This document shows, piece after piece, positions 1 through 64,000 of a stretch of DNA of 64,000 bases. The stretch comes from a virus (lineage: Duplodnaviria; Caudoviricetes): IMG/VR virus record IMGVR_UViG_3300022594_000001; one strand, 5' to 3'. The position numbers were made by a program, and so were the translations under genes. The notes below the pieces were generated by a model. That model was not told the DNA's origin. It did no database searches and saw only the letters and a program-made list of their open reading frames with translations. Positions within the stretch are counted from its first letter, which is position 1. Every line of letters starts with the position of its first letter.

Positions 1-1
1 A

Positions 2-898
2 ATTTATCCGTTCTGGAACTTAAAAGAAGGTCAAGAAGCAACTCTACGCTTCCTACCAGACGGTAATCAAGACAACACTTTTTTCTGGGTTGAACGTGCA
101 ATGATCAAATTGCCATTCGCCGGCGTTAAAGGTGAAACAGACAACAAACAAACAATCGTTCAAGTACCATGCATGGAAATGTACGGTGAAACTTGCCCAA
201 TTCTTACGGAAGTTCGTGGCTGGTTTAAGGACAAGAGTTTAGAAGATATGGGTCGTAAGTACTGGAAGAAAAAGTCTTACATTTTCCAAGGTTTTGTTGT
301 CGAAGACGGTCTTGAAGAAAAAGAAAAACCAGAAAACCCAATCCGTAGATTCATTATTGGTCCACAAATTTTCCAAAGCATTCGTGCTGCTCTAGTTGAT
401 CCAGAGTTGGAAGACTTGCCAACTGATTACGTACATGGCTTAGACTATCGTATGAAGAAAGGTAGCAAAGGCGGTTACGCTGACTACTCAACTTCAACAT
501 GGGCACGTCGCGAGCGTCCACTAAGTGATGACGAAAGTTCAGCAGTTACACAATATGGTTTGTTTAACTTGTCAGACTTCTTACCAAAGAAGCCAACTGA
601 TGTTGAATTGAAAGTTATCAAAGAGATGTTTGAAGCATCTGTTGATGGCGAACCATTTGATATGGATCGTTGGGGTCAATACTTCAAACCAGCTGGCATG
701 AGCCAGAATACAGGTGACCCACAAAAAGCATCTGCTCCTAAAGCAGCACCTGCTCCAGTAGCAAGTGATGACAATGATGATGAACCTGCTCCAGTAGCAC
801 CAGTAAAAGGTGTTAATGTTGCAAGCAGTGAAGCAGCATCAGGTGGCGACTCACGTGCCCAAGACATCTTGGCAATGATTCGTAACCGTCAGAAGTAA
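2..898 (+). CDS. T4 gp32-like ssDNA-binding protein (5'-partial)
   Basis: Frame open from base 2 (IYPFWNLKEGQEATLRFLPDG); RFLP motif, acidic/Ala-Pro C-tail, upstream of UvsX. Confidence 0.85.
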   Translation: MYPFWNLKEGQEATLRFLPDGNQDNTFFWVERAMIKLPFAGVKGETDNKQTIVQVPCMEMYGETCPILTEVRGWFKDKSLEDMGRKYWKKKSYIFQGFVVEDGLEEKEKPENPIRRFIIGPQIFQSIRAALVDPELEDLPTDYVHGLDYRMKKGSKGGYADYSTSTWARRERPLSDDESSAVTQYGLFNLSDFLPKKPTDVELKVIKEMFEASVDGEPFDMDRWGQYFKPAGMSQNTGDPQKASAPKAAPAPVASDDNDDEPAPVAPVKGVNVASSEAASGGDSRAQDILAMIRNRQK

Positions 899-906
899 GC
901 ACAGGC

Positions 907-928
907 GTAAGGGACTTCGGTCCCTTAC
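907..928 (+). other. C(UUCG)G tetraloop hairpin (stabiliser or weak terminator)
   Basis: GTAAGGGAC-TTCG-GTCCCTTAC, no long U tract. Confidence 0.7.
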
Positions 929-950
929 AATCATTTAGGAGAATTAACTT

Positions 951-2012
951 ATGGCTACAAAAGCCTTCGATTTATCAAAATTTCGTAAAACTCTGACTAA
1001 GTCCATTGATGGTCTAGGCATTGGTTTTAACGATCCTACTGATTGGGTAAGCACAGGTAACTTTGCATTAAATTATCTAATTAGTGGCGACTTTAACAAA
1101 GGTATTCCTTTGGGTAAGGTTACAGTATTTGCAGGCGAATCAGGCGCAGGCAAATCATATATTTGTTCTGGAAACATTGTTAAGAACGCACAAGAACAAG
1201 GTATTTTTGTTATCCTAGTTGATAGCGAAAATGCTCTTGATGAAAAATGGTTACACGCACTAGGCGTTGATACTAGCGAAGATAAGTTGTTAAAACTTAA
1301 TATGGCTATGATTGATGACGTTGCTAAAACTATCCACGAATTTATGGCTGAATATAAAGTAATGGATAATCGTCCTAAAGTCTTGTTTGTCATAGACAGC
1401 TTGGGTATGTTGCTTACCCCTACCGACATCAACCAGTTTGAAGCCGGAGATTTAAAAGGCGATATGGGTCGTAAACCTAAAGCACTTACAGCACTTGTTC
1501 GTAACTGTGTAAACATGTTTGGTAACTATAACGTAGGTATGGTTTGTACAAATCACACATACGCAAGCCAAGATATGTTTGACCCAGATGACAAAATTTC
1601 AGGCGGTCAAGGATTCGTTTATGCAAGTTCTATCGTAGTTGCTATGAAGAAATTGAAGTTAAAAGAAGACGAAGACGGTAACAAAGTTTCAGAAGTCAAC
1701 GGTATTCGTGCCGCTTGTAAAATTATGAAAACTCGTTATGCTAAACCGTTTGAAACATTACAAGTTAAAATCCCATATGAAACAGGTATGAATCCTTACA
1801 GTGGTTTAGTAGACTTGTGTGAAAAAGCCGGCTTGCTAAAACAAGAAGGTAATAGACTCAAGTGGGTTGACCCAGAAACAGGTGAAGAATTCAAATTCTA
1901 CCGAAAAGAATGGAAAGATGATAAATTAGATATGATAATGGAGAAATTCGATATCAGTATGACAAAAACAACAACTACCATTCCTGAGGAGACGGACGAA
2001 AATGTTGAATGA
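951..2012 (+). CDS. uvsX: RecA/UvsX recombinase
   Basis: Walker A GESGAGKS, VIDSLG Walker B, NHTY, ISGG motifs. Confidence 0.95.
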   Translation: MATKAFDLSKFRKTLTKSIDGLGIGFNDPTDWVSTGNFALNYLISGDFNKGIPLGKVTVFAGESGAGKSYICSGNIVKNAQEQGIFVILVDSENALDEKWLHALGVDTSEDKLLKLNMAMIDDVAKTIHEFMAEYKVMDNRPKVLFVIDSLGMLLTPTDINQFEAGDLKGDMGRKPKALTALVRNCVNMFGNYNVGMVCTNHTYASQDMFDPDDKISGGQGFVYASSIVVAMKKLKLKEDEDGNKVSEVNGIRAACKIMKTRYAKPFETLQVKIPYETGMNPYSGLVDLCEKAGLLKQEGNRLKWVDPETGEEFKFYRKEWKDDKLDMIMEKFDISMTKTTTTIPEETDENVE

Positions 2013-2241
2013 AACACAAATAGGTGACATCTGGATGCTTTTTGCTGATTATATTGACAAGAAGCAAATAGAAGTAGCCGCGGAGCGATATATTGATCTT
2101 TTAGCAGATTTTGGTGTTACTGATCGTGTAATGCAAAGTGCTACCGGCGTTGACGGCACATTAGATAATGCAATTGAGTATTATTTAGATGAGCCGTCGG
2201 ACGAAGACGATGACGACGATTATAAAGAATTGGAATTTTAA
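2002..2241 (+). CDS. hypothetical acidic protein
   Basis: 79-aa ORF coupled between uvsX and uvsY. Confidence 0.8.
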   Translation: MLNETQIGDIWMLFADYIDKKQIEVAAERYIDLLADFGVTDRVMQSATGVDGTLDNAIEYYLDEPSDEDDDDDYKELEF

Positions 2242-2696
2242 TGGGCTGGTATTCTAAAATATCAAAAGATATCTCACATATTCCAGATGCTGTGGATTAC
2301 TACAACGCTGAATTGCAAGCGGCAAAAGCCGAAGTCCGTATAACGGGGAATGTAGAAAGAGCTGCCGCAAGTATGCCTGGCATTGTGGAACAGAGATTCG
2401 GACAACTTCAAGAAATTGAAGCAATTTTAGAGTACCTTAACATTGAACTTCGTCGTCTAAAAAGTCAGCACTTTAGAAAATATTTAGAAAACTATCAAAG
2501 GGCACTAAGCTCTAGAGATTGTGAAAAATTTGTTGAGGGTGAAGCAGACGTAGTTGATTTTGAAAAGATTATCAACGAATTTGCTTTACTTCGCAACAAG
2601 TGGCTAGGTATTACTAAAGCATTAGACCAAAAGCAATGGCAAATAACTAACATTGTGAAGTTGCGTGTTGCTGGTATGGAAGACGCATCAATATAA
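2241..2696 (+). CDS. uvsY: UvsY recombination mediator
   Basis: Helical 151 aa, YLENYQRALSSRD-like motif, synteny with uvsX/uvsW. Confidence 0.8.
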   Translation: MGWYSKISKDISHIPDAVDYYNAELQAAKAEVRITGNVERAAASMPGIVEQRFGQLQEIEAILEYLNIELRRLKSQHFRKYLENYQRALSSRDCEKFVEGEADVVDFEKIINEFALLRNKWLGITKALDQKQWQITNIVKLRVAGMEDASI

Positions 2697-2719
2697 TCAA
2701 TTTAGCCAAACGGTACACT

Positions 2720-2753
2720 ATAGGCCTTAAATAATAATGAGGCCTATTTTTTT
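2720..2753 (+). terminator. Rho-independent terminator
   Basis: ATAGGCCT..AGGCCTAT stem then T7. Confidence 0.8.
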
Positions 2754-2763
2754 GTCTAAGTTG

Positions 2764-2792
2764 TTGACATTACAAACCTTAATCTATATAAT
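2764..2792 (+). promoter_or_regulatory. sigma70-type promoter, leaderless start
   Basis: TTGACA-17-TATAAT, ATG 6 nt downstream. Confidence 0.85.
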
Positions 2793-2798
2793 AGAAAC

Positions 2799-3989
2799 AT
2801 GAAGACTGCTGACAAACTACTTAACGTTTTAGTAAAAAATCATAGCGAGAATCTCAACAATTCTTTGCCGTATAAGGATGCACGAATTTTACATAGCTTG
2901 TGTAAGAGCATTAACGGTGATACTTTTATTACTGAAAATCAAGCAAAGCTGTTAATTAAAATTTTTAAAGAAAATCAAAAGGTATTAAAAGTGCTTGACG
3001 ATGAATTTGCAGATATAGTTGCTGATCCTACGTGGTCTCAACCATTTCGTCCTCAGGACACAACTAAAAAAGTATACATTGGAAAAATCAATGATGATGC
3101 TGAAGCCATTGTCATCGAATTTGCATATTCTTCCTCTATTCGCAAAAAAGTGCAGTCACTAACAAAGACTGTTTCCGGAATGGCCCAGGTACAAAGTGGC
3201 AAAATGTTTTATGCCGACTTCACTGAAAAGAACATTGTTACTATTGTTGACGAGCTTAAAGAATTTAATTTTGTTATCGAAGAAAGAGTGAAAAATTTCT
3301 ACGATACCATCAAATCTTGGGACAAAAATGTGGTAAGGGATCAGTTCCTATTAACGAACATTGTACACGATACCTTCCAAAAACAAATTACTGCAGACCT
3401 CGGTATTGACACTGCGATTGATCAAACCATCATTTCTGACCGTAGTAACCGGTATCAATATTTTACCGAAAAAACCGAAAAAAATCCGGAAAATTTGACT
3501 GAAAAAATTGCCTTACGAAATTCATCTAAAATTTGGATTGACAAGAATGCCACACCACTTGAAGAAATTTTTGAAAGTTTAACTGAACTAAAAAGATTAC
3601 CAGCACTTATTGTCTTTGACTCATTCGACTCAAAAGCATGTTCAAAAGAAATGGTAAAAATCAGTGAAATTTTGGAAAAAAATGGAATTTTTGACGACGT
3701 TGGAATTTACTTCAGATTGAACAACGATGAGAGTGGAAAAGTTTTTAATGACCTTATTAAAGATAAAAAGTATAATTGTAAGTTAACATCTACTACAAAA
3801 ATTGTAGGTGTGCAAAGCGGAAAAATTCCTAAATTTTTGTTAAAAACTGACTGGAAACCAATGAGTGTAATTTCAATTGGTACAGTACTAAGGCATAGCA
3901 AAACGGCAGTGTACGCCAACTGTTGTGATTTAATTATATCGTACACAGACAAGGAACCGATAATCGAGCCAAAAATGATATGGGAATAA
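2799..3989 (+). CDS. hypothetical protein
   Basis: 396-aa ORF overlapping uvsW start. Confidence 0.85.
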   Translation: MKTADKLLNVLVKNHSENLNNSLPYKDARILHSLCKSINGDTFITENQAKLLIKIFKENQKVLKVLDDEFADIVADPTWSQPFRPQDTTKKVYIGKINDDAEAIVIEFAYSSSIRKKVQSLTKTVSGMAQVQSGKMFYADFTEKNIVTIVDELKEFNFVIEERVKNFYDTIKSWDKNVVRDQFLLTNIVHDTFQKQITADLGIDTAIDQTIISDRSNRYQYFTEKTEKNPENLTEKIALRNSSKIWIDKNATPLEEIFESLTELKRLPALIVFDSFDSKACSKEMVKISEILEKNGIFDDVGIYFRLNNDESGKVFNDLIKDKKYNCKLTSTTKIVGVQSGKIPKFLLKTDWKPMSVISIGTVLRHSKTAVYANCCDLIISYTDKEPIIEPKMIWE

Positions 3990-5449
3990 AATTAATAATA
4001 AAAGATGAAGTAAACATCAAATTTGAAGGTCTTTCGCTTGATGCTCGTAAAAAATTAGCTAATACATTTAAGTATGAAGATCCAACTGCAAGGTACCGCC
4101 CGGCATTTAAATTAGGACGCTGGGACGGGACAACTAGTATGTTTGGACTAGGTGGTAACGGTTATTTAAACCAGTTAAAAAAGTGTTTCGAAATACTTAG
4201 TGACCTAGATATTGATATTGACGAAGTAGATGATTTAAGAAAACCTGTAAAAATTGAATTTGAAGAAGTTAAAAATAGTTATTGGGCGGATCTAGGTAAA
4301 GTGTGGCCGGAAGGACATAGATTTGCAGGACAACCTATAATGTTACGTGACGATCAGGTTGAAGTTGTTAACAGATTTTTCACAAATACGCAGGCATTAC
4401 AAGAAGTAGCAACAGGCGCCGGCAAAACAATTATGACTGCTACTCTAGCTCACTGTGCTGAGAAATACGGTCGTACTGTTACTATTGTTCCTAACAAAGA
4501 CTTAGTTACACAAACAGAAGAAGATTTTATCAACGTTGGTTTAGACGTGGGTGTTTATTTTGGTGATCGTAAAATGACTGGACATAAGCATACTATTTGT
4601 ACTTGGCAAAGTCTAAACGTGCTAGATAAGAAATCTAAAAACTGGGATGCAGAGTTAGCACTAACATTAGCAGAATTTTTAGAAGATGTAGAAACTGTTA
4701 TTGTTGACGAAGTGCATATGGCTAAGGCAAATGTATTGCAAGCACTACTTACGCAAAACTTAAGAAATGCTCCCATTCGTTGGGGATTAACAGGAACTGT
4801 ACCAAAAGATGAATTTGAGTCAGCACCAATTTTTGCAAGCATTGGACCAGTTGTAGGCGGCATTAAAGCACACGAATTACAGGACTTAGGTGTATTAAGT
4901 AATTTACAAATTCAAATATTACAACTAATAGACTTACCAGAATTTAAGTCATACTCGGAAGAATTAAAGTACCTAGTTACTAATAAAGAACGTATGACAT
5001 ACTTGGCAAATTTAATCAAAGGCATAGCGGATACAGGCAATACATTAATCCTAGTTAACAGGATTGATACAGGCAAATTTTTAACAGAACTAATACCAGA
5101 AGCAGCATTTATTTCGGGTGAAGTTAAGGGAACAAAGAGAAAAGAGGAGTACAAAGAACATGCAGTCAATGATAACAAGATCACTGTGGCGACTTTTGGT
5201 GTGGCCGCTGTGGGTATTAATATTCCTCGTATTTTTAATTTGGTTCTTCTTGAGCCCGGAAAGAGCTTTGTCCGCGTTATACAAAGTATTGGGCGAGGCA
5301 TTAGAAAAGCAGAAGATAAAGACTTCGTACAAATATGGGACGTTACGTCCACGTGTAAGTATGCGAAGCGTCACCTCACCCAGAGGAAGAAATTTTACAA
5401 GGATGCCAAATATCCCTTCTCGATTGAGAAAGTGGACTGGCAAAAATAA
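3980..5449 (+). CDS. uvsW: UvsW-like SF2 helicase
   Basis: ATGAGKT, DEVH, GLTGT, QSIGRGIR motifs. Confidence 0.92.
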   Translation: MGIKLIIKDEVNIKFEGLSLDARKKLANTFKYEDPTARYRPAFKLGRWDGTTSMFGLGGNGYLNQLKKCFEILSDLDIDIDEVDDLRKPVKIEFEEVKNSYWADLGKVWPEGHRFAGQPIMLRDDQVEVVNRFFTNTQALQEVATGAGKTIMTATLAHCAEKYGRTVTIVPNKDLVTQTEEDFINVGLDVGVYFGDRKMTGHKHTICTWQSLNVLDKKSKNWDAELALTLAEFLEDVETVIVDEVHMAKANVLQALLTQNLRNAPIRWGLTGTVPKDEFESAPIFASIGPVVGGIKAHELQDLGVLSNLQIQILQLIDLPEFKSYSEELKYLVTNKERMTYLANLIKGIADTGNTLILVNRIDTGKFLTELIPEAAFISGEVKGTKRKEEYKEHAVNDNKITVATFGVAAVGINIPRIFNLVLLEPGKSFVRVIQSIGRGIRKAEDKDFVQIWDVTSTCKYAKRHLTQRKKFYKDAKYPFSIEKVDWQK

Positions 5450-5454
5450 GGATT

Positions 5455-5961
5455 ATGCAGATACTAACATTAGATAACAAGACATTCGATTTAAACAATT
5501 TACCAGACGAAGTAGATGACAATACTAGGTTTGCCGTACTAGATAACAGTACACCTAGTGAACCAGATTTTTTCTTTCAACCACTGATATTTTTAGAGTC
5601 ATTTAACGCACCGGCAATGGTATTAAGAATCGGTGATGACGAAGTTACAATGCCCATTGATTGGAGCATTGCTGTAGGGGATAGTACTGCTGCTAGCGAT
5701 ATTGAAATTTTACCGTTAACTAGTTTAAACGACAGGGGATTTGAAGCATTAGTTTTTAACCCACTAAGTTCATTTAGAGTTGAATTTAAAAAGATTCAAA
5801 TTGTAAATTTTTACAATGACGTTAAATGGTATTTTCCTAAAATGAAAAACGGGCATTTATTATCAGTCCCGACCCGCATGGGGGATAAACCACCATGCGC
5901 ATACTTTGTTAAAGAAATTAGTAGACAAAGCGAAATTATTCAATTAGATAAGTTATTATGA
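5455..5961 (+). CDS. hypothetical protein
   Basis: 168-aa ORF in operon. Confidence 0.8.
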   Translation: MQILTLDNKTFDLNNLPDEVDDNTRFAVLDNSTPSEPDFFFQPLIFLESFNAPAMVLRIGDDEVTMPIDWSIAVGDSTAASDIEILPLTSLNDRGFEALVFNPLSSFRVEFKKIQIVNFYNDVKWYFPKMKNGHLLSVPTRMGDKPPCAYFVKEISRQSEIIQLDKLL

Positions 5962-6536
5962 TTGCTAATGTTTTATATGCTGTTCCAATTTGGGATATAA
6001 CGTATCCTGATTTTGCGTTTGAGAAAGATTCTCTTATTAGAGACTTTAAAGATTATTTAAAAGATAATCCTACGGAAATTCGATCAAATGTTAACGGACA
6101 GCATAGTAAAACATTACTCCACGAAGACTTTAGATTTAAAAAGTTGTTTGATTACATTACATTCGTATGTAATGAAGCTGCGGATTCTATCGGATTAGAC
6201 AAGAATCTGCGTGTTATGGAATCATGGGTTAATATTAATAATACACCCGGTGCGTTCAATCTCCAACATATACACGGAGGAGTAGTATCTGGAATTTTCT
6301 ATGTACAAGTTCCTAAAGGCAGTGGAAATTTATATCTGTCTAATCCGGCTCCTATAAACTTATGGGAGGGATTAAATAATGCCTATGAACGCAATGAGTA
6401 TTCTGGGGAGACAAGGGAAGTGCATCCTATAGAAGGTACAATCCTTATGTTTCCAAGTTACTTGCCACATAGTGTTGGCCCTAACACATCAGAAGTTGAA
6501 CGCATATCAGTGGCATTTAATACTACAAGGAAATAA
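5958..6536 (+). CDS. 2OG-Fe(II) oxygenase (TIGR02466-like)
   Basis: SWVN, HxH (QHIHGG), FPSYLPHSV, RISVAFN. Confidence 0.85.
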   Translation: MIANVLYAVPIWDITYPDFAFEKDSLIRDFKDYLKDNPTEIRSNVNGQHSKTLLHEDFRFKKLFDYITFVCNEAADSIGLDKNLRVMESWVNINNTPGAFNLQHIHGGVVSGIFYVQVPKGSGNLYLSNPAPINLWEGLNNAYERNEYSGETREVHPIEGTILMFPSYLPHSVGPNTSEVERISVAFNTTRK

Positions 6537-6537
6537 T

Positions 6538-6819
6538 ATGGGGAGTCTTAAACCGGGTGCTAAACTCGTATACGAACGTGCAGACAATGTAGTTTATTCT
6601 AGAGAATTTGGGTCAGACCCTAGCTCACGACAAGTTGTAGGTTGGGACTACGATCCTGAAAATCCACTATTTGATCCAAAGGCTGAAGGTAAAAAAGAAC
6701 TAGACGAACATAACGAATGGATAAGAATTCGACTAGAAGCAAAAACCAATCCTGCTTTACAAAAGGCAGTGGATCGTGTTATAATGATATACAAATTAAG
6801 TAAGGACAAATTACCATGA
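6538..6819 (+). CDS. hypothetical protein
   Basis: MGSLKPGAKLVYERAD; start moved to ATG just after previous stop. Confidence 0.75.
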   Translation: MGSLKPGAKLVYERADNVVYSREFGSDPSSRQVVGWDYDPENPLFDPKAEGKKELDEHNEWIRIRLEAKTNPALQKAVDRVIMIYKLSKDKLP

Positions 6820-7469
6820 CATTGAAAGTTGCATACTTTCAGCCAACTATAATGGCTATTGATCAAATTCCCCCGATCGAATTTAGCAAAATATACACGC
6901 TGGCAAATGAGATACATCAGCATTCAGAATTACATGATGCAGCAAATCCTTTTCTAAATATTAGAGGAGGACAGCAAATTCAAGTGTATCCTAATAAAAT
7001 AAATCTTGATGTTAACTGGCTAGTAAGTTACTTAGAAACATTGTGTCAAGGTTATATGGAACTTGTAACTGCGCAAAGCGGTGCTGAAGATTTAAAACTT
7101 TGCAAACCACAAGTTATTAGTATATGGTCCATTAGACAAAAACAAGGTGACTATCAAGAAATGCACAGTCATCCAGCTGGACATATAAGTGGCAACATGT
7201 ATGTTACAGTTCCTGAATATGAAGACGGTAGTAATCCGACAGATGGACAAATTGCATTTAAAATGCCCTTTACTAAAGATGTTAGTAAATTTATTTTAAA
7301 TGATACATGGAAGAATCAACCCCAAGCAGGCAGTATAATGGTTTTTCCAAGTCATATTCCACATACAGTTTATCCGTGGAAAGGCAACGGATACAGAACT
7401 GTGCTTTCCTTTGATGCTATACTAAGACCAAAGGATGATTTGCTACCACCGGAGTTTAGAAATGGGTAA
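6816..7469 (+). CDS. 2OG-Fe(II) oxygenase
   Basis: HSHPAG, FPSHIPHTV, RTVLSFD. Confidence 0.85.
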   Translation: MTLKVAYFQPTIMAIDQIPPIEFSKIYTLANEIHQHSELHDAANPFLNIRGGQQIQVYPNKINLDVNWLVSYLETLCQGYMELVTAQSGAEDLKLCKPQVISIWSIRQKQGDYQEMHSHPAGHISGNMYVTVPEYEDGSNPTDGQIAFKMPFTKDVSKFILNDTWKNQPQAGSIMVFPSHIPHTVYPWKGNGYRTVLSFDAILRPKDDLLPPEFRNG

Positions 7470-7947
7470 GAATAAGCACGTTGATTTATTTAACGATATG
7501 ATACCCGCAGTTGATATGAATGTCAAAGAACTGTGGGATGCCGTTACGGACGAAGGACGTAAAGAAATTAAAGGTGACTTGTGGAATCTTACCAGGTATA
7601 TCAGTAACGTAGACTCAACAAATGTGGAAGTACAGCAGCATTATGTGTTAACAGTAAACGAATACTATAATAAGCATTGGAACTTGCTACAAAAGAATCA
7701 TCCAAAGTTATTGTGGTTGTTATTGTGTATGTGTAATTATGACGGTAAGACTAAATTTTTTCATAAATGGCTTCCTTTGTCAAAAACTCCAGTAGACAAG
7801 AAAACAAGATTCTTAATGGAGATATACCCAGATATGAAAGCAGACGAAATAGAATTGCTTGCTAAAATTAACACAGATAAAGAAATCAAAGAACTTGCTC
7901 GACAGCACGGTATGGATGACGCTACTATTGCAAAGAAATTTAAATGA
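7462..7947 (+). CDS. putative clamp-loader small subunit (gp62-like)
   Basis: Size, position in replication module, helical pattern; weak motif recognition. Confidence 0.45.
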   Translation: MGKNKHVDLFNDMIPAVDMNVKELWDAVTDEGRKEIKGDLWNLTRYISNVDSTNVEVQQHYVLTVNEYYNKHWNLLQKNHPKLLWLLLCMCNYDGKTKFFHKWLPLSKTPVDKKTRFLMEIYPDMKADEIELLAKINTDKEIKELARQHGMDDATIAKKFK

Positions 7948-8639
7948 TGAATTTAACTGGAACTACATCTTTTACTTGTCAGTATTGTAATCACAAATTT
8001 ACTAAAGAAAAAACTTTAGCAGTGCATGTTTGTGAGCAAAAACGAAGAGCACTTGCACGTACAGAAAGGCATGTAGTACTAGGATATGACACCTATAATA
8101 AATTTTATAAACTCACTCAAAACTCCAAAGGTGACAAAAGTTATGACGATTTTGCTCGAAGTCCTTACTATAATGCTTTTGTTAAGTTTGGTAGCTTTGT
8201 TAGCAATGTCAATCCCTTATATCCAGATAGATTCATTCACTATGTTATTACTTCTGGGGTCAAGTTAGATCATTGGTGTCGAGACGAATTGTACGACAAG
8301 TATGTTGTAGATTTAGTTAAAACTGAAACAGTAGAAACTGCTCTCGAACGCAGTATTAAACATATGATGGATTGGGGAGAAGCAAACAATGCTCCGTGGA
8401 ACCATTATTTCTTATATGTTAGTTTAAGTCGAGCAACGTATGATATTAAAGATGGCAAGATTAGTCCTTGGTTTTTATTAAACTCTAGTAACGGAAAATC
8501 ACTACTGAAGAAATTGAACGATGAACAACTCAGTGCAATAAACAGCATTATGGATGTACCATTCTGGTTTAACAAATTTAAAAAACTTCCAGCTGATGTT
8601 GAACTTGTTAAACAAGTTGTCAAGGAGAGTAATATATAA
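7944..8639 (+). CDS. C2H2-like zinc-finger protein
   Basis: CQYCNHKFTKEKTLAVHVC at N-terminus. Confidence 0.7.
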   Translation: MMNLTGTTSFTCQYCNHKFTKEKTLAVHVCEQKRRALARTERHVVLGYDTYNKFYKLTQNSKGDKSYDDFARSPYYNAFVKFGSFVSNVNPLYPDRFIHYVITSGVKLDHWCRDELYDKYVVDLVKTETVETALERSIKHMMDWGEANNAPWNHYFLYVSLSRATYDIKDGKISPWFLLNSSNGKSLLKKLNDEQLSAINSIMDVPFWFNKFKKLPADVELVKQVVKESNI

Positions 8640-9205
8640 TGCCAGATATCGATATAGACTTTGCAAATAGAAAAAAAGCACTTGAAAAGTTCAAGCACGT
8701 TGCTGCTTCCATTGAAGAAAATGGTAATTTTAAAAAGCACAATACTGGCGTGTATTGTACTTCTATCCCGTACAACCCAATTACTGGTTCAAGTACTATT
8801 GATTATAAATTGGCAGAAAAAAGGGGATATTTTAAACTCGATTTCCTCAACGTAAGTGTGTACGAAGGCGTTATAAGTAAACAGCATCTAAATTCTTTGA
8901 TGCAAATGGAGCCTTTATGGGACTTACTGGAACAGGACGAATTCACAGATATGCTATTTCATGTGAATGGGCACGGGGACATTTTGAGAAAAATGAAACC
9001 AAGATCGATCGAGCAATTGGCTGCGGTATTGGCGATGATTCGCCCTGCAAAACGCCACTTGATAGGGAAAGATTGGAACGACGTGAACAGCGAAGTTTGG
9101 CTGAAACCAGAAGGCGATGAATATTATTTTAAAAAGGCACATGCAATTGCGTATGCGCATGTGGTAGTTGTACAAATGAATTTAATCTGTGAAGGATTAA
9201 ATTAA
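8639..9205 (+). CDS. miniature DnaE (Pol III alpha)-like protein
   Basis: PDIDIDF, HNTGVY, KLDFL, YFKKAHAIAY motifs in 188 aa. Confidence 0.8.
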   Translation: MPDIDIDFANRKKALEKFKHVAASIEENGNFKKHNTGVYCTSIPYNPITGSSTIDYKLAEKRGYFKLDFLNVSVYEGVISKQHLNSLMQMEPLWDLLEQDEFTDMLFHVNGHGDILRKMKPRSIEQLAAVLAMIRPAKRHLIGKDWNDVNSEVWLKPEGDEYYFKKAHAIAYAHVVVVQMNLICEGLN

Positions 9206-9576
9206 CGTCCTTTTCTAACTAGCTGTACAGACTTACGTTTTACACGTTTAAGCGTTAAATTCATTAGGTTAACTACTGGCCCTAACACAATGCGAACATC
9301 CTTGCTGTTGAACGTTTTAACAGCATACGCAAATGGTGTTACTTGGTCTCTACAAAAAATATTGATAGGAAATTGACGATTACTTTCCCACCACCAAGTT
9401 TCTCCTACCTCTAAAAATGCCGTTTTTTCCTCGGGAGTACGTATGGCATTTAAATCATAGAAGCTGGTTACAAATTGGTCTTGGTTAATAATAATGCCTA
9501 TATATTCTTCGCCGCCGTAGTTAATTACGCTTATAAACGGTAAATTTTGTTCTATGTTGTCTCTTAGTTTTGCCAT
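9202..9576 (-). CDS. hypothetical protein
   Basis: MAKLRDNIEQ start, convergent with mini-DnaE. Confidence 0.75.
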   Translation of the reverse strand: MAKLRDNIEQNLPFISVINYGGEEYIGIIINQDQFVTSFYDLNAIRTPEEKTAFLEVGETWWWESNRQFPINIFCRDQVTPFAYAVKTFNSKDVRIVLGPVVNLMNLTLKRVKRKSVQLVRKGR

Positions 9577-9602
9577 AAATACATTAATAAAGGTTTGCCA
9601 GA

Positions 9603-10694
9603 ATGCAAAAAATCTCAACATATTTATATCCAAACAGGATACAACTATTAGCCGATTTGGCGGGCTTCAATGTGGAGTATACAAACGTGTATCAAAGAAC
9701 AGTAAAGATTTATCAGGGCGTTGATAATGTTCTAGAATTTGACATCAAGAACGCAGACGAGAAGCGAATAGAATTAGTTACGAGCCCAGTAATTACAGAT
9801 ATTGCATTAAACGTTATGGATGCAAGCGGTAATGCCCTACCAACTAGTCCATATACTGTAACACCTAGCACAACAATCACAGGCATTGCAACTGTCACAA
9901 TTCCTAGCGCAGATTTAGAAGGGTTAACCTCTCAATTTTTAACGTATAGTGTAACTGCTACAAAAGATACAGCTACTATTCCTTTATACGGAGATAGTAG
10001 ATTTGGATTAAATGGAACAATTGAGTTAATCACCGATGCTATGCCAAAAGCTCGTCCTTCGAGAGTTATAAAAGACTTTGCAGCAGAAATCGATTTGCAA
10101 GGACGCCCAATTTATCATAGCAGTAGCATTCCTGCAAAATTCTATGAAGCAGTAAAAACTGAAACTTTGTCATTTGATATTCACGTAACTGGATTTGTAG
10201 GTTCAATTTGGATTGACGCAGCAACCAGTGATACAATTAGTGTTGAATCATGGAGGGCTGCTGGACGCCCATTCGGAACTTGGATTTGGAGTGGAGACTT
10301 GTTTACTGGTACTATACCATTTGCAACAACAGTTCCAGTAGGCGACTACGCTTATTTTAGAGTATCATATCAAACACCTACCTTTAACGGAATGGGTGCT
10401 ATTTTTGATGTTACACGCACTGGTGGTAATTACAATGTTACTATTAGTAAAGGTGGAACAGGTTACGGCGCTGGCGCAATTATTCGAGTTCCGGGAAGTT
10501 TATTAGGCGGCGTTGATGTTACAAACGACTTGTTCATAAACGTTACTGGATTAGAAGGTGGCGGCAATTCTAGCTATGTTGTAAGCTCAATTACAACTAT
10601 AACCCATACAGGAACAGCCGCAGCCGGTACTGGAACTTATACAGTTTCGGGTACTAATTATGCCGGAATAGTTGACTCTGTAACAGTGAGTTAG
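9603..10694 (+). CDS. putative virion structural protein
   Basis: CATAAATA late-type promoter upstream; Thr/Gly-rich beta-type C-terminus. Confidence 0.55.
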   Translation: MQKISTYLYPNRIQLLADLAGFNVEYTNVYQRTVKIYQGVDNVLEFDIKNADEKRIELVTSPVITDIALNVMDASGNALPTSPYTVTPSTTITGIATVTIPSADLEGLTSQFLTYSVTATKDTATIPLYGDSRFGLNGTIELITDAMPKARPSRVIKDFAAEIDLQGRPIYHSSSIPAKFYEAVKTETLSFDIHVTGFVGSIWIDAATSDTISVESWRAAGRPFGTWIWSGDLFTGTIPFATTVPVGDYAYFRVSYQTPTFNGMGAIFDVTRTGGNYNVTISKGGTGYGAGAIIRVPGSLLGGVDVTNDLFINVTGLEGGGNSSYVVSSITTITHTGTAAAGTGTYTVSGTNYAGIVDSVTVS

Positions 10695-10700
10695 TATAAT
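10672..10700 (+). promoter_or_regulatory. sigma70-type promoter, leaderless start
   Basis: TTGACT-17-TATAAT, ATG 5 nt downstream. Confidence 0.8.
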
Positions 10701-10705
10701 GGGGT

Positions 10706-11719
10706 ATGAGCCTCATTATCGAAACAATACAAGCATACTTACCTCCTAAGCGAAAGGTTACACTTAGCGGCTGGACAAGTTTCAATGCCCCTTGCTGTAG
10801 CGATAAAAAACAACGAGGCGGCCTTATTATTAATGCAGGCGAAGCTGTAAGTTATCATTGTTTTAATTGCGGCTTTAAAGCAAGTTGGCAACCGGGTAGG
10901 CACATTAGTCAAAAGATGAATAAACTAATGCGGTTGCTTAACATCCCAGACGATGTTATTAATCAATTACGCCTAGAAGCACTTCGATTAGATGAAAATA
11001 ATAACACAGTAATCCGAAGCATCATTCCTAAATTTGAAGAACGCACTTTACCAGAAGGTGCAAAAAGTTTAGAGGCATGGGGCAATTGGATTGAATTACA
11101 GGGTCCGGAAAATACAGAGCAGAGTTTAATTGATGCATTTTGTTACTTACGCAATATCCGTGGTTTAGATCCGTATGCGGCAGAATACTACTGGACTAAT
11201 AAAGTAGGATTCAAAAATAGAATTATTATACCGTTTACATATCAAGGTAAACTAGTTGGTTACACCGCAAGAGCAATTAAACCAGAAATTAGTCCTAAGT
11301 ATCTAAGTGAACAACAGCCAGGATATGTGTTTAATTTAGATGCACAAACGTTTGATCGTGAATTCGTAATTGTTTGCGAAGGCCCATTTGATGCGATAAG
11401 TATTGACGGATGTGCATTGCTAGGTGCAGAAATTAAAGATAGTCAAAACTGGTTGTTAAAGCAACTAGGCAAAGAAATTATTCTAGTACCTGATAGAGAC
11501 GAAGCAGGCAAAGCAACACTAGAAAAAGCGTTAGAATATGGATGGTCAATTAGTATGCCTGATTGGCCCAACAATGTTAAAGACGTTAACGATGCTGTAC
11601 TAAAATTAGGTAGACTAGCAACGTTATGGTTAATAGTTAGTGCAAAAGAATCGAATAATCTTAAAATTCAATTGCGAGCTAAAAAATGGTTTAAGGATAA
11701 CAATGAAGAAACTAATTGA
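10706..11719 (+). CDS. DNA primase (gp61-like)
   Basis: Zn ribbon (CC..HCFNC), TOPRIM CEGPFDA, DRDEAG, KDVND. Confidence 0.9.
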   Translation: MSLIIETIQAYLPPKRKVTLSGWTSFNAPCCSDKKQRGGLIINAGEAVSYHCFNCGFKASWQPGRHISQKMNKLMRLLNIPDDVINQLRLEALRLDENNNTVIRSIIPKFEERTLPEGAKSLEAWGNWIELQGPENTEQSLIDAFCYLRNIRGLDPYAAEYYWTNKVGFKNRIIIPFTYQGKLVGYTARAIKPEISPKYLSEQQPGYVFNLDAQTFDREFVIVCEGPFDAISIDGCALLGAEIKDSQNWLLKQLGKEIILVPDRDEAGKATLEKALEYGWSISMPDWPNNVKDVNDAVLKLGRLATLWLIVSAKESNNLKIQLRAKKWFKDNNEETN

Positions 11720-11816
11720 TTTTATTTTAACACCTTGGCACAAGTGGCAAGAGCATCGAGCTTATAAAAAGCGTATTGCAGAATTGCGTAAACGTGATCC
11801 ATTTATCTACAAATGA
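11703..11816 (+). CDS. small basic protein (37 aa)
   Basis: MKKLIDFILTPWHKWQEHRAYKKRIAELRKRDPFIYK fills gap with overlaps. Confidence 0.65.
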   Translation: MKKLIDFILTPWHKWQEHRAYKKRIAELRKRDPFIYK

Positions 11817-12769
11817 TTAGTTGGGGTATAAACGCTTTAAATCACGGCAGTAGCCTTGCTGTGTTTAAGAATGGCGAATACATAGACGGCTTTGTATCTC
11901 CTAATGATAATTTAGATCCTAATCAATTTAAATTAAATTTAGAATATCAAGGACCTCCGGATCGTATTTTCTGGTATGAACGTCCGTGGTTAAAGAAAGC
12001 TCGCCAACTGTATGCAGGGCAATACCGAACTGCATTTAGTTTAGACAATTTGCCTAGTACAAATTTAAAAAAGTGGGGCCTAGGATATGCACCTGTTACT
12101 TATACTTCTCATCATGGCAGTCATGCTGCCGCGGGATATTACACTAGCCCGTTTAACCATTGCGCAGTTGTTGTGCTTGATGCTATTGGTGAGTTCGAGT
12201 GTGCAACTATATGGAATTGCGTACACGGTGAAATGAAGAAGGTGTGGAGTAGAAGTTATCCACATAGCCTTGGATTATTTTACAGTGCATTTGCACAATT
12301 TGTTGGATTAACTCCTATTAGAGACGAATATCTATTAGAACAGATGGCTGCTCGAGGTAATCCAAGCGAGTTCCTACGTTATGTTAAAAGCTATTTTGAA
12401 TTTGGAGATACACTAAATTGCAATACAAACTTCCATCGCGGAGTTTTGCATTGGGACTTAAATGAACTAACTACATTGCAAGAACAGTGTGATTTAGCAG
12501 CAGCAGTACAGTGGGTCTTTGAAGATCAAGTGTATGCAGTAATGAAAAAAGCAAAAGAACTAACAGGAGCAGACTGTTTAGTTTATATGGGTGGCTGCGC
12601 TATGAACGGTACTGCTAATAAAAAATGTGTCGAACCAATGTTTAAATATCGGTGGAGTTTACCAAACCCGGGAGACCCGAGTAGTGCAATGGGCGCGGTA
12701 TTGTACCATACTAAAACACGAGTATGGAAGGACTGGGATACCGTCAAACACCTTGAGATTAAAGTTTAA
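11813..12769 (+). CDS. carbamoyltransferase (NodU/CmcH) N-terminal domain
   Basis: HHGSHAAAGYYTSPF, DAIGE, SLGLFYS, GGCAMN, GDPSSAMG; no C-terminal domain. Confidence 0.85.
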   Translation: MISWGINALNHGSSLAVFKNGEYIDGFVSPNDNLDPNQFKLNLEYQGPPDRIFWYERPWLKKARQLYAGQYRTAFSLDNLPSTNLKKWGLGYAPVTYTSHHGSHAAAGYYTSPFNHCAVVVLDAIGEFECATIWNCVHGEMKKVWSRSYPHSLGLFYSAFAQFVGLTPIRDEYLLEQMAARGNPSEFLRYVKSYFEFGDTLNCNTNFHRGVLHWDLNELTTLQEQCDLAAAVQWVFEDQVYAVMKKAKELTGADCLVYMGGCAMNGTANKKCVEPMFKYRWSLPNPGDPSSAMGAVLYHTKTRVWKDWDTVKHLEIKV

Positions 12770-12787
12770 AGAGCATAAAATAATAAG

Positions 12788-14221
12788 ATGAAACAGAATA
12801 CAGATTACGGTTACGAAATACAAAAATTATATTTAGAAATGATGTTAGCAGATGCTGGAACATTTGCTCGTTGCCAAAGTATCTTTGATCACACACTTTT
12901 TGATAGAAAGTTGCAGATGCCTGCAGAATTTATTAATGAGTATATTAAATCTCATAGTGTAATGCCTACTGAAGAAATTATCAATGCGGCGTGTGGCACA
13001 GAGTTTAAAATTAGTCATGATTTAAGAGAAGAACACTTTGACTGGTTAATGAATGACTTTGAAACATTTACTAGACATAAAGGACTAGAGAGGGCTATTT
13101 TAGAGTCAGCCGACTTGTTAGAAAAAGGTGACTATGGTCCTGTAGAAGAAATGATTAAAAAAGCAGTACAGGTCGGACTTACTAAAGACATGGGTACTGA
13201 TTATTTTGAAGATCCACGTGCTCGTCTAATGAAGATTAAAGATAAGAACGGACAAATTAGTACTGGCTGGAAGAGCTTAGATGACAAATTATTTGGCGGC
13301 ATGAACCGCGGTGAACTTAACATTTTTGCAGCAGCATCCGGTGGTGGTAAGTCTTTATTCTTAGCTAACTTAGGATGCAACTGGGCACTGCAAGGGCTTA
13401 ACGTAATTTACTTAACATTCGAACTTTCAGAAGAACTTGTAGGTATGCGTGTTGACTCTATGATGACTGGGGTACCAAGTCGAGAAGTGTTTAAGCAAAT
13501 CGATGATGTTGAAATGAAGGTTAAGATCCTAGGTAAAAAGTCAGGACATTTTCAGATTAAGTACATGCCAAGTGGTAAGACAGCAAACGATATTCGTGCA
13601 TATTTAAAAGAATATGAAATTAAAATGGGTCACAAAGTAGATGTATTGCTAGTAGACTACTTAGACTTGTTAATGCCGATTAGTATTAAAATTAGTCCAG
13701 AAAATTTATTCATTAAAGACAAGTACGTATCAGAAGAACTGCGTAACTTGGCAATGGAAAAGCAATGTATTTTTGTAACAGCATCACAGTTAAATCGTAG
13801 CGCCGTTGAAGAAGTTGAATTTGATCACAGCCATATTTCAGGTGGTTTGAGTAAGATTCAAACGGCAGATAATGTGATTGGTATCTTTACTAGTCGTGCA
13901 ATGCGTGAACGTGGTCGTTATCAAATTCAGTTGATGAAAACACGTAGTTCAAGTGGTGTAGGTATGAAGTTAGATTTAGAGTTTAACGTTGACTCACTGC
14001 GTATTACAGATTTAGCTGAAGAAGATAGTTACGGAAATTCTAGTTCCGCTAGTGCAGGTAGTGCGTTATTAGCTAGTATTAAAAATCGACAAACAGTAGA
14101 TGGAGATACTGGAGAGATTAATCCAAACTCACTAGTGCCTGCTCCAAAAGTTAAAGCTAACATAGAAAGTAGTAAACTTAGACAGTTGATTAATAATTTG
14201 CCGGGTGACGAAGAGTTGTAA
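12788..14221 (+). CDS. replicative helicase (gp41/DnaB)
   Basis: ASGGGKS, VDYLD, TASQLNR, KTR motifs. Confidence 0.93.
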   Translation: MKQNTDYGYEIQKLYLEMMLADAGTFARCQSIFDHTLFDRKLQMPAEFINEYIKSHSVMPTEEIINAACGTEFKISHDLREEHFDWLMNDFETFTRHKGLERAILESADLLEKGDYGPVEEMIKKAVQVGLTKDMGTDYFEDPRARLMKIKDKNGQISTGWKSLDDKLFGGMNRGELNIFAAASGGGKSLFLANLGCNWALQGLNVIYLTFELSEELVGMRVDSMMTGVPSREVFKQIDDVEMKVKILGKKSGHFQIKYMPSGKTANDIRAYLKEYEIKMGHKVDVLLVDYLDLLMPISIKISPENLFIKDKYVSEELRNLAMEKQCIFVTASQLNRSAVEEVEFDHSHISGGLSKIQTADNVIGIFTSRAMRERGRYQIQLMKTRSSSGVGMKLDLEFNVDSLRITDLAEEDSYGNSSSASAGSALLASIKNRQTVDGDTGEINPNSLVPAPKVKANIESSKLRQLINNLPGDEEL

Positions 14222-14286
14222 TATTGTTGTAACATGGTTTTGTTACAATATCAATAAATACGCATATAACTACAAAGGAACTCACT

Positions 14287-14730
14287 ATGGAACTGCACCA
14301 CATCAAAGACATCAACGATCCTCTAGCACAGGTAATCAAAGATGATCCTGTGCGTCCACATATTCCTCTAGAACAGCGTGTAAACAATCTTGCTGAAATT
14401 TTATTATTGAAAGCAGGAGAGGAAATCTTAGCAGCCACTTGTATGCAATTTACTAAAGACATCCCAGAAGATGAGCAGGATCTTATTGATCTTGCTGAAT
14501 CAAATGATATTGCAGTATTTTATACTATTTGGAGTTATAAGCCAGGCGCTGGACAGCAACTAATTAAGCAAGCAGCAGAATGGTTGTTGAGAGACTATAA
14601 GGACATTAAGTCAATAGTTACACTAAGTCCCCAGACAGAAATGGCTAAACGTTTCCATACTAAAAATGGAGCAAAAACACTTAGACAAAACGAAACAAGT
14701 GTAAACTATCAATACTACAGCAAAGAATAA
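14287..14730 (+). CDS. GNAT-like hypothetical protein
   Basis: YTIWSYKPGAGQQLI, FHTKNGA resemble GNAT motifs. Confidence 0.45.
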   Translation: MELHHIKDINDPLAQVIKDDPVRPHIPLEQRVNNLAEILLLKAGEEILAATCMQFTKDIPEDEQDLIDLAESNDIAVFYTIWSYKPGAGQQLIKQAAEWLLRDYKDIKSIVTLSPQTEMAKRFHTKNGAKTLRQNETSVNYQYYSKE

Positions 14731-14754
14731 AAAAGCACCCTAGGGTGCTTTTTT
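14729..14754. terminator. bidirectional terminator
   Basis: AAAAAAGCACCC-TA-GGGTGCTTTTTT between convergent genes. Confidence 0.85.
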
Positions 14755-14755
14755 G

Positions 14756-15826
14756 TTAACCTGGTAATCTTGGTTGTTGTAGAGCAGCTTGTGGTTCTGC
14801 ACTTTGCTCTTCAGGTGGAGCTTCGGCTGGACGTTTTTCATTAGTCCAATATTGTGATAAATTATCTTTAAGTTTTTGCAGTTCTTTTCTTGGATCGTAC
14901 TGTAACTTTTGGATTCCTTCTTCTTCAGCTGGCTCGCCAATTTCTTGAGCGTTTGCTAACCATCCTTTTGATAAATCGTCCCATAGATACGGAAAACGCT
15001 CTTTGATAATTTTTGGATCTACCATGCGATCTAAATTATCGCGGAAGTTAGCAGATTGTGGACTAGTCGATGAGTCAAATTGATATTTTTCTTGATAAGT
15101 CTTACCGCCCAAACGTCCAGTAGTATCTGGCTGCGGATCAACTTTTGGTAGTAGTCCTAATAAAGGGGCTCTGCTACTGTAAGTTTTAAAATTATGATCA
15201 CTGCTACTGTTAGCAGTACAGAATGTGGCACCTTTCCCGTATGCAATAGCAGCAGGACGATTCTGTAGGTAATAAATCTTGTATTCGGGTGTATCAGCAA
15301 GCAATACACTTCTAGCACTCTTTAACATAGCAGCCATCGCAGCAGTTTGACGTACATCTTGTAGTGCTTCTGCATAATGCTGTACCATGTAACGGTGTAG
15401 AGCTTTAACGCCTTTATATTTGCCAATTTCACTATGGCGTGGATCTAACATGTTACGATTCTTTAAAATAGTAAAATCACGCAATGCAGGACCCATTTCG
15501 CCTTCGATGTCTTCCCAGATGTCTGCTCCATTAGAATAGTTCTGAGCAATCCACATATGGTATTGTCCGTTACGTCCGTAAACAATACCCTCGTAACCTT
15601 GGCGTTCGATTTTATCTAATTGCTCAACAAACCACTTAGCAACATCTTCGTCGGGCATTTTATTGAACTTATTTTGCAATGCATAATTCATAGTAGGGCT
15701 TGGATCAGTACGCAATCCATTGGCAATACCTGCAACAAGATTCTTGTTTGCAAGTACATTAGAGCCGCCCTTACTAACGGCATTTTCGTCAAGTCTTACT
15801 GACTCAAAAAGTTCTCTTAAAAACAT
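14756..15826 (-). CDS. putative head-internal protein
   Basis: N-terminus MFLRELFE, capsid-targeting-like. Confidence 0.65.
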   Translation of the reverse strand: MFLRELFESVRLDENAVSKGGSNVLANKNLVAGIANGLRTDPSPTMNYALQNKFNKMPDEDVAKWFVEQLDKIERQGYEGIVYGRNGQYHMWIAQNYSNGADIWEDIEGEMGPALRDFTILKNRNMLDPRHSEIGKYKGVKALHRYMVQHYAEALQDVRQTAAMAAMLKSARSVLLADTPEYKIYYLQNRPAAIAYGKGATFCTANSSSDHNFKTYSSRAPLLGLLPKVDPQPDTTGRLGGKTYQEKYQFDSSTSPQSANFRDNLDRMVDPKIIKERFPYLWDDLSKGWLANAQEIGEPAEEEGIQKLQYDPRKELQKLKDNLSQYWTNEKRPAEAPPEEQSAEPQAALQQPRLPG

Positions 15827-15827
15827 A

Positions 15828-17741
15828 TTATTCTGAAATACTAAACAATTTTGCTCTTACAAAGTTTAGCAATTCACCTAATTCCTTTGCTTGGCCGTTT
15901 ACAATGTTAACCTTAAATTCATTCTTACCTGCTTCATCCATGCCGCCTGTAATTTCACGGATACCTGAACTAATTAAAGAATTATATGAAGACAACGGAC
16001 TATTCCATCCTTGCCACTGTGGGTTAGGACTATCTAATGCTGTAGACATTGCTTGAATTTTCTTACCAGCACGAGTTAGTTTTTCAACAGCATCATAATT
16101 ACCACCTTGTGCTAAACGTTGAATACGTGGGCCAAGTTGTCCAATTGTTTGTTGTAATAGTTTTGATAGTACTGGTTTTATTTTTTCACCGACTTGTTCG
16201 TCTGATGGAATTGCTTGTTGTTGAATAGTTTGGCGAGTTTTAACCTTAGCACGTTCAACAGCACCGGTAGCACGATAAGCACGTACAACAGGACCAATAC
16301 GATCACGTAGTACTTGGAATAAGTTAGGGGCACCACCTTCCATAGCACTTGATCCGCCAGTAGCATCCATACGTCCCATGCGATACTTAGCAATTTCACT
16401 TTCAGCGCCGTCACCTGTTGACCATACAACTACGTAAGGCAATGTTGTATCACGTTCTTTGCTACGTGATTGATCCCAACGCTTTTCTTCTGGCTTAACA
16501 CCTGCTACACCATTTGTACCAACGATGATACAGAAGTTGTCCTTATTGCTCTTAATAGTAACGGCAATATTTTTAGTATCGGCAGGAATTTCTTCGTAGT
16601 TAGGATCAATGTTTTGATGCCCTGGACGATTACGTAAACCGCCTGATGCTAGTTTATGACGACTGTGTAGTGCATGAACTAATTGGTTTGCACCTGGAGT
16701 TTGTCCTAGTAACTTTGCTAATGTACTTTCATCTAAAATAGCTTCTTCTAATTGACTTTTAAAAATATCATCAACTAGTGCTGTTTCTTCTAAGTTATCT
16801 AGTTTGGTAGTTAAGTAGCGAATCTGTTCGCTAATGCTGCTAAATTTCATTTGAGTGCCCTCGTTTAATCTCTTTGGAATTAATGCGCCGAATTCGTCAC
16901 GATCAGATTCTTCTTCGTCATTGTGTCCTAATTGTTTTTGTGATCCATGTTCTACCGCAGACTGCTCCGGGTATGCATAGATATACCAACCTGCGCCGTC
17001 ATGTACTACATGAAAGCGAGTATTCTCTGTACGGAATTCACGTACTTGCGGCTTATAATTGCCCATGCCATAACCACTATAGTCAATATCTAACTCTGGT
17101 AATGATTCGGCATTTTTTTGTAACCACCCTAATACTGCTTTAACTTCACGCTCGCTATTAGCCATTGTGCTAATGGTAAGAATATCATGATGGGGTGTTG
17201 TAGTAAACATGCTGAATAGGTCTTGTCCCATTCCGCGAATTTGTCTATGTTGGAATCCTGGCAAGTTTTTAATACCGTGCCATTTAGGGTATACTTGTCC
17301 TGCCGCTTGAAGTGCTTGACTAATGTTTGCTACTTCATGGCGTGTTAGTGCCGGTAAGTTATCAGGACGAACATGATCTGGATCACCTTCGTTATTTTCT
17401 AATCCTGCTAGCCTACGTGCTTCCTCATCACTAATATCACCTGGACGATCAATACGATTTAAACGATTAAGCATATTACGCATATCGTCAGGTACGCTAG
17501 CACCTTGTACTGCACGACGAGTTTCATCGCCGCTAGCACGGTCTAATTCTGGCGCCCTACTGCGCTCAGGATCTGCTGGACGTCTTGGTTGATCATTAGG
17601 GCCAGCAGGTAAATGCTCAGGCCCTTGCTGAGGAATATCAAATTTTGGTGCTTGCGGACGATCTTGCGCAGGACGTTCCTGGCGAGAATCGCCTTCTGGT
17701 TTACGTTTACGCTGTGGCTCGTTGTCGTCATGAGTAGGCAT
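15828..17741 (-). CDS. large hypothetical virion-type protein
   Basis: 637-aa ORF, TAAATA upstream; possible in-frame internal start at 16850. Confidence 0.7.
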   Translation of the reverse strand: MPTHDDNEPQRKRKPEGDSRQERPAQDRPQAPKFDIPQQGPEHLPAGPNDQPRRPADPERSRAPELDRASGDETRRAVQGASVPDDMRNMLNRLNRIDRPGDISDEEARRLAGLENNEGDPDHVRPDNLPALTRHEVANISQALQAAGQVYPKWHGIKNLPGFQHRQIRGMGQDLFSMFTTTPHHDILTISTMANSEREVKAVLGWLQKNAESLPELDIDYSGYGMGNYKPQVREFRTENTRFHVVHDGAGWYIYAYPEQSAVEHGSQKQLGHNDEEESDRDEFGALIPKRLNEGTQMKFSSISEQIRYLTTKLDNLEETALVDDIFKSQLEEAILDESTLAKLLGQTPGANQLVHALHSRHKLASGGLRNRPGHQNIDPNYEEIPADTKNIAVTIKSNKDNFCIIVGTNGVAGVKPEEKRWDQSRSKERDTTLPYVVVWSTGDGAESEIAKYRMGRMDATGGSSAMEGGAPNLFQVLRDRIGPVVRAYRATGAVERAKVKTRQTIQQQAIPSDEQVGEKIKPVLSKLLQQTIGQLGPRIQRLAQGGNYDAVEKLTRAGKKIQAMSTALDSPNPQWQGWNSPLSSYNSLISSGIREITGGMDEAGKNEFKVNIVNGQAKELGELLNFVRAKLFSISE

Positions 17742-17780
17742 GCATAATCCTTAGTGTATTAGTTATTTAGCAGTTTACGC

Positions 17781-18356
17781 TTAATCAATTTCCGCATTGA
17801 ACTGCCCGCGTACAAACACGTTCCACGCTAGGCTAATACGTGGTTTAGACCCTGTATTCTTTTCAACCCAATGATCCGTTTCGCTAGGAAACATAAAACA
17901 ATCACCTGTTTCTGGCTTTTCTAGCCACTGGTTTGCGTTCCATAGAGTTGTTTCTTTACGGTCTAAATTAACACGGGGTTTCTTATCGTTTAACCATACA
18001 ATCTCACCACCTGAATCTGGATCAGCATCTAAGTAAATAACCCCTGATGCTAGGTTGTTTGGATGCCAATGTCTATGGTGACTTTGCCCTGGATTATTCC
18101 TGTTGAGCCACGAACTAGTCATCATTATTTCGTACTCTTCCGTTACTGCCAACACGCCATAAACATAGTTGCAAGTAACTTCGAAACAAATCTTGTTTAT
18201 TTCTGCAAACTCGGGCTTACGTAGTATCCACTGATCCTTGGATATTTCATTCTTTTGATTGTTAGTCCACTCAATGTTTGATAAGTCCGGCATTACAATG
18301 TTGTAATGATCCTTTAAAACTGGCGTACTGAACAGCGGTAGTATAGTTGAATTCAT
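17781..18356 (-). CDS. 2OG-Fe(II) oxygenase
   Basis: SWLN, HWHPNN, FPSETDHWV, RISLAWN. Confidence 0.85.
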   Translation of the reverse strand: MNSTILPLFSTPVLKDHYNIVMPDLSNIEWTNNQKNEISKDQWILRKPEFAEINKICFEVTCNYVYGVLAVTEEYEIMMTSSWLNRNNPGQSHHRHWHPNNLASGVIYLDADPDSGGEIVWLNDKKPRVNLDRKETTLWNANQWLEKPETGDCFMFPSETDHWVEKNTGSKPRISLAWNVFVRGQFNAEID

Positions 18357-18398
18357 CTTAACCTTATAAATACTTTTTGTTATACTACTTATTAGACA

Positions 18399-18644
18399 GT
18401 GTTATACCTACCTGAATATCATGAATTTAAGTACATAGCACGTTGCAACTGGCCAAGACCTCAACCACAGATGGATTGGATAGATGCTGTGCTTACGTTA
18501 GAACACTGGCTAAAAGAATACGTAGGTCCGCACTATCAACGATGGGCGTGGACAACAGAACAAGCGCAAACAACATACGAAGCATGTGTTGCGTTTAAAT
18601 GGGAAAAACATAAGACATTATTTTTATTAAGATGGTCAGAGTAA
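18399..18644 (+). CDS. small FxLRW-family protein
   Basis: HWLKEYVG...LFLLRWSE. Confidence 0.65.
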   Translation: MLYLPEYHEFKYIARCNWPRPQPQMDWIDAVLTLEHWLKEYVGPHYQRWAWTTEQAQTTYEACVAFKWEKHKTLFLLRWSE

Positions 18645-18778
18645 AACGATTTTTTAACGCATGGTATCGCCCTGAAGTGCATCTTGAAAGAGAGGACTGG
18701 ATCTACATAGCCATCCTGTCAGTAGGAGCATTCTATGCTTTTGCTATCGGATTGATTATCGGATTCTTATGGTGTAAA

Positions 18779-18988
18779 TTATTGTAAACGTTCGGCTACC
18801 ACGGTTTCAAATGGAAGATTTGGATGGTGGTTATAAAAGTCAGTAATGACTTGATCGTTTAGCAACACAAGCACACCTGTACTAGCATTATAGTTGTAGT
18901 CTTTAGGCGTATAGTTCTTAATCCAAAACCAGGGTTGGTATTGGATCCATTGTCCTTCGTCTAATTGAATTTGTGCAATGTGGTTCAT
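18779..18988 (-). CDS. hypothetical protein
   Basis: TATAAATA 5 nt before ATG. Confidence 0.65.
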   Translation of the reverse strand: MNHIAQIQLDEGQWIQYQPWFWIKNYTPKDYNYNASTGVLVLLNDQVITDFYNHHPNLPFETVVAERLQ

Positions 18989-19045
18989 ACTAATATTTAT
19001 ATCATAATTAGCTAAACTGTACCCAAGCTATGAATAAGTATTGGT

Positions 19046-19678
19046 ATGATAGAACCTAGACATTTTAAAGGGCAAGTTGGCTATTGGCTAAGTCAATTAC
19101 CCGCAGAGCAAATGGCTCCTGTATGGGACGAAATTAACGAACTTGAACCTACAGTACCACTTAATGAACCCCACGGTGTTAACCACAAGTTTGATCTCAA
19201 GCGTAGTAGGGATCATGTAGCAGATATTGTTGCACAACACATTGGGCAGTTTAACTATGAAAACAGTTGGCCCAATGACTTAAATGTGCTAGGTGAACCT
19301 AGACCCTTAAAGTTATACAACCTATGGGTTAACTTTATGAGCAAGTACCAATACGAACCGATACACGATCACGGTGGTGTAATGAGCTTTGTTATTTGGC
19401 TACGTGTTCCTTACACAATTGCAGAAGAAGCAGCGGCTCGCCCATATGTTCCGCCACAATATAATACGTCAGGTTGTTTTGGATTACACAGCATTAATAG
19501 TCTAGGACGAGTGCAACATAATGTGTTACCTGTAGATAAAACTTGGGAAAATGTAATCTGTTTGTTCCCAGCAAGAATGCAACACTCAGTATTCCCGTTT
19601 TACTCTAGTGATGAACTACGTGTAAGTATTGCGGGTAATTTTTATTTCGACGGCAGCAAAGAAGCAAAGCAAGGATAA
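19046..19678 (+). CDS. 2OG-Fe(II) oxygenase
   Basis: LWVNF, PIHDHGG, HSVFPF, RVSIAGN. Confidence 0.85.
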   Translation: MIEPRHFKGQVGYWLSQLPAEQMAPVWDEINELEPTVPLNEPHGVNHKFDLKRSRDHVADIVAQHIGQFNYENSWPNDLNVLGEPRPLKLYNLWVNFMSKYQYEPIHDHGGVMSFVIWLRVPYTIAEEAAARPYVPPQYNTSGCFGLHSINSLGRVQHNVLPVDKTWENVICLFPARMQHSVFPFYSSDELRVSIAGNFYFDGSKEAKQG

Positions 19679-19681
19679 TAC

Positions 19682-20410
19682 ATGGATCGCAAAACAATAC
19701 CTTTTCAAAATGTAGGCTATGCTCTGCACCGATTTAGTGATGAAGAATTACAGCCTATCTGGAATGAAATTAATGAAATCATTAATGACGATACTGGCAT
19801 ACACAAAATGAATGACGAGCTTGTAGGTAACCTATTGTACGAATACGAGCTAACAAAAACCTACGATCATATTCAGAATTTAATTACCCCTTGCATTTGG
19901 GAATACAACAATATCTTTAACTATCCTAACAACCTAGAAGTATTAAAAGAAGCTAAGATGTTAAAGCTAGATCGCCCATGGGTTAACATTATGCAGAAGC
20001 ATGAGTACAATCCTATACATAATCATTCAGGTGTAATGAGTTTTGTTATCTGGATGAAAGTCCCGTATACAATGGAAGAAGAAAAAGCAGCTAAACCCTA
20101 CGTGCCTAAACACAGTAACATTGCTGGACACTTTGCCCTTCACTATGTAGATACGCTAGGATACATTAAAACAGAAACTATCCCGGTTGACAGTAGCTAT
20201 AATGGGGTTATGTGTTTGTTTCCTGCAAGTATGCATCACTCAGTGTTTCCATACTACAGTTCCGATGATTATCGAGTCACTGTAGCTGGAAATTTTATAT
20301 TTGATCTAAGTACAGAGGATCAAGAAACACTAGGTAAGTATGATACTGCTGCTGCTTGGACTAACCCAAAATCACTTACTGATGTTGAGCCAGTTAAACG
20401 GGCACTTTGA
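19682..20410 (+). CDS. 2OG-Fe(II) oxygenase
   Basis: PWVNI, PIHNHSG, HSVFPY, RVTVAGN; tandem paralogue. Confidence 0.85.
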   Translation: MDRKTIPFQNVGYALHRFSDEELQPIWNEINEIINDDTGIHKMNDELVGNLLYEYELTKTYDHIQNLITPCIWEYNNIFNYPNNLEVLKEAKMLKLDRPWVNIMQKHEYNPIHNHSGVMSFVIWMKVPYTMEEEKAAKPYVPKHSNIAGHFALHYVDTLGYIKTETIPVDSSYNGVMCLFPASMHHSVFPYYSSDDYRVTVAGNFIFDLSTEDQETLGKYDTAAAWTNPKSLTDVEPVKRAL

Positions 20411-21130
20411 TTCTGAGTCTTCTTGAGCACGGCGCACTCGACGTATGCTCTTGTACTTGTTCATAAAGGTAATAGGGCGTGTTTTGTTGCAGAGTAAATC
20501 AAACTCACGCTCAGTTAACATTTCATTTTTAATCACTAGTTCACGCTCACTTAGCGGAACAATATGACACAGGGGCTGTCCATGTTTAATCATGCTGCTG
20601 CCTTTGCTAGTATCGATTAACATGTTTACATTGGTGCTGTAGTTGTAGTGGAAATCAATAGTGCCAAGCATGACTTCCCAACTTTGTTCTTCTAGTTGAT
20701 CCCAGTAGACAGGCATCATAGTCCAGTAAACGTCCTTCTCACTGACAAAGCGCCAAGGGCTAGCAATCTTCATATTAATCTTATTAGGTTTAAATCCACA
20801 GCGCAGCTCAACTTCTTGATAGTCGTTAGTAGTGATTAAATCGCTAAACTGATTAGCAATGCCACCTTGTCCATTAGTACTGATAGCTAAATCAGTCCAC
20901 ATGGGAATAATCAAACCTTGCCCATAATGATCCTGTATGCCTACACAGTTTTTAATAGTCTGTGACAAATGGGTTGATTCCCAATTAACACTACTTTTAG
21001 CAGCAGCTTTCCACCATTCAGGAAAGAACTTGTTAGCCTTTTGGATTGGTGCATATTCGTAAACATGCGAAAATTTTTCACTGACATAGCAGTGTACGGT
21101 TAGTTTAGGTTTGCGGAAAAAGAATATCAT
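20372..21130 (-). CDS. hypothetical protein (possible beta-barrel/dUTPase-like fold)
   Basis: 252-aa ORF, IPMWTD, IKHGQPLCHIVP; AATAAGTA upstream. Confidence 0.6.
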   Translation of the reverse strand: MIFFFRKPKLTVHCYVSEKFSHVYEYAPIQKANKFFPEWWKAAAKSSVNWESTHLSQTIKNCVGIQDHYGQGLIIPMWTDLAISTNGQGGIANQFSDLITTNDYQEVELRCGFKPNKINMKIASPWRFVSEKDVYWTMMPVYWDQLEEQSWEVMLGTIDFHYNYSTNVNMLIDTSKGSSMIKHGQPLCHIVPLSERELVIKNEMLTEREFDLLCNKTRPITFMNKYKSIRRVRRAQEDSESKCPFNWLNISK

Positions 21131-21192
21131 GCAGTACTTATTATTAACAACCGTTTGTCTCGATTGTTTTGATTGTGTCTATAAATACGTGT

Positions 21193-21546
21193 ATGAAGAT
21201 TAGTGAACTGATTCAACCTGAACTTACGCAAAATCAAGGCTACCAAGAACTAGGCCGTTTTACTCACGAAGATTTGACTTTCTATGCTAGTACGCACGGA
21301 AAGGGTGATCTAGCAGTAACAGTAGATGATGCTAACGGTAATCAAATAGCCAATGCTCTGTTTGAAGTAAACGAAGACGGCGATACAGTAAGCAGCCAAG
21401 ATACTTGGGTGCATCAACAGTTTCGTGGACGTGGTATAGCTACCTTAATGTACAATTGGGCACAGCGTTTGGGCAACACAGTGGTTAAATCAAAGACACT
21501 TAGCCGAGCAGGCAAGAAGTTCTGGAAGGCTAGAGAGCAGAAATGA
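21193..21546 (+). CDS. GNAT acetyltransferase with capsid-targeting-like N-terminus
   Basis: MKISELI; VHQQFRGRGIAT motif A; TATAAATA 5 nt upstream. Confidence 0.75.
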   Translation: MKISELIQPELTQNQGYQELGRFTHEDLTFYASTHGKGDLAVTVDDANGNQIANALFEVNEDGDTVSSQDTWVHQQFRGRGIATLMYNWAQRLGNTVVKSKTLSRAGKKFWKAREQK

Positions 21547-22223
21547 AAGTACGTGAAATTATAACAGAACTAGACTTTATGGGCCACACCTGTACAAAGG
21601 ACTGCTCAGGACATCGTGCAGGCTACGGATGGGCTCTAAGTCATGGTGGTGCTACAGCTCAAACTCCTAGCCCCAGCTTTAATAACGGAACAGAAATTGG
21701 CAACGGCAAGTTTAATCAACGTAAGCAAGGTGGCGGTAAGTTTCCACAGTATGTGAGTCAAACACCCAATGCTGTACGCAAGCGTATGGCTCGTGCGCAG
21801 GCCAAGCAGCAGCAACAAACTACTGTTGGACCAGTACAAGATACTACAATTAGCGAAGTAACAGCAGGGCAATACGTAGCCAGTAACACAGTGGCTAGAC
21901 TAGCTGACAGTCCTGTACTACAGCGCATATTTGGGCAGTACGGACCCGGTATGATGCAGGCTGCTACAGATATAGCACAAGGCAAATACAGCTCTGCACT
22001 AGTTAATGCGTTCCAAGCAGTAGCACCAGACTTACCCTTACCTAAGTTTGCACAAAACGGACTAAGTGCTCTTAGCGATATACAGCTACTGAGCAACATA
22101 GTTCGAATGGGTCCAGCAGCAGTGGGAACATTCCTAATGCTGTATTCAAAGGGCGCAGGCGAGGGTGAAGATGCTGAAATAGCACGTATACACCAACAAC
22201 AAGATCGAGCAATGAAACGATGA
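21543..22223 (+). CDS. putative head-internal protein
   Basis: MKVREIITE; CTKDCSGHRAGY Cys/His module. Confidence 0.65.
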   Translation: MKVREIITELDFMGHTCTKDCSGHRAGYGWALSHGGATAQTPSPSFNNGTEIGNGKFNQRKQGGGKFPQYVSQTPNAVRKRMARAQAKQQQQTTVGPVQDTTISEVTAGQYVASNTVARLADSPVLQRIFGQYGPGMMQAATDIAQGKYSSALVNAFQAVAPDLPLPKFAQNGLSALSDIQLLSNIVRMGPAAVGTFLMLYSKGAGEGEDAEIARIHQQQDRAMKR

Positions 22224-22897
22224 GATTTAGAGAATTTATTATAGAGTCAGAAGATCCACTTGGCGATCTAATCAAACAAAAGACTAGCACAGACCCTCTA
22301 GATCAATTAGTCAACATGTTTATCAGTGCCGAGCAGCCTGCCGCACCAGTTAAATCACCAGTAGTCAAAGCACCGCAAACTGCACAGGCAAAACCCTTGC
22401 CACAACAAGTACAACAGCCAGCTAAACCACAACTACAACAAGCAGCCTTGCCCAGTATACCCTCACGCCCAGGCGCAGTAAGTTGGCAAGCGGTCAGTAA
22501 CTATCTAGCACAAAAGGGCTTGAGCAAACAGCATATTATAGGCATGCTGGCTAACATAGAACACGAGTCAGGCTTTGTACCTAGCACACAAGTAGTAGAC
22601 TCAAACGGATTGCCATCAGGCGGATTGTTCCAACATAACGGCCCACGCTTTCAAGCACTACAACAGCGTCTAGGACAAGCATGGGCAAAGAATTGGCAAG
22701 GGCAAGTAGACTATGCTCTAGCTGAGCCAGATGGACAGAAGTATATAGGATTAAAGTTCAAAGATCCGCATCAAGCATCAAAGTGGTGGACACTGCATTT
22801 TGAACGTCCAGCACAAGCACAAAAGCAAGCTACTAAGCGTAGTCAAACGGCAGCCAAATTTGCAGCTCAACCTATAGCCCAAAACGCAAAGCGTTAA
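22220..22897 (+). CDS. phage tail-lysozyme-like (Phage_lysozyme2) protein
   Basis: MRFREFIIE; ANIEHESGF, GLFQH, FERPA. Confidence 0.7.
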   Translation: MRFREFIIESEDPLGDLIKQKTSTDPLDQLVNMFISAEQPAAPVKSPVVKAPQTAQAKPLPQQVQQPAKPQLQQAALPSIPSRPGAVSWQAVSNYLAQKGLSKQHIIGMLANIEHESGFVPSTQVVDSNGLPSGGLFQHNGPRFQALQQRLGQAWAKNWQGQVDYALAEPDGQKYIGLKFKDPHQASKWWTLHFERPAQAQKQATKRSQTAAKFAAQPIAQNAKR

Positions 22898-22900
22898 GAT

Positions 22901-23578
22901 TTACAATCCCCTACTATCCGGTGGTCCAGTTCTGCGTACAGCATGAATGCCCTTTGACAAGGGTTTATTATTGTGACGTTTAGTTAATGCAGGGTTAGAA
23001 CTAGTCTTAAGTCTAGCAGCCAAGTGTTGATCTTTTAATTCTTCATAGTTAGGTTGTTTTCTTAAGTGCCGCCAAACAGCAGTCTTCTTTACTAAAGATC
23101 CGATCTTATCTACTATCTCAGGCAATTGATACCCATTAGTATACAAGTTAACAATCTTAGCGCCTATTTCTGGAGTAACTTTGAAATTAACAAGACCATC
23201 AGGTTCTGCTCGTCGTAAAGACATTACTCTATAAAATTCCTCATCCCCTATCAACTTTCTAATTAGATAATGCACAGTAGCAGCTTGGTTGTAGCCATAT
23301 TCTTTTTCTATTTGTGATAGCGAAGCGCCTGATAAAAACAATTTAACAATACGATCACGATCTTCATCAGTTAAGGCACGTGTTGTCGACACTATTTTGC
23401 CTTTACGATCAGGATAGTATTTTCTAAGAATATGATCAACACTATTTACTGTCATACCTAGTGCAGCAGCAATTTCACGTTGCTGCTTTCCTTGATCCCA
23501 CAGGCCCTTAATCCGATCAACTGTAGCTGGGTCAGTCGTAACAGTTGGGCCTTCAGATATAATTTCGAAAATCTTCAT
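22901..23578 (-). CDS. triple helix-turn-helix protein
   Basis: MKIFEIISE then three repeats of I..L(W/F/Y)..G....EI....G. Confidence 0.7.
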   Translation of the reverse strand: MKIFEIISEGPTVTTDPATVDRIKGLWDQGKQQREIAAALGMTVNSVDHILRKYYPDRKGKIVSTTRALTDEDRDRIVKLFLSGASLSQIEKEYGYNQAATVHYLIRKLIGDEEFYRVMSLRRAEPDGLVNFKVTPEIGAKIVNLYTNGYQLPEIVDKIGSLVKKTAVWRHLRKQPNYEELKDQHLAARLKTSSNPALTKRHNNKPLSKGIHAVRRTGPPDSRGL

Positions 23579-23589
23579 ACGTGTATTTA

Positions 23590-23660
23590 TAACGCGAAGC
23601 GTTAAGCGGTTTTTTAAGCTCGCGAAGCGCAGCGTAAAAGCCTACTGCTACGAAGTAGCA
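23590..23660 (+). other. cluster of three GAA-triloop mini-hairpins
   Basis: TAACGC-GAA-GCGTTA, CGC-GAA-GCG, TGCTAC-GAA-GTAGCA. Confidence 0.7.
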
Positions 23661-23696
23661 CAGCGGTAAAACGCGATACGAGCGTAACTGCTAGCA

Positions 23697-23912
23697 TTAC
23701 CTCTCACTGTCCTTCAACCTATCGCATATACCCTTAATCAACCTGTGCCGTTCACTGACGTCTACCCTTGATGCACTTATACGCTCAATATCATCTAGCG
23801 CAGTTTCAAGCAGTTCGATTCTGTTGAGCGCAGTATAGTAACGCTCACGCAATGTGCTAGCTTGTAGAACGCTGATGAGTTTGGCTAGTAGGATGGGAAT
23901 AAGGTTATGCAC
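23697..23912 (-). CDS. hypothetical protein
   Basis: GTG start 7 nt after TTGCAA-17-TATACT. Confidence 0.55.
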   Translation of the reverse strand: MHNLIPILLAKLISVLQASTLRERYYTALNRIELLETALDDIERISASRVDVSERHRLIKGICDRLKDSER

Positions 23913-24099
23913 TGTTTTAGTATACAGTCAGAAATGGGTATTTGCAACCTAAAATTTTCTAGCGCAAAAAAAATTAGTGGAGTACTTAGGATTTCGGTGG
24001 GGTCAGTTTTGGATCGGGAACGAATGGTTTTTGGCTTGTGGGATAGGCTAGTTTAAATGGTAAACTAGTGCGCCAATTGGGATTTGGGTATAGCATAGA

Positions 24100-24288
24100 T
24101 TAGGCTAAAAATTCTATATAAAACGCTAGAGCTGCGAGTATAGTGATTGTATAGATCCAACCGTAAGTTTGCCAATGAGTCAGCTCAGAACTAGAGTAGA
24201 CACGGTAGAAACAGTCGTAGTCTGGGTCGTAGCGATACTGCTTACCTTTGTGTACTATGTAGTGTAGATATTCGTCATTGTAGTCCAT
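24100..24288 (-). CDS. small membrane protein
   Basis: C-terminal hydrophobic helix. Confidence 0.6.
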   Translation of the reverse strand: MDYNDEYLHYIVHKGKQYRYDPDYDCFYRVYSSSELTHWQTYGWIYTITILAALAFYIEFLA

Positions 24289-24529
24289 ACTAGTATATAG
24301 TAGAGAATAGTTCTGGTGGGAGACAATTATGACGGGGTTTTAACGGGCCCAGAATTGGTCCCTTGCTCCGCAAAATCTAGTCGCGCAAAAAATATAAAAG
24401 AAGTACTTACAGATTCATGATGGTGATTTTGCGTCTATACCCACTGAAATTTGCACGCCAAAATTAACAATTAAGTATTAATTAAAAACGTATAGCCGGC
24501 CACCACTTTTAAAAAAAATCTTTTTATAT

Positions 24530-24576
24530 AGCCCCGACCGTTGAAATCTTTGAAACCTTTCAGTCGCTCCGGGGCT
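24530..24576. repeat. AGCCCC-N35-GGGGCT cassette
   Basis: TAGCCCCG..CGGGGCTA arms. Confidence 0.85.
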
Positions 24577-24654
24577 AGGTCCACAAGCTCGACACACAGC
24601 CCCACAAGAGCAGCGGTTGCTGCTGGCGATAAGGTATGGCTCTGCACAGCCGTT

Positions 24655-24690
24655 AAAAAGCCCTACAAGCTATTAACTGCGTGTAGGGCT
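24655..24690 (-). terminator. terminator downstream of the 24713-25078 gene
   Basis: AGCCCTACA..TGTAGGGCT then T5 on minus strand. Confidence 0.7.
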
Positions 24691-24712
24691 AGTAGGCTAT
24701 GCTAGTGCTAGC

Positions 24713-25078
24713 TTAGTGTAAGCGTAGCTTGCTTAGGAGTGCGTCCGTTGCCCGTTTAGCTTGTGCATCAGCGCCCTGTGCGCTTACAATGTGTTGCGTA
24801 ATGTCTAGCTCTGCACTGCCTGCTAAGTCTGCTACATGCTTTAACAGTGTGTCCATTACTGCACTTGCGCCAGCGTTCAGCTTTAACTGTGCTTCTAGCA
24901 TATTAGCCATGTGCATTTGTATGTGTTGCTCGTAGTCGTGTGCATAGTTTGTAGCAATCCACTCTGCTACTTCTACTTCGTCTTCTAGCTCTTTAACAAA
25001 AATAGCCAGCGTAATCATCTTGTTGTGCTCGTGTGCTTGCCCAATAAACGCTTTTTTAAGTTCCGCAGTTGTAGTCAT
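24713..25078 (-). CDS. early hypothetical protein (TC/CC-free coding strand)
   Basis: GGAGCG RBS, TGnTATACT promoter, terminator. Confidence 0.85.
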   Translation of the reverse strand: MTTTAELKKAFIGQAHEHNKMITLAIFVKELEDEVEVAEWIATNYAHDYEQHIQMHMANMLEAQLKLNAGASAVMDTLLKHVADLAGSAELDITQHIVSAQGADAQAKRATDALLSKLRLH

Positions 25079-25222
25079 CTTGCGCTCCTAGTAGTTGCAC
25101 TGCCCGTTGCAGTATTACAAGTATAACACCTTTTGTTAGTTGTGCAAAAGTCGTTTGTTGTATTTGTGCAACATGTGTTAGCCATACGCTAGTTGTTCAC
25201 GTTATACCTCGGGGCAGCAGTT

Positions 25223-25353
25223 AGCCCCAATGGGCAAAAGTAAACAGCAGCGTTGCGCAGCATTGGGGCTAAACCCCAATGAGCGCAGCTAACACATTGT
25301 CATTGGGGCTCAGCGTTAGCCCCTGGGTGCATTCTGCAGTAGTCTCTGTGGCT
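25223..25353. repeat. three tandem AGCCCC/GGGGCT cassettes
   Basis: Spacers 36, 27, 24 nt; TTAGCCCCAATG/CATTGGGGCTAA 12-bp arms. Confidence 0.8.
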
Positions 25354-25371
25354 TATACGTCGTGCAGAGTC

Positions 25372-25400
25372 AAAAAAAACCCGGAGTATTAGTCCGGGCT
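25372..25400 (-). terminator. terminator
   Basis: CCCGGA..TCCGGG then T8 on minus strand. Confidence 0.7.
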
Positions 25401-25438
25401 GTAAAAGTTGCCTTAGCGCAACTAGGAGGGTAAACTTG

Positions 25439-25615
25439 TTATGCTTCGCCTTCTATGCGTAGCATTATTAATCCTGCAAACATCAAGCAACAGCCGCCTA
25501 GGCTAACGAAGAAACTACCAAACACTTGCCAGTTGTTTAGTGCTGTCTCTACCCCGCCTACGCCACCAAATGCAATCAATAAACCTAGTAACAATACTGC
25601 TCCGCCTTTAGTCAT
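25439..25615 (-). CDS. small membrane protein (58 aa)
   Basis: AAGGAG RBS; two hydrophobic segments; below ORF-track cutoff. Confidence 0.7.
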   Translation of the reverse strand: MTKGGAVLLLGLLIAFGGVGGVETALNNWQVFGSFFVSLGGCCLMFAGLIMLRIEGEA

Positions 25616-25616
25616 A

Positions 25617-25778
25617 TCAAACTCCTTGTGGTGTTGTTAAAATAATTGTACGCTTAAACACACGCTCGTCAATGTCTATTAGCCTACTACGTCTAATAGC
25701 CTGCTTGCGACTAGGCGCCCAAATTTCTACGCAAACTGTACGACTAGCAAGTGCAATGGCAATAGTGTATTTGTTCAT
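25617..25778 (-). CDS. small basic protein (53 aa), leaderless
   Basis: TTGCAC-16-TATACT then 6 nt to ATG. Confidence 0.55.
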   Translation of the reverse strand: MNKYTIAIALASRTVCVEIWAPSRKQAIRRSRLIDIDERVFKRTIILTTPQGV

Positions 25779-25884
25779 GTAGCTAGTATACAGTCATTTT
25801 GAGCGTGTGCAACAATTATTTTTGTCTGTTGTAAAGTCACACGCCGCTGCGGTAGTTGCAGATTGGGCAGCTGGGGCTATGCTA

Positions 25885-25931
25885 CGCCCCACGGAGGCGA
25901 TTTCGCATTCAAGATTTCACCAGGTGGGGCT
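25885..25931. repeat. CGCCCC-N35-GGGGCT cassette
   Basis: GCCCCAC..GTGGGGC arms; extra GGGGCT at 25873. Confidence 0.75.
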
Positions 25932-25940
25932 AGCTTAGTT

Positions 25941-25969
25941 AAAAAAATAGCGTAGCCGTGCTACGCTAT
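25941..25969 (-). terminator. terminator
   Basis: ATAGCGTAGC-ACG-GCTACGCTAT then T tract on minus strand. Confidence 0.8.
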
Positions 25970-25982
25970 GCAATTGCTGCTG

Positions 25983-26591
25983 TTAAACAGTAAGGCTTTG
26001 CTTTTGTGCGTTAAGCTGTACAATGCTGTCTAGCGCAATTGTGCGCACTTGCACTGTATGCAGTACGTCGTGCGTTTTGTTATGCACTACATTTGTCCCC
26101 GCTAGTAAGTCCTTTGCTGCGCTAGCTGTTAGCAAGGCTGCTACTTGTTGCTTAGTTGCTAGCGTGTTGTCAATAAACAACAAGCTATTAGCTGTGTTGT
26201 AAATTGCAAACAAATAAAACTTAGTTGCGTCTGTTTTGTGTTGCACTAAACTAAAAGTACTAGTGTGTGCAAAGTAATTGTCTTGCTGCTCAAACCCCGC
26301 AACGTTTTGTGCAGCATTATCTGCAATTTGTGCGGCTGTGCGCTTAACTGCTGCTGCGTAAACGTTTTTAAAATCGTTAACGTTGTTAAAAAGCTGTATG
26401 CTAGCTTGTGTAACTTTTTGCACGTTAACTGCTTTGTGCGCTGCTGCTGTTTTTACTTGCGTAACTTGCAGTACGCTTGCTAGTGTTATGCCGCGCACGT
26501 TTTGCAGTAGTTGCGCTACTTGCTGTGCGGTAATTGTGTTGTTGTTTGCACGTTGTTGCAATGCTTGCTGTGCTGTTGCTAGTGTTAACAT
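25983..26591 (-). CDS. early hypothetical protein (TC-free coding strand)
   Basis: GGAGCG RBS, GGTGTTATAGT -10, terminator; 202 aa with no P/W/C. Confidence 0.85.
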   Translation of the reverse strand: MLTLATAQQALQQRANNNTITAQQVAQLLQNVRGITLASVLQVTQVKTAAAHKAVNVQKVTQASIQLFNNVNDFKNVYAAAVKRTAAQIADNAAQNVAGFEQQDNYFAHTSTFSLVQHKTDATKFYLFAIYNTANSLLFIDNTLATKQQVAALLTASAAKDLLAGTNVVHNKTHDVLHTVQVRTIALDSIVQLNAQKQSLTV

Positions 26592-26743
26592 TTTGCGCTC
26601 CTAGTTGTTGCTGTGCTTTATTGCACGTAGTAACTATAACACCATTTTTGCGTTTGTGCGCATTTTTTTTAAATTATTTTTGTTGTATTTGCGCAACACG
26701 CATAGCCGTGCAGCAATAAAGTTGATGAATTTATTAAGGTTCC

Positions 26744-26901
26744 GGGGCTGTGCATAGCCCCACAGGGGACCTCTAAGATATCAGATCGATCGCTGCGGGG
26801 CTAACCACACGTTAGAAACCTAGGCGAAGAAAATCAATTTGCGGGGCTAGCTACGCCCCAGTCTCAGCAGCGGCTGCGTAGCAGAAATTCAGAGTGGGGC
26901 G
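26744..26901. repeat. cassette cluster in divergent promoter region
   Basis: Units 26756/26797 (35 nt) and 26854/26896 (36 nt); extra GGGGCT at 26744 and 26843. Confidence 0.8.
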
Positions 26902-26942
26902 GATCCCCGGAGGCAATGTTGAAGTAACCTCCGCGGCAGTTG

Positions 26943-26970
26943 TTGACAGGTGTGCTTTTGGTGTTATACT
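26943..26970 (+). promoter_or_regulatory. early promoter
   Basis: TTGACA-16-TATACT with TTTTGGTGT extended -10, a motif shared with promoters at about 25120, 26635, 32340, 33375, 33790, 47215. Confidence 0.8.
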
Positions 26971-27000
26971 ATGAGTGTTATTAACTAACTAGGAGCGTGT

Positions 27001-27264
27001 ATGTACTGGGTTAAAACAGAAGTAAGCAGTTTTGAAGACGGACGCAAGTTGCTAGCCACATGCGAAACACTTGATGCTGCGATACAAGAGTGTGCGGAGT
27101 GGGCAGAATATGACGATGTGCGTGTTTGGGTAGAAGATCAACATGGCGGAATCGTTCACGAGTTTGAAGGTTACGCAGATGCGGTGGAGTTCTTGTATCC
27201 TGAAGAAGACGACGGACAACCTACAGAGTTAGAAGAATGGATGGACTTTGATCCAGATTGTTAA
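27001..27264 (+). CDS. small acidic early protein
   Basis: 26/87 D+E; C-terminal DDGQPTELEEWMDFDPDC; GGAGCG RBS. Confidence 0.85.
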   Translation: MYWVKTEVSSFEDGRKLLATCETLDAAIQECAEWAEYDDVRVWVEDQHGGIVHEFEGYADAVEFLYPEEDDGQPTELEEWMDFDPDC

Positions 27265-27283
27265 TACAATCTAACTAATCTAC

Positions 27284-27307
27284 AAGCAGGATTCGTCCTG
27301 CTTTTTT
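27284..27307 (+). terminator. terminator
   Basis: AAGCAGGA-TTCG-TCCTGCTT then T tract. Confidence 0.85.
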
Positions 27308-27639
27308 ATTTGTCACAAAGAGCCCCAAGTAGTTCTCTGCTGTAGTTCGCAGCAGTTTGGGGCTCTAGTCTTTTATTCTCCTAAAAGTCTCCGGATTCTC
27401 CAAAGCCCCACGGGAGCGCACATGATGAATTCATCTTTGTCGTTCGGGGCTATAGACGTAAGTTGTTGATTTATATAGACCGGTATTCTTAGCCCCGGAT
27501 CTGAATTCAGATGAATTCATCATCGCATCGGTGGGGCTAGGCGGTTTCCTGCAATCTATAATCTACTAAACAGCGGGGCCAGCCCCACCTACAGTGTGCG
27601 ACGCATACTTAGATTCTTGAGGCTCTGTGCAAAAAGATG

Positions 27640-27667
27640 TTGACAAGATCTAATTTTCTTTTACAAT
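27640..27667 (+). promoter_or_regulatory. orphan sigma70-type promoter
   Basis: TTGACA-16-TACAAT, no ORF downstream. Confidence 0.55.
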
Positions 27668-27780
27668 ACACATATGCAGTAGCGAAGCTCTGACTATAAT
27701 TTCTTTAGCCCCACTTACTACACATGCTGCTGCCCATGGGGCTCTGCGTAATACTAGTGAAAGCCATGACTAAAGTTTTC

Positions 27781-27845
27781 TTGACAGCAGCTTTTTTGCG
27801 TGTAAAGTTAGCAATACAGCAGCAATGCATAGATCTTTAAAAATT
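27781..27845 (+). promoter_or_regulatory. orphan promoter followed by boxA-like element
   Basis: TTGACA-16-TAAAGT then GATCTTTAAAAATT. Confidence 0.45.
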
Positions 27846-28061
27846 CATACAGAGGTAATTTTTGATGCTCAATCGGCTCGAGTGGGGCTTTAGACTAGCC
27901 TCGTTTGCAGCCACGTGGTCACATGCAGCAGGGTGGGGCTGTAGCCGTACGCAGGATATCGTTGAATAAATTCAACCTGCCCGGGGCTGTTAGTAAGTGC
28001 TTACTAACTTAGTAGCCGTGCGTTTTGGTTTATGGTTTCGATCATTCAGAGACGGGGTTGA

Positions 28062-28136
28062 TGGTCCGCCCTCCAGGAATCGAACCTGGATCCACAGCTT
28101 AGAAGGCTGCTGCACTGTCCATTGTGCTAAGGGCAG
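28062..28136 (-). tRNA. tRNA-Arg (UCU)
   Basis: Full cloverleaf, CT-TCT-AA loop, TTCGATT, encoded CCA. Confidence 0.95.
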
Positions 28137-28137
28137 A

Positions 28138-28212
28138 TGGTGGGCCAACTAGGAATTGAACCTAGACTCAATCGATTATGAGTCGACTGCTTTACCATTA
28201 AGCTATTGGCCC
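28138..28212 (-). tRNA. tRNA with CAU anticodon, probably Ile2 (lysidine type)
   Basis: Cloverleaf, GACTCATAATC arm as in ileX-type tRNAs, G1-C72 pair, encoded CCA. Confidence 0.9.
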
Positions 28213-28218
28213 AGGTTC

Positions 28219-28470
28219 TTATAGCTCGTAGGGCATTAACCCATCGTCTATCAAGTCTTCAATACGGTCTTCACGTTCTACATACTCAGCTTCTAAGTCG
28301 TCTGGCTTCATGTTGTTGTACTGTATGAAACCATTACCCTGTATGATATCAGCAAGGAAGTCGTAACTCCCCTCGTCGATATTCGTGAGTATTGTTCGGA
28401 TATCTTGCGCAGTCAAGCGTTCAATTACCTGCTCGCGTGTTAAGTCCTTGTAGAACTTAGTCGTTGCCAT
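28219..28470 (-). CDS. acidic hypothetical protein
   Basis: 83-aa ORF upstream of tRNAs. Confidence 0.75.
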   Translation of the reverse strand: MATTKFYKDLTREQVIERLTAQDIRTILTNIDEGSYDFLADIIQGNGFIQYNNMKPDDLEAEYVEREDRIEDLIDDGLMPYEL

Positions 28471-28648
28471 TTGTCGTGCTTTCGGATTCGTTTAATAGAT
28501 CTGCAATGCGTACTGCAATCTGTTCTGCTTCGTGCTCATTGTCACGTGCAATAATACACAGGACTCGCCCAGGAGGAGTACTCTTAAAGTCGCGAACTAC
28601 AACTCTGTTAGGTGTGTAGTCCTCGCTGAGCGAATATCCGTACCGCAT
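28457..28648 (-). CDS. hypothetical protein
   Basis: 63-aa ORF, coupled overlaps. Confidence 0.6.
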   Translation of the reverse strand: MRYGYSLSEDYTPNRVVVRDFKSTPPGRVLCIIARDNEHEAEQIAVRIADLLNESESTTNGND

Positions 28649-28956
28649 TAGGCTGCTGCTGTTGCCTTAGAGGCCACCACAGCGGGGCCTTTAGCCTTGC
28701 TAGCCTTAGGTGCCTTCTCTTCGAGATACTCTGCAATTGCTGCCTGTGCTGCTGCATCCTGATACTCGTCCATAGTCTGGATTGCCTTGACTGCTTCGTA
28801 CTTGGGCATTGGTGTGTCAAGCTCACACAAGCGAACGTCTTCGTGACCGTGCTTGTCTAGTACTTTAATTCGCATGATGTCTGTTGCGAATCGGACTTTA
28901 TACTCACCGTCGAGTTTACTTACGCCTACTACATTGAATAGTTTATCTGTTGCCAT
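28648..28956 (-). CDS. hypothetical protein with Ala/Lys-rich tail
   Basis: AGGAAGG RBS; TTGACG-17-TATAAT at 29045-29017. Confidence 0.8.
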   Translation of the reverse strand: MATDKLFNVVGVSKLDGEYKVRFATDIMRIKVLDKHGHEDVRLCELDTPMPKYEAVKAIQTMDEYQDAAAQAAIAEYLEEKAPKASKAKGPAVVASKATAAA

Positions 28957-28980
28957 AATATGCCTTCCTAATAAATTAAT

Positions 28981-29271
28981 TTAAATTGCCTTCGTCCGTT
29001 TTTTTGGACTTGCCTTATTATACAATCGTTTGGCAGCAACGTCAACCTTTTTAGGTATCTTTTGGCTGAACTCGCGATCGATATAATACTCTACGAGCAT
29101 ATTCTTAATCATAATAGTTAAGTCATAGCCCACATCATCTGGGCAGATAAAGCGTACAGGACACTTACCCCACCCTTGATATTCTAGGAACTCAGCGTAC
29201 CATTTGCGGTGATCTTTGTTACGTGGATCGAATGCAACTAAAGGTCGAGCGAAGTATTCTAGTTTGCTCAT
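28981..29271 (-). CDS. hypothetical protein
   Basis: 96-aa ORF, WGKCPVRF. Confidence 0.75.
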   Translation of the reverse strand: MSKLEYFARPLVAFDPRNKDHRKWYAEFLEYQGWGKCPVRFICPDDVGYDLTIMIKNMLVEYYIDREFSQKIPKKVDVAAKRLYNKASPKKRTKAI

Positions 29272-29486
29272 AAGTATTTTTGTAAAACCTCGTTAGCTAA
29301 GTTAGTATCTTGAATCGTATCGAGCATGGCCCACACCATTAAATTCATAACCGTACGGGCTTCTCGTTGTTGATCCTCCGGCAGAGTTGCAATGAAGCTC
29401 ATTACATCATCTGTTGTGTCTAGGCCCCACATAACATCTGCTAGGGCCCGTTGGCGTTTCGTTAGACCATCAATCAAAATATCCAT
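29268..29486 (-). CDS. hypothetical protein
   Basis: MDILIDGLTKRQ, coupled to neighbours. Confidence 0.7.
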   Translation of the reverse strand: MDILIDGLTKRQRALADVMWGLDTTDDVMSFIATLPEDQQREARTVMNLMVWAMLDTIQDTNLANEVLQKYL

Positions 29487-29631
29487 CGTCACGCCCCTTA
29501 TGTTTAGGTCGACGTTGATACGTACCTTTCTTTGGCTCTTCCTTCTTTGGCCAGAACGGAGAGTCATCTTGGAAAAGTACACGATGAGCGCGAGTCTTTT
29601 TGCGCTGTGGAACTTGTTTCAAATGCATCAT
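29470..29631 (-). CDS. ArfA-like ribosome-rescue factor candidate (53 aa)
   Basis: SPFWPKKEEPKKGTYQRRPKHKG resembles the ArfA core; TTGACT-17-TATAAT upstream. Confidence 0.45.
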   Translation of the reverse strand: MMHLKQVPQRKKTRAHRVLFQDDSPFWPKKEEPKKGTYQRRPKHKGRDDGYFD

Positions 29632-29672
29632 GTTAGTATATATCCAACGTCGTTCAAAATTGTATTATACAC

Positions 29673-29825
29673 TCAAAGCAAGCGATAGTCAAGTGGGCTA
29701 TTGTGATAGGCAGCTTGTAGTTCAAACTGATCTACACCGTATGCTTGAACAGTGTCTATGACTGCTTGTACGTAATCGCATCCCAACAACATAAGTTGTT
29801 TCATGTGTGCTACTGCTTGGTTCAT
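29673..29825 (-). CDS. small hypothetical protein
   Basis: GGAGCGCGAA RBS, TTGACC-16-TATAAT. Confidence 0.7.
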   Translation of the reverse strand: MNQAVAHMKQLMLLGCDYVQAVIDTVQAYGVDQFELQAAYHNSPLDYRLL

Positions 29826-29897
29826 TTCGCGCTCCTTTTTGTTAAACAATGTGTATATTATACAGCCAAAATCCAAAAGGTCAACCAAAATATTTCT

Positions 29898-29933
29898 AGC
29901 CCCACAGGCTTATTCAAGGCAATCTGTGGGGCT
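29898..29933. repeat. AGCCCC-N24-GGGGCT cassette
   Basis: TAGCCCCACAG/CTGTGGGGCTA 11-bp arms. Confidence 0.85.
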
Positions 29934-29942
29934 ACTCTAGCC

Positions 29943-30035
29943 AAAAAAAAGCCCTAGCATACCGGGAGCGAATCGGGTTTATAGCTAGGGCTTACCACTA
30001 CTAAGGGCTTACCGGGAGCGAATCGTTGGGCCCTT
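29943..30035 (-). ncRNA. tandem-hairpin 3'-UTR RNA/terminator with anti-RBS loops
   Basis: Two stems each enclosing CGAUUCGCUCCCGGUA; second ends in U8. Confidence 0.6.
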
Positions 30036-30054
30036 TACCACACATGTTGCGATC

Positions 30055-30957
30055 TTAGTGTCGCATACACGTTACCTGGGCAGTAGCTTGCCAGTTGCTA
30101 GGCAAACTCTTGCGCAAATCTGCTACCTTAAGAACCATACGCAAAGACAACTCTCGCATCTTGTTCTTATTTAGATCGATAAAGTCTACGATCTCTTGCT
30201 TCTGAGCATCATCAAACTCGTATACATCAAGCATGCCGTCGCCTACAATTTGCTTGATACGCAGCATTTTTTCACGGGTTGTATCTATAGTCAAGTCCAG
30301 GTAGTGACAACGCGACTCTAGGGCTTCTAAGTGATCACGCAGCTTACGCGATTTAACGTGATCGAACTTGATGTTTGTGATAAAGATTGCCCCACCCGCA
30401 AACTCGAACGAGTTGGGTACGGCTTCGTCTTTGAGCGCACGTGAGTCCGTGTTCCAACAAATGACTCGTTTCTTGCTGCTGTCTAAGGCTGCTTTAAGAA
30501 TGTTCAGCGACAAGTCGTCAAGCAGGACGCTATCGCAGTCATCGAAGACAAGGATGCATTTACGATCCTTATACTCATAGAGTTTTTTGTACAGACCCAA
30601 GGCACTCATAGCCCCTTTGACAATCTCGTACTTCTTGAGCTTTGAGTCATTGGCTACGTCTGCGAATACGTCGTGTTTCGATAACACTGTTTCAACACCA
30701 TAGCTCTTGCCAACCCCGGGCGGGCCTGAGACAATCATAGCCCGAACGTGTCCGGCTTTACATGCTCGAGTCATGTCGTCTAAGATGCTAAACCTCGCTC
30801 GTAGACGCTCGATAATCTCGGCATCAGTCTCATGGCTAAGGTCCTTGTCAACTGCTTCGAGTTCAAGACTTCTTACTTCTACTTTAGAAGGCTTGGTGGC
30901 ATTTGCCTGCGTTTCTAAAGCGTTAACCATTTCTAATGTCCATACCTTTCCAACCAT
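30055..30957 (-). CDS. AAA+ family ATPase
   Basis: GPPGVGKS, LVFDDCD, FITN, ALESRC. Confidence 0.85.
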   Translation of the reverse strand: MVGKVWTLEMVNALETQANATKPSKVEVRSLELEAVDKDLSHETDAEIIERLRARFSILDDMTRACKAGHVRAMIVSGPPGVGKSYGVETVLSKHDVFADVANDSKLKKYEIVKGAMSALGLYKKLYEYKDRKCILVFDDCDSVLLDDLSLNILKAALDSSKKRVICWNTDSRALKDEAVPNSFEFAGGAIFITNIKFDHVKSRKLRDHLEALESRCHYLDLTIDTTREKMLRIKQIVGDGMLDVYEFDDAQKQEIVDFIDLNKNKMRELSLRMVLKVADLRKSLPSNWQATAQVTCMRH

Positions 30958-31021
30958 AGTCGCTCCTATAATTATTAATGTAATCCGCTATTATAACAAG
31001 GGCCGAAGCCCTTGTCAAGTT

Positions 31022-31453
31022 TTACCACGAGCTGTGATACTCAAAATCCCAACCCTGTGGAAACTCTTCTAGGATTCGGGCAATGGCTTCTTCGGTTTCA
31101 CGCAAGTCTGCCCAATACCATTCGTCCACTTGATCCGAACCAAAGAAGAAGCCTGATGTTGGAGGCAGCTTACTAGCATCTTTGGTGTCAAGCACTTCTA
31201 GGATCAGCTGTCGCAGGATCTCTAGTTGATCACGCCCGACATAGTAGTTGCCGCAGTCGTCTGTACCGCCCTGCACGTTATCCACAAACCATTTATGGAT
31301 TTGGTTGCTCTTTCGCCAATACATTGCCTCAGCAATAATCTCTTTGACTCGCTTGCCTTCGAGTTCGGGCAAAGCTTCTGCTACCTTTTCGCCAATTTCG
31401 TTTTCGTTGTGCCAAAGAAAACGTTTGGCATTCAAATACATATCAAGTCCCAT
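31022..31453 (-). CDS. early hypothetical protein
   Basis: MGLDMYL, YWRKSNQIHKWF, GFFFGS; GGAGCGAA RBS. Confidence 0.85.
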   Translation of the reverse strand: MGLDMYLNAKRFLWHNENEIGEKVAEALPELEGKRVKEIIAEAMYWRKSNQIHKWFVDNVQGGTDDCGNYYVGRDQLEILRQLILEVLDTKDASKLPPTSGFFFGSDQVDEWYWADLRETEEAIARILEEFPQGWDFEYHSSW

Positions 31454-31518
31454 GTTTCGCTCCTAGGTTAAAGTTGAATTCGTGTGGGCTCTCTCGTTGG
31501 CCCACCCACGTTACTTCA

Positions 31519-31914
31519 TCAGCCTTCCACGCACTGATAATCTTTGTCCCACGCACCAATGCTCAAGTGTGTGTAGAATGCGGTGTCAAAGTAGTCTGTC
31601 ATCGCATCGCTGCGATCGTAATACTTACGACTAGGATTAGCACGACCGGGCGCATTGTGCATGATCTCATTGATCTTTTCAAGCACCATTTGCTCTTCTT
31701 TGTCTGTCCAGTGATCTTTGATCCAGTAAGTGTTAACCTGCACATGACGACGCCCGCCTGTCATGTTCTCGTCAAAGCTGCAGGTACCTTTCAGAATCGT
31801 TACGTCTACGCTAAGGCTACCTGAGCCTTTACGAACGCTAAACTTCCATTTTGGAAAATTAGCTTTGAGTTCTGCACGGATTGCTGACACGTCGTCTGCT
31901 GTAATATATGCCAT
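31519..31914 (-). CDS. LPD29-like domain protein
   Basis: IRAELKANFPKWKFSVR..DAMTDYFD; GGAGCGAA RBS. Confidence 0.6.
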   Translation of the reverse strand: MAYITADDVSAIRAELKANFPKWKFSVRKGSGSLSVDVTILKGTCSFDENMTGGRRHVQVNTYWIKDHWTDKEEQMVLEKINEIMHNAPGRANPSRKYYDRSDAMTDYFDTAFYTHLSIGAWDKDYQCVEG

Positions 31915-31949
31915 TTGGTTCGCTCCAATTGCTGTTGTTGAAGTGTTAA

Positions 31950-32294
31950 TTATACAGTCAGTTCGCCGAATTTAGCTTCCCAACTGGAAATAAATTTAGC
32001 GCCTACATCCAACGAGACGTAGTCGTCGCCTTGCATGCCTTGCTCGCTGTATTCAACGTCAAGTGCAAGGTTATGCTCAATCAAAAAGTGAGTCAAGTCA
32101 CGCAAGAACTGCTTGTCTGTGTAGATCAAACCTGAGTCCTCTGTGTTCCATGTATCTGTGTTAAAGTATACACGCAGTTCGCCAAAGTCTTTCTCCTCAT
32201 TGCAGTAGCCGATCTTCATGTTAGTGATCTCTACAGCTTTGATGTCGCCTGACCAGTAGCCAGTTCCGCTTGTGTTGAAAATTACCTTTTGCAT
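31950..32294 (-). CDS. early hypothetical protein
   Basis: GELRVYFNTDTW, GLIYTD, YSEQGMQG; GGAGCGAA RBS. Confidence 0.85.
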   Translation of the reverse strand: MQKVIFNTSGTGYWSGDIKAVEITNMKIGYCNEEKDFGELRVYFNTDTWNTEDSGLIYTDKQFLRDLTHFLIEHNLALDVEYSEQGMQGDDYVSLDVGAKFISSWEAKFGELTV

Positions 32295-32400
32295 GTTTCG
32301 CTCCATGTGTGTTGCTGCACTATCGCAGTATCATAACTATAACACCAAAAAAGCCAAAATCAAAATTATTTTATCAGTAGTTTCACTAATGTTGTATTTG

Positions 32401-32436
32401 AGCCCCACACTATCGATCAAAACCAAACGTGGGGCT
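32401..32436. repeat. AGCCCC-N24-GGGGCT cassette
   Basis: AGCCCCAC/GTGGGGCT. Confidence 0.85.
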
Positions 32437-32447
32437 AACAAGTCCAC

Positions 32448-32472
32448 AAAAAAAGGGCCCTAAAGCCCTTTC
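32448..32472 (-). terminator. terminator
   Basis: AAAGGGC..GCCCTTT then T tract on minus strand. Confidence 0.75.
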
Positions 32473-32479
32473 AGAATGA

Positions 32480-32608
32480 TCAGTTATCTAGTTCGTACTT
32501 GACCCAGTCTGTCATTTCGTGTACTAACAGATCTGCGTCTGAATCGTACAAGTCATCAAGCTCTTCTAACAGATCTAACTCTTCGTCTTCTGTCATGATG
32601 TTTACCAT
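32480..32608 (-). CDS. very acidic 42-aa protein
   Basis: MVNIMTEDEELDLLEELDDLYDSDAD..; AAGGAG RBS; 16/42 D+E. Confidence 0.7.
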   Translation of the reverse strand: MVNIMTEDEELDLLEELDDLYDSDADLLVHEMTDWVKYELDN

Positions 32609-32640
32609 TTTTTGCTCCTTTGTGGTTAATGGTAGTCAAA

Positions 32641-33339
32641 TTATACAGTCTCTTTGATACGAATAACGAAGCCACTGTAATCTTTTTTGGCACGATGCCC
32701 TTTTACTTTAAGGCCCATCATGCCCACTTTTGGGTCTAAGAAGCGCAAGTCTGTCTCGTCCGCGCTATACATGCCCTTAGGAATCTCATCGTAGACAGCG
32801 GCTACATTCATGCCCGCCTTAAGCGCCTTCTTGACATCTGCATCGTTTGACTCAGCACGGCTGAATGTCAAGTGATAGTTCTTAGGCAAGTTCTTGCGTC
32901 CCAGAACCTTAGTGTAGTCATAGAACTGTACTTCAGGAAAGAGCTCAAACAAGTTAAGTCCAGTCTCGCCCACTTCATACTTTTCCCACGAAAGATCGCT
33001 AGTGCCATTCAAACGGAACACGGGCACCAAGTTCTTCTTCTCGGAGTAATTAATAGCCTTTTGAATGTCCTCTGCTAGCTTGAACATGAACGCAGGACGA
33101 TCTGCAAAGAACTCACGTGTCTTGCGAATACGTGCCTGCTGGATGGTGTTAGTACCGCCATCTTTGAACATACCACCGCGTCCCGCAAGGTTAAGGCATG
33201 CTGCGATACAACCTGCTGTGGCTTTAGGGCATACATTCTTGCCCGACAAGTCGTATGGTGCAAGATGTAGAATCCAAGTTAGATAGCCCTTCTTTTGGCC
33301 CTTGATAGTCTTAGGGTTTCCCTTTGTTAAGTAATGCAT
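32641..33339 (-). CDS. GP88-like protein
   Basis: CPKATAGCIAAC, FRLNGTSDL, FYDYTK; GGAGCGAA RBS. Confidence 0.7.
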   Translation of the reverse strand: MHYLTKGNPKTIKGQKKGYLTWILHLAPYDLSGKNVCPKATAGCIAACLNLAGRGGMFKDGGTNTIQQARIRKTREFFADRPAFMFKLAEDIQKAINYSEKKNLVPVFRLNGTSDLSWEKYEVGETGLNLFELFPEVQFYDYTKVLGRKNLPKNYHLTFSRAESNDADVKKALKAGMNVAAVYDEIPKGMYSADETDLRFLDPKVGMMGLKVKGHRAKKDYSGFVIRIKETV

Positions 33340-33404
33340 AGTTTCGCTCCTATGTGTGTTAAGTTAGAACTAGTATAGCACCAAAAAGATGCTGGTCAAC
33401 CAAT

Positions 33405-33758
33405 TTATATAAAAATTTTACGATTAGTCAAATAAGCCTGCTCTGCTGTGAAGATAGGCTGCTCACCATCTGCATAGACAAAGGTAGAATACTTGTAGGG
33501 ATTGTAAGTTACCGCGATATCGCTAGTGTCACGAATCACTGTATCTACTGCCCCGAACCATTGCCCAACAACACCTGCATGGACATTCTTCTTCTGCTCA
33601 CGTAGAACACGAGCACGACCCGCCTGACTTACACGAAACTGAACATTGTGCAGAGTCACTTCGCTAGCATGTTCAATGACTAGCCCTTTATGTGATCCTT
33701 CAAGCGCCTTGATTGAAAAGACCCGTTTGTGCAAATTATAGTAGACAAATACTCGCAT
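33405..33758 (-). CDS. early hypothetical protein
   Basis: VYYNLHKRVFSI, KKNVHAGVVG, YNPYK; GGAGCGAA RBS. Confidence 0.85.
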   Translation of the reverse strand: MRVFVYYNLHKRVFSIKALEGSHKGLVIEHASEVTLHNVQFRVSQAGRARVLREQKKNVHAGVVGQWFGAVDTVIRDTSDIAVTYNPYKYSTFVYADGEQPIFTAEQAYLTNRKIFI

Positions 33759-33854
33759 GGTTCGCTCCTAGTTAGTATGTCATAAGTATAGCACCAAAAT
33801 ACCAAGAGCAAGAGAAATTTTGCCAGTATTTTCCATGAGTTGCCAAAAAACAAC

Positions 33855-34033
33855 AGTCCCACATGAATCTAGTGCTGCCAATCAATATCATCATGTGGGG
33901 CTAAAGTCAGCCCCAGACTACAGTCAGCAGCAGAGTTTAGATTCCTGGGGCTAAGAACCCCACACTAGACTAGTGATCGATTAATCTGCCCGGGGCGGGG
34001 CTAAAAGAATGGAAACGAGTTTGGTTCAGCCCC
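33855..34033. repeat. three tandem cassettes plus trailing AGCCCC
   Basis: Spacers 36, 32, 35 nt. Confidence 0.85.
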
Positions 34034-34051
34034 ACGAAAATAGATCCAGAG

Positions 34052-34100
34052 TTATCCACAGGTTATCCACAGTTGTAATCTAGCCACAGAGTTATCCACA
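34052..34100 (+). promoter_or_regulatory. three perfect DnaA boxes
   Basis: TTATCCACA at 34052, 34063, 34092. Confidence 0.8.
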
Positions 34101-34166
34101 GTGGCGAAAAAGCCACGTTGTATTCTCGCAACAGTGGCGAAAAAACAACAGTGGCAAAAATACAAC
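34072..34166. repeat. five GTKG-N8-CMAC palindromic units
   Basis: At 34072, 34101, 34117, 34134, 34151. Confidence 0.8.
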
Positions 34167-34196
34167 ACTTCTAGATCTAAATAAGAATTATTCTTA

Positions 34197-34415
34197 TCAA
34201 GGATAATGTTTCGGTTTGGATTTTGGTAATGGATTTGACAACCAGTCTTCAGCTTGACTATGATCATCAAAGCACTCATATTCACATATACCAGAATCTT
34301 CACAGTACTTGAACAAGTGCAAGCGATGAGTCAGAGTGTTAAGACTGACTGCGATATTGCAATCATGATCCTTAACGTGTACATGAGCAATAGTAATGAT
34401 TTCATTGTGCGCCAT
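34197..34415 (-). CDS. hypothetical protein, leaderless late-type
   Basis: TAAATA 4 nt before ATG. Confidence 0.6.
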   Translation of the reverse strand: MAHNEIITIAHVHVKDHDCNIAVSLNTLTHRLHLFKYCEDSGICEYECFDDHSQAEDWLSNPLPKSKPKHYP

Positions 34416-34569
34416 ATTGTATTTACTAGTATATGAAAAATTTACTTTGTTATTCACAGTAGAGTCACAGTGTATATGTGAAAGAATGTTAAAAAGTGTG
34501 ATCTAGATCATGGTGCCACCGTTAGATCAGTCTATACGCAAGAGGCAAAGACTCGAAACGGTACAAAAG

Positions 34570-34588
34570 TGTGGAAAAGTGTGGAAAA
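34570..34588 (-). promoter_or_regulatory. two DnaA-consensus boxes (TTTTCCACA)
   Basis: TGTGGAAAA at 34570 and 34580 fits TTWTNCACA. Confidence 0.5.
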
Positions 34589-34786
34589 GTGCAGAATTGT
34601 GTGAGACAACCTAGAATTTGAATCATTTTCAAGCCTGGTGTGGCTTTTTTACAACAGTTTAGATTTTGGTTGACAATGGTCGTGACAGGCAATGCGACAA
34701 TGAATGGTAAAACCGTCTTTTTCTTATCTATACGCAAGCTAATCTATTCCCCACCGCCTCTTTGTAACGGTTTCCCATAGTGCTCA

Positions 34787-35088
34787 CAGCGGGGCCTACA
34801 CTATATACACGCTAGAATCACATGACTCTACAGCGGGGCCTATGTATATACTACGCTATACACAGTAACCATCACTATAACTGTCCTCTAAGCGCGAGCG
34901 AGTCTTTATATACAAGTTTAGCCATATTTCTTTTATGCTATACACGCTATATGTATAATTACTAGTATATGCACATGTAGTCTTACTAGTGTATATACAT
35001 GAGTTTGTTAATAACTTCTAGTCGCTGCATACGCTAGCATATGGCAGTAAGTTTTACTTGTTATTCGTGTATATACTACAGCGGGGCC
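34787..35088 (+). repeat. CAGCGGGGCC direct repeats around a TA-rich tract
   Basis: Copies at 34787, 34831, 35079 (also 27571). Confidence 0.7.
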
Positions 35089-35116
35089 TGTGCAATATCA
35101 TTTAGGATATTTGTTT

Positions 35117-35305
35117 ATGAATGCATATACAGTATATAAAGTCTTAACTCATGGCAGTCGTCAATTGCTCTTAGTCAATGACGGCCTTCGGATTAGTCTT
35201 TGTGTATATGATGAACACACAGGGCAAACTCTAGTACGCTTATGTGAGCCTACTATAGAAGAGTTTACTCATGCACTAGCTGTAGTCAAGGGCGAGGCTT
35301 CTTAG
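35117..35305 (+). CDS. hypothetical protein
   Basis: AGGA RBS; ORF track starts at GTG 35090. Confidence 0.5.
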   Translation: MNAYTVYKVLTHGSRQLLLVNDGLRISLCVYDEHTGQTLVRLCEPTIEEFTHALAVVKGEAS

Positions 35306-35498
35306 CTCGTTCTCTTATGTGTGCGCGGAATCGCTTGTATATGTAAGGATCTTCAGTGGCTAAACTAGCCAGATATGCTGCTAGGAAACCTGCTGCCCAT
35401 ATATAGCCTGTTCGTCCGTCACTTTGTGTGTAGGGATTAGCAGCTTTGAGTTCTGCTAGTATGGCTTCGGTGAACTGCTTTTGTTCTGGAGTTTGCAT
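35286..35498 (-). CDS. hypothetical protein
   Basis: TAAATA 4 nt before ATG. Confidence 0.65.
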   Translation of the reverse strand: MQTPEQKQFTEAILAELKAANPYTQSDGRTGYIWAAGFLAAYLASLATEDPYIYKRFRAHIRERAKKPRP

Positions 35499-35560
35499 AC
35501 TATATTTAATCGCTACCGCAATTTTGGCTGCTTCGCAGCAGTAGGCATAACTACGCATAT

Positions 35561-36130
35561 ATGTACAAACTATTCAAATTTACACATGCAGAACTACAAC
35601 CTTTATTGGATGAAGTAGCTGTTTTAGAGCAGACTACCCAGTTTGGGCCTGTTGTTAATCACAGGCTGTATTTAGAGTCAAGTAAGCAGTATATGGATCA
35701 GTTCCTAGCACCGCATGTAGCTGAGTTTAATCGCGAGCATAGGTGGCCCTCGGAGCTACAGGTGTTTAGGGCACAGAAGAACTTACGCCTAGAGGACTTG
35801 TGGGTTAACTTTATGGGTCCGGGTACGTGTACGCCCATACACAATCACGGGGGTTGTGTGTCGTGGTGCTTGTGGCTACGTGTGCCCTATGTACGTGCTA
35901 GCGAACTAGCTGCTTGCCCATTTATACCTGAGGGTAATAACATCAACGGCGACTTTGCCTTCCATACTGTTACGGATCGTGGTATTAAGACTCTACCCTT
36001 GGGAGTGGATAAGACTTGGGAAGGTACCCTGGCCATGTGGCCCGCATACCTACATCATAGTGTGTTTCCCTACTATAGCACAGATACCCTACGTGTTAGC
36101 GTAGCAGGCAACTTCTGGTTTGATGTTTAA
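35561..36130 (+). CDS. 2OG-Fe(II) oxygenase
   Basis: LWVNF, PIHNHGG, HSVFPY, RVSVAGN; closest in motifs to 19046/19682. Confidence 0.85.
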   Translation: MYKLFKFTHAELQPLLDEVAVLEQTTQFGPVVNHRLYLESSKQYMDQFLAPHVAEFNREHRWPSELQVFRAQKNLRLEDLWVNFMGPGTCTPIHNHGGCVSWCLWLRVPYVRASELAACPFIPEGNNINGDFAFHTVTDRGIKTLPLGVDKTWEGTLAMWPAYLHHSVFPYYSTDTLRVSVAGNFWFDV

Positions 36131-36351
36131 GAGTAGGCTCTGTATAGGCCCATCAAGCAGACTACAACACCCGCAGCGTTGACTAAGATCTGGGGGGTGT
36201 TTCGTGTTCGATAACTCCACACAAAGTACAAGCTGCCCCCTAGCATACCCATAACGATGTTTAGGGGGTAGGCCTCTGGGTAGAAGCTCATAACTATGTA
36301 CATTGAAATTAGAGCTGTAGTACCCAGCCATTGAAGTATATTATTAATCAT
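36127..36351 (-). CDS. small membrane protein
   Basis: Three hydrophobic segments. Confidence 0.7.
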   Translation of the reverse strand: MINNILQWLGTTALISMYIVMSFYPEAYPLNIVMGMLGGSLYFVWSYRTRNTPQILVNAAGVVVCLMGLYRAYS

Positions 36352-36646
36352 TTTTTAGTGCGTCCCATGCTAGCCCGTGCCAGCGTTCGTTTTTAACATG
36401 TGGGTTATATCTACGATCCCAGTTGTTGTAGTTTTCATCTAAACTGACAACAATATCTTTATCGGATGTGTTCCGCAATGATGTCAATACCATACGCCAG
36501 GGCAGATATCCTGTACCCTTTTTATGACGGTATTTTGATTCAATACGTCTAAACAAACTACCCAGGTCCCAAAACCCTATAGGAGCATCATAGGTTAGAT
36601 AAATCAAGTTTCTATTTGCGTCAATTGACTTAACATAATACGTCAT
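36344..36646 (-). CDS. hypothetical protein
   Basis: GGAGG RBS. Confidence 0.7.
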   Translation of the reverse strand: MTYYVKSIDANRNLIYLTYDAPIGFWDLGSLFRRIESKYRHKKGTGYLPWRMVLTSLRNTSDKDIVVSLDENYNNWDRRYNPHVKNERWHGLAWDALKND

Positions 36647-36672
36647 ATGTTTTAATACCTCCTTTTGTTATA

Positions 36673-36966
36673 TTACCATCTGTCCTTGTATGTTGATGCT
36701 CTTTCGCCATCACGTAGGCCCTGATCGTATCCCTCTGATTGCCCACGGTGATAGCCGTCTTCGTAACCATCATGCTTGCCCTCTGAGTAGCCTTGATGCC
36801 GCCCTGTTTCAAAGCCCTGATCAAACGCTGAGTTAGACTCTTGTTGCAGATCAAAGGCTTGATCCTCTAGAGCAGCCTGTACTAGCTGATCTATGTGTGC
36901 TTGTAGCTGTGCTTGATCCCAGCTACCCACACGTACTAAGAAGTAAATTTCATCAATAGTCATCAT
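36673..36966 (-). CDS. GxxxG-repeat protein
   Basis: GFETG, GYSEG, GYEDG, GYDQG repeats; AAGGAG RBS. Confidence 0.7.
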   Translation of the reverse strand: MMTIDEIYFLVRVGSWDQAQLQAHIDQLVQAALEDQAFDLQQESNSAFDQGFETGRHQGYSEGKHDGYEDGYHRGQSEGYDQGLRDGERASTYKDRW

Positions 36967-37117
36967 AAGCCATTATCTCCTTCTACTGTGTAGGTTAACT
37001 CTTCGCGGGTATCTATCCATTCAGCGCACTTGAGTTTCATCTAGCGTTTGACCCCAACCGCGTTCGCTTTCAATAATGTCTACACGGAATGCTGTGGTTA
37101 GTTGTACTCGTGCCATA

Positions 37118-38074
37118 TTAGTCCTCGCTTTCGTACATTTCGTATTCTGCCTGTTCGGCATCCAATGCTCGTGTAGTAGCCGCAATCAGCACACGATATG
37201 GTTCTGCATCTTGACCTTGACTACCTTCATGTCCTGCAGGAATCCAGCTCTTGCGAGTGCGTTCCATAAACGCATCAATAAAGATAGCTTTAATATGTTC
37301 TGTAAGAACGGCTTCCAGTTCCAGTATTTGATCCTCTGTGGGCACATCGTCTTTGCCAAACAAGTCAAAGAACACATGACGCAAGTCCACAATGCGGCTG
37401 TAACGATAGCTGTCATTACGCAACCAACTAGCAGCTAGGTTTTCGTAGTCACGGCCAAACATATATTCAAATCCGCCCAACAGTTTGTAGGAAATGTCTT
37501 GTTCTGTGGCCTTGGCTTTAACAACCATGTCCATAACTTCCTGCAACATGGGCAGGATATCTGCAACAATGTCTGCAAACTTGTACTGGATGTAATTGTT
37601 TTCCCACCCGCACGTGCCTTTGCCGTCACCTACGTATTTTTCAATCACATAGTTCTCTAGGATATCATCCACAATGTCTTTGCGGAACATTACATACTCG
37701 AGTTTAGTAGGAGATTCTGGTGTGTAACGATTCTCTTTGAACAATCGTCCTTCATGCACTGCTTCAAAGAACAGGGCTTCATCAAATTTGTCTTTTTTGA
37801 CAGCGATGTCGTGAAATTCGTTTTCACCTTGTTCCATTTCGTGTAGACATTCTTTGATCGCATTCATCACGATTGGAAGTGTGACACCCGAACTGTTTTC
37901 ACCACCACCGTAGTCGTTGTATTCGGTTACGAAAGGTAGGAGCAAGGGCTTGTAAAGATGTGTAGCATAGCAATGGCTATCTTCATTGCCGGGTTCCAAT
38001 ACAAACACGTATGCTTCTGTGCCGTGTGTGATATGGAGGTTACTCAAACCGCAAGTTTTGTGCCAGCATCCCAT
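37118..38074 (-). CDS. hypothetical protein
   Basis: 318 aa, MGCWHKTCGLS; TTGACT-17-TATAAT at 38134-38106. Confidence 0.85.
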   Translation of the reverse strand: MGCWHKTCGLSNLHITHGTEAYVFVLEPGNEDSHCYATHLYKPLLLPFVTEYNDYGGGENSSGVTLPIVMNAIKECLHEMEQGENEFHDIAVKKDKFDEALFFEAVHEGRLFKENRYTPESPTKLEYVMFRKDIVDDILENYVIEKYVGDGKGTCGWENNYIQYKFADIVADILPMLQEVMDMVVKAKATEQDISYKLLGGFEYMFGRDYENLAASWLRNDSYRYSRIVDLRHVFFDLFGKDDVPTEDQILELEAVLTEHIKAIFIDAFMERTRKSWIPAGHEGSQGQDAEPYRVLIAATTRALDAEQAEYEMYESED

Positions 38075-38145
38075 TGTGTCCTACTTTCTGTGTGTTAGTG
38101 AGCCTATTATAAGCTCAAATAATAGTTGAGTCAACCAAAGGGTTT

Positions 38146-38406
38146 TTAACCCCAATCTTTCTTATCACCGAATCGTTCGTTATACATATAACCAGCCATG
38201 TATTCGGCACGTTCGGATGGGTTTAGATCAGTAATCATTTCACCTTTGCCCGAGCCTTCCGGGTACCAATGCGGGCTAGGTGGTCTGCCGTAATAGCTGT
38301 CAGCTGACCCACGATCATACAAGCCACCGTGACGCTTACGATCGAATTGCTCTCCTTGCAGGTCACGCCACATTTGTTCTTTGTCACTAAACTTTTCATA
38401 GTGCAT
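38146..38406 (-). CDS. hypothetical protein
   Basis: HGGLYDRGSADSYYGR, YMAGY. Confidence 0.75.
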   Translation of the reverse strand: MHYEKFSDKEQMWRDLQGEQFDRKRHGGLYDRGSADSYYGRPPSPHWYPEGSGKGEMITDLNPSERAEYMAGYMYNERFGDKKDWG

Positions 38407-38407
38407 A

Positions 38408-38623
38408 TTAGAATCCATTCCTGTTATATACAACAGGCATTTCGCAAATATACTCGCCCGTGTATGTATGTTTAATTAAATTACAATCACCACCTGATAC
38501 TGCTGAACCTACATGATCACCGATGCCCTTGCCTGTAGCAGCATAGGTACCTACACTGGCTACAGTATATACAGCACAACCTTGTTGTAAGGCTGCTAGT
38601 ATAATTACAAGGGCAAGGCGCAT
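38408..38623 (-). CDS. putative lipoprotein
   Basis: Hydrophobic N-terminus, LQQGC lipobox-like. Confidence 0.55.
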   Translation of the reverse strand: MRLALVIILAALQQGCAVYTVASVGTYAATGKGIGDHVGSAVSGGDCNLIKHTYTGEYICEMPVVYNRNGF

Positions 38624-38835
38624 TACTTGCTGCTAGAGCTAGACTTAAACAAAAGCCCACACAGGATCATAATACCCCATGCTTGCAGCCATTCGATAGG
38701 CTTGATGCCTGGAATAGCGTCTACTAGACAACCGTTCCACAGGAGCATTACTGGATAGCTGAGCAGTAAGCCGAAGAACACAATGATCATCACAGCCAAC
38801 ATGACTGTGCCAAGAACTTTAATTAGAGTTTCCAT
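38623..38835 (-). CDS. small membrane protein
   Basis: Two TM segments. Confidence 0.7.
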   Translation of the reverse strand: METLIKVLGTVMLAVMIIVFFGLLLSYPVMLLWNGCLVDAIPGIKPIEWLQAWGIMILCGLLFKSSSSSK

Positions 38836-38847
38836 TTGATTTCCTTT

Positions 38848-39081
38848 TTAACGATCCATGTCATAGTCGTAGTCGGCGCCACTGCTAATGCAATCTTCCA
38901 TAGCAGCTTCGTTGATTACGTCTGAGTAATTATAGCTGAGTCCTTCTAGTTCATCATCTGTTAAAGGAGTGCCGTCTTCGTATTCGGCATAGCTAAAGTA
39001 AGCATCACAAAAGTCCGGATAGTCTGAACTATCAACACCGTCAATCTCCCAGTTCTTAATTTCTCTGCCATTAAGTTTCAT
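38848..39081 (-). CDS. small acidic protein
   Basis: DYPDFCDAY..LTDDELE; GGAG RBS. Confidence 0.8.
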   Translation of the reverse strand: MKLNGREIKNWEIDGVDSSDYPDFCDAYFSYAEYEDGTPLTDDELEGLSYNYSDVINEAAMEDCISSGADYDYDMDR

Positions 39082-39110
39082 AACAACTCCTATAAGTTAA
39101 CTAAAACCAT

Positions 39111-39171
39111 ATTATACGCTCAAAATACTTGCAAGTCAATGGTTGACGACAAATTGATTTGAGCTTATACT
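39111..39171. promoter_or_regulatory. back-to-back divergent sigma70-type promoters
   Basis: Minus TTGACT-17-TATAAT (39139-39111); plus TTGACG-17-TATACT (39143-39171). Confidence 0.85.
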
Positions 39172-39177
39172 GCGCCC

Positions 39178-39606
39178 ATGACTGATAAATTACATCCTTG
39201 GCAAGAAAAGTTTCTAGTAGACATAGAGTCTGGCGGAATCAAGCCGGGTGAGATGATGGGTGTAATGATGGTAGGACGCAACACAGGCAAAAGCATCTTT
39301 AATTCTGCTTATATTAAACAGCTATTGGAATCACTAACTGTAAAGCAGCCAATATCCGAAATCCAATTGGATACGGGTACTGTTTACGGTGCTCGCTATT
39401 ATACAGCAGGACCTGTAGGCGGTGATTGGAAGGAAATGGAACAGTGGTGTTTAGATACATTTGGCCCGCATGGCGGCGCTATATGGGGAGCAGATCCTAA
39501 GAAAGCACCACTGCCTAATGAGCGTTGGTACATGAACAATAGTAAATTTTGGTTTCGTGATCCTAAGGATCGTGATTGGTTTGTAATGAGATGGAGTGCA
39601 TCATGA
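39178..39606 (+). CDS. FxLRW-family protein, leaderless
   Basis: EQWCLDTFGP..WFVMRWS. Confidence 0.75.
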   Translation: MTDKLHPWQEKFLVDIESGGIKPGEMMGVMMVGRNTGKSIFNSAYIKQLLESLTVKQPISEIQLDTGTVYGARYYTAGPVGGDWKEMEQWCLDTFGPHGGAIWGADPKKAPLPNERWYMNNSKFWFRDPKDRDWFVMRWSAS

Positions 39607-40010
39607 AGAAAGTATATCTGATTCGCGAAAGCGATTTTAAACGTTACCAAAAGGTTGACGCCAAAGATTGGGACACTATGGAGTTTAAACCTGTAACACG
39701 CGAGTGGCTACAGAAACAGGCTAACTGGTTTACTCTTAAGGGTACCAAACATATTGCTACTCAGTATCGTCACTGGCAGTATCCACACGAGTGGGTTCGT
39801 CGTACAAACATTCATAAGTTTCAAAACAACTACGACAACTGGCTGTATCGTTATGACGAGCAGGGTGTGCTGCGTGTTCGTGCTAGCCTAGGACACTCAG
39901 AAACTGTTATGGGATTAGGTATCTTTGAAAAGATAGAAGTCGTGTTAGATGACTCTATGCTGCCCGAACCACTGCTTGAAGTTGATGACGGGAAGGTCCT
40001 AGTAGAATGA
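39603..40010 (+). CDS. hypothetical protein
   Basis: Coupled ORF. Confidence 0.7.
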   Translation: MKKVYLIRESDFKRYQKVDAKDWDTMEFKPVTREWLQKQANWFTLKGTKHIATQYRHWQYPHEWVRRTNIHKFQNNYDNWLYRYDEQGVLRVRASLGHSETVMGLGIFEKIEVVLDDSMLPEPLLEVDDGKVLVE

Positions 40011-40228
40011 TTACTACTGAGCGCAAGAGCAAATACAAGCACAAGATCACTATTCCTGACTTGAAGATTAGTCAAGAAGAGGAAATGATCAACTGGTGTG
40101 AACAAACATTTGGGCCTGGTGGCCGCAAGTGGCGCTGGCGCTTTGGGTGGATTAAACAAGACAGCACCTTTTACTTTAAGAATCCTAAAGATGCTATGAT
40201 GTTTGTCTTACGGTGGTCGAATGCCTGA
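40007..40228 (+). CDS. FxLRW-family protein
   Basis: NWCEQTFGP..MFVLRWS. Confidence 0.8.
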   Translation: MITTERKSKYKHKITIPDLKISQEEEMINWCEQTFGPGGRKWRWRFGWIKQDSTFYFKNPKDAMMFVLRWSNA

Positions 40229-40460
40229 CAAGTTTCGTATCGAAGTAGGACGGCCTTGGCAAGAGCCTTGGCCTGTTTACTTTGAAAACTTCTATCATGC
40301 TTGTCAAAGCATTGCAATGAAGAACGACTGGCATATAGATACAGTGTGTAACTATCAGCTAAAGCCACACGGCAAGTTGATCAAAACTAAAACACAAGGT
40401 TGGTACTTGCGTTGGGATGACGAAAAGTATCACAACATGTTTGTATTGAGGTGGTCATGA
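40221..40460 (+). CDS. FxLRW-family protein
   Basis: MFVLRWS. Confidence 0.75.
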   Translation: MPDKFRIEVGRPWQEPWPVYFENFYHACQSIAMKNDWHIDTVCNYQLKPHGKLIKTKTQGWYLRWDDEKYHNMFVLRWS

Positions 40461-40747
40461 CTGGATTTAAAAGCAAACAAGCAATGTCAGCAGGAGCATT
40501 TTACGCTCCTTACATTCCTGCGATAGTACTAAAAAAACAAAAGTTCAGCCGCGCCAAGTGGTATGAAGCAGATTTGTGGAACTCGGGGTACAAGATGGAT
40601 GAAGTTCGTGAGTGGTGTGTGAGTCAGTATGGCCCACAGGACTATTCACCCAACGCATGGAGTCGTTGGACTAACCACTATAATTCAACGTTTCGGTTCC
40701 GTGACGAAAAAGACTATCACTGGTTTGTATTAAGGTGGAGCAACTAA
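40457..40747 (+). CDS. FxLRW-family protein
   Basis: EWCVSQYGP..WFVLRWS. Confidence 0.8.
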   Translation: MTGFKSKQAMSAGAFYAPYIPAIVLKKQKFSRAKWYEADLWNSGYKMDEVREWCVSQYGPQDYSPNAWSRWTNHYNSTFRFRDEKDYHWFVLRWSN

Positions 40748-41034
40748 TGGAATACTTCTACAGCGGAGGAGGTAACAGCAATCCAGATTTTATCTATCGC
40801 TTTGAAGTTAAAGAGATCCCAGATGAAATGTGGAAGTGGTGTGAGGACTATCCGTTGACTGGTCCGTTTGAACGCTGGCATGTCCAGCACAGATCTAAAA
40901 TAGCACGTCTTGATAATCCTATCATTACATTTGAAAGTAGCAAAGCCGCCTACATGTTTAGTATAACATTTAGCGAATATATTTTAGCAGACAGAACATA
41001 TAGTTTTGCAAGGAAGTACAATGAAAATTCTTAA
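40747..41034 (+). CDS. FxLRW-family protein (divergent)
   Basis: KWCEDYP..MFSITFS. Confidence 0.7.
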   Translation: MEYFYSGGGNSNPDFIYRFEVKEIPDEMWKWCEDYPLTGPFERWHVQHRSKIARLDNPIITFESSKAAYMFSITFSEYILADRTYSFARKYNENS

Positions 41035-41239
41035 AAAGGATTATTGGACTCCTATTGTAGACTACTACTACGATCACGTACATTGGGCAGAAGAAAACCC
41101 GCCGAGTATTTACGGATGGCTTAAACGAGAGTATAATGCACATTCGAGCCTAACAAATCCCTGCATACATTTTGATCACGAAAAGGACTACATGTGGTTT
41201 ATGCTGCGCTGGAGTGAACAATGCGAGAAATCAATTTAG
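41021..41239 (+). CDS. FxLRW-family protein
   Basis: WFMLRWS. Confidence 0.75.
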   Translation: MKILKKDYWTPIVDYYYDHVHWAEENPPSIYGWLKREYNAHSSLTNPCIHFDHEKDYMWFMLRWSEQCEKSI

Positions 41240-41460
41240 AAGATACAAGATTCTATCAACTCCTTAACAAAATGTACAAGGAGTTTAATCCCGACGAAAG
41301 CTCAGATCAAGTCATTCCTTTTGCGGACCACGTAAGGCACAAGTATGGTATCTACATTAACATTCGTCCTAACACTGAACGTGGCGAAGGCTATGAATTA
41401 ACTCGTGTGTTTGTAGAAAACGAAGCTAGATATAATTGGCTAATAATGGAGTGGACATGA
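41221..41460 (+). CDS. FxLRW-family protein (divergent)
   Basis: YNWLIMEWT. Confidence 0.65.
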   Translation: MREINLEDTRFYQLLNKMYKEFNPDESSDQVIPFADHVRHKYGIYINIRPNTERGEGYELTRVFVENEARYNWLIMEWT

Positions 41461-41744
41461 GTAGATATAGCATACATCCTATAGAAGAAAAGTTTCAGCA
41501 ATGGGACAAAGAACAACGTGCAAGGCGTGATCAATATTGGAATGCATTACATCTAATGCGTGATGATTACATGGAAGAGAATAAAGGGCTGCTTGATCCA
41601 ACTGTACGACCTACATTGCATTATTATGCAGAGCTCAAGTATGGCATTAAGATGGGCTTAGATGGGCAAGGTAACTATACGAAAGACTATACAGTAGTTG
41701 ACCCTAAGAAGTTTATGTTCTTTCAACTCAAGTTTATGAAATGA
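41457..41744 (+). CDS. FxLRW-family protein (divergent)
   Basis: MFFQLKFM. Confidence 0.7.
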   Translation: MSRYSIHPIEEKFQQWDKEQRARRDQYWNALHLMRDDYMEENKGLLDPTVRPTLHYYAELKYGIKMGLDGQGNYTKDYTVVDPKKFMFFQLKFMK

Positions 41745-42034
41745 AAATAGTATGGGGCAGAAGCCTAGGATGGAACATGAGCTTTAACGGTATGGAAAAA
41801 TTTGGCAAGGGCACGTTTACACCTATGACAATAACAGAGAGAATATATGATGGGCCGGACTGCTATCATTGGATGGCAGTATTTGCATGGCTACCTTGCC
41901 GAACTGTTAGCGGAAAGTGGGTGTGGTTGCGTAAAATATACAAACGTAAGTTCTGGGTCATATGGGGCACAGGATTTCATATGGAGCCGCATGTAGAATA
42001 CGGCACATTGTTTGACATGTTAAATTATGAATAA
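41741..42034 (+). CDS. Trp-rich hypothetical protein
   Basis: FAWLPCRTVSGKWVWL. Confidence 0.75.
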   Translation: MKIVWGRSLGWNMSFNGMEKFGKGTFTPMTITERIYDGPDCYHWMAVFAWLPCRTVSGKWVWLRKIYKRKFWVIWGTGFHMEPHVEYGTLFDMLNYE

Positions 42035-42395
42035 AGAAACTGACCAATTTTTACACAACTATGAAGCACATGCTAGTCTAAGCGATCGTAAACAATATGC
42101 TCGCCGTGCACCAATTAGTGTTAGCGATTATCATAGATTTCATACGTCTCTAGACGTGTATGATTATGAGTCATACATTCAACGTGAGCCATATGTAGAA
42201 ATGTATATACCGCAGCACAAGTTTCAGGAATTAGTAGAACGTGAGAAATACTATACAGCAATGTCACAACAAGTAGACTATGCTTCGGAAGTGATTAGAC
42301 AACAAATTAGTGATGATGCTGTGAGAAAGACTAATCCTGCGGTGCAGATCGCATACGAGAAGTATCAGATGTTATTAGAAATATCGAGGAAATAA
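42027..42395 (+). CDS. hypothetical protein
   Basis: VRKTNPAVQIAYEKYQMLL. Confidence 0.8.
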   Translation: MNKETDQFLHNYEAHASLSDRKQYARRAPISVSDYHRFHTSLDVYDYESYIQREPYVEMYIPQHKFQELVEREKYYTAMSQQVDYASEVIRQQISDDAVRKTNPAVQIAYEKYQMLLEISRK

Positions 42396-42396
42396 T

Positions 42397-42795
42397 ATGA
42401 TTAAAGGATTGATGGGCGGTCAAGGTGTAGTAGTCAATGGTGGTAATACTAGTTTACCGTATGTAAACATGAGCAACAGTTACGGTAACAACGGCAATCC
42501 GATGCAAGGAATGATGCGTATCAACGGCACAGACATACAAGTGTTTGACGGAAGTACATGGATGAACATAGCGGCTAGCTATGCTACTGTAGAGCTTAGT
42601 GGCGATACCCAAAGCATATTACAATGGGCACGTGAGCAACGTGACAAACAGTTTAAGCGTGAACAGCTGATGAAGAACAATCCTGCACTACAAAAGGCTA
42701 TGGACGCTATACATAGAGCAGAGGCTAACTTCGACATTTTATCAAAGTTTGTGGAGAATGATAATGACCTCAGCGAAGTACAATCAAGTCCTTGA
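42397..42795 (+). CDS. hypothetical protein
   Basis: QGMMRING..NPALQKA. Confidence 0.8.
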   Translation: MIKGLMGGQGVVVNGGNTSLPYVNMSNSYGNNGNPMQGMMRINGTDIQVFDGSTWMNIAASYATVELSGDTQSILQWAREQRDKQFKREQLMKNNPALQKAMDAIHRAEANFDILSKFVENDNDLSEVQSSP

Positions 42796-43084
42796 GTCAG
42801 GCGGTACTCTTAAAGAGCCGTTTAACATTCCTGTTGAATCAGCTAACTCAATCCGAGATTATATGTTAAGTTTCCCCTATCACATAGTAGTCAATCTTGG
42901 CAAAGTCTACACATCAGAGTTCAAAGAGTTTAATCGTTGGTGCGAGGCAAATTTGGGTAAAAAGTACAAGGATTGGTTCTTAATTGGACGGCCCGGTGAG
43001 TATACTTTGTACTTAAAAGATAACAAACGATCAATGTTCCTTGCGTTAAAGTATTCTGAGTCAATTGACAATACAAACATTTGA
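42749..43084 (+). CDS. FxLRW-family protein (start uncertain)
   Basis: RWCEANLG..MFLALKYS. Confidence 0.7.
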   Translation: MWRMIMTSAKYNQVLESGGTLKEPFNIPVESANSIRDYMLSFPYHIVVNLGKVYTSEFKEFNRWCEANLGKKYKDWFLIGRPGEYTLYLKDNKRSMFLALKYSESIDNTNI

Positions 43085-43099
43085 TGTTATCATGCATCT

Positions 43100-43324
43100 A
43101 TGATTACAAAATCCAAACGTGAAATTAAAGCAGTCCGTCGAGGTGATGATAACTTCTGGCTGAGTGATGGAATGGTTAGATATCCTCGTGCAATGATGCA
43201 CATCACACCAGATTGTCCTGCAGATATTGCACAGCAAATACACAAGGCCGAGCGTGAAGGTTGGCTTAAAGCAGTGGCGTATGTTCAAGGAAAGGAACTG
43301 ACGTGGCAAGAATTGACAAAATGA
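43100..43324 (+). CDS. hypothetical protein, leaderless
   Basis: TTGACA-17-TATCAT then 6 nt to ATG. Confidence 0.8.
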   Translation: MITKSKREIKAVRRGDDNFWLSDGMVRYPRAMMHITPDCPADIAQQIHKAEREGWLKAVAYVQGKELTWQELTK

Positions 43325-43479
43325 CTTTTCGTAATTGGTGTAATGACAAGTGGTATGAACACAGGGACGAGCTAGAAAGCTACGGCGAGAGTTTGCCTTA
43401 CACTGCACAGGAATATTTTGCCAAGTACAAATACTGGCTAAAGCGTGAATATAAACATCAAAGGAATGATAATGTTTGA
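43321..43479 (+). CDS. small hypothetical protein (52 aa)
   Basis: MTFRNWCNDKWYEH..YWLKREY, coupled overlaps. Confidence 0.7.
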   Translation: MTFRNWCNDKWYEHRDELESYGESLPYTAQEYFAKYKYWLKREYKHQRNDNV

Positions 43480-43840
43480 TAGTATTTTTATTTTAATAGG
43501 TGCCTTGTTTATCAAGCACTGGTATATTGACTTTGTCAATCAGTCAATGGAAGAAGTTAATGGCAAGGGCATTTATGGCAACGCACACGGGTTGATGCAC
43601 AGTATCAAACACGGTGTTGCTACATTCCTAATCTTTTGTTGGTTCACACATGAGTTTTCGTTTAGTGTTATTATTGCGCTTATTGACTTTGCCCTACACT
43701 ATCACATTGACTGGGCAAAAATTAATATCAACAAGCGTTGGAACTACACTGTAGAGGATCCCAAGTTCTGGGCATGGCTTGGAGCCGATCAGCTAGCACA
43801 TTCACTAACCTATTTGATGCTAGTATGGCTAACAGTCTAA
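43472..43840 (+). CDS. DUF3307-like membrane protein
   Basis: KHWYIDF, HSIKHG, HYHIDWAK, DQLAH. Confidence 0.7.
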   Translation: MFDSIFILIGALFIKHWYIDFVNQSMEEVNGKGIYGNAHGLMHSIKHGVATFLIFCWFTHEFSFSVIIALIDFALHYHIDWAKININKRWNYTVEDPKFWAWLGADQLAHSLTYLMLVWLTV

Positions 43841-44037
43841 CCCGTATTCAAGAGCTGCTCAACGAAGAAGCTAAAATGGCTAACAACGGAATGGATAAAG
43901 AACATCCGTTCCGTAAAATCATCTTAACAGAAATACGACAGCTTCGCGGCGATGTAACTCCTGCGTGTTTCGGGGAAGATGATTGCTCTACACACATATT
44001 ATCTATGTGTCCTTTTAGAATGGATTGTGGAAGCTAG
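43825..44037 (+). CDS. small Cys-tailed protein
   Basis: CFGEDDCS..CPFRMDC. Confidence 0.6.
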   Translation: MANSLTRIQELLNEEAKMANNGMDKEHPFRKIILTEIRQLRGDVTPACFGEDDCSTHILSMCPFRMDCGS

Positions 44038-44038
44038 T

Positions 44039-44440
44039 ATGAAACAACTTAACGAATACAGCAAACATAAGTTTAACTTTGGTATGGCTCACTGGAAAGT
44101 TCCTAGAGACTTTGCTGAACCTATGTACAACTATCTAGTCTACGGGTTTAGTCCTGGTAGTTTCTTTACGGCTGTTCTAGCTAATGACTTTATGAGTGCA
44201 GTGGCACGTAGTCATCCAGGTAATACAATGCCTGCACTTAAAAATCTAACTGGTTGGATACGTGATCATATGCCTAGACAAGCATGGGGCACGTACGAAG
44301 CTGTTGAAGAATGGACTAAACTTTCTTGGGAAGAGCGTAGACCTATACTTGAAGCTAAGAATTTGATATACAGTGAAAAGGATGAAACTTGGCTGACTAT
44401 TAAAGGTGACCCTACACACGATCCAATGGAGATGTTTTAA
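44039..44440 (+). CDS. hypothetical protein
   Basis: PGSFFTAVLAND, AWGTYEAV. Confidence 0.8.
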   Translation: MKQLNEYSKHKFNFGMAHWKVPRDFAEPMYNYLVYGFSPGSFFTAVLANDFMSAVARSHPGNTMPALKNLTGWIRDHMPRQAWGTYEAVEEWTKLSWEERRPILEAKNLIYSEKDETWLTIKGDPTHDPMEMF

Positions 44441-44628
44441 TGTTCAACGAAAAAATTAAAGAACTAATGAAGACAGCAGGATACGCTGCTCCTGAAATTG
44501 CAAGTCGTGCTCAGTTACTCAGCGAGCTAATCATCGACGATTGCATTCACACATTACGTAACAATGGTTATGATGATGCCGCACAGTGTTTACATGATGT
44601 ACACTTTGGCATAGATGATGCAGTATGA
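44440..44628 (+). CDS. hypothetical protein
   Basis: Coupled ORF. Confidence 0.65.
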   Translation: MFNEKIKELMKTAGYAAPEIASRAQLLSELIIDDCIHTLRNNGYDDAAQCLHDVHFGIDDAV

Positions 44629-44828
44629 ATGAAAAAGAAAACACATTCCGTACACTAGCAGAACAGCCGCTTTTAGTTAAAAGTCGCTGGTGTATGTTTG
44701 GCTGGCATCGTTGGACACAATACAGTGCTCCTAAACATCGAAGAGAAGGTGTTTATGAAGTTGACTATCAGTCTCGTCAATGTGCTAGCTGTAATTTGTT
44801 TGACGTGAAGATATTACGGAGAGTATAA
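44625..44828 (+). CDS. hypothetical protein (Cys/His motif)
   Basis: WCMFGWHRW..CASC. Confidence 0.7.
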   Translation: MNEKENTFRTLAEQPLLVKSRWCMFGWHRWTQYSAPKHRREGVYEVDYQSRQCASCNLFDVKILRRV

Positions 44829-45070
44829 TGAAAGAAATTCCGGTACATAAAGATAAACTTGGTCGTCTTATTAGTTTAGGCGACTTTGTTGCTTACCCTA
44901 GCCAGAACAGTTTAGAGTTTGGTAAAGTAGAAAAGCTGAATAATAAAATGGTAGGCGTTATTCCTGCTGTCAGCAAACGTCCAATTTATAAAAATACAAA
45001 CAAGTATCCGCATGATCTAGTTCGCTTAGAAGCTAGCGATATGACTTGGTACATTTTAAAGAATAGTTAA
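44828..45070 (+). CDS. hypothetical protein
   Basis: HKDKLGRLISLGDFVAY. Confidence 0.75.
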   Translation: MKEIPVHKDKLGRLISLGDFVAYPSQNSLEFGKVEKLNNKMVGVIPAVSKRPIYKNTNKYPHDLVRLEASDMTWYILKNS

Positions 45071-45228
45071 TATGGACTTGCGAAAACTGCTTATTGAACG
45101 TATAATGTTTGTTCTTACCAAAGAAGAACTAGTAGAACGCTATATGGCTACAGAAAACGACTTGTTAACTATGGATGCTTGTGATCTATTAGAGCTTTAT
45201 GAACATTGTTTTTTAATGATTGATTAAT

Positions 45229-45465
45229 ATGCAAATGACTCAAGCCTTTGATGGCAGTCTTACTCCGTTGTATCAATACTCGCCTTGCGGAAGCAGAGCA
45301 ACGTTTGATCACGATAGTGGAATGAGTTACAGATGCGATACGTGCTTCGCTGTCATAGGCAGTATAGGTCAACCACGGGAGTGTGTGGACGAAGCACAAA
45401 AGTTTGCCAACTGGGAAAAGATGGGCGGCACCGGTTGGGATTATGATAAAGGATGTGCCAAATGA
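45229..45465 (+). CDS. zinc-ribbon-like protein
   Basis: PCGSRA..YRCDTCFAV. Confidence 0.65.
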   Translation: MQMTQAFDGSLTPLYQYSPCGSRATFDHDSGMSYRCDTCFAVIGSIGQPRECVDEAQKFANWEKMGGTGWDYDKGCAK

Positions 45466-45755
45466 TTTACTTTGGATTTAATATTGCTAACCCGTGGTGC
45501 AAGCGTTGGACTAACGTTTGGAACAAACTGTATTCCACTCCACATCCGAGTAAGTGCATTGAACTCGAAGTGTTTAAGGATAATACTATTGCATCCTTTA
45601 GTTTTAGATTTGCAACACGGCAGAGTCATGCTGGGTTAACTGTTGAAGCTGGTCTGTTAGGTTATAGTTTCCTTTTCCAATTCTATGACATCCGTCATTG
45701 GAATGACGAAGCTGGTCGTTACTACATCTACAACGAAGAAGAAGGTATGCACTAA
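45462..45755 (+). CDS. hypothetical protein
   Basis: SHAG, YDIRHW. Confidence 0.7.
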   Translation: MIYFGFNIANPWCKRWTNVWNKLYSTPHPSKCIELEVFKDNTIASFSFRFATRQSHAGLTVEAGLLGYSFLFQFYDIRHWNDEAGRYYIYNEEEGMH

Positions 45756-46162
45756 TGTTTGATTGTTTAATCTTAGGTGATAGCATTGCCAAAGGCGTAA
45801 GTGATGTACGCAAGGATTGTGTTGCCTATGTACAATCGGGCATTAACAGTCCTAACTATTTAAAAAAGTTTGGCTCTAGACTGGATGATGTAGCTGCACA
45901 GGCTGTACTAATTAGTCTAGGGTCAAACGATTCTAGCAGTATTACAGAAGATGCAATTCGTAAACTACGTGAAAAGTTTGCCGACGGGCAAGTAGTCTAT
46001 TGGGTATTGCCAAACATCAAAGAGCAAGTGCGTAAGACTGTGTGGATGGTTGCTAAAGAACACGATGATGTTATAATTGATGCTCGGAACTACAATCGTA
46101 GTCCGGACACAGTACATCCTACGTACAAAGGTTACAAACAAATAAGTAAGGACTTCAAATGA
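45755..46162 (+). CDS. SGNH/GDSL hydrolase
   Basis: GDSIA, SLGSND, DTVHP. Confidence 0.8.
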   Translation: MFDCLILGDSIAKGVSDVRKDCVAYVQSGINSPNYLKKFGSRLDDVAAQAVLISLGSNDSSSITEDAIRKLREKFADGQVVYWVLPNIKEQVRKTVWMVAKEHDDVIIDARNYNRSPDTVHPTYKGYKQISKDFK

Positions 46163-46407
46163 GCGAAGAAGTTAAAGAAGATTTCTTTTTTGAGAAGGTC
46201 GAAGTGGGCATGTTTAAAATGCCTGGTATCCGTTTTGAAAAAGGACAAATCCCTACAGAACTGCACGAAGAAATGACTAAATGGTCTAAAGAAAACAAAT
46301 GCGGCTTCCCTATGAACGAGTGGCTTTGGTCATTTAAGTCAGAAGAAAAACGTGCATGGTTTATTCTACGATGGGCAGATCATATACCTAAAGTAGAGAA
46401 AGAATGA
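46159..46407 (+). CDS. FxLRW-family protein
   Basis: AWFILRWA. Confidence 0.75.
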   Translation: MSEEVKEDFFFEKVEVGMFKMPGIRFEKGQIPTELHEEMTKWSKENKCGFPMNEWLWSFKSEEKRAWFILRWADHIPKVEKE

Positions 46408-46706
46408 AACAAATAAAAACAAAGTTAAACTTAGGCCTAGAAGATAATGTAATTTTAGAAGATGAGATAGCTAAAACTCTAGGCGATGAAATAGCTAAAG
46501 AAATAGACTTTGAAATCATGTCCTCTATGGTGCTTGGGATGGGGTGGACAAAGGTTGTCTTAAAGCCTATGACATGGGAAAACGGATCACTAATCGACCT
46601 TTGGGTTGAACAGAATATTAAAGGCAAGTTCGAAACAATGGGACTTGTTTGGGTATTTGAACGTGAACAAGATGCTAACTGGTTTAAGATGCGATGGCTA
46701 GGATAA
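46404..46706 (+). CDS. FxLRW-family protein
   Basis: DLWVEQNIKG..WFKMRWL. Confidence 0.75.
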   Translation: MKQIKTKLNLGLEDNVILEDEIAKTLGDEIAKEIDFEIMSSMVLGMGWTKVVLKPMTWENGSLIDLWVEQNIKGKFETMGLVWVFEREQDANWFKMRWLG

Positions 46707-46924
46707 GCACTAGCACTGTTAAACATATCAAGCCGGCTGAATGCATGGACATAGTCAGAGAACTTAGGGCACACGGGTTAGTACAGGGTACTGACTTTGA
46801 CTTTAAATATTGCCCTGCGGAATATAATAATGATGGTTACGAAGCGGTCGAACCTAGCCGGGCAGAGTTTTACTTTTACAAAGAAAAATGGGGAACATTC
46901 TTTGCAATTAAATATGCCTGCTAA
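46694..46924 (+). CDS. FxLRW-family protein (divergent)
   Basis: TFFAIKY. Confidence 0.65.
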   Translation: MARISTSTVKHIKPAECMDIVRELRAHGLVQGTDFDFKYCPAEYNNDGYEAVEPSRAEFYFYKEKWGTFFAIKYAC

Positions 46925-47192
46925 ACAACAATGTATAGTCGTTAATAACGAAGTGTACGAGCGTAAGCGTGTACATCAGTTTAGGATGGGAGATGTTGAT
47001 GATCCAGAAATTTATTGCGCCCAACCAATTTATGATTGGCAACAAACAGAAATGGGCCAATGGGTAATGAAACACAGCATTGATCCTACATTCCATATTA
47101 TCCAAGAGCCAGTAACTTACGGTTATCTAATAAGTATTACAGCACACATTACTCCGAAAAGATGGACAGAGTTTTGTTTGCGTTTTAGTTGA
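46914..47192 (+). CDS. FxLRW-family protein (divergent)
   Basis: GQWVMKH..EFCLRF. Confidence 0.7.
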   Translation: MPAKQQCIVVNNEVYERKRVHQFRMGDVDDPEIYCAQPIYDWQQTEMGQWVMKHSIDPTFHIIQEPVTYGYLISITAHITPKRWTEFCLRFS

Positions 47193-47237
47193 CAACCGAC
47201 AATGTTGGTGTTATAATAAACACCGTAAACAAACTAC

Positions 47238-47501
47238 ATGGATTTACCTATGAATGAGAATGATCAGTTCGAATACAATAACGAAGAAGAAGCAGAAGTA
47301 GCACAAATTCGCTCGCTGCAAATGCATTTAGGCGCACTTAATAAAGTGCAAGAGAAGTTAGCTGAACAGCGCCGCTTTGAAAGCCTGTTTGAATGCATTG
47401 AATGTGGAGACCCTATTCCAGAAGCTCGCCGCCAAGTAATCAAGGGATGTACAATGTGCGTCTACTGCCAAGAGCTCCTAGAGAAGAAAGGCCTTGTGTG
47501 A
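47238..47501 (+). CDS. DksA/TraR C4 zinc-finger protein
   Basis: CIECGDPIPEARR..CTMCVYCQE. Confidence 0.85.
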   Translation: MDLPMNENDQFEYNNEEEAEVAQIRSLQMHLGALNKVQEKLAEQRRFESLFECIECGDPIPEARRQVIKGCTMCVYCQELLEKKGLV

Positions 47502-47959
47502 AAAAAACAATCTTCTACAAGAAGGTTGGGCGCAAATATGAGCCGGTGTACGAGTATGACCAAGAGCTCATGGATGCATTTCCAAAAGGTACACACCTAG
47601 TACAATGTTATCCAGGCGGCAACAGTCGTCGGTTTAACATTGATCCTGCTTATGCTCCTATGATTGCCGCAGGACGTGTTGCTGAAGATGCAATCAGTAA
47701 GGCATTGATGCGGGCAAGCGATATGCGTCCAAAGAATGCTCCCTTAACACAGGAACAAAAGGATGCTTGGGAACATTTAGTTGAAGTGTTCGGGCCTGAA
47801 GCTCGTACACTAGAGTGGCCTAGTGCTCGTGAAGCGTGTGAAGAAGCTGTTAAGGCAATGGCACAAGAAGCCGAAGCTCTACTGACAAATCCAATCGTTC
47901 GAAAAGCATACGAACGATTTTTATTAATCTGTGAACTTACAAAGGAACACAAAGTATGA
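47498..47959 (+). CDS. hypothetical protein
   Basis: GTG start, YKKVGRKYEPV, PMIAAGR. Confidence 0.75.
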   Translation: MKKTIFYKKVGRKYEPVYEYDQELMDAFPKGTHLVQCYPGGNSRRFNIDPAYAPMIAAGRVAEDAISKALMRASDMRPKNAPLTQEQKDAWEHLVEVFGPEARTLEWPSAREACEEAVKAMAQEAEALLTNPIVRKAYERFLLICELTKEHKV

Positions 47960-48222
47960 AGAAGTTTTTTGCTTTTTTAAAATGGCATTGGGATAACTGG
48001 AGTTTTGGACAGCGTGTCTACATCATTGGAGCAATGTTTGTTGGCTTTGGGCTTAAAGATTCTCTTGAAACAAACACACCAAACCTAGCAGTACAAATCG
48101 GATTTGCTATTTGGGCTACAGTTCTGTTAAAATGGTTTTTCTGGGATTCGTTTGCAAACTCTTGGAAACGATTCGAACAAGAGCGTAGAGATTTATTTAA
48201 AACTATTGACGAAGGCAAGTAA
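47956..48222 (+). CDS. small membrane protein
   Basis: Two hydrophobic segments. Confidence 0.7.
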   Translation: MKKFFAFLKWHWDNWSFGQRVYIIGAMFVGFGLKDSLETNTPNLAVQIGFAIWATVLLKWFFWDSFANSWKRFEQERRDLFKTIDEGK

Positions 48223-48485
48223 TGACTGATAAAAAAGAAATTAAAATTAGTTTTGCTCCGGGTGCATTTGATAACTTTGAAGGCACACAAGAAGAGCTTG
48301 ACGAACTAGTTAACGAAATACAAAACATGTTTGTTGGCAAAACTCCAGAAGAACTCGAAGCAATGAGCCGTCCTCTAAGTGACGAGGACTTTGAAGATTT
48401 GCCAGACGAGGTTAAGGAACAACTTCTTCGTAGCCACATTGATGACGATGATCTCTCAGACGAATTTAAGCGGAGACTGCAATGA
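48222..48485 (+). CDS. small acidic protein
   Basis: FAPGAFDNFEGTQEELDEL. Confidence 0.8.
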   Translation: MTDKKEIKISFAPGAFDNFEGTQEELDELVNEIQNMFVGKTPEELEAMSRPLSDEDFEDLPDEVKEQLLRSHIDDDDLSDEFKRRLQ

Positions 48486-48802
48486 AATGGCTAGACAAGT
48501 GGTTATATGGCAAAGTTCGAGACATGTGGGATAACCGCCACAAGTATGAAGCAGAGAAAGATTATCAAGAATCGAGGGCAATAAAAATGATGGCTGGAGC
48601 ACAAGTATTAAGCAAAGCAAACCCAGAAGGTGAGGATCGAATCAGTTTTGATTTAAGCACCGCAGTTGGCGGCAAGATTCTTAATGTACGTAGATATGAT
48701 GCACGTAAAGATCACCACGAAACTACGACCTATGTTATTCCAAACGGTGAAGATTTATCCGAAAGAATGGTGAAAATTTTGAACTTGGAAATGTTTAAAT
48801 AA
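48482..48802 (+). CDS. hypothetical protein
   Basis: AVGGKILNV..YVIPNG. Confidence 0.8.
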   Translation: MKWLDKWLYGKVRDMWDNRHKYEAEKDYQESRAIKMMAGAQVLSKANPEGEDRISFDLSTAVGGKILNVRRYDARKDHHETTTYVIPNGEDLSERMVKILNLEMFK

Positions 48803-48824
48803 ACGATCCACAGGGAGATTTCAT

Positions 48825-49178
48825 ATGGAAGATGTTATTGGATATCTTGTTGTAGTATTCTTTGCATTTTGGTTAGGATGGAAACTTAGAGGCACAATTA
48901 TGATGGCCGCAATGAGCGACGATCCTGAAAAGATTATCAAAATGCTAGAAGAAATTAAAGCTATTAATAAGAATGAAAAGATTTCGGTTTCGCCAAACTC
49001 AATCGAGGTTGAGCCGGAACACGTAGGTGCCACTTGGTATGCCTACGCAAAAGAAACTGGACAGTTCTTAGGACAAGGTTCCACACTTGAAGATGCACTT
49101 AAATCTGCTAGTCTTCGTTTCCCAAACAAAACATTTTGGTGTGAAACGTTAGAAAGCAATTTAACCAAAGGCTCTTGA
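48825..49178 (+). CDS. membrane-anchored hypothetical protein
   Basis: N-terminal TM, GQFLGQG. Confidence 0.75.
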   Translation: MEDVIGYLVVVFFAFWLGWKLRGTIMMAAMSDDPEKIIKMLEEIKAINKNEKISVSPNSIEVEPEHVGATWYAYAKETGQFLGQGSTLEDALKSASLRFPNKTFWCETLESNLTKGS

Positions 49179-49262
49179 CTATTACTACAAAATAGTAATA
49201 TAATTGAGACATGCTGATACGCAAAAGTCAGCTATTTTTTTAAACTAAAAGGAAAAGGCAAA

Positions 49263-49535
49263 ATGAAATTCATTTCTAAAGAAACTAAAACTTATAAATT
49301 GTTTGACGCTTTGTACAAAGGCGAGAAAGTTACTGCAAGCCAAGCAGAAAAGCGTTTTGGCATTAAAAACATTAGTGCAGAAGCAACACGCATTCGTAAC
49401 AGCGGCTACGCAGTTTACGCAAAGCAGCGTAAGGCTAGCAACGGCATTACTGTTACAGAATACGAATTGGGCAAGCCAAGCCGTAAGATTGTAGCATTGG
49501 GCTACAAAGCAGAGCGTATGGGTATCACTCTTTAA
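49263..49535 (+). CDS. small basic winged-HTH-like protein
   Basis: VTASQAEKRFGIKNISAEATRIRNSGY; own promoter and terminator. Confidence 0.65.
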   Translation: MKFISKETKTYKLFDALYKGEKVTASQAEKRFGIKNISAEATRIRNSGYAVYAKQRKASNGITVTEYELGKPSRKIVALGYKAERMGITL

Positions 49536-49552
49536 TTAGAGACTTCGCTCAC

Positions 49553-49579
49553 AAAAGCTCGCTTCGGCGGGCTTTTTTT
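49553..49579 (+). terminator. terminator
   Basis: AAAAGCTCGC-TTCG-GCGGGCTTTT then T tract. Confidence 0.85.
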
Positions 49580-49590
49580 ATAACTACAGT

Positions 49591-49872
49591 ATGATCAAAG
49601 ATACAATTAACTGGATTAAACAAGACTACAACGAATACCCAATAAGATTCTGTTTAGAACTATTGGCTTGGTTCATGAGTATTAGTTGTACAATATGGAT
49701 GGGATATACATTACCAAGCCCTCCATTTATATTTTTATACCCATTGTTCATTATACAGTGTTGTATATTTGCATGGGCAGCTTGGACTAGGGGTAGTACA
49801 GGCATGATTGCTAACTACATGCTAATCTCAAGCATTGATCTTGTAGCATACACTAGGATGATATTAAATTGA
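49591..49872 (+). CDS. small membrane protein
   Basis: Three TM segments; TATAACTA 4 nt before ATG. Confidence 0.75.
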   Translation: MIKDTINWIKQDYNEYPIRFCLELLAWFMSISCTIWMGYTLPSPPFIFLYPLFIIQCCIFAWAAWTRGSTGMIANYMLISSIDLVAYTRMILN

Positions 49873-50057
49873 AATATATTGTAGACACAACTCCATACGT
49901 TGGTGCAAAGTACCAAGCAATGGAAAGAACATTTGAAATTACAGCATTACCATTAGTTGAGGGCAACCAATGGGTTGAGTATTTTAACGAGAATACTAAA
50001 CAAACATATAGCTGTCGACTAGAAGCATTTTTGGCAAGATTTAATATGATGCCATAA
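49869..50057 (+). CDS. hypothetical protein
   Basis: YSCRLEAFLARF. Confidence 0.6.
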   Translation: MKYIVDTTPYVGAKYQAMERTFEITALPLVEGNQWVEYFNENTKQTYSCRLEAFLARFNMMP

Positions 50058-50172
50058 CCAATTGTGTTGTAAAATAGCTACAAATATTTTACAATTACAT
50101 TAGTGCGCTGAAAGGGGTCCGGTAAGCATTGCACACAAATGCCGCATAAAGAACGGCGATAGGAAATTAGAT

Positions 50173-51375
50173 ATGTTATTAACACTTAACAGTGTCGCTA
50201 CGACACAGAAAGTACAACCACAAGTACAAAAAGCGTGGAATCAAAAAACAGCAACTAAAGCATTTTTAGCACCATATGCAACAAAGTTTGATATGGAGGC
50301 CGAAGCAATAGATTTGCGAACAATGGCTAATAATTACAATCACGGTATTATTCCATTAGAAGATATTCATCAAGCAATCCAAGCAGTATTAGGGCCACAG
50401 TCAAATCCTAACCTACACACTGCATACGATCCAACAAGCGGAACAAGCTATAGTCCCAAGTTTGGTTATGTTAAATGGAGTCAATTATTTTTATACTCAA
50501 TCTTCCAACGTGATGTTGCACCAAAGCATTGCAACAAATTAAAGAGGGATTGGGATCACACCGCAGTTCTTATTCCGTGTGCTATTAAGTTTACACTAGA
50601 AGGCAAAGAATACTACTGCATCTGGGACGGACATCACACTTTACAAACTGCACGTCTAATGAACTATGTTGAGTTCCCAGTATGGTACATTGACATTGAC
50701 GAGATTCCTTCGTCTGTTATTACCGCAGCACAGTTTGCAGATACAGAAGAAGGACGCATCAAATACGGTTGCTGGCTAGCTGGCAAGAACATGATTCGTA
50801 TTAATGCTACAAACAAACGCCCATTAGAACACTACGATCGTTACATGATTCTTCTTGAAACAGAAGACGCAAAGACAATGGCAATGGATCGTATTATCAA
50901 ATCTACAAACTGTGTAGCTAAACGTAAAGCAAAGACAGCAGGCTCGTGGACACAGATTAATGCAGGTGAAGAGTGTTATGATCTTACGCTTGGTAATGGA
51001 CTACCTAGTCATGGTGTGTTCTGGCAACATGCTTTAGAGTTCCATCGCAGAGTATGGCCAATGAGCGCACTAATCTTAGAAGTATATCGTCCTCTAAGTT
51101 ATTTGTATCAAGCATTTAATATCGGCAACTATCCTATTGATGCACAATTCGATACGGAGCTCGAACAAATACTTGTAACCAAGTATGGCGATGCAGACTC
51201 TGTACAGCAACAAATTAAAGCCAGCTATGAACACGCAGTTCTTAATAACCTAGGTCGTGGCCCTTTGTTAAAGAATGATAGAGAGATTGTCTACAACGGA
51301 TTGATTAATTTGTACAATCAAAACTGTGGAAGAATCGTTGCTATTCCTCCTGCTGATTATGTGTGGAGTGTGTAA
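50173..51375 (+). CDS. ParB/Srx-like domain protein
   Basis: FQRD..IWDGHHT. Confidence 0.6.
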   Translation: MLLTLNSVATTQKVQPQVQKAWNQKTATKAFLAPYATKFDMEAEAIDLRTMANNYNHGIIPLEDIHQAIQAVLGPQSNPNLHTAYDPTSGTSYSPKFGYVKWSQLFLYSIFQRDVAPKHCNKLKRDWDHTAVLIPCAIKFTLEGKEYYCIWDGHHTLQTARLMNYVEFPVWYIDIDEIPSSVITAAQFADTEEGRIKYGCWLAGKNMIRINATNKRPLEHYDRYMILLETEDAKTMAMDRIIKSTNCVAKRKAKTAGSWTQINAGEECYDLTLGNGLPSHGVFWQHALEFHRRVWPMSALILEVYRPLSYLYQAFNIGNYPIDAQFDTELEQILVTKYGDADSVQQQIKASYEHAVLNNLGRGPLLKNDREIVYNGLINLYNQNCGRIVAIPPADYVWSV

Positions 51376-51773
51376 TGGCTAAGAAATGGTTTTATGTTAT
51401 TCAAGATCCGTTTGGGCGTAATGACTTTAAAATTGGTATCACTGCTAATCCTAGAGTTCGTTTAGCAGCATATCAAAATGCAATGAGCTCTAGAAGCTAT
51501 GTAGCTAGGTTTACTAGAGTCTGGGAAGGCAATGGCGATCATATTGATAAGCTAGAAGCATATCTTAAAAACACGTTCAACTGGGATATCGAATTTGACA
51601 AAGCTGGGCACAGCGAATGGATCTCAGATACAACACTTGACACTATTGTAAGTGAAGTTGAAAAAACAATAGCAGGCATGCGTTTTCATATTAAACCGCT
51701 TGAAAGCCAAATGCCTGTACTAATCAGCGATCTCGATGCTATACTCGGCGAGCAATACGGGTCATTAAAATAA
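51375..51773 (+). CDS. T5orf172/GIY-YIG-like nuclease
   Basis: FYVIQ..KIGIT.NP..RL..YQ. Confidence 0.7.
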   Translation: MAKKWFYVIQDPFGRNDFKIGITANPRVRLAAYQNAMSSRSYVARFTRVWEGNGDHIDKLEAYLKNTFNWDIEFDKAGHSEWISDTTLDTIVSEVEKTIAGMRFHIKPLESQMPVLISDLDAILGEQYGSLK

Positions 51774-51782
51774 GGAAACGAT

Positions 51783-52376
51783 ATGAGTCATCAAAATATT
51801 AATAAAGCCAAAAGAAAGTTAGTCGGTATGATTGTTCCTAAACAAGAGTACGGTAACATTGGTAAGATTGTTGAAGAAGTATTTGAAGAGTGCGGTAATA
51901 CTCTCAACAAGGGCAAAGGACCCGATCTCGGAAATAGGGAAATTAAAACTCGAGGTGTTGATGCAACTAGCCCGCACACTGCTGGCAAGATGAGCAAATC
52001 TAAGATCATAAGCACACCTTATGAAAATTCTCATATTAAAGAAAAGTTGCAACATCAAGTTCGCGTATATCATCAAGAAAATAAATTTACTGGTGACAAT
52101 ATCATTGTTAGAGTAAATGAAGTTGATTTGACTGATCCACAAATACAAGCAGAAGCTAAAGACTCATATGAACATGGTCGCAAAATTATTGCCGACTATG
52201 TAAAACGAGGTATTGAACCTCCTAAGTATATTCCACCCGAAGGAAGAGCGTTTTATTGGGAACGGACTAGAAAAGGGCAGTCTTGGGAATTTAGAACATC
52301 GGATGCTAACATGAAGCGTTATGAAACTATTTCACAAGTAAATGATAATCCTTGTTTTGAACTAATAGCAGTTTAA
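51783..52376 (+). CDS. PD-(D/E)xK restriction-endonuclease-like protein
   Basis: GNIGKIVE..GPDL..REIKTR. Confidence 0.6.
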   Translation: MSHQNINKAKRKLVGMIVPKQEYGNIGKIVEEVFEECGNTLNKGKGPDLGNREIKTRGVDATSPHTAGKMSKSKIISTPYENSHIKEKLQHQVRVYHQENKFTGDNIIVRVNEVDLTDPQIQAEAKDSYEHGRKIIADYVKRGIEPPKYIPPEGRAFYWERTRKGQSWEFRTSDANMKRYETISQVNDNPCFELIAV

Positions 52377-52380
52377 TAGT

Positions 52381-52402
52381 AAACCCCCTTAGTTGGGGGT
52401 TT
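52381..52402 (+). terminator. terminator-like hairpin
   Basis: AAACCCCC-TTAGTT-GGGGGTTT. Confidence 0.65.
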
Positions 52403-52466
52403 CTCTTGACAAAAATATCGTTTGATGTTACAATATAAAAATAGTAAAACTCATTGAAGGAACAGG

Positions 52467-53021
52467 ATGGCTAAAGTAAATCGCACTAAGTGGTATAAGT
52501 TTGTTGGCGATGTATATGAATTGTACGAGCAGGATCGTAATGCTCCTCCTAGCGAACGTACCCATACTGATTGTGGCTGGCGTCTACGCAGTTACAAATA
52601 TGGCGGCAATTCTACTGCTTCTTTTAAAGGCCCGTTAGTAGAATCGTTAGAACAGCGTCCTTGCCCTTTAAAATCGGGACAACCTGGCATTTACATTTTG
52701 CGTGATAGTATTTTCCCAAATGGCTTTTATATCGGTAAAGGTAAAGACATTAGTGATCGCATTTGGAAGCACGGTGTTAAACTTGATGGCACTGACAAGT
52801 GGAACAAGGGTGTTGGTACTACAGAATACTTTGCCAAGTATCGAAAACTTCGTTTGGAAAAAGGACTTACTAACTTTGACGATGTTGAAATTGCATTTTG
52901 GTTTACAGAAGAGTTTGATGCGTTAGAAGATCAGTTGATGGGTGCATACGAAGCAAAGTATGGCATGATTCCATTTTGCAATAGCACCGAAGAAAGCCTG
53001 TTCCAAGTATGGGATATCTAA
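52467..53021 (+). CDS. GIY-YIG nuclease
   Basis: GIY..FYIG..RIWKH; TTGACA-17-TACAAT upstream. Confidence 0.8.
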   Translation: MAKVNRTKWYKFVGDVYELYEQDRNAPPSERTHTDCGWRLRSYKYGGNSTASFKGPLVESLEQRPCPLKSGQPGIYILRDSIFPNGFYIGKGKDISDRIWKHGVKLDGTDKWNKGVGTTEYFAKYRKLRLEKGLTNFDDVEIAFWFTEEFDALEDQLMGAYEAKYGMIPFCNSTEESLFQVWDI

Positions 53022-53079
53022 GGCCACTTTTGCCTGTCTTTTTAATCGGAGACCATAAGTATAATACAAGGAGATTAAC

Positions 53080-53988
53080 ATGACCGTACAGGCACAAACT
53101 CAAAAAATATTAATTACAAACAAAATAGGCAGACAGATGTGGGTGTGGGATAGCGATAGCTTTTACACTCAACGACTACAGGCAGGCCCGTATCAAAAGC
53201 AAAACTTGATACATTTAAGAGAATTATGTCCTAGTCCAAGAAAGATGCTAGACATCGGTATGAACATCGGTATGAACACTTGGGAATACGCTACGTTTGC
53301 TCAAGAGGTGCATAGCTTTGAACCAGTACCTGCAACTTATCAAGTAGCACTAGACAACATTGCTCTTAATCAAAATCATCAAGATCCTAAATTAGGTTGG
53401 TGGAAGAACCCGGATGGAACTTGGGCTAGTCTAGCTCTTACAGGAAAAATACAAACTTATAATGTAGCATTGGGTCCAACGCCCGGTACTGTAGAAATGC
53501 ACATTAAAAAGAATGACGGGCACAATCGTGTGTCGAACGATGGCTACACTACTCCTACAGGTAAGACTGTTAAAACTAATACAGGCTATCAACGAGTAAG
53601 TGTTCCACAACATACACTAGACAGCTACAACTTTACAGATGTGGACATTATTAAGATTGACGTAGAAGGCTACGAGCTTAACGTGTTAGAAGGCGCAAGC
53701 AACACTATTGCTACTAATCGTCCAGTTGTACAAGTAGAGTGTGTAGAAACACAACCTAGAGCATTTGGCAAAACAATACAAGATTTATTTGATTATTTCA
53801 ATAGTCGCAACTATGTAATTACAACTGCCGACGGAGTTGTACGTGGACCTAAGTGGTGCTATGTTAAGAAGATGATGGATCGATTTATGATTCCAGCAGA
53901 GCGTACAGACTTATATGATCCTAACAAAGTTGCAGTAGACGACAGCGAGATAGTACTCAATCCAGATTTATTTGAAGTAGAAGAATGA
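53080..53988 (+). CDS. FkbM-family methyltransferase
   Basis: LDIGMNIG, FEP, IKIDVEGYE. Confidence 0.85.
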   Translation: MTVQAQTQKILITNKIGRQMWVWDSDSFYTQRLQAGPYQKQNLIHLRELCPSPRKMLDIGMNIGMNTWEYATFAQEVHSFEPVPATYQVALDNIALNQNHQDPKLGWWKNPDGTWASLALTGKIQTYNVALGPTPGTVEMHIKKNDGHNRVSNDGYTTPTGKTVKTNTGYQRVSVPQHTLDSYNFTDVDIIKIDVEGYELNVLEGASNTIATNRPVVQVECVETQPRAFGKTIQDLFDYFNSRNYVITTADGVVRGPKWCYVKKMMDRFMIPAERTDLYDPNKVAVDDSEIVLNPDLFEVEE

Positions 53989-54803
53989 AAATTTTAATTA
54001 CTGGCCATGAAGGATTTATTGGCCGGAATATGCTTGCTTGGTGCAATCAAGAAGAAGAATGGGAAGTCGATGGATGGGAGTGGGATCCTAACGACTTTCC
54101 TGATGTAAGCTCTTACGATTGGGTTATACACTTAGGTGCCATAGCTGATATGACATGCACCGACGTTGAAGCTATTCTAAAACAAAACTTAGAGTTTAGT
54201 CAAAGATTGTTTAACGAATGTAATCGCTATGGTGTTAACTTGCAATATGCAAGTAGCAGCTCAGTCTATGGCGATACTAAAGACTTTAGTGAATTTGCAC
54301 CCTGTCATCCACAAACTCCTTATTCTTGGAGTAAGTTTTTATTCGACCGCTGGGTGTTTCAACAACCGCAGCATGTTATGGTACAAGGATTCCGTTACTT
54401 TAATGTATACGGCAAGTATATGCATCTACGAGGTAAACGTGCTAATGCTATTCACAAGTGGAGAGAGCAAGCACGTAAGGAAGGTAAAATTACTGTATGG
54501 GATAATGCAGAGTTCATTAAGCGTGACTGGACCTGGGTAGGAGACGTATGCAAGTTACATATAGATTTTATCAAGACAGTTAATGGATCGGGCATATGGA
54601 ATGTAGGTAGCGGGCTACCGCATAGCTTCTTAGATATTGCAGAAGAAATAGCAGAACAAGAAGGTGTAGAATTAGAGTTTGAACCTGTGCCACAAGCAGA
54701 GTTAAGTCGTTTTAGACACAAGACTTGTGCAGACTTAACACACCTTAAAGAAACAATTGGCAAGCGCCAATGGTTAAATGTATTTGAATGGCTTAATCAA
54801 TGA
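53985..54803 (+). CDS. hldD: ADP-L-glycero-D-manno-heptose 6-epimerase-like
   Basis: GHEGFIG, YASSSSVYG, YSWSK, GFRYFNVYG, RDWTWV. Confidence 0.75.
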   Translation: MKILITGHEGFIGRNMLAWCNQEEEWEVDGWEWDPNDFPDVSSYDWVIHLGAIADMTCTDVEAILKQNLEFSQRLFNECNRYGVNLQYASSSSVYGDTKDFSEFAPCHPQTPYSWSKFLFDRWVFQQPQHVMVQGFRYFNVYGKYMHLRGKRANAIHKWREQARKEGKITVWDNAEFIKRDWTWVGDVCKLHIDFIKTVNGSGIWNVGSGLPHSFLDIAEEIAEQEGVELEFEPVPQAELSRFRHKTCADLTHLKETIGKRQWLNVFEWLNQ

Positions 54804-55396
54804 CAAACATTATATGGACAGGTGGTGATTCCGAGATTGGATCTAAATGTGTAGTTGGATTAGATCGCGACGGTGTTATTAACGAAGACTTAGGTACCTA
54901 TGTTACAAGTCCGGATGGCTTTAAGCCTATTCCTGGCAGCTTAGAAGCAATGGCAGAGCTTAGACGTAAGGGCTATAAGATCGTTGTCATTACAGATCAG
55001 GGCGGCATTGCTAAAGGCATAATGACTCAAGAGGATGTAGACAAAGTACACGATCGTATGTTTGAAATGTTAGGGCAAGCAGGTTGCTTAACTATCGATG
55101 CATTGTACTACTCTGCTAGCAGTGACAAGCGTGACCCGTTTGCTAAACCTAACACGGGCATGTTTAAGCGTTGCGAAAAGGAACATCCGCATATTAAGTT
55201 CAAAGAAGGCTACTATGTTGGCGATAAGATCAAAGACTTAAAAGCAGCAGTTAATGTGGGTGCAAAGCCTGTCTTAGTGCGTACAGGATACGGGTCAGAA
55301 ACTGAAAAAGAACTAGAAAAGTGGACTTATCGCGAGTTAAAGCGTAGAACTATCATATTTGATACCCTGGCAGACTTTATAAACACGTTGCCTTGA
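54800..55396 (+). CDS. gmhB: D,D-heptose-1,7-bisphosphate phosphatase
   Basis: DRDGVIN, TDQGGI, KPNTGM, VGDKIKD. Confidence 0.8.
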   Translation: MTNIIWTGGDSEIGSKCVVGLDRDGVINEDLGTYVTSPDGFKPIPGSLEAMAELRRKGYKIVVITDQGGIAKGIMTQEDVDKVHDRMFEMLGQAGCLTIDALYYSASSDKRDPFAKPNTGMFKRCEKEHPHIKFKEGYYVGDKIKDLKAAVNVGAKPVLVRTGYGSETEKELEKWTYRELKRRTIIFDTLADFINTLP

Positions 55397-55432
55397 AATC
55401 AATAAATACATAATATTCCTTTGGAAACTATT

Positions 55433-56818
55433 ATGCGATTTAACGATATTAAGATTATTACAGAAGCACAATTTAAAAGCAAGCAAGAAGTTATTGATCA
55501 CTTTGTAAAACAAGGTAAATCAGCTGCTGCTGGTGCTAGTGCATGGGAACGTGGCTGGAGAGGCCATGCTCCTAAAAAGAAACAGCCTACTGGCCCTGTG
55601 CGTAGCTATCATGATGACTTAGACGATAAGCGTTATGGCGAAACTAACGAATCGCAGCTAGACGAAGTTAATCCACACAATTATGATAGTGACGAAGATT
55701 ATCGAAACGCAGTAGCAGCAAGTGGTCGCCCAAAGCATCGTCCTGCAAATGATTATCCTTATAGCAAAGAAGAAGACGATGATTACTTCCGTGACATCTT
55801 CCGTAAGAAACGTGAAGCTGCTAAAAAAGCAGAACAGAATAAAGAACAAGGTGTAGCAGAAGCCAACGATCCATGCTGGAAAAATTATAAACAAATTGGC
55901 ATGAAGAAAAAAGGCGGCAAGAAAGTTCCTAATTGTGTACCAAAAGAAAGCATTGAATCTTTAGAACAGCAAATAGCAGAAGCAGCAATAGGTGTAGCAC
56001 CTAAGCGCACTCCTCGTCCTGGAAGCCGCCCTATTCGCGGACACGCTACAGAGTCACGCTACAAGTTTGATAAGAAGACTGGACAAATGGCTCAAGACAA
56101 TGAAGACCCAGATCAACGTCACGGGTTGTACATTGACGGCAAGCTAGTTAAGACACACAATACAAAGCAAGAAGCAGAAAACGTTAAGCAACGTGATCCT
56201 AAGTTTAAGGATGCAGAGATTAAAAAGATTGCAGAACAGATTGACGAACACAAGAAAGGTGTACGTGCTCTTAAGTACGCTAAGAAAGCCAAAGGTACTG
56301 TTGATCATTTAGATCCAAAGAAAATTAAAGACATGCCCGGACGCAAAGTAGTTGGTCCACAAAAGATTAAACAACTTGAAAAAGATTTAGAAGAAGCTGC
56401 GGAAATCATGGAAGGTGCTAAGGTAGATCGCATGGTTAAACACATTGCTAAGTCTGAACGCAAGTTAGGTAAAAGCAAAGATGAAGCAGAAAACATTGCT
56501 TGGGCAACTGCTAACAAGCGTGGCATGCTAGATAACAAAAACAAAAAGAAAGTTAAAGAGCATACTGAAAGTTGTGAGTTCTGCGGTGGCAATGATCATA
56601 CATCATTAGACGAGTCAGGAAAGGCAAGTCGTTCGTTGTGTTTAAGTTCTAAGTCAGATAATGAATTAGGTGCTAGTCAATTAGCAAGTTGTAAGTCACA
56701 AGGCTTACGTGCTAGAGAAGGTAAAAAATCTCATAAGATAGGTAAAACTCGTGTGACAATGGGCGGACATAAGATTAAGGGTAAAAAATACGGCGGAAAT
56801 ATTCCGGACTGGAGTTAA
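55433..56818 (+). CDS. modular basic virion-type polyprotein
   Basis: MRFNDIKIITE; modules separated by (I/L/V)xE; AATAAATA upstream. Confidence 0.65.
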   Translation: MRFNDIKIITEAQFKSKQEVIDHFVKQGKSAAAGASAWERGWRGHAPKKKQPTGPVRSYHDDLDDKRYGETNESQLDEVNPHNYDSDEDYRNAVAASGRPKHRPANDYPYSKEEDDDYFRDIFRKKREAAKKAEQNKEQGVAEANDPCWKNYKQIGMKKKGGKKVPNCVPKESIESLEQQIAEAAIGVAPKRTPRPGSRPIRGHATESRYKFDKKTGQMAQDNEDPDQRHGLYIDGKLVKTHNTKQEAENVKQRDPKFKDAEIKKIAEQIDEHKKGVRALKYAKKAKGTVDHLDPKKIKDMPGRKVVGPQKIKQLEKDLEEAAEIMEGAKVDRMVKHIAKSERKLGKSKDEAENIAWATANKRGMLDNKNKKKVKEHTESCEFCGGNDHTSLDESGKASRSLCLSSKSDNELGASQLASCKSQGLRAREGKKSHKIGKTRVTMGGHKIKGKKYGGNIPDWS

Positions 56819-56819
56819 C

Positions 56820-57392
56820 ATGAGATTTAAAGAATTTAAAATAAACGAAGCAGGTCCTCTTGATAACTTCTATTCTAGCATCTTAGGATGGGGAAAGAAT
56901 GACGACGGTACATCCGCAGCAGGTGCAGATGCTAACACAGGATCTGGATTAACAAACTTTAAATCTTCCGGAAATCAAATTAGTCCTATAGAGATTAAAC
57001 AATACTTGCTGTCTAAGGGTTTTGATAATAACCAAGCAGCAGGTTGGTTAGTAAATATCAAATGGGAAAGTAACTTTAAACCTGGTGCTTATGTTGCAAG
57101 CGATGCCGGACAAGGACAAAGTGGAGGCTTCTTTGGTTTTCACGATGTAAAGAATGGAAGTGGATTGTTTACTAAAATGGTTGCAGCCACTGGCGGCGGC
57201 AATAAGTGGCAAACTAACTGGCAAGGACAATTAGACTTTGCCATGCAAGATAGTCGTGGACAACAATACAAATCAACAAAGTTTAGTAGCCCAGGAGAAG
57301 CTGCACACTGGTGGGTAGTGAATTACGAAAAGCCTGCTAATACAATGCAACAAGCTTCAATCAGAGCTGCTAGTGCTTCTAAGTATGCATAA
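56820..57392 (+). CDS. phage tail-lysozyme-like protein (paralogue of 22220)
   Basis: MRFKEFKINE; NIKWESNF, NWQGQLDF, YEKPA. Confidence 0.7.
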   Translation: MRFKEFKINEAGPLDNFYSSILGWGKNDDGTSAAGADANTGSGLTNFKSSGNQISPIEIKQYLLSKGFDNNQAAGWLVNIKWESNFKPGAYVASDAGQGQSGGFFGFHDVKNGSGLFTKMVAATGGGNKWQTNWQGQLDFAMQDSRGQQYKSTKFSSPGEAAHWWVVNYEKPANTMQQASIRAASASKYA

Positions 57393-57403
57393 TAAATATC
57401 TGC

Positions 57404-57952
57404 ATGAACTTAGTAGGTAATTTATTAATTGCACCACCAGCCGTCAAAGGTAACTTTTGGTATAAGACTGTTTTGATGGTAACTGAACACCACCGTGGCG
57501 GAAGCGTAGGGTTAGTGTTAAACAAAAGAAGCCAAATGAGCATAGTTGAATTTGGAGAGCAGCTAGGATACGAAATAGACCTTCCTGGGTTCGTATATCT
57601 AGGCGGTCCTGTTAATGTTAAGAGTCTTAGCTTTTTACACTCTAACGAATGGCACAGTAAAAATACTATGCGAATTAACGAACGTTTTAGCCTGAGCTCA
57701 GATGACGAGATACTTCCTAGACTAGCAATGGGCGACATGCCGGAAAATTGGCGAATATTTGTAGGAATGTGCGGATGGGCAGAAGGGCAGTTGGTAAGTG
57801 AAATTAACGGGCAACACCCGTGGAAACATGAAAATAGTTGGTGTTTGGCTAACGCTGATTATGATCTAGTATTTGGATCCGACAATAAAGATCAATGGTG
57901 CAATGCCTTAGATCGCTCGGGTTTAGAGTTCGCTCAAAATATGCTTGCATAA
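57404..57952 (+). CDS. YqgE/AlgH (DUF179) family protein
   Basis: GSVGLVLNK, YLGGPV, GMCGWAEGQL; leaderless late-type start. Confidence 0.85.
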   Translation: MNLVGNLLIAPPAVKGNFWYKTVLMVTEHHRGGSVGLVLNKRSQMSIVEFGEQLGYEIDLPGFVYLGGPVNVKSLSFLHSNEWHSKNTMRINERFSLSSDDEILPRLAMGDMPENWRIFVGMCGWAEGQLVSEINGQHPWKHENSWCLANADYDLVFGSDNKDQWCNALDRSGLEFAQNMLA

Positions 57953-58022
57953 ATATAACATTGAGCGTATAATAATATACTTCATAGGTTGGGTCTGTAA
58001 ACACAATCGAAAGAGGTTTAAA

Positions 58023-58535
58023 GTGTCAGATACATTAGTACTAAACGCTGACGGCATGCCTGTAAGTGTTCTACCGTTAAGCGTAATCCCTTGGGAAGAA
58101 GCAATCAAATACATGGTCCTAGATAAGGCAGATGTATTGCATTTTCACGAAAATTGGATTGTTCACTCAGCCCATTGGGAAACGCAAGTCCCATCAGTTA
58201 TTATGTTGCGTGAATACATGAAAGCCAAGTCGGCTGTTCGTTTCAGCCGTGCTAACGTGTACTTACGTGATGATGGTCACTGCGGCTATTGCGGAACACA
58301 CGTTGAAAAGAAATTCTCAACGCTTGACCATGTACACCCTGTATCAAAGGGTGGTAAAACAACATGGGAAAACACTGTTACAGCATGTGGTCCATGTAAT
58401 GCTAATAAGGCTGACAAGGTTGGTTTAAAGCCAAAGAAGATGCCTTACAAGCCAGACTATTGGGAACTTGTAAACAAGCGTAAAAAGTTGCCTTTCAACG
58501 TTAGACACGAAGAGTGGTTACAATACATTCTATGA
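58023..58535 (+). CDS. HNH endonuclease
   Basis: RDDGHCGYCG, TLDHVHP.SKGG, WEN..TAC..CN..K. Confidence 0.9.
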   Translation: MSDTLVLNADGMPVSVLPLSVIPWEEAIKYMVLDKADVLHFHENWIVHSAHWETQVPSVIMLREYMKAKSAVRFSRANVYLRDDGHCGYCGTHVEKKFSTLDHVHPVSKGGKTTWENTVTACGPCNANKADKVGLKPKKMPYKPDYWELVNKRKKLPFNVRHEEWLQYIL

Positions 58536-58942
58536 AAAAGCTCTTTTGGAACGTATTAGGCTTTCTTAGTTTGGGCATGGCGTATGTCGGCGTGGTAACA
58601 CCCGGCATACCCTTCAGCATCTTTTTAGTATTTGCTGCCTATTGCTTTGCTAAGGTTAATCCTAAGATGCATGCCTGGCTTTACAATCATAAGATATTTG
58701 GCCCGTTCCTGTCCAATTGGAATGACAAGCGAGTGTTTCCGTTTAACGGTAAAATCTTTATGGTCCTAATGATGGACTCTAGCTTGGTTATTATGTGGTT
58801 TACTACCCACAACGTCAAAGCCGTCACTTACACAGCTATAACCATGTTTATAGTTGCTGTATGGGCATGGCGCTATCCTAGCACAGTAGAAGAGTACAAT
58901 CGCCGCAAAGAAGCTGGTGAAAAGATAGGTTGGTTCAAGTAA
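58532..58942 (+). CDS. YbaN/DUF454 membrane protein
   Basis: GVVTPGIPFSIF..AAYCFAK..HKIFGP. Confidence 0.85.
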   Translation: MKKLFWNVLGFLSLGMAYVGVVTPGIPFSIFLVFAAYCFAKVNPKMHAWLYNHKIFGPFLSNWNDKRVFPFNGKIFMVLMMDSSLVIMWFTTHNVKAVTYTAITMFIVAVWAWRYPSTVEEYNRRKEAGEKIGWFK

Positions 58943-58980
58943 AACGGTTAAATAAGAGTACTTAACTAAGGACTTTTATT

Positions 58981-59811
58981 ATGAAGAAGATACTAACCGG
59001 GTTGCTTTTTGCCCTTATTGCATTAACAAGTACCCAAGCATTTGCTTGGAATCAACGAGCACCATTTCCGCCAGCACAGTGCCAGCCACATGCTCCATAC
59101 GGATTCCCACAAACAGCAGGCATTCAGCCACTTTGCCAACAGGCATATCTAGTTGGATATGATGCTGCTGCAAAACTACCAAAGTATGTAACATACGAAC
59201 TATTACCGCAAAACGCATTAGGATGTGTAGCACGTACAAACGCATTCGCTACTAACCAATTTGTACCTAACGGTGCAACACCAGCTGACTACGCAGGTAC
59301 AGGATATGATAAAGGACACATGAGTCCGGACGGTGACTTGAGCTGGGATGTTCAAGTTGAATACGAATCGTTCCTAATGACTAACATGAGCCCACAAGCT
59401 GGTTCATTGAATCGTGGTATCTGGAAACTATTAGAAACATCAGTACGCGGTTGGACAGTACAGCGTAATCAAAGCTATACAGTTTATGTAGGCGGCATTT
59501 ACAATGCACAAGATAAGACAATCGGTAAGGGTGTAGTTGTTCCACACGCTTTCTACAAGATCGTTATCAACAATCAAACAGGTGAAGTTGCAGGTTGGGA
59601 ATTTCCACACGTTGCTCCATACCCTAACTTAGGTAACAATCTAGTTGCATTCCGTAAACCAATTGCACAAATTGAACAAGAAGCTGGTGTCAAGTATGCT
59701 TTCCCAGCAGGTGCTAAAGAATTACAACCTGGTGCAGAATGGCCAGTAGACTTTGGAGCATTAACAAATGCAAAACGTGCTAAGTGTGGCGCAAACGCCT
59801 CAACAGACTAA
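58981..59811 (+). CDS. secreted NucA-type DNA/RNA non-specific endonuclease
   Basis: Signal peptide; DKGHMSP, TNMSPQ, NRGIW..LE. Confidence 0.9.
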   Translation: MKKILTGLLFALIALTSTQAFAWNQRAPFPPAQCQPHAPYGFPQTAGIQPLCQQAYLVGYDAAAKLPKYVTYELLPQNALGCVARTNAFATNQFVPNGATPADYAGTGYDKGHMSPDGDLSWDVQVEYESFLMTNMSPQAGSLNRGIWKLLETSVRGWTVQRNQSYTVYVGGIYNAQDKTIGKGVVVPHAFYKIVINNQTGEVAGWEFPHVAPYPNLGNNLVAFRKPIAQIEQEAGVKYAFPAGAKELQPGAEWPVDFGALTNAKRAKCGANASTD

Positions 59812-59934
59812 TCCAGAGAATCCTAATGACTATCCAGTCTATCCTGAAGACGATGGAACCGACCGTCCGAGAAATCCTTACAGCCCTGTATGAAGGGCTG
59901 GCAAGGTTCGGTTGTGGAATAGGTGGAATCCCAT

Positions 59935-60384
59935 ATGAAGACCACTGAGCTCGACAGCATTCTTGTTAAACTCTGTGGGCTTATTATTGATAAGCAAAAA
60001 CAAGACCCTGATCAATATGGGTTTGTCGCAGCAGCAGTTATAGATCCCACAGGCCGTATAGTTGCTAGAACTAGTAAAAAAATAAAAGACAAGTGGAGCC
60101 ATGCAGAACGAAATGCAGTTAATCGATATACTGCATTGCATGGCGACATACCTCCGGGCAGCATTATCGTTACTACACTAACACCGTGCAACGAACACAT
60201 GAGAGATCGTTATAAATCTAGCTGTACAGATTTAATCAACGATACAGGAATAGATAAAGTTTACTGCGGATACCTTGATCCTAGTCAAGACGATCCACAC
60301 GCTGAATTTGATCAAGTAATAACTAAGAACGAAAAAATAAAGGATCTTTGCAAACAGTTTGCAGATACCTTTTTAAAGGACTAA
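59935..60384 (+). CDS. cytidine/RibD-type zinc deaminase
   Basis: HAE, TLTPC..C. Confidence 0.85.
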   Translation: MKTTELDSILVKLCGLIIDKQKQDPDQYGFVAAAVIDPTGRIVARTSKKIKDKWSHAERNAVNRYTALHGDIPPGSIIVTTLTPCNEHMRDRYKSSCTDLINDTGIDKVYCGYLDPSQDDPHAEFDQVITKNEKIKDLCKQFADTFLKD

Positions 60385-60388
60385 TACC

Positions 60389-60772
60389 ATGAAAAGATTA
60401 TTAGTAGTATTTGCTCTGTTGGGTTTGTCGGCTTGCAGCACAGTAAAGGAATGGATCCCAGTAAGATGGGATGCTAATCAGAGCCAAGCAATTACTTCGA
60501 TACAGCAATCAACACGCAGCTTCGATTGTAAGGGTGATATCGCACAACAATCAAAGGCATTAGCACAACAAGTAGAATGGTTTACAATCTATGCAGAATC
60601 TAAGCCAACCAGAGACGTACTTGGTCCGATTGGACATATGAACGACACGGCGAAGGAATTAGTAGATAGAAGTAGCAAAGGTCCAGTAAGTCCACTTTAC
60701 TGCGACTTAAAGAAGAAGATTTTAATTCAACAAGCTGATATGGTTGCACATACAGTACAAGGGAGATTCTAA
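60389..60772 (+). CDS. lipoprotein
   Basis: LSAC lipobox. Confidence 0.7.
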   Translation: MKRLLVVFALLGLSACSTVKEWIPVRWDANQSQAITSIQQSTRSFDCKGDIAQQSKALAQQVEWFTIYAESKPTRDVLGPIGHMNDTAKELVDRSSKGPVSPLYCDLKKKILIQQADMVAHTVQGRF

Positions 60773-61008
60773 TGCAAAACGAATTATTACATTTATCAGG
60801 TTGCGGTTTACCTTGGGCAGAACAACGTGCTCAAATGGCATTACAAATAGCAGAAGGTGTGCAACAAGGAGCACTTAGCAAAGACGAAGCTCATGCATTG
60901 TTAGCAGACTTGATTAACACTGACAAGTTAAACGAAGAAGCAACAAATGCAGAAGCTCGCGCTATGCTAGTGTTCGGTGTTACTCAAATTGCTCAAATGC
61001 TTGTTTAA
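60772..61008 (+). CDS. hypothetical protein
   Basis: Coupled ORF. Confidence 0.7.
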
Positions 61009-62182
61009 GAGCATTGACTAAGTCTTCAATCATACCATCATCATGAAACGGAGTAGGTGCAAAACGCAACCTCTCCGTTCCCACATCAACGGTAGGATAG
61101 TTAATAGGTTGTACATAGATACCGTGTTCAGCTAATAAGTAATCACTCATTGCTTTACACTTCTTAGCATCACCTACAAGCACCGGAATGATATGGGTAG
61201 TGCTACATTCCATAACTGTAATACCGGCTTTGGTTAACCGATAACGCAGCTTACGAGCACGTTCTTGATGCTTCTCTCGTACCTCGTTATGCTCTTTTAA
61301 GTATTTGATAGCTGCAAGGGCTCCTGCACAGCTTACAGGGCTCATACTTGTTGTAAAGATAAAACCAGCGGCTACTGAACGAATAGCATCTACTACATCT
61401 GCATCGGCAGCAATATAGCCACCTTGGACTCCAAATGCTTTGCCAAGTGTTCCGTTGATTATATCTATCTCAGCTTCTAAGCCTAATTGTTCAACAACAC
61501 CGCCACCGTGCTGTCCATAGAGTCCTACCGCATGTACTTCGTCGATGTAGGTAATTGCTTTATATTTTTTAGCCAATTTGCAAATTTCTTTAATTGGGCT
61601 AACATCTCCGTCCATACTATAAACACTTTCAAATACTACGCATGGAGTTTTACCTTGTGCAAAACTAACTTTGAGTTTCTGTTCTAGATCTTCTAAGTCG
61701 TTGTGTTTAAAGATAATTTTTGGAGCCTTGCTATGACTAATACCTACAATCATACTGTTGTGGTTGTTTTCATCGCTAATGTATTCAATATTAGGAATAA
61801 TCTTAGCGAGCGCAATAAGTGTCCACTCATTAGCAACATACGCACTGCTGAATAATAAAGCACGTTCTTTCTTGTGCAAACTAGCAAGTTCGTGCTCTAG
61901 GGCCTTATGATAATGACTAGAACCTCCAATGTTACGTGTACCGCCTGAACCAGATCCTGTATGATCTAGGGCCGTGTGCATAGCGTCTAGAACTACTTTG
62001 TGCTGACCCATGCCAAGATAATCGTTCGAACACCAGTTAACTATGTTCTTAATGTTATACGGTCCGTACCAAATAGCTGTGGGAAACTTGCCTGCTTCAC
62101 GCACAATGTCGTTAAACACGCGGTATTTTCCGTTATCTTTTAGCTCTTGTAGTAGTTTTTTGAAAGGTTCTTTGTTTATCAT
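60980..62182 (-). CDS. hemA: 5-aminolevulinate synthase
   Basis: [40 protein letters not shown]. Confidence 0.93.
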
Positions 62183-62190
62183 AGTGCAAG

Positions 62191-62205
62191 TATTTACGCT
62201 AAATA
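62191..62205. promoter_or_regulatory. divergent late-type promoter pair
   Basis: TATTTA-CGC-TAAATA. Confidence 0.6.
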
Positions 62206-62224
62206 TACACAGAGGGCATACATC

Positions 62225-62428
62225 ATGGCAGCGAACGGAATTTCAACACTATCTACAAAACAAGCTAAACAAGCAGCTAAACTTGCGGCTTCTGCTACAA
62301 AGAGAGCAGCAACTGGGCGCAGATCACATCTTGATATTACAGAACTTCCGACCCAGTATAGCGGCAATACTGTAGTCAATAACCCAAATACTGGCGGATT
62401 AGTTGCCGGACGCCCATGGACAACCTAA
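62225..62428 (+). CDS. small virion-type protein
   Basis: [13 protein letters not shown] after TAAATA. Confidence 0.7.
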
Positions 62429-62449
62429 GAGAATTTAAGGAAAAGAATT

Positions 62450-62776
62450 ATGAAAATGAGTGACTTACTACGCAGCATGGCTGACATGATGGATCAAAAA
62501 GAAGGTGAATCACCTGACCGTCCTGAGAACTCTGGCAAGAGTGCTGACGACTTCCAACACGAGTTAGACGCTGGTGCAGAGTCTGGGGATAAAGAAGTTG
62601 AAATCGGTGCTATGATGCCTCCGCTACAACAAAAATTAGAAATACTTAAAAAAGCAACTGGCATGGACAATGCCTTTGATAATAGCAGAGACGAGTTAGC
62701 TGATATTAAAAAACTAACTGGTATTAAAGCAGTCATTCAACACGATGCAAGCGAAGATAACGATATTACAGGATAA
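62450..62776 (+). CDS. acidic hypothetical protein
   Basis: MMPPLQQKLEILKKATG. Confidence 0.75.
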   Translation: MKMSDLLRSMADMMDQKEGESPDRPENSGKSADDFQHELDAGAESGDKEVEIGAMMPPLQQKLEILKKATGMDNAFDNSRDELADIKKLTGIKAVIQHDASEDNDITG

Positions 62777-62780
62777 TTAA

Positions 62781-64000
62781 ATGTCTATCAGAAAGTTACG
62801 AGCAGGTCGTGTTCCAGCAGTTACAGCCGATCAATATGTAGGCGAACACGGTACAATATTTTGGGATGAAGGTACTGGTACCTTGCATCTTAGTGATGGT
62901 GTCACTCCTGGTGGTTACTTATTATCTGTACAGACATTTACTACTGAAAATGTACCAGCACATCCAGCGGATGGCAATTTATGGTTTGACGGAGAGTCTG
63001 GTAAATTATACATATGGTACGATAGCACATGGGTCGATACTAATCCAGAATACATATTGCAAAAAGCATCAAGTTCTAGACTTGGTGGAATTAAGATCGG
63101 TCAAGGATTAACAATAGATCAAAGCGGTGTTGTTACAATTGATACCGCTGGACTAACATTTTCTTTTGGTGACTTCACAGCAAGTGCTAACAATCTATCA
63201 ACAGTAAATCCTGACGAAAATATTAATTTAGTATCTAATGGCACTGGCGCAATAAACGCAGTTGGCAATTTTCACGTGCATTCGACTGCTGGCGGGCTAA
63301 CTGATGACCCTGTACTAGTAGTCGATGCTGACGGTATTTCTTTAGCTAATGCCGGAACAGGAATTCTATTTGCATCTGGTGATAGACAAACTGAACCATT
63401 CTTACCAACAGCATTGCCACATCCGTTATTACCAGCTGACGATAACATAACTGACTTAGGTGATCCTGATCATCGTTTCCGCAACTTATATCTAGGTCCA
63501 GCAAGTCTGTTCATGGCTGATACTATAACAGATGCCAACATTGAACTTAAAGTCACTAACGGTACATTGTATATCAATGGCGCACAGAACTTGGCAGTTG
63601 GTAATCTAGTTATTTTAGACACAACACTAAAGACACTGACACCGGATCTTGATATCAACATTGGTGAAGCTACAGATACAGGACTGGCTACCATTGGTCG
63701 TCAGACAGTTATCACCACTCCTAACCTTGGCTCACAAACTGCCGCACTATTGATCAACGGCACACAAGTATCCCCTGTAGAAGTTAGTCCTCTAACGTTT
63801 GATGGTACTATGATCCACACAGTAGCACAGGTAGGACAAAGTGCCCGCATTGTACAAGATGCGTATGGACAGAACAACTATCCTATCTATGTAGGACGTA
63901 TGGCTCGTGGTACAATCGCTAGTCCAACCGCATCTAGCACTGGTGATATTTTATTACGTTTATCAGGCAATGGTTATGGTAGCAACGGCTTTGGTTCAGG
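62781..64000 (+). CDS. tail-fibre/Mtd-N-like protein (3'-partial, absent from ORF track)
   Basis: MSIRKLRAGR..GEHGTIFWDEGTGTLHLSDGVTPGG, GNLWFD, RLGGIKIG; appears open to window end. Confidence 0.75.
   Translation, partial: MSIRKLRAGRVPAVTADQYVGEHGTIFWDEGTGTLHLSDGVTPGGYLLSVQTFTTENVPAHPADGNLWFDGESGKLYIWYDSTWVDTNPEYILQKASSSRLGGIKIGQGLTIDQSGVVTIDTAGLTFSFGDFTASANNLSTVNPDENINLVSNGTGAINAVGNFHVHSTAGGLTDDPVLVVDADGISLANAGTGILFASGDRQTEPFLPTALPHPLLPADDNITDLGDPDHRFRNLYLGPASLFMADTITDANIELKVTNGTLYINGAQNLAVGNLVILDTTLKTLTPDLDINIGEATDTGLATIGRQTVITTPNLGSQTAALLINGTQVSPVEVSPLTFDGTMIHTVAQVGQSARIVQDAYGQNNYPIYVGRMARGTIASPTASSTGDILLRLSGNGYGSNGFGS

Follow-up and report, generated by a model that had tools for sequence, protein, structure and literature searches.

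We analysed a 64,000-nt stretch of DNA (the window) from an uncultured freshwater jumbo phage, IMGVR_UViG_3300022594_000001, a distant relative of the RaK2/PA5oct group, and within it an interval of about 11.5 kb (23590-35100; Table 1). The data are assembled contigs, not reads; the relatives compared (ATPase identity 63-89%) are the two closest, L007 and L015, together with L010, L013 and the 353-kb genome G001 (98% complete). By our own gene calling the coding density is 0.53 in the interval, compared with 0.93 in the left flank and 0.85 in the right, and identical public contigs carry 22 called genes here, together covering approximately 6.96 kb, or 60%, of it; the low coding density claimed in an earlier note on this DNA is thus upheld (about 55-60% versus 85-93%). 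On the left, the boundary hairpins separate the last early-type gene from the ATAAATA-type (late-like) promoter of an HTH gene (22901-23578, minus strand). The right-hand boundary at 35100 is arbitrary, because sigma-70 promoters and small orphan genes, which stay dense, run on to approximately 50 kb.

Table 1. Features of the interval, in window coordinates
Feature	Position	Strand	Basis or details
Left boundary	23590-23689		three short GAA/TTC-triloop hairpins, one terminator-like
Two small ORFs	24100-24288 (62 aa), 24471-24647 (58 aa)	-	genes called on identical public contigs
121-aa gene	24713-25078	-	own promoter (-10 at 25128-25120), Shine-Dalgarno TAGGAGCG
AGCCCC/GGGGCT array	25221-25330		between terminator 25400-25378(-) and operator 25157-25172 plus promoter
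58-aa hydrophobic ORF	25439-25615	-	gene calls
53-aa basic ORF	25617-25778	-	TGTATACT six bases upstream of ATG
202-aa gene	25983-26591	-	own promoter (-10 at 26641-26633)
Divergent control region	26744-26970		inverted repeats and plus-strand promoter TTGACA-16-TATACT (26943-26970)
87-aa acidic protein	27001-27264	+	pI 4.1, 26 D+E; terminator follows at 27284-27303
Gene-free array, about eight AGCCCC/GGGGCT units	27319-28000		promoter-like sites inside: 27640-27667, 27781-27808
tRNA-Arg(UCU) and tRNA-Met(CAU)	28062-28212	-	ARAGORN; Rfam 63 and 76 bits
Six-gene operon (83, 63, 102, 96, 72, 53 aa)	28219-29631	-	promoter TTGACT-17-TATAAT (29692-29664)
Full cassette	29673-29934	-	inverted repeat 29897-29934, promoter 29884-29857, 50-aa gene
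Two 3'UTR hairpins behind ATPase gene	29943-30035	-	each with apical CCG[AUUCGCUCC]CGG
AAA ATPase, T4 NrdC.10 type (phrog_1250)	30055-30957	-	12/12 consensus promoter at 31018-30990
Four genes: 143 aa (phrog_7971), LPD29 (131 aa), acidic 114 aa, acidic 42 aa	31022-32608	-	profile matches and gene calls
GP88-family gene (232 aa) and L5-gp82-family gene (117 aa)	32641-33758	-	each behind identical TTTTGGTGCTATACT promoter
Control hub	33839-34655		inverted repeats 33860-34035, seven GTKG-N8-CMAC dyads, six DnaA boxes, 72-aa gene 34197-34415(-)
Three ACAGCGGGGCC boxes with TATATAC repeats and AT-rich stretch	34786-35092	+	motif count

Profile and sequence searches matched the proteins of the interval to no family of known function. 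The LPD29-like ORF is confirmed by a PF18847 match (31519-31914, minus strand; E 6.9e-13) in the four-gene block, whose promoters lie at 31961-31946, 32344-32336 and 32640-32625, with an inverted repeat at 32401-32436. The acidic mini-proteins are likewise real (the 42-aa protein, with 16 D+E, shares its pI of 4.1 with the 87-aa protein, and the others have pI 4.2-4.6); the searches run found no family match for the 87-aa protein. The earlier label 'ArfA-like' for the basic 53-aa ORF at 29470-29631 (minus strand) is not supported, with no match in Pfam, NCBIfam or PDB sequences even at lenient thresholds. L007 and L015 keep the six-gene block to which it belongs, as well as a non-coding block at 24347-24514 (79-81% identity). 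The promoter of the 62-aa ORF directly abuts its ATG, and the other basic 53-aa ORF (25617-25778) is of leaderless type, because its TGTATACT stands so close to the ATG.

The transcripts of the 121-aa and 202-aa genes are nearly devoid of UC and CC (1.1 and 0.6 YC per 100 nt, respectively, versus a window mean of 8.9), a bias that is retained in the orthologues. On the plus strand, 811 nt pass without a GA (25914-26723) and 475 nt without a GG (24737-25210), compared with 103-447 nt for the longest runs free of each of the other 14 dinucleotides, in agreement with the GA/GG-free genes noticed earlier. Between the 202-aa gene and its orthologues there are 81-85 differences at third codon positions and 29-41 at first and second positions, a pattern showing that it is truly protein-coding.

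The interval contains approximately 13 sigma-70-type promoters with a common extended Shine-Dalgarno sequence, GGAGCGAA; as specific motifs, both promoters and Shine-Dalgarno sequence are far more frequent than expected and limited to it. All four exact copies of TTTTGGTGYTATAVT in the window fall inside it (26956+, 32336-, 33372- and 33785-), and six copies are found in the window at up to two mismatches, compared with 1.8 expected; members of this promoter family are followed by TAGGAGCG at 25128-, 26641-, 26962+, 30998-, 32344-, 33380- and 33793-. Sigma-70-like sites are in excess from 23.0 to 39.5 kb (53 observed versus 31.8 +/- 5.9 expected), so that the strong shared promoters of the earlier note are substantiated. 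Its statement that such features are essentially absent elsewhere in the window holds for the specific motifs but fails for strong sigma-70 promoters (38134-, 39139-, 39143+, 47209+ and 52426+) and for small orphan genes, and 'early' is therefore not exclusive to the interval.

Because the promoters are of consensus sigma-70 type while genes just outside the interval have T4-late-like ATAAATA boxes in their place, the reading of the interval as an early, host-polymerase-driven control region is supported; a late-like TAGTAAATA box at the 72-aa gene within the hub speaks against it. PA5oct relies on the RNA polymerase of its host (PMC7318152). We found no match to a T7-type RNA polymerase in G001, which is weak evidence because the control search also found nothing. 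One RNA library has contigs over 24784-25685, 26125-26640, 28177-28959, 29864-30681 and 32526-33227, which indicate presence only; its contigs also span flanking genes, and DNA carry-in is possible.

Between the genes lie inverted repeats, nearly all at 24.5-34.0 kb (20 of 22 GGGGCT and 15 of 16 AGCCCC copies), which bears out the cassette arrays described earlier. Twelve AGCCCC/GGGGCT repeats have perfect stems of 7-12 bp and loops of 16-36 nt. Terminator, repeat, operator and promoter follow one another in this order at 25.1-25.4, 26.6-26.9, 29.86-29.99, 32.33-32.48 and 33.78-34.04 kb, where the operator is a 16-bp dyad, GTKG-N8-CMAC, that sits singly 40-80 bp upstream of several early promoters (25157, 26682 and 33839). 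Conserved and replaced blocks alternate between relatives, with promoters as the block borders: L007 and L015 have 33408-33779 (the gp82 gene) swapped out between two identical promoters, and relatives carry different genes in place of the full cassette at 29673-29934. Among the repeats themselves, one strain variant lacks exactly one unit (26806-26854), the same unit is found at differing loci in the window and in L015, and part of the gene-free array (27446-27587) is kept in both L007 and L015.

By architecture, this arrangement resembles the PeSL regions of T4-type phages, in which variable small orphan genes are flanked by a conserved unit of stem-loop plus early promoter, indels and replacements are bounded by the units, and the region lies beside conserved replication genes (PMC2839356, PMC4122927). 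The inverted repeats do not, however, fit the terminator half of a classical PeSL, because their loops are long and the U-tract is missing; the stem-loop is sequence-conserved and stands apart from the real terminator, and the dyad operator, the common extended Shine-Dalgarno sequence in the unit and the gene-free arrays are further differences.

The anti-RBS RNA proposed in the earlier note proved real and conserved. Both hairpins behind the ATPase gene have a 9-nt AUUCGCUCC loop whose sequence complements that of the early Shine-Dalgarno motif, and the second hairpin is a U8 terminator. Absent from Rfam, these hairpins are kept across a wide phage clade, with an invariant loop and covarying stems (88 distinct 5' stem arms in 100 instances), and the ATPase gene lies just upstream in 27 of 80 IMG/VR loci. 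Predicted duplexes between loop and Shine-Dalgarno sequence reach -11 to -14.6 kcal/mol for 11 cassettes, compared with a mean of -5.7 for 94 outside genes, 12 of which likewise reach -10 kcal/mol or better. In Staphylococcus aureus, C-rich hairpin loops of RNAIII and the Rsa RNAs pair with Shine-Dalgarno sequences, and there, too, one pyrimidine-rich apical loop is repeated on several hairpins and is complementary to ribosome-binding sites in a set of genes; here the hairpins instead make up the 3'UTR of a phage ATPase gene together with its terminator, the loop has a CCG/CGG closure and matches an extended, phage-specific Shine-Dalgarno sequence, and the pairing is a predicted one.

Synteny in related phages, proposed earlier as a check, is maintained: in the relatives, small genes with many promoters again form an array at the equivalent place beside the replication genes, with gene content swapped one cassette at a time. 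The repeats, operators, DnaA boxes and Shine-Dalgarno sequence all recur in L007 and L015, and dense TTGACA promoters, GGAGCGA and anti-Shine-Dalgarno loops are present in L010, L013 and G001; 26 of the 30 minus-strand TTGACW-N16-18-TAnnnT sites in the whole G001 genome lie at 310-340 kb, beside its replication genes. We consider it probable that the interval is the core of a hyperplastic early-gene region, composed of autonomous, swappable cassettes and transcribed by unmodified host sigma-70 RNA polymerase.

At the upstream end of this region, five of the seven hub dyads lie in tandem (34072-34166, spaced 16-29 bp) among the DnaA boxes (TTWTNCACA; plus strand 34052, 34063, 34092 and 34450, minus strand 34570 and 34580), three of which, at 34052, 34063 and 34092, are perfect TTATCCACA. 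Six boxes within 537 bp (34052-34588), against approximately 0.04 by chance, vindicate the DnaA boxes of the earlier note. The adjoining ACAGCGGGGCC motif (five copies versus 0.25 expected) is retained by every relative, in each case on the opposite strand to the early genes, and the hub block is approximately 70% conserved in L007 and L015 though mostly non-coding. By analogy, the whole of 33.8-35.1 kb looks origin-like or T5 iss-like. The layout recalls lambda ori and the P1, RK2 and pSC101 origins; origins of the iteron plus DnaA-box kind (lambda ori, P1 oriR and RK2 oriV) likewise combine tandem protein-binding repeats, DnaA boxes and a nearby AT-rich stretch, and differ in that here the repeats also stand singly at promoters, no initiator gene is adjacent and the cluster is not clade-wide. 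In such an origin, a phage initiator would bind the tandem dyads, DnaA would assist, and the AT-rich stretch with its TATATAC repeats (34.9-35.0 kb) would melt, approximately 20 kb from the genes for DnaB and primase. We nevertheless judge an origin unlikely, given that the 20-kb loci of L010 and L013 lack the DnaA cluster, as does the entire G001 genome of 353 kb (no place with at least three DnaA boxes in 600 bp), that the AT-rich stretch (34903-35022, 73% A+T) ranks only tenth in the window, and that the cumulative GC-skew curve, in which an inflection had been sought, has none at the hub and tracks gene strand only. T4-group phages, moreover, can start replication from promoters and by recombination, without DnaA.

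The single dyads upstream of early promoters, which also count against an origin, fit a transcription factor, and some bacterial promoters are known to be regulated by DnaA acting as a transcription factor. Boxes and dyads might thus be purely transcriptional, the hub sensing host DnaA status and shutting the early promoters, with no role in entry or replication; the boxes do flank a small gene having its own promoter. Five tandem sites and six boxes exceed the need of a single promoter, however, and no regulator gene was identified, which leaves this reading possible but somewhat doubtful.

The earlier note had taken the interval for terminal or first-injected DNA and/or an origin. As terminal DNA it would be, wholly or partly, a direct terminal repeat or a T5-like first-step-transfer segment, for which the repeats and DnaA boxes of the hub would be an injection-pause site. 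T5 offers a likeness to 33.8-35.1 kb: its small pre-early genes have strong host-type promoters and adjoin iss, a conserved, untranslated stretch of >1 kb with many direct and inverted repeats, palindromes and approximately eight clustered DnaA boxes, some of them in pairs roughly one helical turn apart (bioRxiv 10.1101/866236). The T5 region, however, lies in a mapped 10-kb terminal repeat with two-step entry established experimentally, and its DnaA model is a proposal only; here we have contigs only, found no A1, A2 or dmp homologues, and see the boxes missing from more distant relatives. Large phages provide further precedents. The terminal repeat of PA5oct is 39 kb long and holds 105 small genes, of which many are early, and the PA5oct and XacN1 repeats share with the interval tens of small orphan genes, tRNAs, gene-free transcribed stretches, high early expression (for the interval, predicted), use of host RNA polymerase in the group and, in XacN1, a GP88-family gene (PMC7318152); that homologue is present twice in the XacN1 record, among small genes and tRNAs. 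The window genes, however, have no match to the PA5oct repeat, and the PA5oct homologue of the ATPase lies outside it. In SPO1, the host-takeover module comprises some two dozen small genes that have strong early promoters and ribosome-binding sites; it sits in the terminal redundancy and includes several proteins with demonstrated host targets (PMC10531801, PMC6873191), neither of which holds here.

Contig depth over approximately 24.4-31.5 kb is above the flanks in three runs, but it is one figure per contig, summed over co-occurring strains and not exactly twofold, and both breakpoints fall on short elements found elsewhere as well. In all six long assemblies the region is internal, with contig ends at unrelated distances (it lies at 22-43 kb in a contig of 186 kb, at 41-62 kb in one of 373 kb, and at 275-296 of 375 kb, 73-94 of 307 kb and 324 of 353 kb), and no end repeat was found in G001. 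Near the right edge of the window, the contig ends reflect assembly breaks at four separate places in a single 1152-aa gene, through which two assemblies read. Terminal or first-injected DNA is therefore not supported, and we regard it as quite improbable.

For the early-gene region that we favour, we infer the timing of expression and the mechanism of each control layer, and any part of its genes in host takeover or counter-defence, from architecture. The unit would consist of an intrinsic terminator, at least one AGCCCC...GGGGCT repeat, the 16-bp dyad operator, a strong promoter, in many cases with an extended -10, then GGAGCGAA and a small ORF. Three layers of control may act on it: a putative dimeric DNA-binding protein at the dyad sites, which are concentrated with DnaA boxes in the 1.3-kb hub; the ATPase 3'UTR RNA, whose two to three loops would pair with early Shine-Dalgarno sequences and damp early translation; and, we suggest, the two YC-stripped transcripts, which would block Rho loading. 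The common control sequences would switch the genes on at once after entry, and may also provide the homology for exchange of cassettes among related phages, as PeSLs do in T4-type phages.

The interval 23590-35100 is most likely an early control region, read by the host polymerase and built of cassettes, and its regulatory grammar is unusually explicit. Coding density is low, as the earlier note had claimed (0.53 with our own gene caller, where the flanks give 0.93 and 0.85, and approximately 0.60 when the 22 genes annotated on identical public contigs are used), and the acidic mini-proteins described there are recovered by the gene calls on the interval. The shared promoter motif quoted in that note has four exact copies, all within the interval; promoters in which GGTGYTATAVT is followed, 25-30 nt on, by TAGGAGCG number seven, including variants, and a second promoter family and further promoter-like sites (TTGAC-N16-17-TATAAT) are also present. 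GGAGCGM-N3-9-ATG, the common Shine-Dalgarno context, occurs nine times where 0.85 occurrences are expected, every copy lying in 25.0-33.8 kb. The cassette repeats GGGGCT and AGCCCC are nearly restricted to 24.5-34.0 kb, where they make twelve perfect inverted repeats (spacers of 16-36 nt) plus imperfect ones. With respect to extent, the specific motifs do lie inside the limits first drawn, but the edge at 35100 is arbitrary, because the pattern runs on beyond it (three consensus promoters, and 27 small genes in 40-48 kb).

On the minus strand the units share one order: intrinsic terminator, one or more AGCCCC...GGGGCT inverted repeats, a 16-bp dyad, promoter, common Shine-Dalgarno sequence and small open reading frame (ORF). 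The dyad, GTKG-N8-CMAC, is found 15 times where 3.6 would be expected, 13 times within 25.1-34.7 kb. In the hyperplastic regions of T4-type phages, which are bounded by promoter and stem-loop (PeSL) cassettes, genes are replaced cassette by cassette (PMC4122927), and gene content varies in the same way here. As in those regions, stem-loops and early sigma-70 promoters recur among small variable genes (terminator, repeat and promoter together at at least five sites), and indels and replacements are bounded by the motifs in the comparison with the two closest relatives' loci, L007 and L015. Between two identical promoters the gp82 cassette is swapped out relative to these loci, a strain variant lacks one repeat unit, and relatives carry other genes in place of the gp82, LPD29/143-aa and 50-aa cassettes. 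The likeness ends at the stem-loop itself: the repeat loops, 16-36 nt long and without a U-tract, are not terminators of the preceding gene, and in contrast to T4 PeSL the intrinsic terminators are separate elements ahead of the AGCCCC/GGGGCT repeats.

Positions of sequence features in the window (nt unless given in kb)
Feature	Position	Strand	Remark
Second promoter family, ACTGTATAMT	23931, 25797, 31961, 32640		
-10-like box 3-6 nt ahead of start codon, without Shine-Dalgarno	starts 23912, 24288, 25778, 34415	-	
Consensus promoters beyond 35100	38134, 39139, 39143		
Gene-free repeat arrays	25.2-25.3, 26.7-26.9, 27.3-28.0, 33.86-34.04 kb		
Blocks conserved in relatives	34736-33779, 33408-32449, 32346-32000, 30976-29926, 29647-28097, 26707-25887		
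ACAGCGGGGCC box	27570, 28679, 34786, 34830, 35078	+	5 in window, 0.25 expected
YC-poor mRNAs	24650-25113, 25947-26626	-	
NrdC.10-type ATPase gene	30055-30957	-	
Hairpins behind ATPase gene	29943-30035	-	
Basic 53-aa ORF	29470-29631	-	
GAA-triloop hairpins	23590-23689		three; TTC on minus strand
Non-coding block	24347-24514		79-81% identical in L007 and L015
Second copy of non-coding block	23929-23988		70% identical, 421 bp away
1152-aa gene	62781 to past 64000	+	

Several other elements were observed near the left end. ATAAATA boxes, which by their sequence are of the T4 late-promoter type, lie near the start codons of the left-end HTH gene and of several genes farther left, and the GAA-triloop hairpins stand immediately upstream of the ATAAATA box and HTH gene. 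The genes with a -10-like box in place of a Shine-Dalgarno sequence (their start positions are in the table) have an arrangement that suggests leaderless mRNAs. The non-coding block, present in two copies, could represent a regulatory element or encode a small RNA.

The interval found no close match by megablast among 50,697 deposited phage genomes, a set that therefore offers no cultured close relative for synteny. Identical DNA was found in assemblies of several pond, lake and virome samples, and relatives with a 63-95% identical ATPase (the T4 NrdC.10-type enzyme) lie on contigs of 0.3-0.375 Mb. The left 14.7 kb of the window codes for UvsX, helicases, primase and DnaB; at the DNA level the recombinase and helicase genes share about 67% identity with their counterparts in the jumbo phages of the RaK2, CBB, fHe-Yen9-04 and Muenster group. 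Only 1-5 kb separate the ATPase gene from the DnaB module in two of the relatives' loci (L001 and L010), indicating that much of 14.7-30 kb is lineage-specific. The control elements are retained to different depths: L007 and L015 (ATPase 87-89% identical) keep 33-37 copies of the repeat hexamer, the dyad array and the Shine-Dalgarno sequence, whereas the AGCCCC repeats and the DnaA cluster are missing from the more distant loci L013 and L010 and from G001, a whole relative of 353 kb (ATPase 78-63% identical); these three retain dense TTGACA promoters, GGAGCGA, the ACAGCGGGGCC-type box and the anti-Shine-Dalgarno hairpins. In G001 (98% complete), 26 of the 30 minus-strand consensus-type promoters lie within 310-340 kb, which shows that in a relative such a region is unique genome-wide; it adjoins the replication genes, in the most G+C-rich part of that genome. 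In the window (24000-34000) as in G001 (310-330 kb), the early region is where G+C peaks, at 44-47%, the replication module having 35-40%.

The ATPase gene carries behind its stop codon the RNA that the earlier note had described as directed against ribosome-binding sites, and this feature proved general: two or three hairpins follow the gene in every relative, the final one being a terminator. Their apical part is CCG[AUUCGCUCC]CGG in the window, L007, L010, L013, L015 and the IMG/VR loci L020-L138. In a 14-mer scan of IMG/VR many single matches are likely to be chance, and use was made of tandem or ATPase-linked ones alone. An outer helix of at least 5 bp is present in 100 instances across IMG/VR; the 5' arms are of 88 kinds and the loop is constant, and the ATPase gene stands immediately upstream at 27 of the 80 loci fetched. 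These hairpins are evidently freely covarying stems around an invariant loop, tied to the NrdC.10-type ATPase gene over a wide clade; no Rfam family matches the motif. The loop is complementary to GGAGCGAA, the early Shine-Dalgarno sequence, and duplexes predicted between the loop and 11 early leaders have energies of -11 to -14.6 kcal/mol; 94 other genes average -5.7, yet 12 of these likewise reach -10 kcal/mol or better. We infer that the loop of this 3'UTR RNA would pair with early Shine-Dalgarno sequences and so repress their translation.

Genes free of GA and GG had been pointed out in the interval; there are two (121 and 202 aa), and the bias is real: on the plus strand GA is absent from a run of 811 nt and GG from one of 475 nt, far beyond the range of all other dinucleotides. 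Per 100 nt their minus-strand mRNAs contain 0.6-1.1 YC, where other transcripts have 7.4-8.9, while their C content remains 23-24%; orthologues retain the bias. Relative to its orthologues the 202-aa ORF has 81-85 third-position differences and 29-41 at first and second positions; because the differences concentrate at third-codon positions, the comparison indicates that the ORF is truly coding. Since one YC dinucleotide is bound by every cleft of Rho's primary binding site (PMC5314796), we propose that these mRNAs would fail to load Rho. The loss could instead serve to evade a YC-specific nuclease or a cytidine deaminase. Target motifs of the phage's own 7-deazaguanine system, whose specificity we take over from another phage as an assumption, were set aside as a cause of GA/GG avoidance, G in GC and GT contexts being plentiful on that strand.

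At the upstream end of the interval lies a hub of 1.3 kb. The DnaA boxes reported earlier are indeed there, six TTWTNCACA sequences in 537 bp, of which three are perfect (two of these starting 11 bp apart) and are interleaved with five tandem dyad sites; the hub further holds a 72-aa gene, the three other DnaA boxes, three ACAGCGGGGCC boxes and an AT-rich stretch. Two or three perfect DnaA boxes lie at the syntenic place in L007 and L015. The co-location of DnaA boxes, tandem initiator-like sites and an AT-rich element, conserved in the two closest relatives, is what a DnaA-dependent, iteron-type replication origin would present, but no DnaA cluster exists anywhere in G001 or in the L010 and L013 loci, and strand skew follows gene strand rather than inflecting, which leaves the GC-skew check suggested by the earlier note uninformative on the origin; we regard this reading as doubtful. 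Every relative retains the ACAGCGGGGCC box, even at 63% ATPase identity, and always on the strand that does not carry the early genes; it often adjoins TATATAC repeats or sits just upstream of a -35 box, and one copy falls within conserved coding sequence.

The hub also bears on whether the interval, or part of it, is terminal DNA or a first-step-transfer segment like that of T5, with the hub as injection-pause site. There are precedents in other phages, and conserved untranslated repeats with clustered DnaA boxes, as in the T5 injection stop signal beside the pre-early genes, are found here and in L007 and L015. Against this, the boxes are missing from L010, L013 and G001, the interval is internal in all long contigs and at unrelated distances from their ends, G001 is without an end repeat, and the terminal repeat of PA5oct (1-41000) matched none of the window's ORFs by tblastn. 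Near 63.6-65 kb contigs stop at differing points of one 1152-aa gene, which is read through in other assemblies (no fewer than four independent ones are interrupted within it) and is probably hypervariable or repetitive. No interval protein had a PHROG or Pfam match to functions of the T5 pre-early A1, A2 and dmp, and on balance we consider the terminal reading improbable.

Contig depth is raised over approximately 24.4-31.5 kb in three runs, to 1.2-2 times that of the flanks, as one figure per contig with strains summed (all four runs were Logan contigs), and at this contig level the step is not exactly twofold. Co-occurring strains sharing the module explain it equally well; a module common to strains, a short repeat or over-replication could each produce it. 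Both borders of the stretch are short elements that recur elsewhere. Assembly graphs break at 24397-24432 and 31485-31513 in two runs, the former being a 36-nt unitig at about twice its neighbours' depth, with no copy by exact scan of JGI metagenome contigs. Two joints (25282 to 32477 and 32404 to 25262) were discarded, their sides being only about 21 nt. Contig depth in the RNA library is very uneven over 19-39 kb (low at 23.0-23.7, 27.0-27.7 and 33.7-37.0 kb, high at 28.2-29.0 kb) and cannot rank genes, and uncovered parts of these contigs prove nothing.

Among the proteins, the LPD29 assignment (PF18847) is secure, at 49.5 bits against a gathering cut-off of 27 (E = 6.9e-13), and GP88, L5-gp82, the NrdC.10-type ATPase and two tRNAs are present as described. 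The ArfA-like label did not hold up: with E values allowed up to 1 neither Pfam nor NCBIfam gave a match, and a search of PDB sequences to E = 10 retrieved no ArfA chain; presumably a short basic motif alone resembles ArfA. This 53-aa ORF is conserved in L007 (11858-11998), where as here the product is very basic (46-53 aa); the ORF has a KK-x-Y-QRRPKHKGRDDGY tail, shares 17 nt with the gene that follows and matches no family. Searches of PHROGs, Pfam and NCBIfam assigned no function to any small protein of the interval, and the ESM Atlas offered nothing usable on the proteins of 202 and 87 aa. A search of G001 for a T7-type RNA polymerase found none, the control search being likewise empty.

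Phage early regions settle infection success, and to our knowledge nothing is known of such regions in giant phages of uncultured freshwater bacteria. We also advance, as an improbable proposal, that the interval is a self-timing entry module of three mechanisms whose combination has not been reported from any phage, in which a co-transcribed 3'UTR RNA with two to three invariant loops would progressively titrate the extended Shine-Dalgarno sequences of early mRNAs, near-total removal of YC would render the two most autonomous transcripts Rho-proof, and the DnaA-box and dyad hub would pause DNA entry (as proposed for T5) or couple the programme to the replication state of the host. The readable grammar (promoter family, dyad operator, extended Shine-Dalgarno sequence and complementary-loop RNA) is common to a large clade, and it yields two testable ideas, namely that an anti-Shine-Dalgarno 3'UTR RNA damps translation of a whole gene class and that loss of YC dinucleotides shields transcripts from Rho. 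Because relatives swap genes yet retain the control elements, the region is a natural place to seek new host-takeover or anti-defence proteins. If the hub does act as an entry pause or an origin, an idea held for T5 only would extend to jumbo phages.

Follow-up and report, generated by a model that had tools for sequence, protein, structure and literature searches.

The window, by which we mean the whole 64-kb stretch of DNA analysed, is part of the genome of a ~345-kb pond phage that is distantly related to Pseudomonas phage PA5oct. Its early genes, between 24.5 and 34.0 kb, are separated by short palindromic cassettes located just past a terminator and upstream of the next sigma-70 promoter (Table 1). 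Each cassette consists of two inverted GC-rich six-letter ends, AGCCCC and GGGGCT, which enclose a core of 24–36 letters; the units vary from 36 to ~55 bp, there are about 20 copies per phage, and the gaps between neighbouring units are 0 to 42 nt. All of them lie between convincing genes, as the earlier note had claimed; only 27884 and 27935 overlap a frame, a doubtful one of 33 codons as judged by eye. The carriers of this family are freshwater giant phages that have not been cultured and that form a small group.

Table 1. Cassette units of the window and two accompanying features (CM, covariance model)
Coordinates	Feature	Position and other properties
24530–24576	perfect unit, 35-nt core	pattern scan; CM match
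24598–24641	degenerate unit, AGCCCC ... ATGGCT	13 nt past minus-strand terminator 24659–24690
25223–25270	perfect unit, 36-nt core, 10-bp arms via AATG/CATT extension	CM match; AATGA/TCATT extension in common with neighbour 25272
25272–25310	unit, left arm AACCCC, 27-nt core	
25318–25353	degenerate unit, right arm GTGGCT, 24-nt core	CM match; comes first, 18 nt past minus-strand terminator 25378–25400
25885–25931	unit, CGCCCC ... GGGGCT, 35-nt core	CM match; 9 nt past minus-strand terminator 25947–25969
26704–26749	degenerate unit, AGCCGT ... GGGGCT	first in 4-unit tandem array between divergent promoters
26756–26802	perfect unit, 35-nt core	top CM score, 33.0 on plus and 32.1 on minus strand
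26803–26848	degenerate unit, AACCAC ... GGGGCT	absent from one strain variant
26854–26901	unit, CGCCCC ... GGGGCG, outer pair altered at both ends, 36-nt core	
27321–27364	perfect unit, 32-nt core	CM match; after plus-strand terminator 27284–27303
27404–27451	perfect unit, 36-nt core containing GAATTC	L124 orthologue at 10249
27491–27538	perfect unit, 36-nt core containing two GAATTC	L124 orthologue at 10161
27581–27624	unit, right arm GAGGCT, 32-nt core	its core and that of unit 33909 are paralogous
27707–27743	perfect unit, 25-nt core	orphan plus-strand promoter 27640–27667 lies upstream
27897–27940	unit, left arm AGCCTC, 32-nt core	CM match
27943–27988	degenerate unit, AGCCGT ... GGGGCT	identical degenerate arm retained in L124, L125
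29898–29933	perfect 36-bp unit, 24-nt core, exactly central TCAA (plus strand)	9 nt past terminator T-run, 13 nt ahead of –35 of promoter 29884–29857
29943–30036	two terminator-type hairpins (minus strand)	past AAA-ATPase gene; loops have a 15-mer in common, retained in relatives
32401–32436	perfect 36-bp unit, 24-nt core, exactly central TCAA	11 nt past terminator T-run (hairpin 32455–32468)
33855–33902	unit, AGTCCC ... GGGGCT, 12-bp arms, 36-nt core	promoter-proximal in array beside DnaA boxes
33909–33952	perfect unit, 32-nt core	CM match
33956–34002	unit, AACCCC ... GGGGCT, 35-nt core	CM match
34047–34166	three TTATCCACA (DnaA-box) copies and ACAGTGGCGAAAAA-type repeats flanking cassette region	DnaA boxes retained in L124, L125, L149

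A pattern scan for AGCCCC-N24–36-GGGGCT recovered exactly the 10 perfect units reported before, and none occurred in 100 dinucleotide shuffles. Degenerate units do exist; however, a mismatch-tolerant search found about 12 of them instead of nine. Both hexamers are concentrated within 24.5–34.1 kb, which contains 15 of the 16 AGCCCC and 20 of the 22 GGGGCT copies of the whole 64 kb. Stray hexamers outside the cassette region occur at 15165 and 21669, as described earlier, and also at 20572, which had been overlooked. A solitary AGCCCC is present at 34028, after unit 33956–34002. Against Markov models of orders 1, 2, and 3, trained on the cassette region itself, both hexamers are in excess: GGGGCT was observed 20 times with 0.9, 3.4, and 7.0 expected, and AGCCCC 15 times with 1.6, 2.6, and 5.1 expected. 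A covariance model search of both strands of the entire window with the filters off gave 27 matches at E ≤ 1, every one inside 24.5–34.0 kb and none in the rest of the window.

The cassette family is real and has no match in the databases searched. No unit matches an Rfam family even at E ≤ 1, the family was not found in the phage and bacterial collections searched, and no matching multi-copy element was among the matches listed for the bacterial genome collection. For these reasons, the description of the cassettes as an undescribed class is fair, although their architecture and placement have precedents in REP/BIME elements, PeSL modules, and the repeats of phage T5.

Syntenic metagenome relatives (~70% DNA identity) carry the same family in the same intergenic slots. 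In the 49 units from five genomes, the arm consensus is AGCCCCR/YGGGGCT, and the GC pairs of the arms are identical in 45–49 units. At syntenic sites, 140 of 144 arm positions (97%) are identical, as compared with 62% in the cores and 60% in the flanks; in slots B (32401) and C (29898), the arms have at most one letter changed in all relatives covering them. There is no outward extension of the arms, and the A/T of the hexamer forms a sharp outer boundary.

The case for real base pairing made by the earlier note rested on covariation in the inward extension of the arms. In the window, this extension is indeed significant (34 versus 20.4 under partner permutation, p = 0.002; p = 0.0002 for the 16 best units), but it is absent in the relatives. 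The relative L124 shows 9 versus 15.9 permuted (p = 0.98), the non-window units give p = 0.95, and arms in the relatives extend, on average, less far than expected from permutation. In most units, the pairing stops after 6–8 bp. Arm positions 7–10 are variable without covariation in the pooled 49 units, where the observed score was reached by 297 of 500 shuffles.

These results bear on the possibility that early read-through transcripts fold at the units into functional RNA hairpins, which could stabilise 3' ends, be sites of processing, or offer the AGCCCC/GGGGCU stem to an RNA-binding protein. Their GC stems have energies of –10 to –24 kcal/mol, the window arms pair beyond the consensus, and contigs from an RNA library cover units 25223–25353 and 29898–29933 together with flanking genes; that library, however, extends to the DNA of the promoter and DnaA boxes as well, which makes DNA carry-over possible. 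The arms are also mildly asymmetric with respect to the direction of the genes (the left A is retained in 48 of 49 units, the right T in 35 of 49), which suits an RNA element. On the other hand, L124 has, if anything, less pairing past the hexamer than expected, and the stems are short (6–7 bp), closing loops of 24–36 nt to which the cores contribute little structure (inner-shuffle z mostly –0.3 to –2.6, full range +0.5 to –3.0). By our own count, the arms contain two G·U and three A·C mismatches without strand bias, and the units lie downstream of intrinsic terminators. UUGA and UCAA are equally frequent at the centre, which would not be tolerable for an RNA function. We therefore consider RNA hairpins unlikely, and the cassettes look like a double-stranded DNA protein site or a REP-like repeat instead. 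A structured RNA family was rejected given the lack of an Rfam match and of covariation beyond shuffles. Intrinsic terminators were rejected as well: the loops are 24–36 nt long instead of 3–8 nt, no T-run follows (the base 3' of GGGGCT is A in 17 of 49 units), and real terminators are found just upstream.

The cores differ in length in a regular manner. Among the 49 units, spacers of 24 nt (13 units), 35 nt (12 units), and 36 nt (9 units) prevail, forming classes ~11 nt apart, and a 42/43-nt class occurs in the relatives; the previously noted clustering of spacers is genuine, at 24/25 and 32–36 nt. The spacers had also been described as unrelated to each other, which proved incorrect, since the cores are paralogous: 13 direct and 13 reverse-complement pairs of 231 exceed the 99.5th percentile of similarity, with 1.2 expected. 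In addition, core offset 10, which is the exact centre, is occupied by TTGA or the complementary TCAA in 10 of the 15 units of the 24/25-nt class, and the 35/36 class contains an inward-reading TTGA 9–14 nt from an arm. When the 36-bp units are oriented by TTGA, five are direct and five are flipped relative to gene direction, and the covariance model scores nearly equally on both strands. A conserved feature that functions in either orientation points to duplex DNA and not to a single RNA strand.

The placement of the cassettes is also regular. They are limited to a 10-kb early region with the DnaA boxes as its boundary; other sigma-70 promoters in the window have no cassette. In the window and in the relatives, the units begin 9–18 nt past intrinsic terminators, and the distance from the T-run to the first arm is 9–11 nt in 12 of 16 cases, while the linkers are unrelated in sequence. 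Between the last arm and the –10 hexamer, the distances are near a 10-bp ladder (35, 44, 52–54, 63–65, and 94–97, with 59 as the exception); orthologues and paralogues inflate such ladders, and with about six independent classes the rough p is 0.04. Paralogous segments were found upstream of the promoters in the cassette-bearing modules.

The reading that we prefer, with a probability of roughly 0.38, is that the cassettes are REP/BIME-like double-stranded DNA elements that provide paired bipartite half-sites for a candidate DNA-binding protein within a terminator–cassette–promoter module. Each unit would comprise two inverted half-sites, with AGCCCC-R as the invariant outer block and TTGA as the inner block about 10 bp inward. 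The 36-bp class has a single shared TTGA, exactly central, and in the 47/48-bp class TTGA is often doubled (TTGA-N6-TCAA). We infer that the half-sites are recognised by a sequence-specific protein of the phage or the host, acting as a dimer or a higher oligomer. The composite module, which recurs between early genes, consists of an intrinsic terminator, 9–11 nt, and one to four cassettes forming its middle part, followed by an UP-like stretch rich in A/T and by a sigma-70 promoter. In this position, a bound protein would most plausibly either enforce termination, as an insulator or roadblock, or modulate the following early promoter in a timed manner. Given that the family is repeated, it also provides sites for gain, loss, and exchange of units in this hyperplastic region. 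The anatomy, placement, conservation pattern, strand symmetry, and turnover of the element are observations; the binding of a protein and its effect are inferred.

Of the two mechanisms proposed earlier, paired protein sites fit better than stem-loops, in view of the invariant hexamers, TTGA/TCAA in both orientations, the similarity of the strands, and the classes ~11 nt apart; the stem-loop argument rested on covariation, which the relatives lack. No binding protein was found among the proteins searched. The neighbouring triple-HTH protein is an orphan without a homologue in the loci of cassette-bearing relatives, and searches of Pfam and PHROGs with the small early proteins revealed nothing DNA-binding. 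The mild arm asymmetry mentioned above speaks against a double-stranded site, as it is not predicted for a perfectly symmetric duplex; furthermore, 10 of 49 units have 32–34-nt spacers outside both main classes, and the central TTGA is missing from 5 of the 15 units in the 24/25-nt class.

Tandem arrays of three to four units and the fast turnover of the cores suit a selfish repeat equally well. The cassettes may be selfish or neutral miniature palindromic repeats (MITE- or REP-like) that spread by copying or gene conversion into permissive terminator–promoter gaps, their arms being retained as a requirement of the copying machinery. The phage would have no benefit, or none beyond hot spots of recombination at which early-gene modules are shuffled in a PeSL-like manner. 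Several facts agree with this. The family is lineage-specific, being present in relatives with 83–88% AAA-protein identity and absent at ≤77%, and paralogous cores occur at non-syntenic loci in both orientations. Cores are swapped at a fixed slot: in slot C, the core is 24 nt long in the window, L124, and L125 and 35 nt in L138, and in slot B it is 35 nt in L149. An array of the window differs from that of L124 by one unit, decayed copies are present, and the gene content between cassette slots varies among relatives. Moreover, a strain variant lacks exactly unit 26803–26848: position 26806 is joined to 26854 with CTG between and 47 nt skipped, as found in the DNA run X13 at a depth of 34 and in the RNA-library run X15. 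However, no target-site duplication was seen by eye in the inspected flanks, and the scanned window ORFs include no transposase, RAYT, or recombinase. The family is also confined to a single 10-kb region of the ~345-kb genome, despite many other intergenic gaps, with no copy elsewhere in the 64 kb, and both the precise 9–11-nt terminator offset and the conserved central TTGA would require an extra explanation. In our estimate, this origin is possible but doubtful.

The same unit-level indels, together with gene differences among relatives located exactly between cassette slots, are consistent with the cassettes being att-like sites of a phage site-specific recombinase, with the 36-bp and 47/48-bp classes as two partner site types and the central asymmetry setting polarity in an integron-like swapping of early genes. 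In serine integrase systems, attB and attP differ by ~10 bp. The two sharp length classes, ~11–12 bp apart, and the inverted arms round a non-palindromic centre (TG/CA midpoint in the 36-bp class), found in both orientations, resemble such sites. Nevertheless, the scanned ORFs encode no recombinase, the intermediate cores are 32–34 nt instead of the expected 30-nt hybrids, and back-to-back arrays of three to four gene-less sites would be unstable. The sole cassette-to-cassette junction (32404 to 25262 in X13) is weak, with a flank of only 21 nt. In our estimate, recombination sites are the least probable of the readings considered here. Only slightly less improbable is a broader proposal, in which the cassettes would be cis sites of a dedicated phage system, either for integron-like cassette exchange or as a purpose-built insulator. 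In the former case, a recombinase would exchange early genes for host takeover, with the 36-bp and 47/48-bp units as its two types of partner site; in the latter, a protein would be parked 9–11 bp behind each early terminator. In either case, one specialised, clade-defining protein would read the AGCCCC arms and the central TTGA.

Among known systems, the REP/BIME elements are extragenic multi-copy sequences with GC-rich palindromic ends and a variable or A/T-richer centre, which follow transcription units at the 3' end, either alone or as small tandem groups, with copy number variable between close relatives; the cassettes share all these features. They differ in that their palindrome has 6–8 bp per arm, whereas a REP is an imperfect palindrome of 20–40 bp, and in their occurrence in one 10-kb early region of a phage without a RAYT-type transposase in the scanned window ORFs. 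REP/BIME elements are associated with RAYT (Y1 HUH) transposases and with the binding of gyrase or Pol I, and those of enterobacteria include the IHF-binding RIP/RIB subclass. The IHF consensus WATCAANNNNTTR, which in that subclass lies between inverted units, is present in none of the 49 cassette cores; thus, the BIME/RIP analogy is architectural only. MITEs have terminal inverted repeats, a target-site duplication, and a parent transposon. The cassettes have inverted ends, and their paralogues in both orientations suit mobility; no flanking duplication was seen by eye in the inspected flanks, and no transposase was found in the scanned window ORFs.

The stoperators of mycobacteriophage L5, which act as transcription roadblocks, and the C1 operators of phage P1 are many copies of one short protein site scattered intergenically. 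Those are single asymmetric sites of 13–17 bp, bound by a known repressor of a temperate phage, whereas the cassette half-sites are paired and inverted round a 24–36-bp core and the phage appears to be virulent.

Integron attC sites likewise have short conserved inverted ends, a centre variable in sequence and length, and a position 3' of gene cassettes. The cassettes were not assigned to them, as the arms are not RYYYAAC ... GTTRRRY, the units measure 36–55 bp instead of 57–141 bp, and the scanned ORFs encode no integrase; in addition, the genes here keep their own promoters, and a centre conserved in both orientations argues against an attC-like single folded strand. A CRISPR array was rejected too, since the conserved parts are inverted arms of 6–8 nt instead of identical direct repeats of 23–55 nt with unique spacers between them, the junctions are 0–42 nt, and the scanned window ORFs include no cas gene.

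The pre-early (first-step-transfer) DNA of phage T5 contains repeat regions beside consensus DnaA boxes (bioRxiv 10.1101/866236). In both cases, non-coding palindromes and inverted and direct repeats lie in that portion of a large virulent phage genome which is expressed first. However, the T5 repeats form three untranslated blocks with an order conserved across T5-like phages, whereas the cassettes are dispersed one slot per gap in a narrow clade and share only their ends and the central tetranucleotide.

The promoter-early stem-loops (PeSL) of T4-type phages combine a strong sigma-70-like early promoter with a terminator stem-loop and are repeated in hyperplastic regions (PMC2839356, PMC4122927), where they mark sites of indels and replacements (PMC4122927). 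The modules described here are similar: they repeat between small non-essential early genes of a hyperplastic region, contain promoters and terminators, and coincide with differences in gene content between relatives. In contrast to the PeSL stem-loop, the AGCCCC cassette lacks a T-run and has a large core with conserved ends, and it is a third element between terminator and promoter that falls outside the PeSL definition (PMC4122927). A classic overlap of promoter and terminator of the PeSL type can be noted in the window at 31018–30990.

The cassettes, in which inverted AGCCCC and GGGGCT hexamers (arms) enclose a core of 24-36 nt, are a real, statistically solid and clade-specific repeat element, anatomically cleaner than the earlier note described. 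All ten perfect units reported in that note were recovered, and none appeared in 100 shuffles. The hexamers are concentrated in one interval: 15 of the 16 AGCCCC and 20 of the 22 GGGGCT copies of the 64 kb lie within 24.5-34.1 kb, where Markov models (orders 1-3, trained on this same region) give mean expectations of at most 5.1 and 7.0, respectively. About 12 more units are found once mismatches are permitted. A covariance model with 49 units as input, run with filters off on both strands of the entire window, has matches confined to 24.5-34.0 kb, and the two strands score almost alike. The unit has a sharp outer edge; pairing ends at the hexamers, with none beyond.

The phage itself encodes a DnaB-like helicase and an SF2 helicase in the window, and a protein identical to one in the window is recorded on contigs of up to 345 kb. 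The sequencing runs holding the window stretch come from pond, freshwater, and viral metagenomes. The nearest named relatives are the Pseudomonas jumbo phage PA5oct and its kin, with a protein identity of only 50-54%; a megablast search of GenBank phages with the cassette region gave no DNA-level matches. The small genes in the 23.6-34 kb interval lie mainly on the minus strand. Every one has its own sigma-70-type promoter, whose -10 is frequently extended (TGnTATAnT), and intrinsic terminators follow many of them.

Relatives were sought with the AAA-ATPase of the region as a query, which yielded 28 loci on metagenome contigs. Five of them (L123, L124, L125, L138, and L149), with an AAA-ATPase identity of 83-88%, share synteny and about 70% DNA identity with the window and contain the same cassette family; the 16.8 kb of L124 has 27 AGCCCC, 14 GGGGCT, and 22 units with no more than one mismatch. 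In the loci with an AAA-ATPase identity of 77% or less, hexamer counts are near chance and no analogous inverted-repeat family with other arms was found; the cassettes are thus restricted to a narrow clade. The cassette-free sister loci are L001 and L128-L135. In syntenic slots, the arms are identical at 140 of 144 positions, a figure biased by the preselection of units for good arms, while the identity of the cores is 62% and that of the flanks 60%. In the single-unit slots B and C, the arms are near-intact (at most one changed letter) in every covering relative.

The earlier note had taken covariation in the arm extensions as a sign of real pairing. In the window this covariation holds (34 versus 20.4 with permuted partners, p = 0.002; p = 0.0002 for the 16 best units), but it does not extend to the relatives: L124 has 9 paired positions versus 15.9 expected (p = 0.98), the p-value for all non-window units is 0.95, and the covariation score of the 49-unit alignment was matched by 297 of 500 shuffles. 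At position 7 the left arm invariably has a purine and the right arm a pyrimidine, paired or not (A-U 22, G-U 16, G-C 3, unpaired 8). The conserved feature of the arms is the sequence AGCCCC-R / Y-GGGGC-(T), not complementarity. The cores contribute little structure of their own, and no Rfam family matches the cassettes, even at E<=1.

The cores, described previously as unrelated, resemble each other within one genome more than shuffled cores do. Eight of 120 core pairs of the window exceed the 99.5th percentile, versus 0.6 expected; in L124, 13 of 231 pairs exceed it directly and another 13 as reverse complements. Among the 49 cores, the enriched words are TTGA/TCAA (28 versus 12.4), GAWWTC (13 versus 1.6), and GCAGC (13 versus 1.7). 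Ten of the 15 units in the 24/25-nt class, drawn from at least five dissimilar sequence groups, have TTGA or the complementary TCAA at core offset 10, exactly midway along the 36-bp unit. When oriented by TTGA, the 36-bp units have a loose common consensus, with five units direct and five flipped relative to the gene direction. Units of the 35/36-nt class have an inward-reading TTGA at 9-14 nt from an arm, frequently on both sides (TTGA-N6-TCAA). Given these positions in both classes, the unit looks like two bipartite half-sites, AGCCCC-~10 nt-TTGA. Other core features were discarded: the IHF and Fis consensus was found in no core, and restriction-type 6-bp palindromes are only modestly enriched (31 versus 20.6, p = 0.02) and show no enrichment in L124, so they are not a defining feature.

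The orientation-indifferent conserved centre and the equal model scores of the two strands argue for a function in duplex DNA rather than in one RNA or DNA strand, and the cassette probably functions as a site in DNA and not as a stem-loop. That the cassettes act as RNA hairpins, the second rival explanation, is rather improbable, since covariation is missing, the loops are large, and the centre reads either UUGA or UCAA. The RNA-library contigs cover genes, cassettes, and promoter and DnaA-box DNA alike, and are therefore uninformative on unit transcription, as are their low- or zero-cover parts. A tRNA-like minihelix was rejected since the T-loop is absent, as judged from the sequence, and a G-quadruplex since the alternating G and C tracts would pair.

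Along the coding strand, gene, intrinsic terminator, cassette(s), promoter, and next gene follow one another in this order, both in the relatives and in seven window gaps. The distance from the terminator T-run to the first arm is 9-11 nt in 12 of 16 cases (13 and 18 nt in the rest), although the linkers are unrelated in sequence. Between the last arm and the -35 there is either a AAAATATTTT-type stretch or a repeated segment (GTTGT..CAAC..TACTGATAAAAA). Written more fully as GTTGT..CAAC..ATGGAAA.TACTGATAAAAA, this segment recurs at several early promoters, and entire terminator-cassette-promoter modules therefore appear paralogous. The last arm precedes the -10 hexamer by 35, 44, 44, 44, 52, 54, 54, 59, 63, 64, 64, 65, 94, 97, and 97 nt; these distances lie near a 10-bp ladder, which is a hint and not a result, because only about six independent classes are left after orthology and paralogy are considered. 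Strong sigma-70 promoters elsewhere in the window lack cassettes; the family is tied to the early region, not to every promoter. The cassettes are not -35 elements themselves, as there is no -10 at the proper distance, and a Chi-like role was rejected because the hexamers are only intergenic.

Positions of the features discussed in the text
Feature	Locus	Position	Strand
Triple-HTH protein gene	window	22901-23578	minus
Genes with plus strand GG- and GA-poor by eye	window	24713-25078; 25983-26591	minus
Stretch replaced in variant of runs X13 and X14	window	25615-25784
53-codon gene within it	window	25617-25778
Unit missing from strain variant	window	26803-26848
Promoters aimed at gene-free stretch	window	27640-27667; 27781-27808	plus
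Doubtful 33-codon ORF	window	27865-27966
Two tRNA genes	window	28062-28212
Slot C unit	window	29898-29933
AAA-ATPase terminator hairpins	window	29943-30036	minus
AAA-ATPase gene	window	30055-30957
Slot B unit	window	32401-32436
Repeated promoter-upstream segment	window	33803-33849; 32364-32400
Repeated promoter-upstream segment	L124	3852-3895
Repeated promoter-upstream segment	L125	4358-4399
Terminator hairpin with 15-mer CGATTCGCTCCCGGT, cassette-free locus	L001	3148-3197
Three consensus DnaA boxes and set of short repeats	window	34047-34166
Ruminococcus hairpin	L155, L156, L177, L199, L202 and at least about 20 more

We rank first, at a probability of a little under 0.4, the reading of the cassettes as putative duplex-DNA protein sites. 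It is suggested by the invariant half-sites, the fixed centre, the orientation independence, and the discrete spacer classes about 11 nt apart, as well as by the narrowly defined position of the units between terminator and promoter. A protein bound there could stop read-through or modulate the next promoter. No candidate binding protein emerged. The triple-HTH protein, considered as the binder, was rejected as an orphan with no homologue in the fetched loci of the relatives; a search of 5.8 billion proteins found only the protein itself, and none was found in IMG/VR. This protein of 225 aa contains three transposase-type HTH motifs (HTH_SB, HTH_23/28/38) and no catalytic domain. Strain contigs with it are identical to the window, without microdiversity.

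The units also turn over. Arrays of the window and L124 differ by one unit; the core of slot C is common to the window and L124, while L125 has another 24-nt core and L138 a 35-nt one, and in L149 the slot B core is 35 nt. A strain variant without exactly one unit was found in a DNA run at a depth of 34 with long flanks, and also in an RNA library. For several of the genes lying between slots, the loci fetched from relatives contain no counterpart. Such turnover, the paralogues in both orientations, and the narrow clade would be accounted for by a selfish mini-palindromic repeat, the first rival, which we regard as possible but unlikely: it does not readily explain why the family stays within 10 kb, why the offset is fixed, or why no mobilising enzyme was found among the scanned ORFs of the window. 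A recombination site, less probable even than an RNA hairpin, would be compatible with two length classes and with arms inverted about an asymmetric centre; however, no recombinase was found among the scanned window ORFs, and the expected hybrid sites were not seen. A cassette-to-cassette joint (32404 to 25262) in the DNA run X13 was discounted, as one of its flanks is only 21 nt. An explanation outside these four is about as improbable as the RNA hairpin. The four readings are not mutually exclusive; bacterial REP/BIME elements are both protein-bound and mobile. The turnover behaves as described for the PeSL modules of T4-type phages (PMC2839356, PMC4122927), whereas the cassette differs in being a separate repeated element between terminator and promoter. 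The anatomy of the cassette is new in detail, the general kind of element is already known, and the function is putative.

Giant phages carry long runs of small early genes, which have no assigned function and change quickly between relatives. To our knowledge, the wiring and reshuffling of such regions are known for only a few T4-type phages. With the cassette, the terminator-promoter junctions of the early region gain a third component that is sharply defined. Its anatomy of two invariant hexamers and a central tetranucleotide is simple and testable, and sister phages with and without it serve as natural controls. Protein binding would make it a compact natural insulator of transcription or a switch for early genes; mobility would place it among the smallest known viral repeat elements and make it a marker of early-gene module movement.

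Other features of this region were noted. In a variant present in the DNA runs X13 and X14, 168 nt, essentially a 53-codon gene, are replaced by 28 other letters, a gene-level indel in a hyperplastic region. The plus strand of two minus-strand genes is, by eye, strikingly GG- and GA-poor, which makes the intervening G4 and C4 arms even more conspicuous; the 202-aa product of one of these genes has no family match. Two strong sigma-70-type promoters are aimed at a cassette-rich gene-free stretch, towards the convergent tRNA genes, and the second is kept in L124 (TTGACA ... TAAACT). The sole frame downstream of them is a doubtful ORF crossing two GGGGCT arms. The AAA-ATPase terminator hairpins have unusually large loops of 21-25 nt and share the 15-mer CGATTCGCTCCCGGT (coding strand), found in the window and upstream of the slot C units in L124, L125, and L138. 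It is kept even in L001, a cassette-free relative, and has complementarity to the GGAGCGAA motif for ribosome binding in early genes.

An IMG/VR scan for the pattern AGCCCCAC-N20-40-GTGGGGCT gave nothing but lone, ordinary terminator hairpins with long stems, located in unrelated contigs; they revealed no second family. A scan of bacterial and archaeal genomes with the 36-bp consensus revealed scattered ordinary hairpins and no multi-copy host REP among the matches listed, so the idea of a host-derived repeat is without support. Among the matches listed, many uncultured Ruminococcus species have a near-identical 36-nt long-stem hairpin, AGCCCCGAAGCAATTATTGATAACTGCTTCGGGGCT, once per genome; it is unrelated to the phage cassettes but sufficiently conserved for a functional element there.

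At the right edge of the cassette region, the DnaA boxes (TTATCCACA within CAGAGTTATCCACAG / GTTATCCACAG) are accompanied by three ACAGTGGCGAAAAA-type repeats. L124, L125, and L149 keep paired TGTGGATAA boxes at the matching position. Possible readings of this site are an origin that depends on host DnaA and a site of the T5-iss type.

What the first reader, a model, noticed from the sequence alone, without database searches (positions are those of the whole stretch)
24739..26723. Two early genes whose template strand almost never has a purine after G
Seen by manual scan: plus strand 24739-25210 has no GA and no GG; GA stays absent to 25280. 25930-26723 has no GA and only four GG (25994, 26136, 26334, 26529). 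The void covers promoters and UTRs as well as codons, so the minus (coding) strand lacks TC and nearly all CC, while GA/GG persist there at Asp/Glu/Gly codons and RBSs. Neighbouring genes (23697, 28219 onward) are normal. Inference, alternatives: (a) keeping the template free of context-specific hypermodified bases so host RNAP can read incoming DNA (established: preQ0 at GA/GGC in phage CAjan); (b) avoiding restriction or TC-targeting defences (GATC, GANTC, CCWGG, DarT TNTC, TC deaminases); (c) extreme strand-biased C>T mutation at YC as in UV damage.
Basis: partly seen in the sequence, partly recalled or inferred. Interest (0 to 1): 0.87.

Follow-up and report, generated by a model that had tools for sequence, protein, structure and literature searches.

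The report
Early phage genes purged of TC/CC
Two strongly promoted early genes of an uncultured pond jumbo phage, and up to 8 kb of early genes in its relatives, are written without TC or CC on the message strand, so strictly that their proteins lose proline and in some relatives also aspartate, glutamate, glycine and tryptophan. This looks like escape from something that reads that dinucleotide, and what reads it is still unknown.

Summary
Plus-strand GA gaps of 811 and 544 nt, against a mean spacing of 17 nt, occur only here in the 64 kb. Both genes are on the minus strand, so their sense strand lacks 5'-YC-3' and their template lacks 5'-GR-3'.

- **Not amino-acid composition:** with the proteins held fixed, 13.8±3.2 and 28.3±5.0 YC are expected; 2 and 4 are seen. 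Neither protein has proline.
- **Not C>T decay:** only 6 of 18 YC-site differences to the nearest orthologue are C>T, and C content is unchanged.
- **Conserved in relatives:** most of the 22 related loci have the void. It follows gene orientation and covers whole expression cassettes, from about 100-190 nt before the ATG to 30-120 nt after the stop. C-rich separator repeats bound the cassettes.
- **Extreme cases:** in some lineages GR also vanishes from the sense strand. There the Shine-Dalgarno is lost and the proteins have no P, D, E, G or W.
- **Labile:** a complete 364-kb relative has no void anywhere.

Best reading (0.45): a selected purge that hides the first-expressed messages or templates from a single-strand-specific enzyme with dinucleotide specificity. 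Rivals are Rho-blind RNA (YC is the unit Rho's primary site binds), avoidance of the phage's own 7-deazaguanine modification (weakened: CAjan, iggy and ACP17 have no voids), and self-immunity to a phage effector.

The scan found the same purge earlier in a marine jumbo phage (e1-5341439).

The parts
24738..25280 (-). Void 1. No TC on the minus (sense) strand over 543 nt, and no CC from 24738 to 25211. It covers promoter, leader and nearly all of gene 1.
24713..25078 (-). Gene 1 (P0001, 121 aa, acidic, no Pro or Cys). YC observed 2, minimum 0, expected 13.8. Sense GR is 36 against 37.4 expected, so it is not avoided and the void is one-stranded. Its orthologue in L006/L007 (48% identity) is also YC-void with normal GR.
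25120..25148 (-). Gene 1 promoter-like site: TTTGCA, 17 nt, TATACT, with TG before the second hexamer.
24655..24690 (-). Hairpin plus T-run after the gene 1 stop (terminator-like by eye; not among the scan's hits). The few YC after 24738 lie in the last codons and in this stem.
   Evidence: sequence read directly
25930..26723 (-). Void 2. 794 nt with no TC and four CC on the sense strand; sense GA is also low (11). It starts about 85 nt upstream of the second promoter hexamer and ends about 10 nt after the terminator T-run.
25983..26591 (-). Gene 2 (P0002, 202 aa, no Pro, Cys or Trp; 1 Glu, 3 Gly). It founds a family of at least 268 metagenomic homologues. The AlphaFold model has pLDDT 91; no solved or named fold matches it significantly.
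26633..26644 (-). Gene 2 promoter motif TGGTGTTATAGT (extended second hexamer), shared with other early genes. An RNA-library contig ends at 26640.
25938..25969 (-). Gene 2 intrinsic terminator: 10-pair stem at 25969-25947, then a T-run.
25211..25340 (.). Separator upstream of gene 1: alternating GGGGC / GCCCC inverted repeats that hold the first CC/GG outside void 1.
25845..25929 (.). Separator downstream of gene 2, of the AGCCCC ... GGGGC type. The void ends at its first base.
26724..26905 (.). Separator array upstream of gene 2 (GGGGCT / AGCCCC units). The void begins right after it.

Best explanation
This is a selected, transcription-oriented purge of one dinucleotide class. Every 5'-YC-3' is removed from the sense strand, which means every 5'-GR-3' is removed from the template, across whole host-RNA-polymerase-type expression cassettes of immediate-early genes.

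Most likely it makes the first messages and/or their DNA invisible to an enzyme that hits single-stranded nucleic acid at that dinucleotide. The enzyme would cut or chemically modify, so that one site is one hit. It is probably a sporadically distributed host defence. The purged genes would then be the ones that must be expressed while the enzyme is active, plausibly counter-defence proteins.

In some lineages the same rule is applied to the other strand too. GR then vanishes from the mRNA, the Shine-Dalgarno included.

Shown here: the purge, its strand rule, its cassette boundaries, selection rather than mutation, its conservation and its lability.
For: (1) Zero tolerance. There are 0 YC in 1,729 nt (L008) and 0 in 1,422 nt (L025), and YC is at or within three of the coding minimum in every void gene. 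Proline is absent from these proteins, and the Shine-Dalgarno is lost where GR is purged. So each single site carries a cost, as expected for a cutting or modifying enzyme.

(2) The strand follows the gene. It flips with gene orientation within 1 kb in L008. In L008 and in window gene 1, avoidable sense GR sits at expectation while YC is 0. The rule is therefore tied to transcription polarity, not to duplex sites.

(3) Selection, not mutation.

(4) Lability. Void state is scattered on the P0002 tree, needing 8 changes for 9 void rows, no fewer than shuffled labels need. Within one well-supported clade the counts are L018 0/0, L022 8/5 and L017 31/20. A complete 364-kb relative has none. This is typical of an arms race with a patchy host factor.

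(5) Only 1-8 kb per genome is purged, and it consists of small genes, many of them acidic, with their own sigma-70-like promoters and terminators.

(6) Precedent exists for a defence enzyme with dinucleotide specificity on single strands: CmdT ADP-ribosylates A in GA of ssRNA, acts weakly on ssDNA, and its authors note that GA sits in the Shine-Dalgarno. DarT2 acts at TCTC/TNTC in DNA.
Against: No known bacterial enzyme has exactly YC (TC plus CC) or GR specificity.

The void reaches about 85-130 nt upstream of the predicted second promoter hexamer on the same strand. An mRNA-only target explains that only if read-through or processed transcripts span the whole cassette.

Other early genes in the window with the same promoter motif are not purged.

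No void protein matched a known counter-defence family.

The host is unknown.
Confidence: 0.45

Rival explanations
1. Rho-blind transcripts. Each cleft of Rho's primary binding site binds one 5'-YC dimer, so RNA without YC cannot recruit Rho. The earliest host-transcribed messages, with leaders up to about 130 nt, would then escape Rho's premature termination. P0002 might even be a Rof/YaeO-like anti-Rho factor.
For: YC is exactly the PBS ligand. The purge is on the RNA-sense strand and includes long untranslated leaders and intergenic parts. The anti-Rho tools named in the review I read are all proteins (lambda N, Q, Psu), so a cis solution would be new. The top row of a wide structure scan with the P0002 model is YaeO (Z 5.8, 68 residues, rmsd 2.8), tied with many Sm-like barrels.
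Against: Rho binds several spaced YC cooperatively, so thinning should suffice. Absolute zero over 1-2 kb, loss of all proline, and purging of well-translated ORFs are not expected. It does not explain purging of the antisense strand, including the Shine-Dalgarno, nor the extension upstream of the promoter. Rho is near-universal, yet the void is patchy among close relatives. The YaeO match lies in the range the tool calls uninformative.
Confidence: 0.15
2. Avoidance of the phage's own context-specific G hypermodification. G in GR would be replaced or decorated (DpdA-type 7-deazaguanine, perhaps glycosylated), and immediate-early templates and promoters are kept free of it so that host RNA polymerase can use incoming DNA.
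For: Known DpdA motifs are GA and GGC (CAjan) or GA (iggy). Bulkier 7-substituted 7-deazaguanines almost abolish transcription by E. coli and B. subtilis polymerases in vitro. Scan notes report a DpdA/FolE/QueD/QueE/DpdL/GT-B cluster elsewhere in this genome (I could not check it). Relatives carry FolE, QueD-like and QueE-like genes. It gives a natural order of template strand first, other strand second.
Against: CAjan, iggy and 119 kb of ACP17 show no void beyond chance. DpdA3/DpdL-type systems replace all G. Plain 7-deazaG is fully tolerated, and the in vitro block acted at initiation, without truncated transcripts. The void-free complete relative G001 has homologues of the pathway genes. 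Three of the four residual GG in gene 2 are GGC. Void state flips between near-identical relatives.
Confidence: 0.12
3. Self-immunity to a phage-encoded early effector. An RNA-binding protein or nuclease used for host shut-off would read YC, and the purge spares the phage's own first messages.
For: The most consistently purged gene (P0002) has a confident but unknown fold with weak Sm-like barrel resemblance. The purged set is early and strongly promoted.
Against: All later phage genes are full of YC. No nuclease or RNA-binding family was detected in P0002. P0002 orthologues exist in lineages with no void.
Confidence: 0.08
4. Avoidance of duplex-DNA targets: restriction sites or CRISPR PAMs of the CC, TTC or NGG type.
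For: Where both strands are purged (L009, L018, L026, L025), no CC/GG or TC/GA step remains, which would remove such PAMs and many sites.
Against: Duplex targets are strand-symmetric. In L008 and in window gene 1, avoidable sense GR is not avoided at all. Palindromic 4-mers are not avoided genome-wide, and many 6-mer palindromes abound inside the voids.
Confidence: 0.04
5. A mutational footprint (UV or deaminase C>T at YC on the non-transcribed strand), or a by-product of selection for translation efficiency or RNA structure.
For: TT is enriched in the voids, at 1.3-1.8 times expectation. YC-free RNA cannot pair with its own GGAG.
Against: Only a third of YC-site differences are C>T. C content is unchanged, with GC at 1.9-2.7 times expectation. 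Neighbouring genes under the same mutational regime are normal. The template strand, where UV lesions would block polymerase, keeps its dipyrimidines. No highly expressed gene elsewhere in these genomes shows the pattern.
Confidence: 0.04

Closest known systems
CmdTAC defence: CmdT ADP-ribosylates A in GA dinucleotides of single-stranded RNA (PMC11618068)
   Same: It is a defence enzyme whose whole specificity is a dinucleotide on single strands, and one hit blocks translation. GA lies in the Shine-Dalgarno. In L018/L025-type lineages the purge removes GA and GG from the mRNA, Shine-Dalgarno included.
   Different: The primary, universal purge is YC on the message, not GA. In window gene 1 and the L008 cluster, mRNA GA is untouched. 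AA and AG are never purged. No purge of this kind is reported in that paper.
Rho primary binding site and rut sites (YC dimers; PMC6144790, PMC12360218)
   Same: The dinucleotide class is identical (5'-YC-3' in RNA), and the targets are host-transcribed, partly untranslated phage RNAs.
   Different: Rho needs several spaced YC, so it does not predict zero tolerance, antisense purging, or patchiness among relatives.
Context-specific 7-deazaguanine DNA of phages CAjan (GA, GGC) and iggy (GA) (PMC7544227, PMC10484667)
   Same: It is a G-centred context resembling GR, and the phages make the modification themselves. This phage clade carries parts of the same pathway.
   Different: Those phages, and ACP17, have no motif-free genes. 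The void here tolerates GGC. DpdL/DpdA3-type systems modify every G.
ACA-free messages that resist the MazF endoribonuclease; CpG and UpA suppression in vertebrate RNA viruses (my own knowledge, not checked here)
   Same: The principle is the same: a message escapes a sequence-specific RNA-targeting factor by lacking its short motif.
   Different: Those cases involve a trinucleotide in engineered or single genes, or a statistical thinning. Here two dinucleotides are absent over kilobases, with promoters, terminators, ribosome-binding sites and the protein alphabet rebuilt around the ban.
DarT2 (TNTC/TCTC in DNA; specificity read from PMC12945103, which cites its role in phage defence)
   Same: It is a defence that reads a TC-containing motif in DNA. 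A TC-free strand has no TNTC.
   Different: CC is purged as strictly as TC, which DarT2 does not explain.

Membership tests
Restriction-site / palindrome avoidance | Depletion is the same on both strands | tested here: not met
   Window gene 1 has YC 2 against 13.8 expected, but GR 36 against 37.4. L008 acidic genes have YC 0 and GR at or above expectation.
Restriction-site / palindrome avoidance | Specific 4-6 bp sites are under-represented | tested here: not met
   All 16 4-mer palindromes have observed/expected ratios of 0.57-1.16, and the ratios do not split by GR/YC content. GCTAGC, TGCGCA and GTTAAC abound in the voids.
Rho-evading (rut-free) RNA | No YC dimers in the transcript | tested here: met
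   0 TC and 4 CC in 794 nt; 0 TC in 543 nt; 0 YC in 1,729 nt of L008.
Rho-evading (rut-free) RNA | The constraint is confined to the transcribed sense RNA | tested here: not met
   The antisense strand is also purged in L009, L016, L018, L025 and L026, down to the coding minimum and with loss of GGAG. The void also runs about 85-130 nt upstream of the predicted second promoter hexamer.
Rho-evading (rut-free) RNA | Rho actually terminates YC-containing versions | not testable with these tools
   This needs termination assays.
Avoidance of own DpdA-type modified G | The phage encodes a DNA guanine transglycosylase and a deazaguanine pathway | tested here: inconclusive
   No whole genome is held for the window, and PF01702 was not found in 13 related contigs. 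FolE, QueD-like and QueE-like genes are present in G001-G003. Scan notes report a DpdA cluster in this genome, unverified.
Avoidance of own DpdA-type modified G | Phages with this kind of modification show motif-free early genes | tested here: not met
   In CAjan, iggy and ACP17 the longest GA and GR gaps are close to what chance predicts.
Avoidance of own DpdA-type modified G | Void presence tracks pathway presence among relatives | tested here: not met
   Complete genome G001 has homologues of the ACP17 QueD, FolE, QueE and two cluster genes, yet no void anywhere.
CmdT-type GA-in-mRNA evasion | GA is absent from the message, ribosome-binding site included | tested here: not met
   The window genes have 27 and 11 sense GA and keep a GGAGCG ribosome-binding site. 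The feature is met only in L018/L025/L022/L026-type lineages.
UV / deaminase mutational signature | Losses of YC are mainly C>T, and C content falls | tested here: not met
   6 of 18 differences are C>T for window against L006, and 2 of 8 for L022 against L018. C is 22-23% in the voids against 20-26% in the flanks.

The most novel reading that the evidence does not exclude
There may be an undescribed enzyme, host defence or phage weapon, that attacks single-stranded nucleic acid at every pyrimidine-C step (or every G-purine step on the complement). Its pressure would be strong enough that giant phages rewrite their first genes with a reduced DNA vocabulary, build promoters, terminators and ribosome-binding sites without those steps, and make working proteins from 15 amino acids. 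Alternatively, these may be the first natural Rho-invisible messages, perhaps encoding a Rof-like anti-Rho protein.
Probability: 0.4. Interest if true: 0.9.

Novelty: new variant of a known kind. Interest (0 to 1): 0.8.

Why it matters
Motif avoidance is a known way for viruses to dodge sequence-reading factors. Here it is absolute, works at dinucleotide level, is tied to the transcribed strand, and is strong enough to remove whole amino acids and the Shine-Dalgarno from functional genes. That implies a strong and widespread selective agent in freshwater (and, per the earlier scan note, marine) bacteria that has not been identified.

The purged cassettes mark which phage genes must work first, so they are a shortlist of likely counter-defence proteins; all are of unknown family. 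They also give a ready assay: restore YC synonymously and see what kills expression.

Folded proteins without P, D, E, G or W are of interest for reduced-alphabet protein design.

The three main readings (defence enzyme, Rho, own DNA modification) make different and cheap experimental predictions.

Tried and rejected
- **Phage databases and families:** DNA and protein searches of the GenBank phage collection with the region, P0002 and a 637-aa neighbour found nothing. PHROGs, Pfam and NCBIfam gave no family for P0001, P0002 or ten void proteins of relatives.
- **Fold searches with the P0002 model:** PDB and Swiss-Prot Foldseek gave nothing significant. AFDB clusters gave only uncharacterised proteins. 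The wide VIA scan gave only Z below 6 Sm-like barrels, with YaeO on top but tied.
- **Complex prediction of P0002 with E. coli Rho:** no answer, so no evidence either way.
- **Own genome:** it is not held, so I could not verify the DpdA cluster reported by scan notes. PF01702 found no TGT-like gene in 13 related contigs, but DpdA3-type enzymes are too divergent for that model.
- **DpdA3 candidate:** BLAST of the ACP17 candidate DpdA3 and GT4 against G001, G004, G005 and all loci gave no hit. This is inconclusive.
- **Phage CDA-fold deaminase as the YC reader:** homologues are also present in void-free genomes, so there is no correlation.
- **RNA evidence:** one freshwater metatranscriptome holds contigs over both genes (24784-25685 and 26125-26640), but these are assembled contigs at depth about 6. 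Expression and ends are only hinted at.
- **Replication-strand explanation:** rejected, because void polarity flips between adjacent convergent and divergent genes.
- **UV-lesion avoidance:** rejected, because the template keeps its dipyrimidines and TT is enriched.
- **Literature:** I found no paper describing such a purge.
Full report
**1.

On the plus strand, 24739-25210 has no GA and no GG, and GA stays absent from 24738 to 25280. GA occurs on average every 17 nt in the window. The two gaps (811 and 544 nt) are about four and 2.6 times the next longest GA gap of 206 nt. In 300-nt windows only these two regions have fewer than 15% of G followed by a purine, apart from one marginal window at 32101.

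The genes inside are on the minus strand: 24713-25078 (P0001, 121 aa) and 25983-26591 (P0002, 202 aa). The rule is therefore 'no 5'-YC-3' on the sense strand', which is the same as 'no 5'-GR-3' on the template'. The stretch is held by many independent pond and freshwater runs from ten studies.

**2. It is not amino-acid composition**

With each protein held fixed and codons drawn from the window's own usage, 13.8±3.2 and 28.3±5.0 YC are expected; 2 and 4 are seen. A dynamic-programming minimum shows 0 is attainable. The proteins themselves are shaped by the rule. Neither has proline, against 4.7% in the window's other genes.

Promoter, leader and terminator are purged too. C content is not reduced, at 22-23%. 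C is re-housed after purines, with GC at 1.9-2.7 times expectation. Six neighbouring early genes are normal.

**3. What the window is**

It is part of an uncultured jumbo phage. It carries RecA-like, DnaB-like and helicase genes, lysozymes, two tRNAs, sugar-nucleotide genes, a nuclease and a CDA-fold deaminase. P0002 occurs on contigs up to 345 kb. Nothing similar is in the GenBank phage collection. The habitat is ponds and fresh water.

**4. Relatives show the same thing, often far larger**

P0002 has at least 268 metagenomic homologues. I obtained 25 loci around them, some of them duplicates of one another.

- **L008 (58% identity).** Five tandem plus-strand genes (284-2551) have 0 TC and 0 CC on the plus strand. 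Two minus-strand genes next to them (2953-3586) have 0 GA and 0 GG on the plus strand, so the void flips with gene orientation. The P0002 orthologue lacks TC, CC, GA and GG altogether.
- **L025.** About 8 kb (4203-12545) is nearly YC-free.
- **Whole contigs.** Two scanned whole (154 and 123 kb) have voids only beside the P0002 homologue, and none of eight control dinucleotide pair sets gives a gap of 180 nt or more.
- **P0002 orthologues.** They span a continuum, from 0 YC and 0 GR with proteins lacking P, D, E, G and W (L009, L018, L026) to normal composition (L010, L011, L020, L027).
- **P0001.** Its orthologue in L006/L007 (48% identity) is YC-void with normal GR.

**5. One strand or two**

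In window gene 1 and the L008 acidic genes, sense-strand GR sits at the synonymous expectation: 36 against 37.4, and 39 against 37.8. YC is 2 and 0 respectively. The rule there is truly strand-specific.

In L025 most void genes have GR exactly at the minimum their protein allows and the rest within three of it (37/36, 24/24, 16/16, 1/1 ...), so there both strands are constrained. Window gene 2 is intermediate, at 18 against 27.9 with a minimum of 12.

In the non-coding parts of 23 void units, sense GR is 0.019-0.026 per nt, against 0.06-0.09 for those loci overall. In L018, L022, L025 and L026 even GGAG is gone from the leader and TAAGT-like leaders remain.

GR is the exact reverse complement of YC. 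I therefore read the second purge as the same rule applied to the other strand, not as a second, unrelated constraint.

**6. The unit is the expression cassette**

Across loci a void typically starts 100-190 nt before the ATG and ends 30-120 nt after the stop. It contains a sigma-70-like promoter, a Shine-Dalgarno where GR is allowed, and a hairpin terminator built without the banned steps. The promoters are TTGCAY-N17-TATAAY in L008, and TGGTGTTATAST with TTTGCA- or TTGCAC-type first hexamers in the window.

The edges fall on conserved C-rich/G-rich separator repeats. These are GCGCCCC...GGCCCCGCTGC in L025 and L008, and AGCCCC...GGGGCT in the window.

Void 2 ends about 10 nt after its terminator's T-run and begins about 85 nt upstream of the second promoter hexamer. 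An RNA-library contig ends at 26640, but contig data cannot fix transcript ends.

**7. Selection, not mutation, and fast turnover**

Between the window and its nearest orthologue (75% aa identity), 18 YC sites differ. Six are TC>TT. The rest are CC>GC, CC>CA, TC>AG and similar. L018 (0 YC, 0 GR), L022 (8, 5) and L017 (31, 20) sit in one well-supported clade, and the L022/L018 differences are again mostly not C>T.

On a maximum-likelihood tree of 22 P0002 proteins the void label needs 8 changes for 9 rows, no fewer than shuffled labels need. A complete relative with terminal repeats (G001, 364.6 kb) has no YC or GR gap beyond chance anywhere.

**8.

Each cleft of Rho's primary binding site binds a 5'-YC dimer. 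YC-free RNA should therefore be invisible to Rho, and the phage anti-Rho tools listed in the review I read are all proteins.

Against this, Rho binds several spaced dimers, so thinning should be enough. Zero tolerance, purging of well-translated ORFs, purging of the antisense strand and patchiness among relatives are not predicted.

The P0002 model (pLDDT 91) has no significant match. The top row of a wide scan is the Rho inhibitor YaeO, but at Z 5.8 it is tied with many Sm-like barrels.

**9.

CAjan modifies G in GA and GGC, and iggy in GA. Bulky 7-substituted deazaguanines inhibit bacterial polymerases in vitro. Scan notes report a DpdA/DpdL/GT-B cluster elsewhere in this genome (unverifiable here).

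Several results argue against this reading:

- CAjan, iggy and 119 kb of ACP17, which has a QueD-FolE-GT4-QueE cluster, have no voids.
- DpdA3/DpdL systems replace all G.
- Plain 7-deazaG is tolerated, and the in vitro block acted at initiation.
- The void-free G001 has homologues of the ACP17 QueD, FolE, QueE and two cluster genes.
- Three of the four GG tolerated in gene 2 are GGC.

**10.

The features that remain are these: every single site is costly, the rule follows the transcribed strand, the state is labile, and only a few first-expressed genes are affected. They fit best an enzyme that cuts or modifies single strands at this dinucleotide and that only some hosts carry.

CmdT (GA in ssRNA, weak on ssDNA) shows such enzymes exist. 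DarT2 reads TCTC. None known reads TC plus CC. From sequence alone I cannot tell whether the target is YC on mRNA or on the sense DNA strand, or GR on the template.

**11. Rejected readings**

I reject duplex restriction or PAM avoidance, because of the one-strand voids and because palindromes are not avoided.

**12. Prior record and verdict**

I found no paper describing it.

Verdict: this is a real, conserved, strongly selected and striking feature. Its mechanism is open, and the leading readings give clearly different, testable predictions.

Noticed in passing
L018:9816-14560, L025:7669-11465, L022:12687-13186, L026:5568-6514: In lineages where GR is also purged, the genes have no GGAG-type ribosome-binding site. 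Their leaders end in A-rich TAAGT / AAAGT-like words, which may pair with the very 3' end of 16S rRNA without using GG or GA.
   Followed up: partly
L009:3316-3927, L018:9944-10510, L026:9995-10513: These P0002 orthologues have no Pro, Asp, Glu, Gly or Trp at all. The family as a whole (represented by the window protein) gives a confident AlphaFold model.
   Followed up: partly
window 25211-25340, 25845-25929, 26724-26905; L025:5620-5670; L008:2551-2620: Conserved C-rich/G-rich inverted-repeat separators (AGCCCC..GGGGCT, GGCCCCGCTGC) sit exactly at void edges and keep their CCCC/GGGG. Their function is unknown; they could be processing sites, insulators, or binding sites for whatever reads the dinucleotide.
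   Followed up: partly
window 25983-26591 (P0002 model): The top row of a wide structural scan is the Rho inhibitor YaeO/Rof (Z 5.8, 68 residues), followed by Hfq/Sm and WYL barrels. The scores are too weak to assign anything, but this is a lead given that Rho reads YC.
   Followed up: partly
window 56357-56804: A 447-nt gap without CC on the plus strand lies inside the plus-strand gene 55421-56818. It is the longest CC gap in the window (mean spacing 30 nt). TC is not absent there.
   Followed up: no
window 59923-60384, 58981-59811, 57945-58535: A CDA-fold zinc deaminase that matches no dCMP-deaminase equivalog lies beside a DNA/RNA non-specific endonuclease and an HNH endonuclease. CDA-fold deaminase genes (same Pfam family) also occur in void-free relatives.
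   Followed up: partly
window 53080-55396 and 60980-62182: A sugar-nucleotide type gene set is present: FkbM methyltransferase, NAD-dependent epimerase/dehydratase, HAD phosphatase and a class I/II aminotransferase. It may decorate something (virion, or DNA).
   Followed up: no
window 28062-28212: tRNA-Arg(TCT) and tRNA-Met genes lie back to back on the minus strand, at the edge of the early region.
   Followed up: no
window 24739-26723: CTAG, and GCTAGC in particular, is unusually frequent inside the voids. CTAG is not avoided in the window as a whole (observed/expected 1.16).
   Followed up: partly
L052:2933-3388 (G002); L070:7568-14467 (G001): Void-free relatives carry a UvdE UV endonuclease. 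G001 also has a QueE-like / epimerase / DpdL-like gene group, but no detectable homologue of the ACP17 candidate DpdA3 or its GT4 glycosyltransferase.
   Followed up: partly
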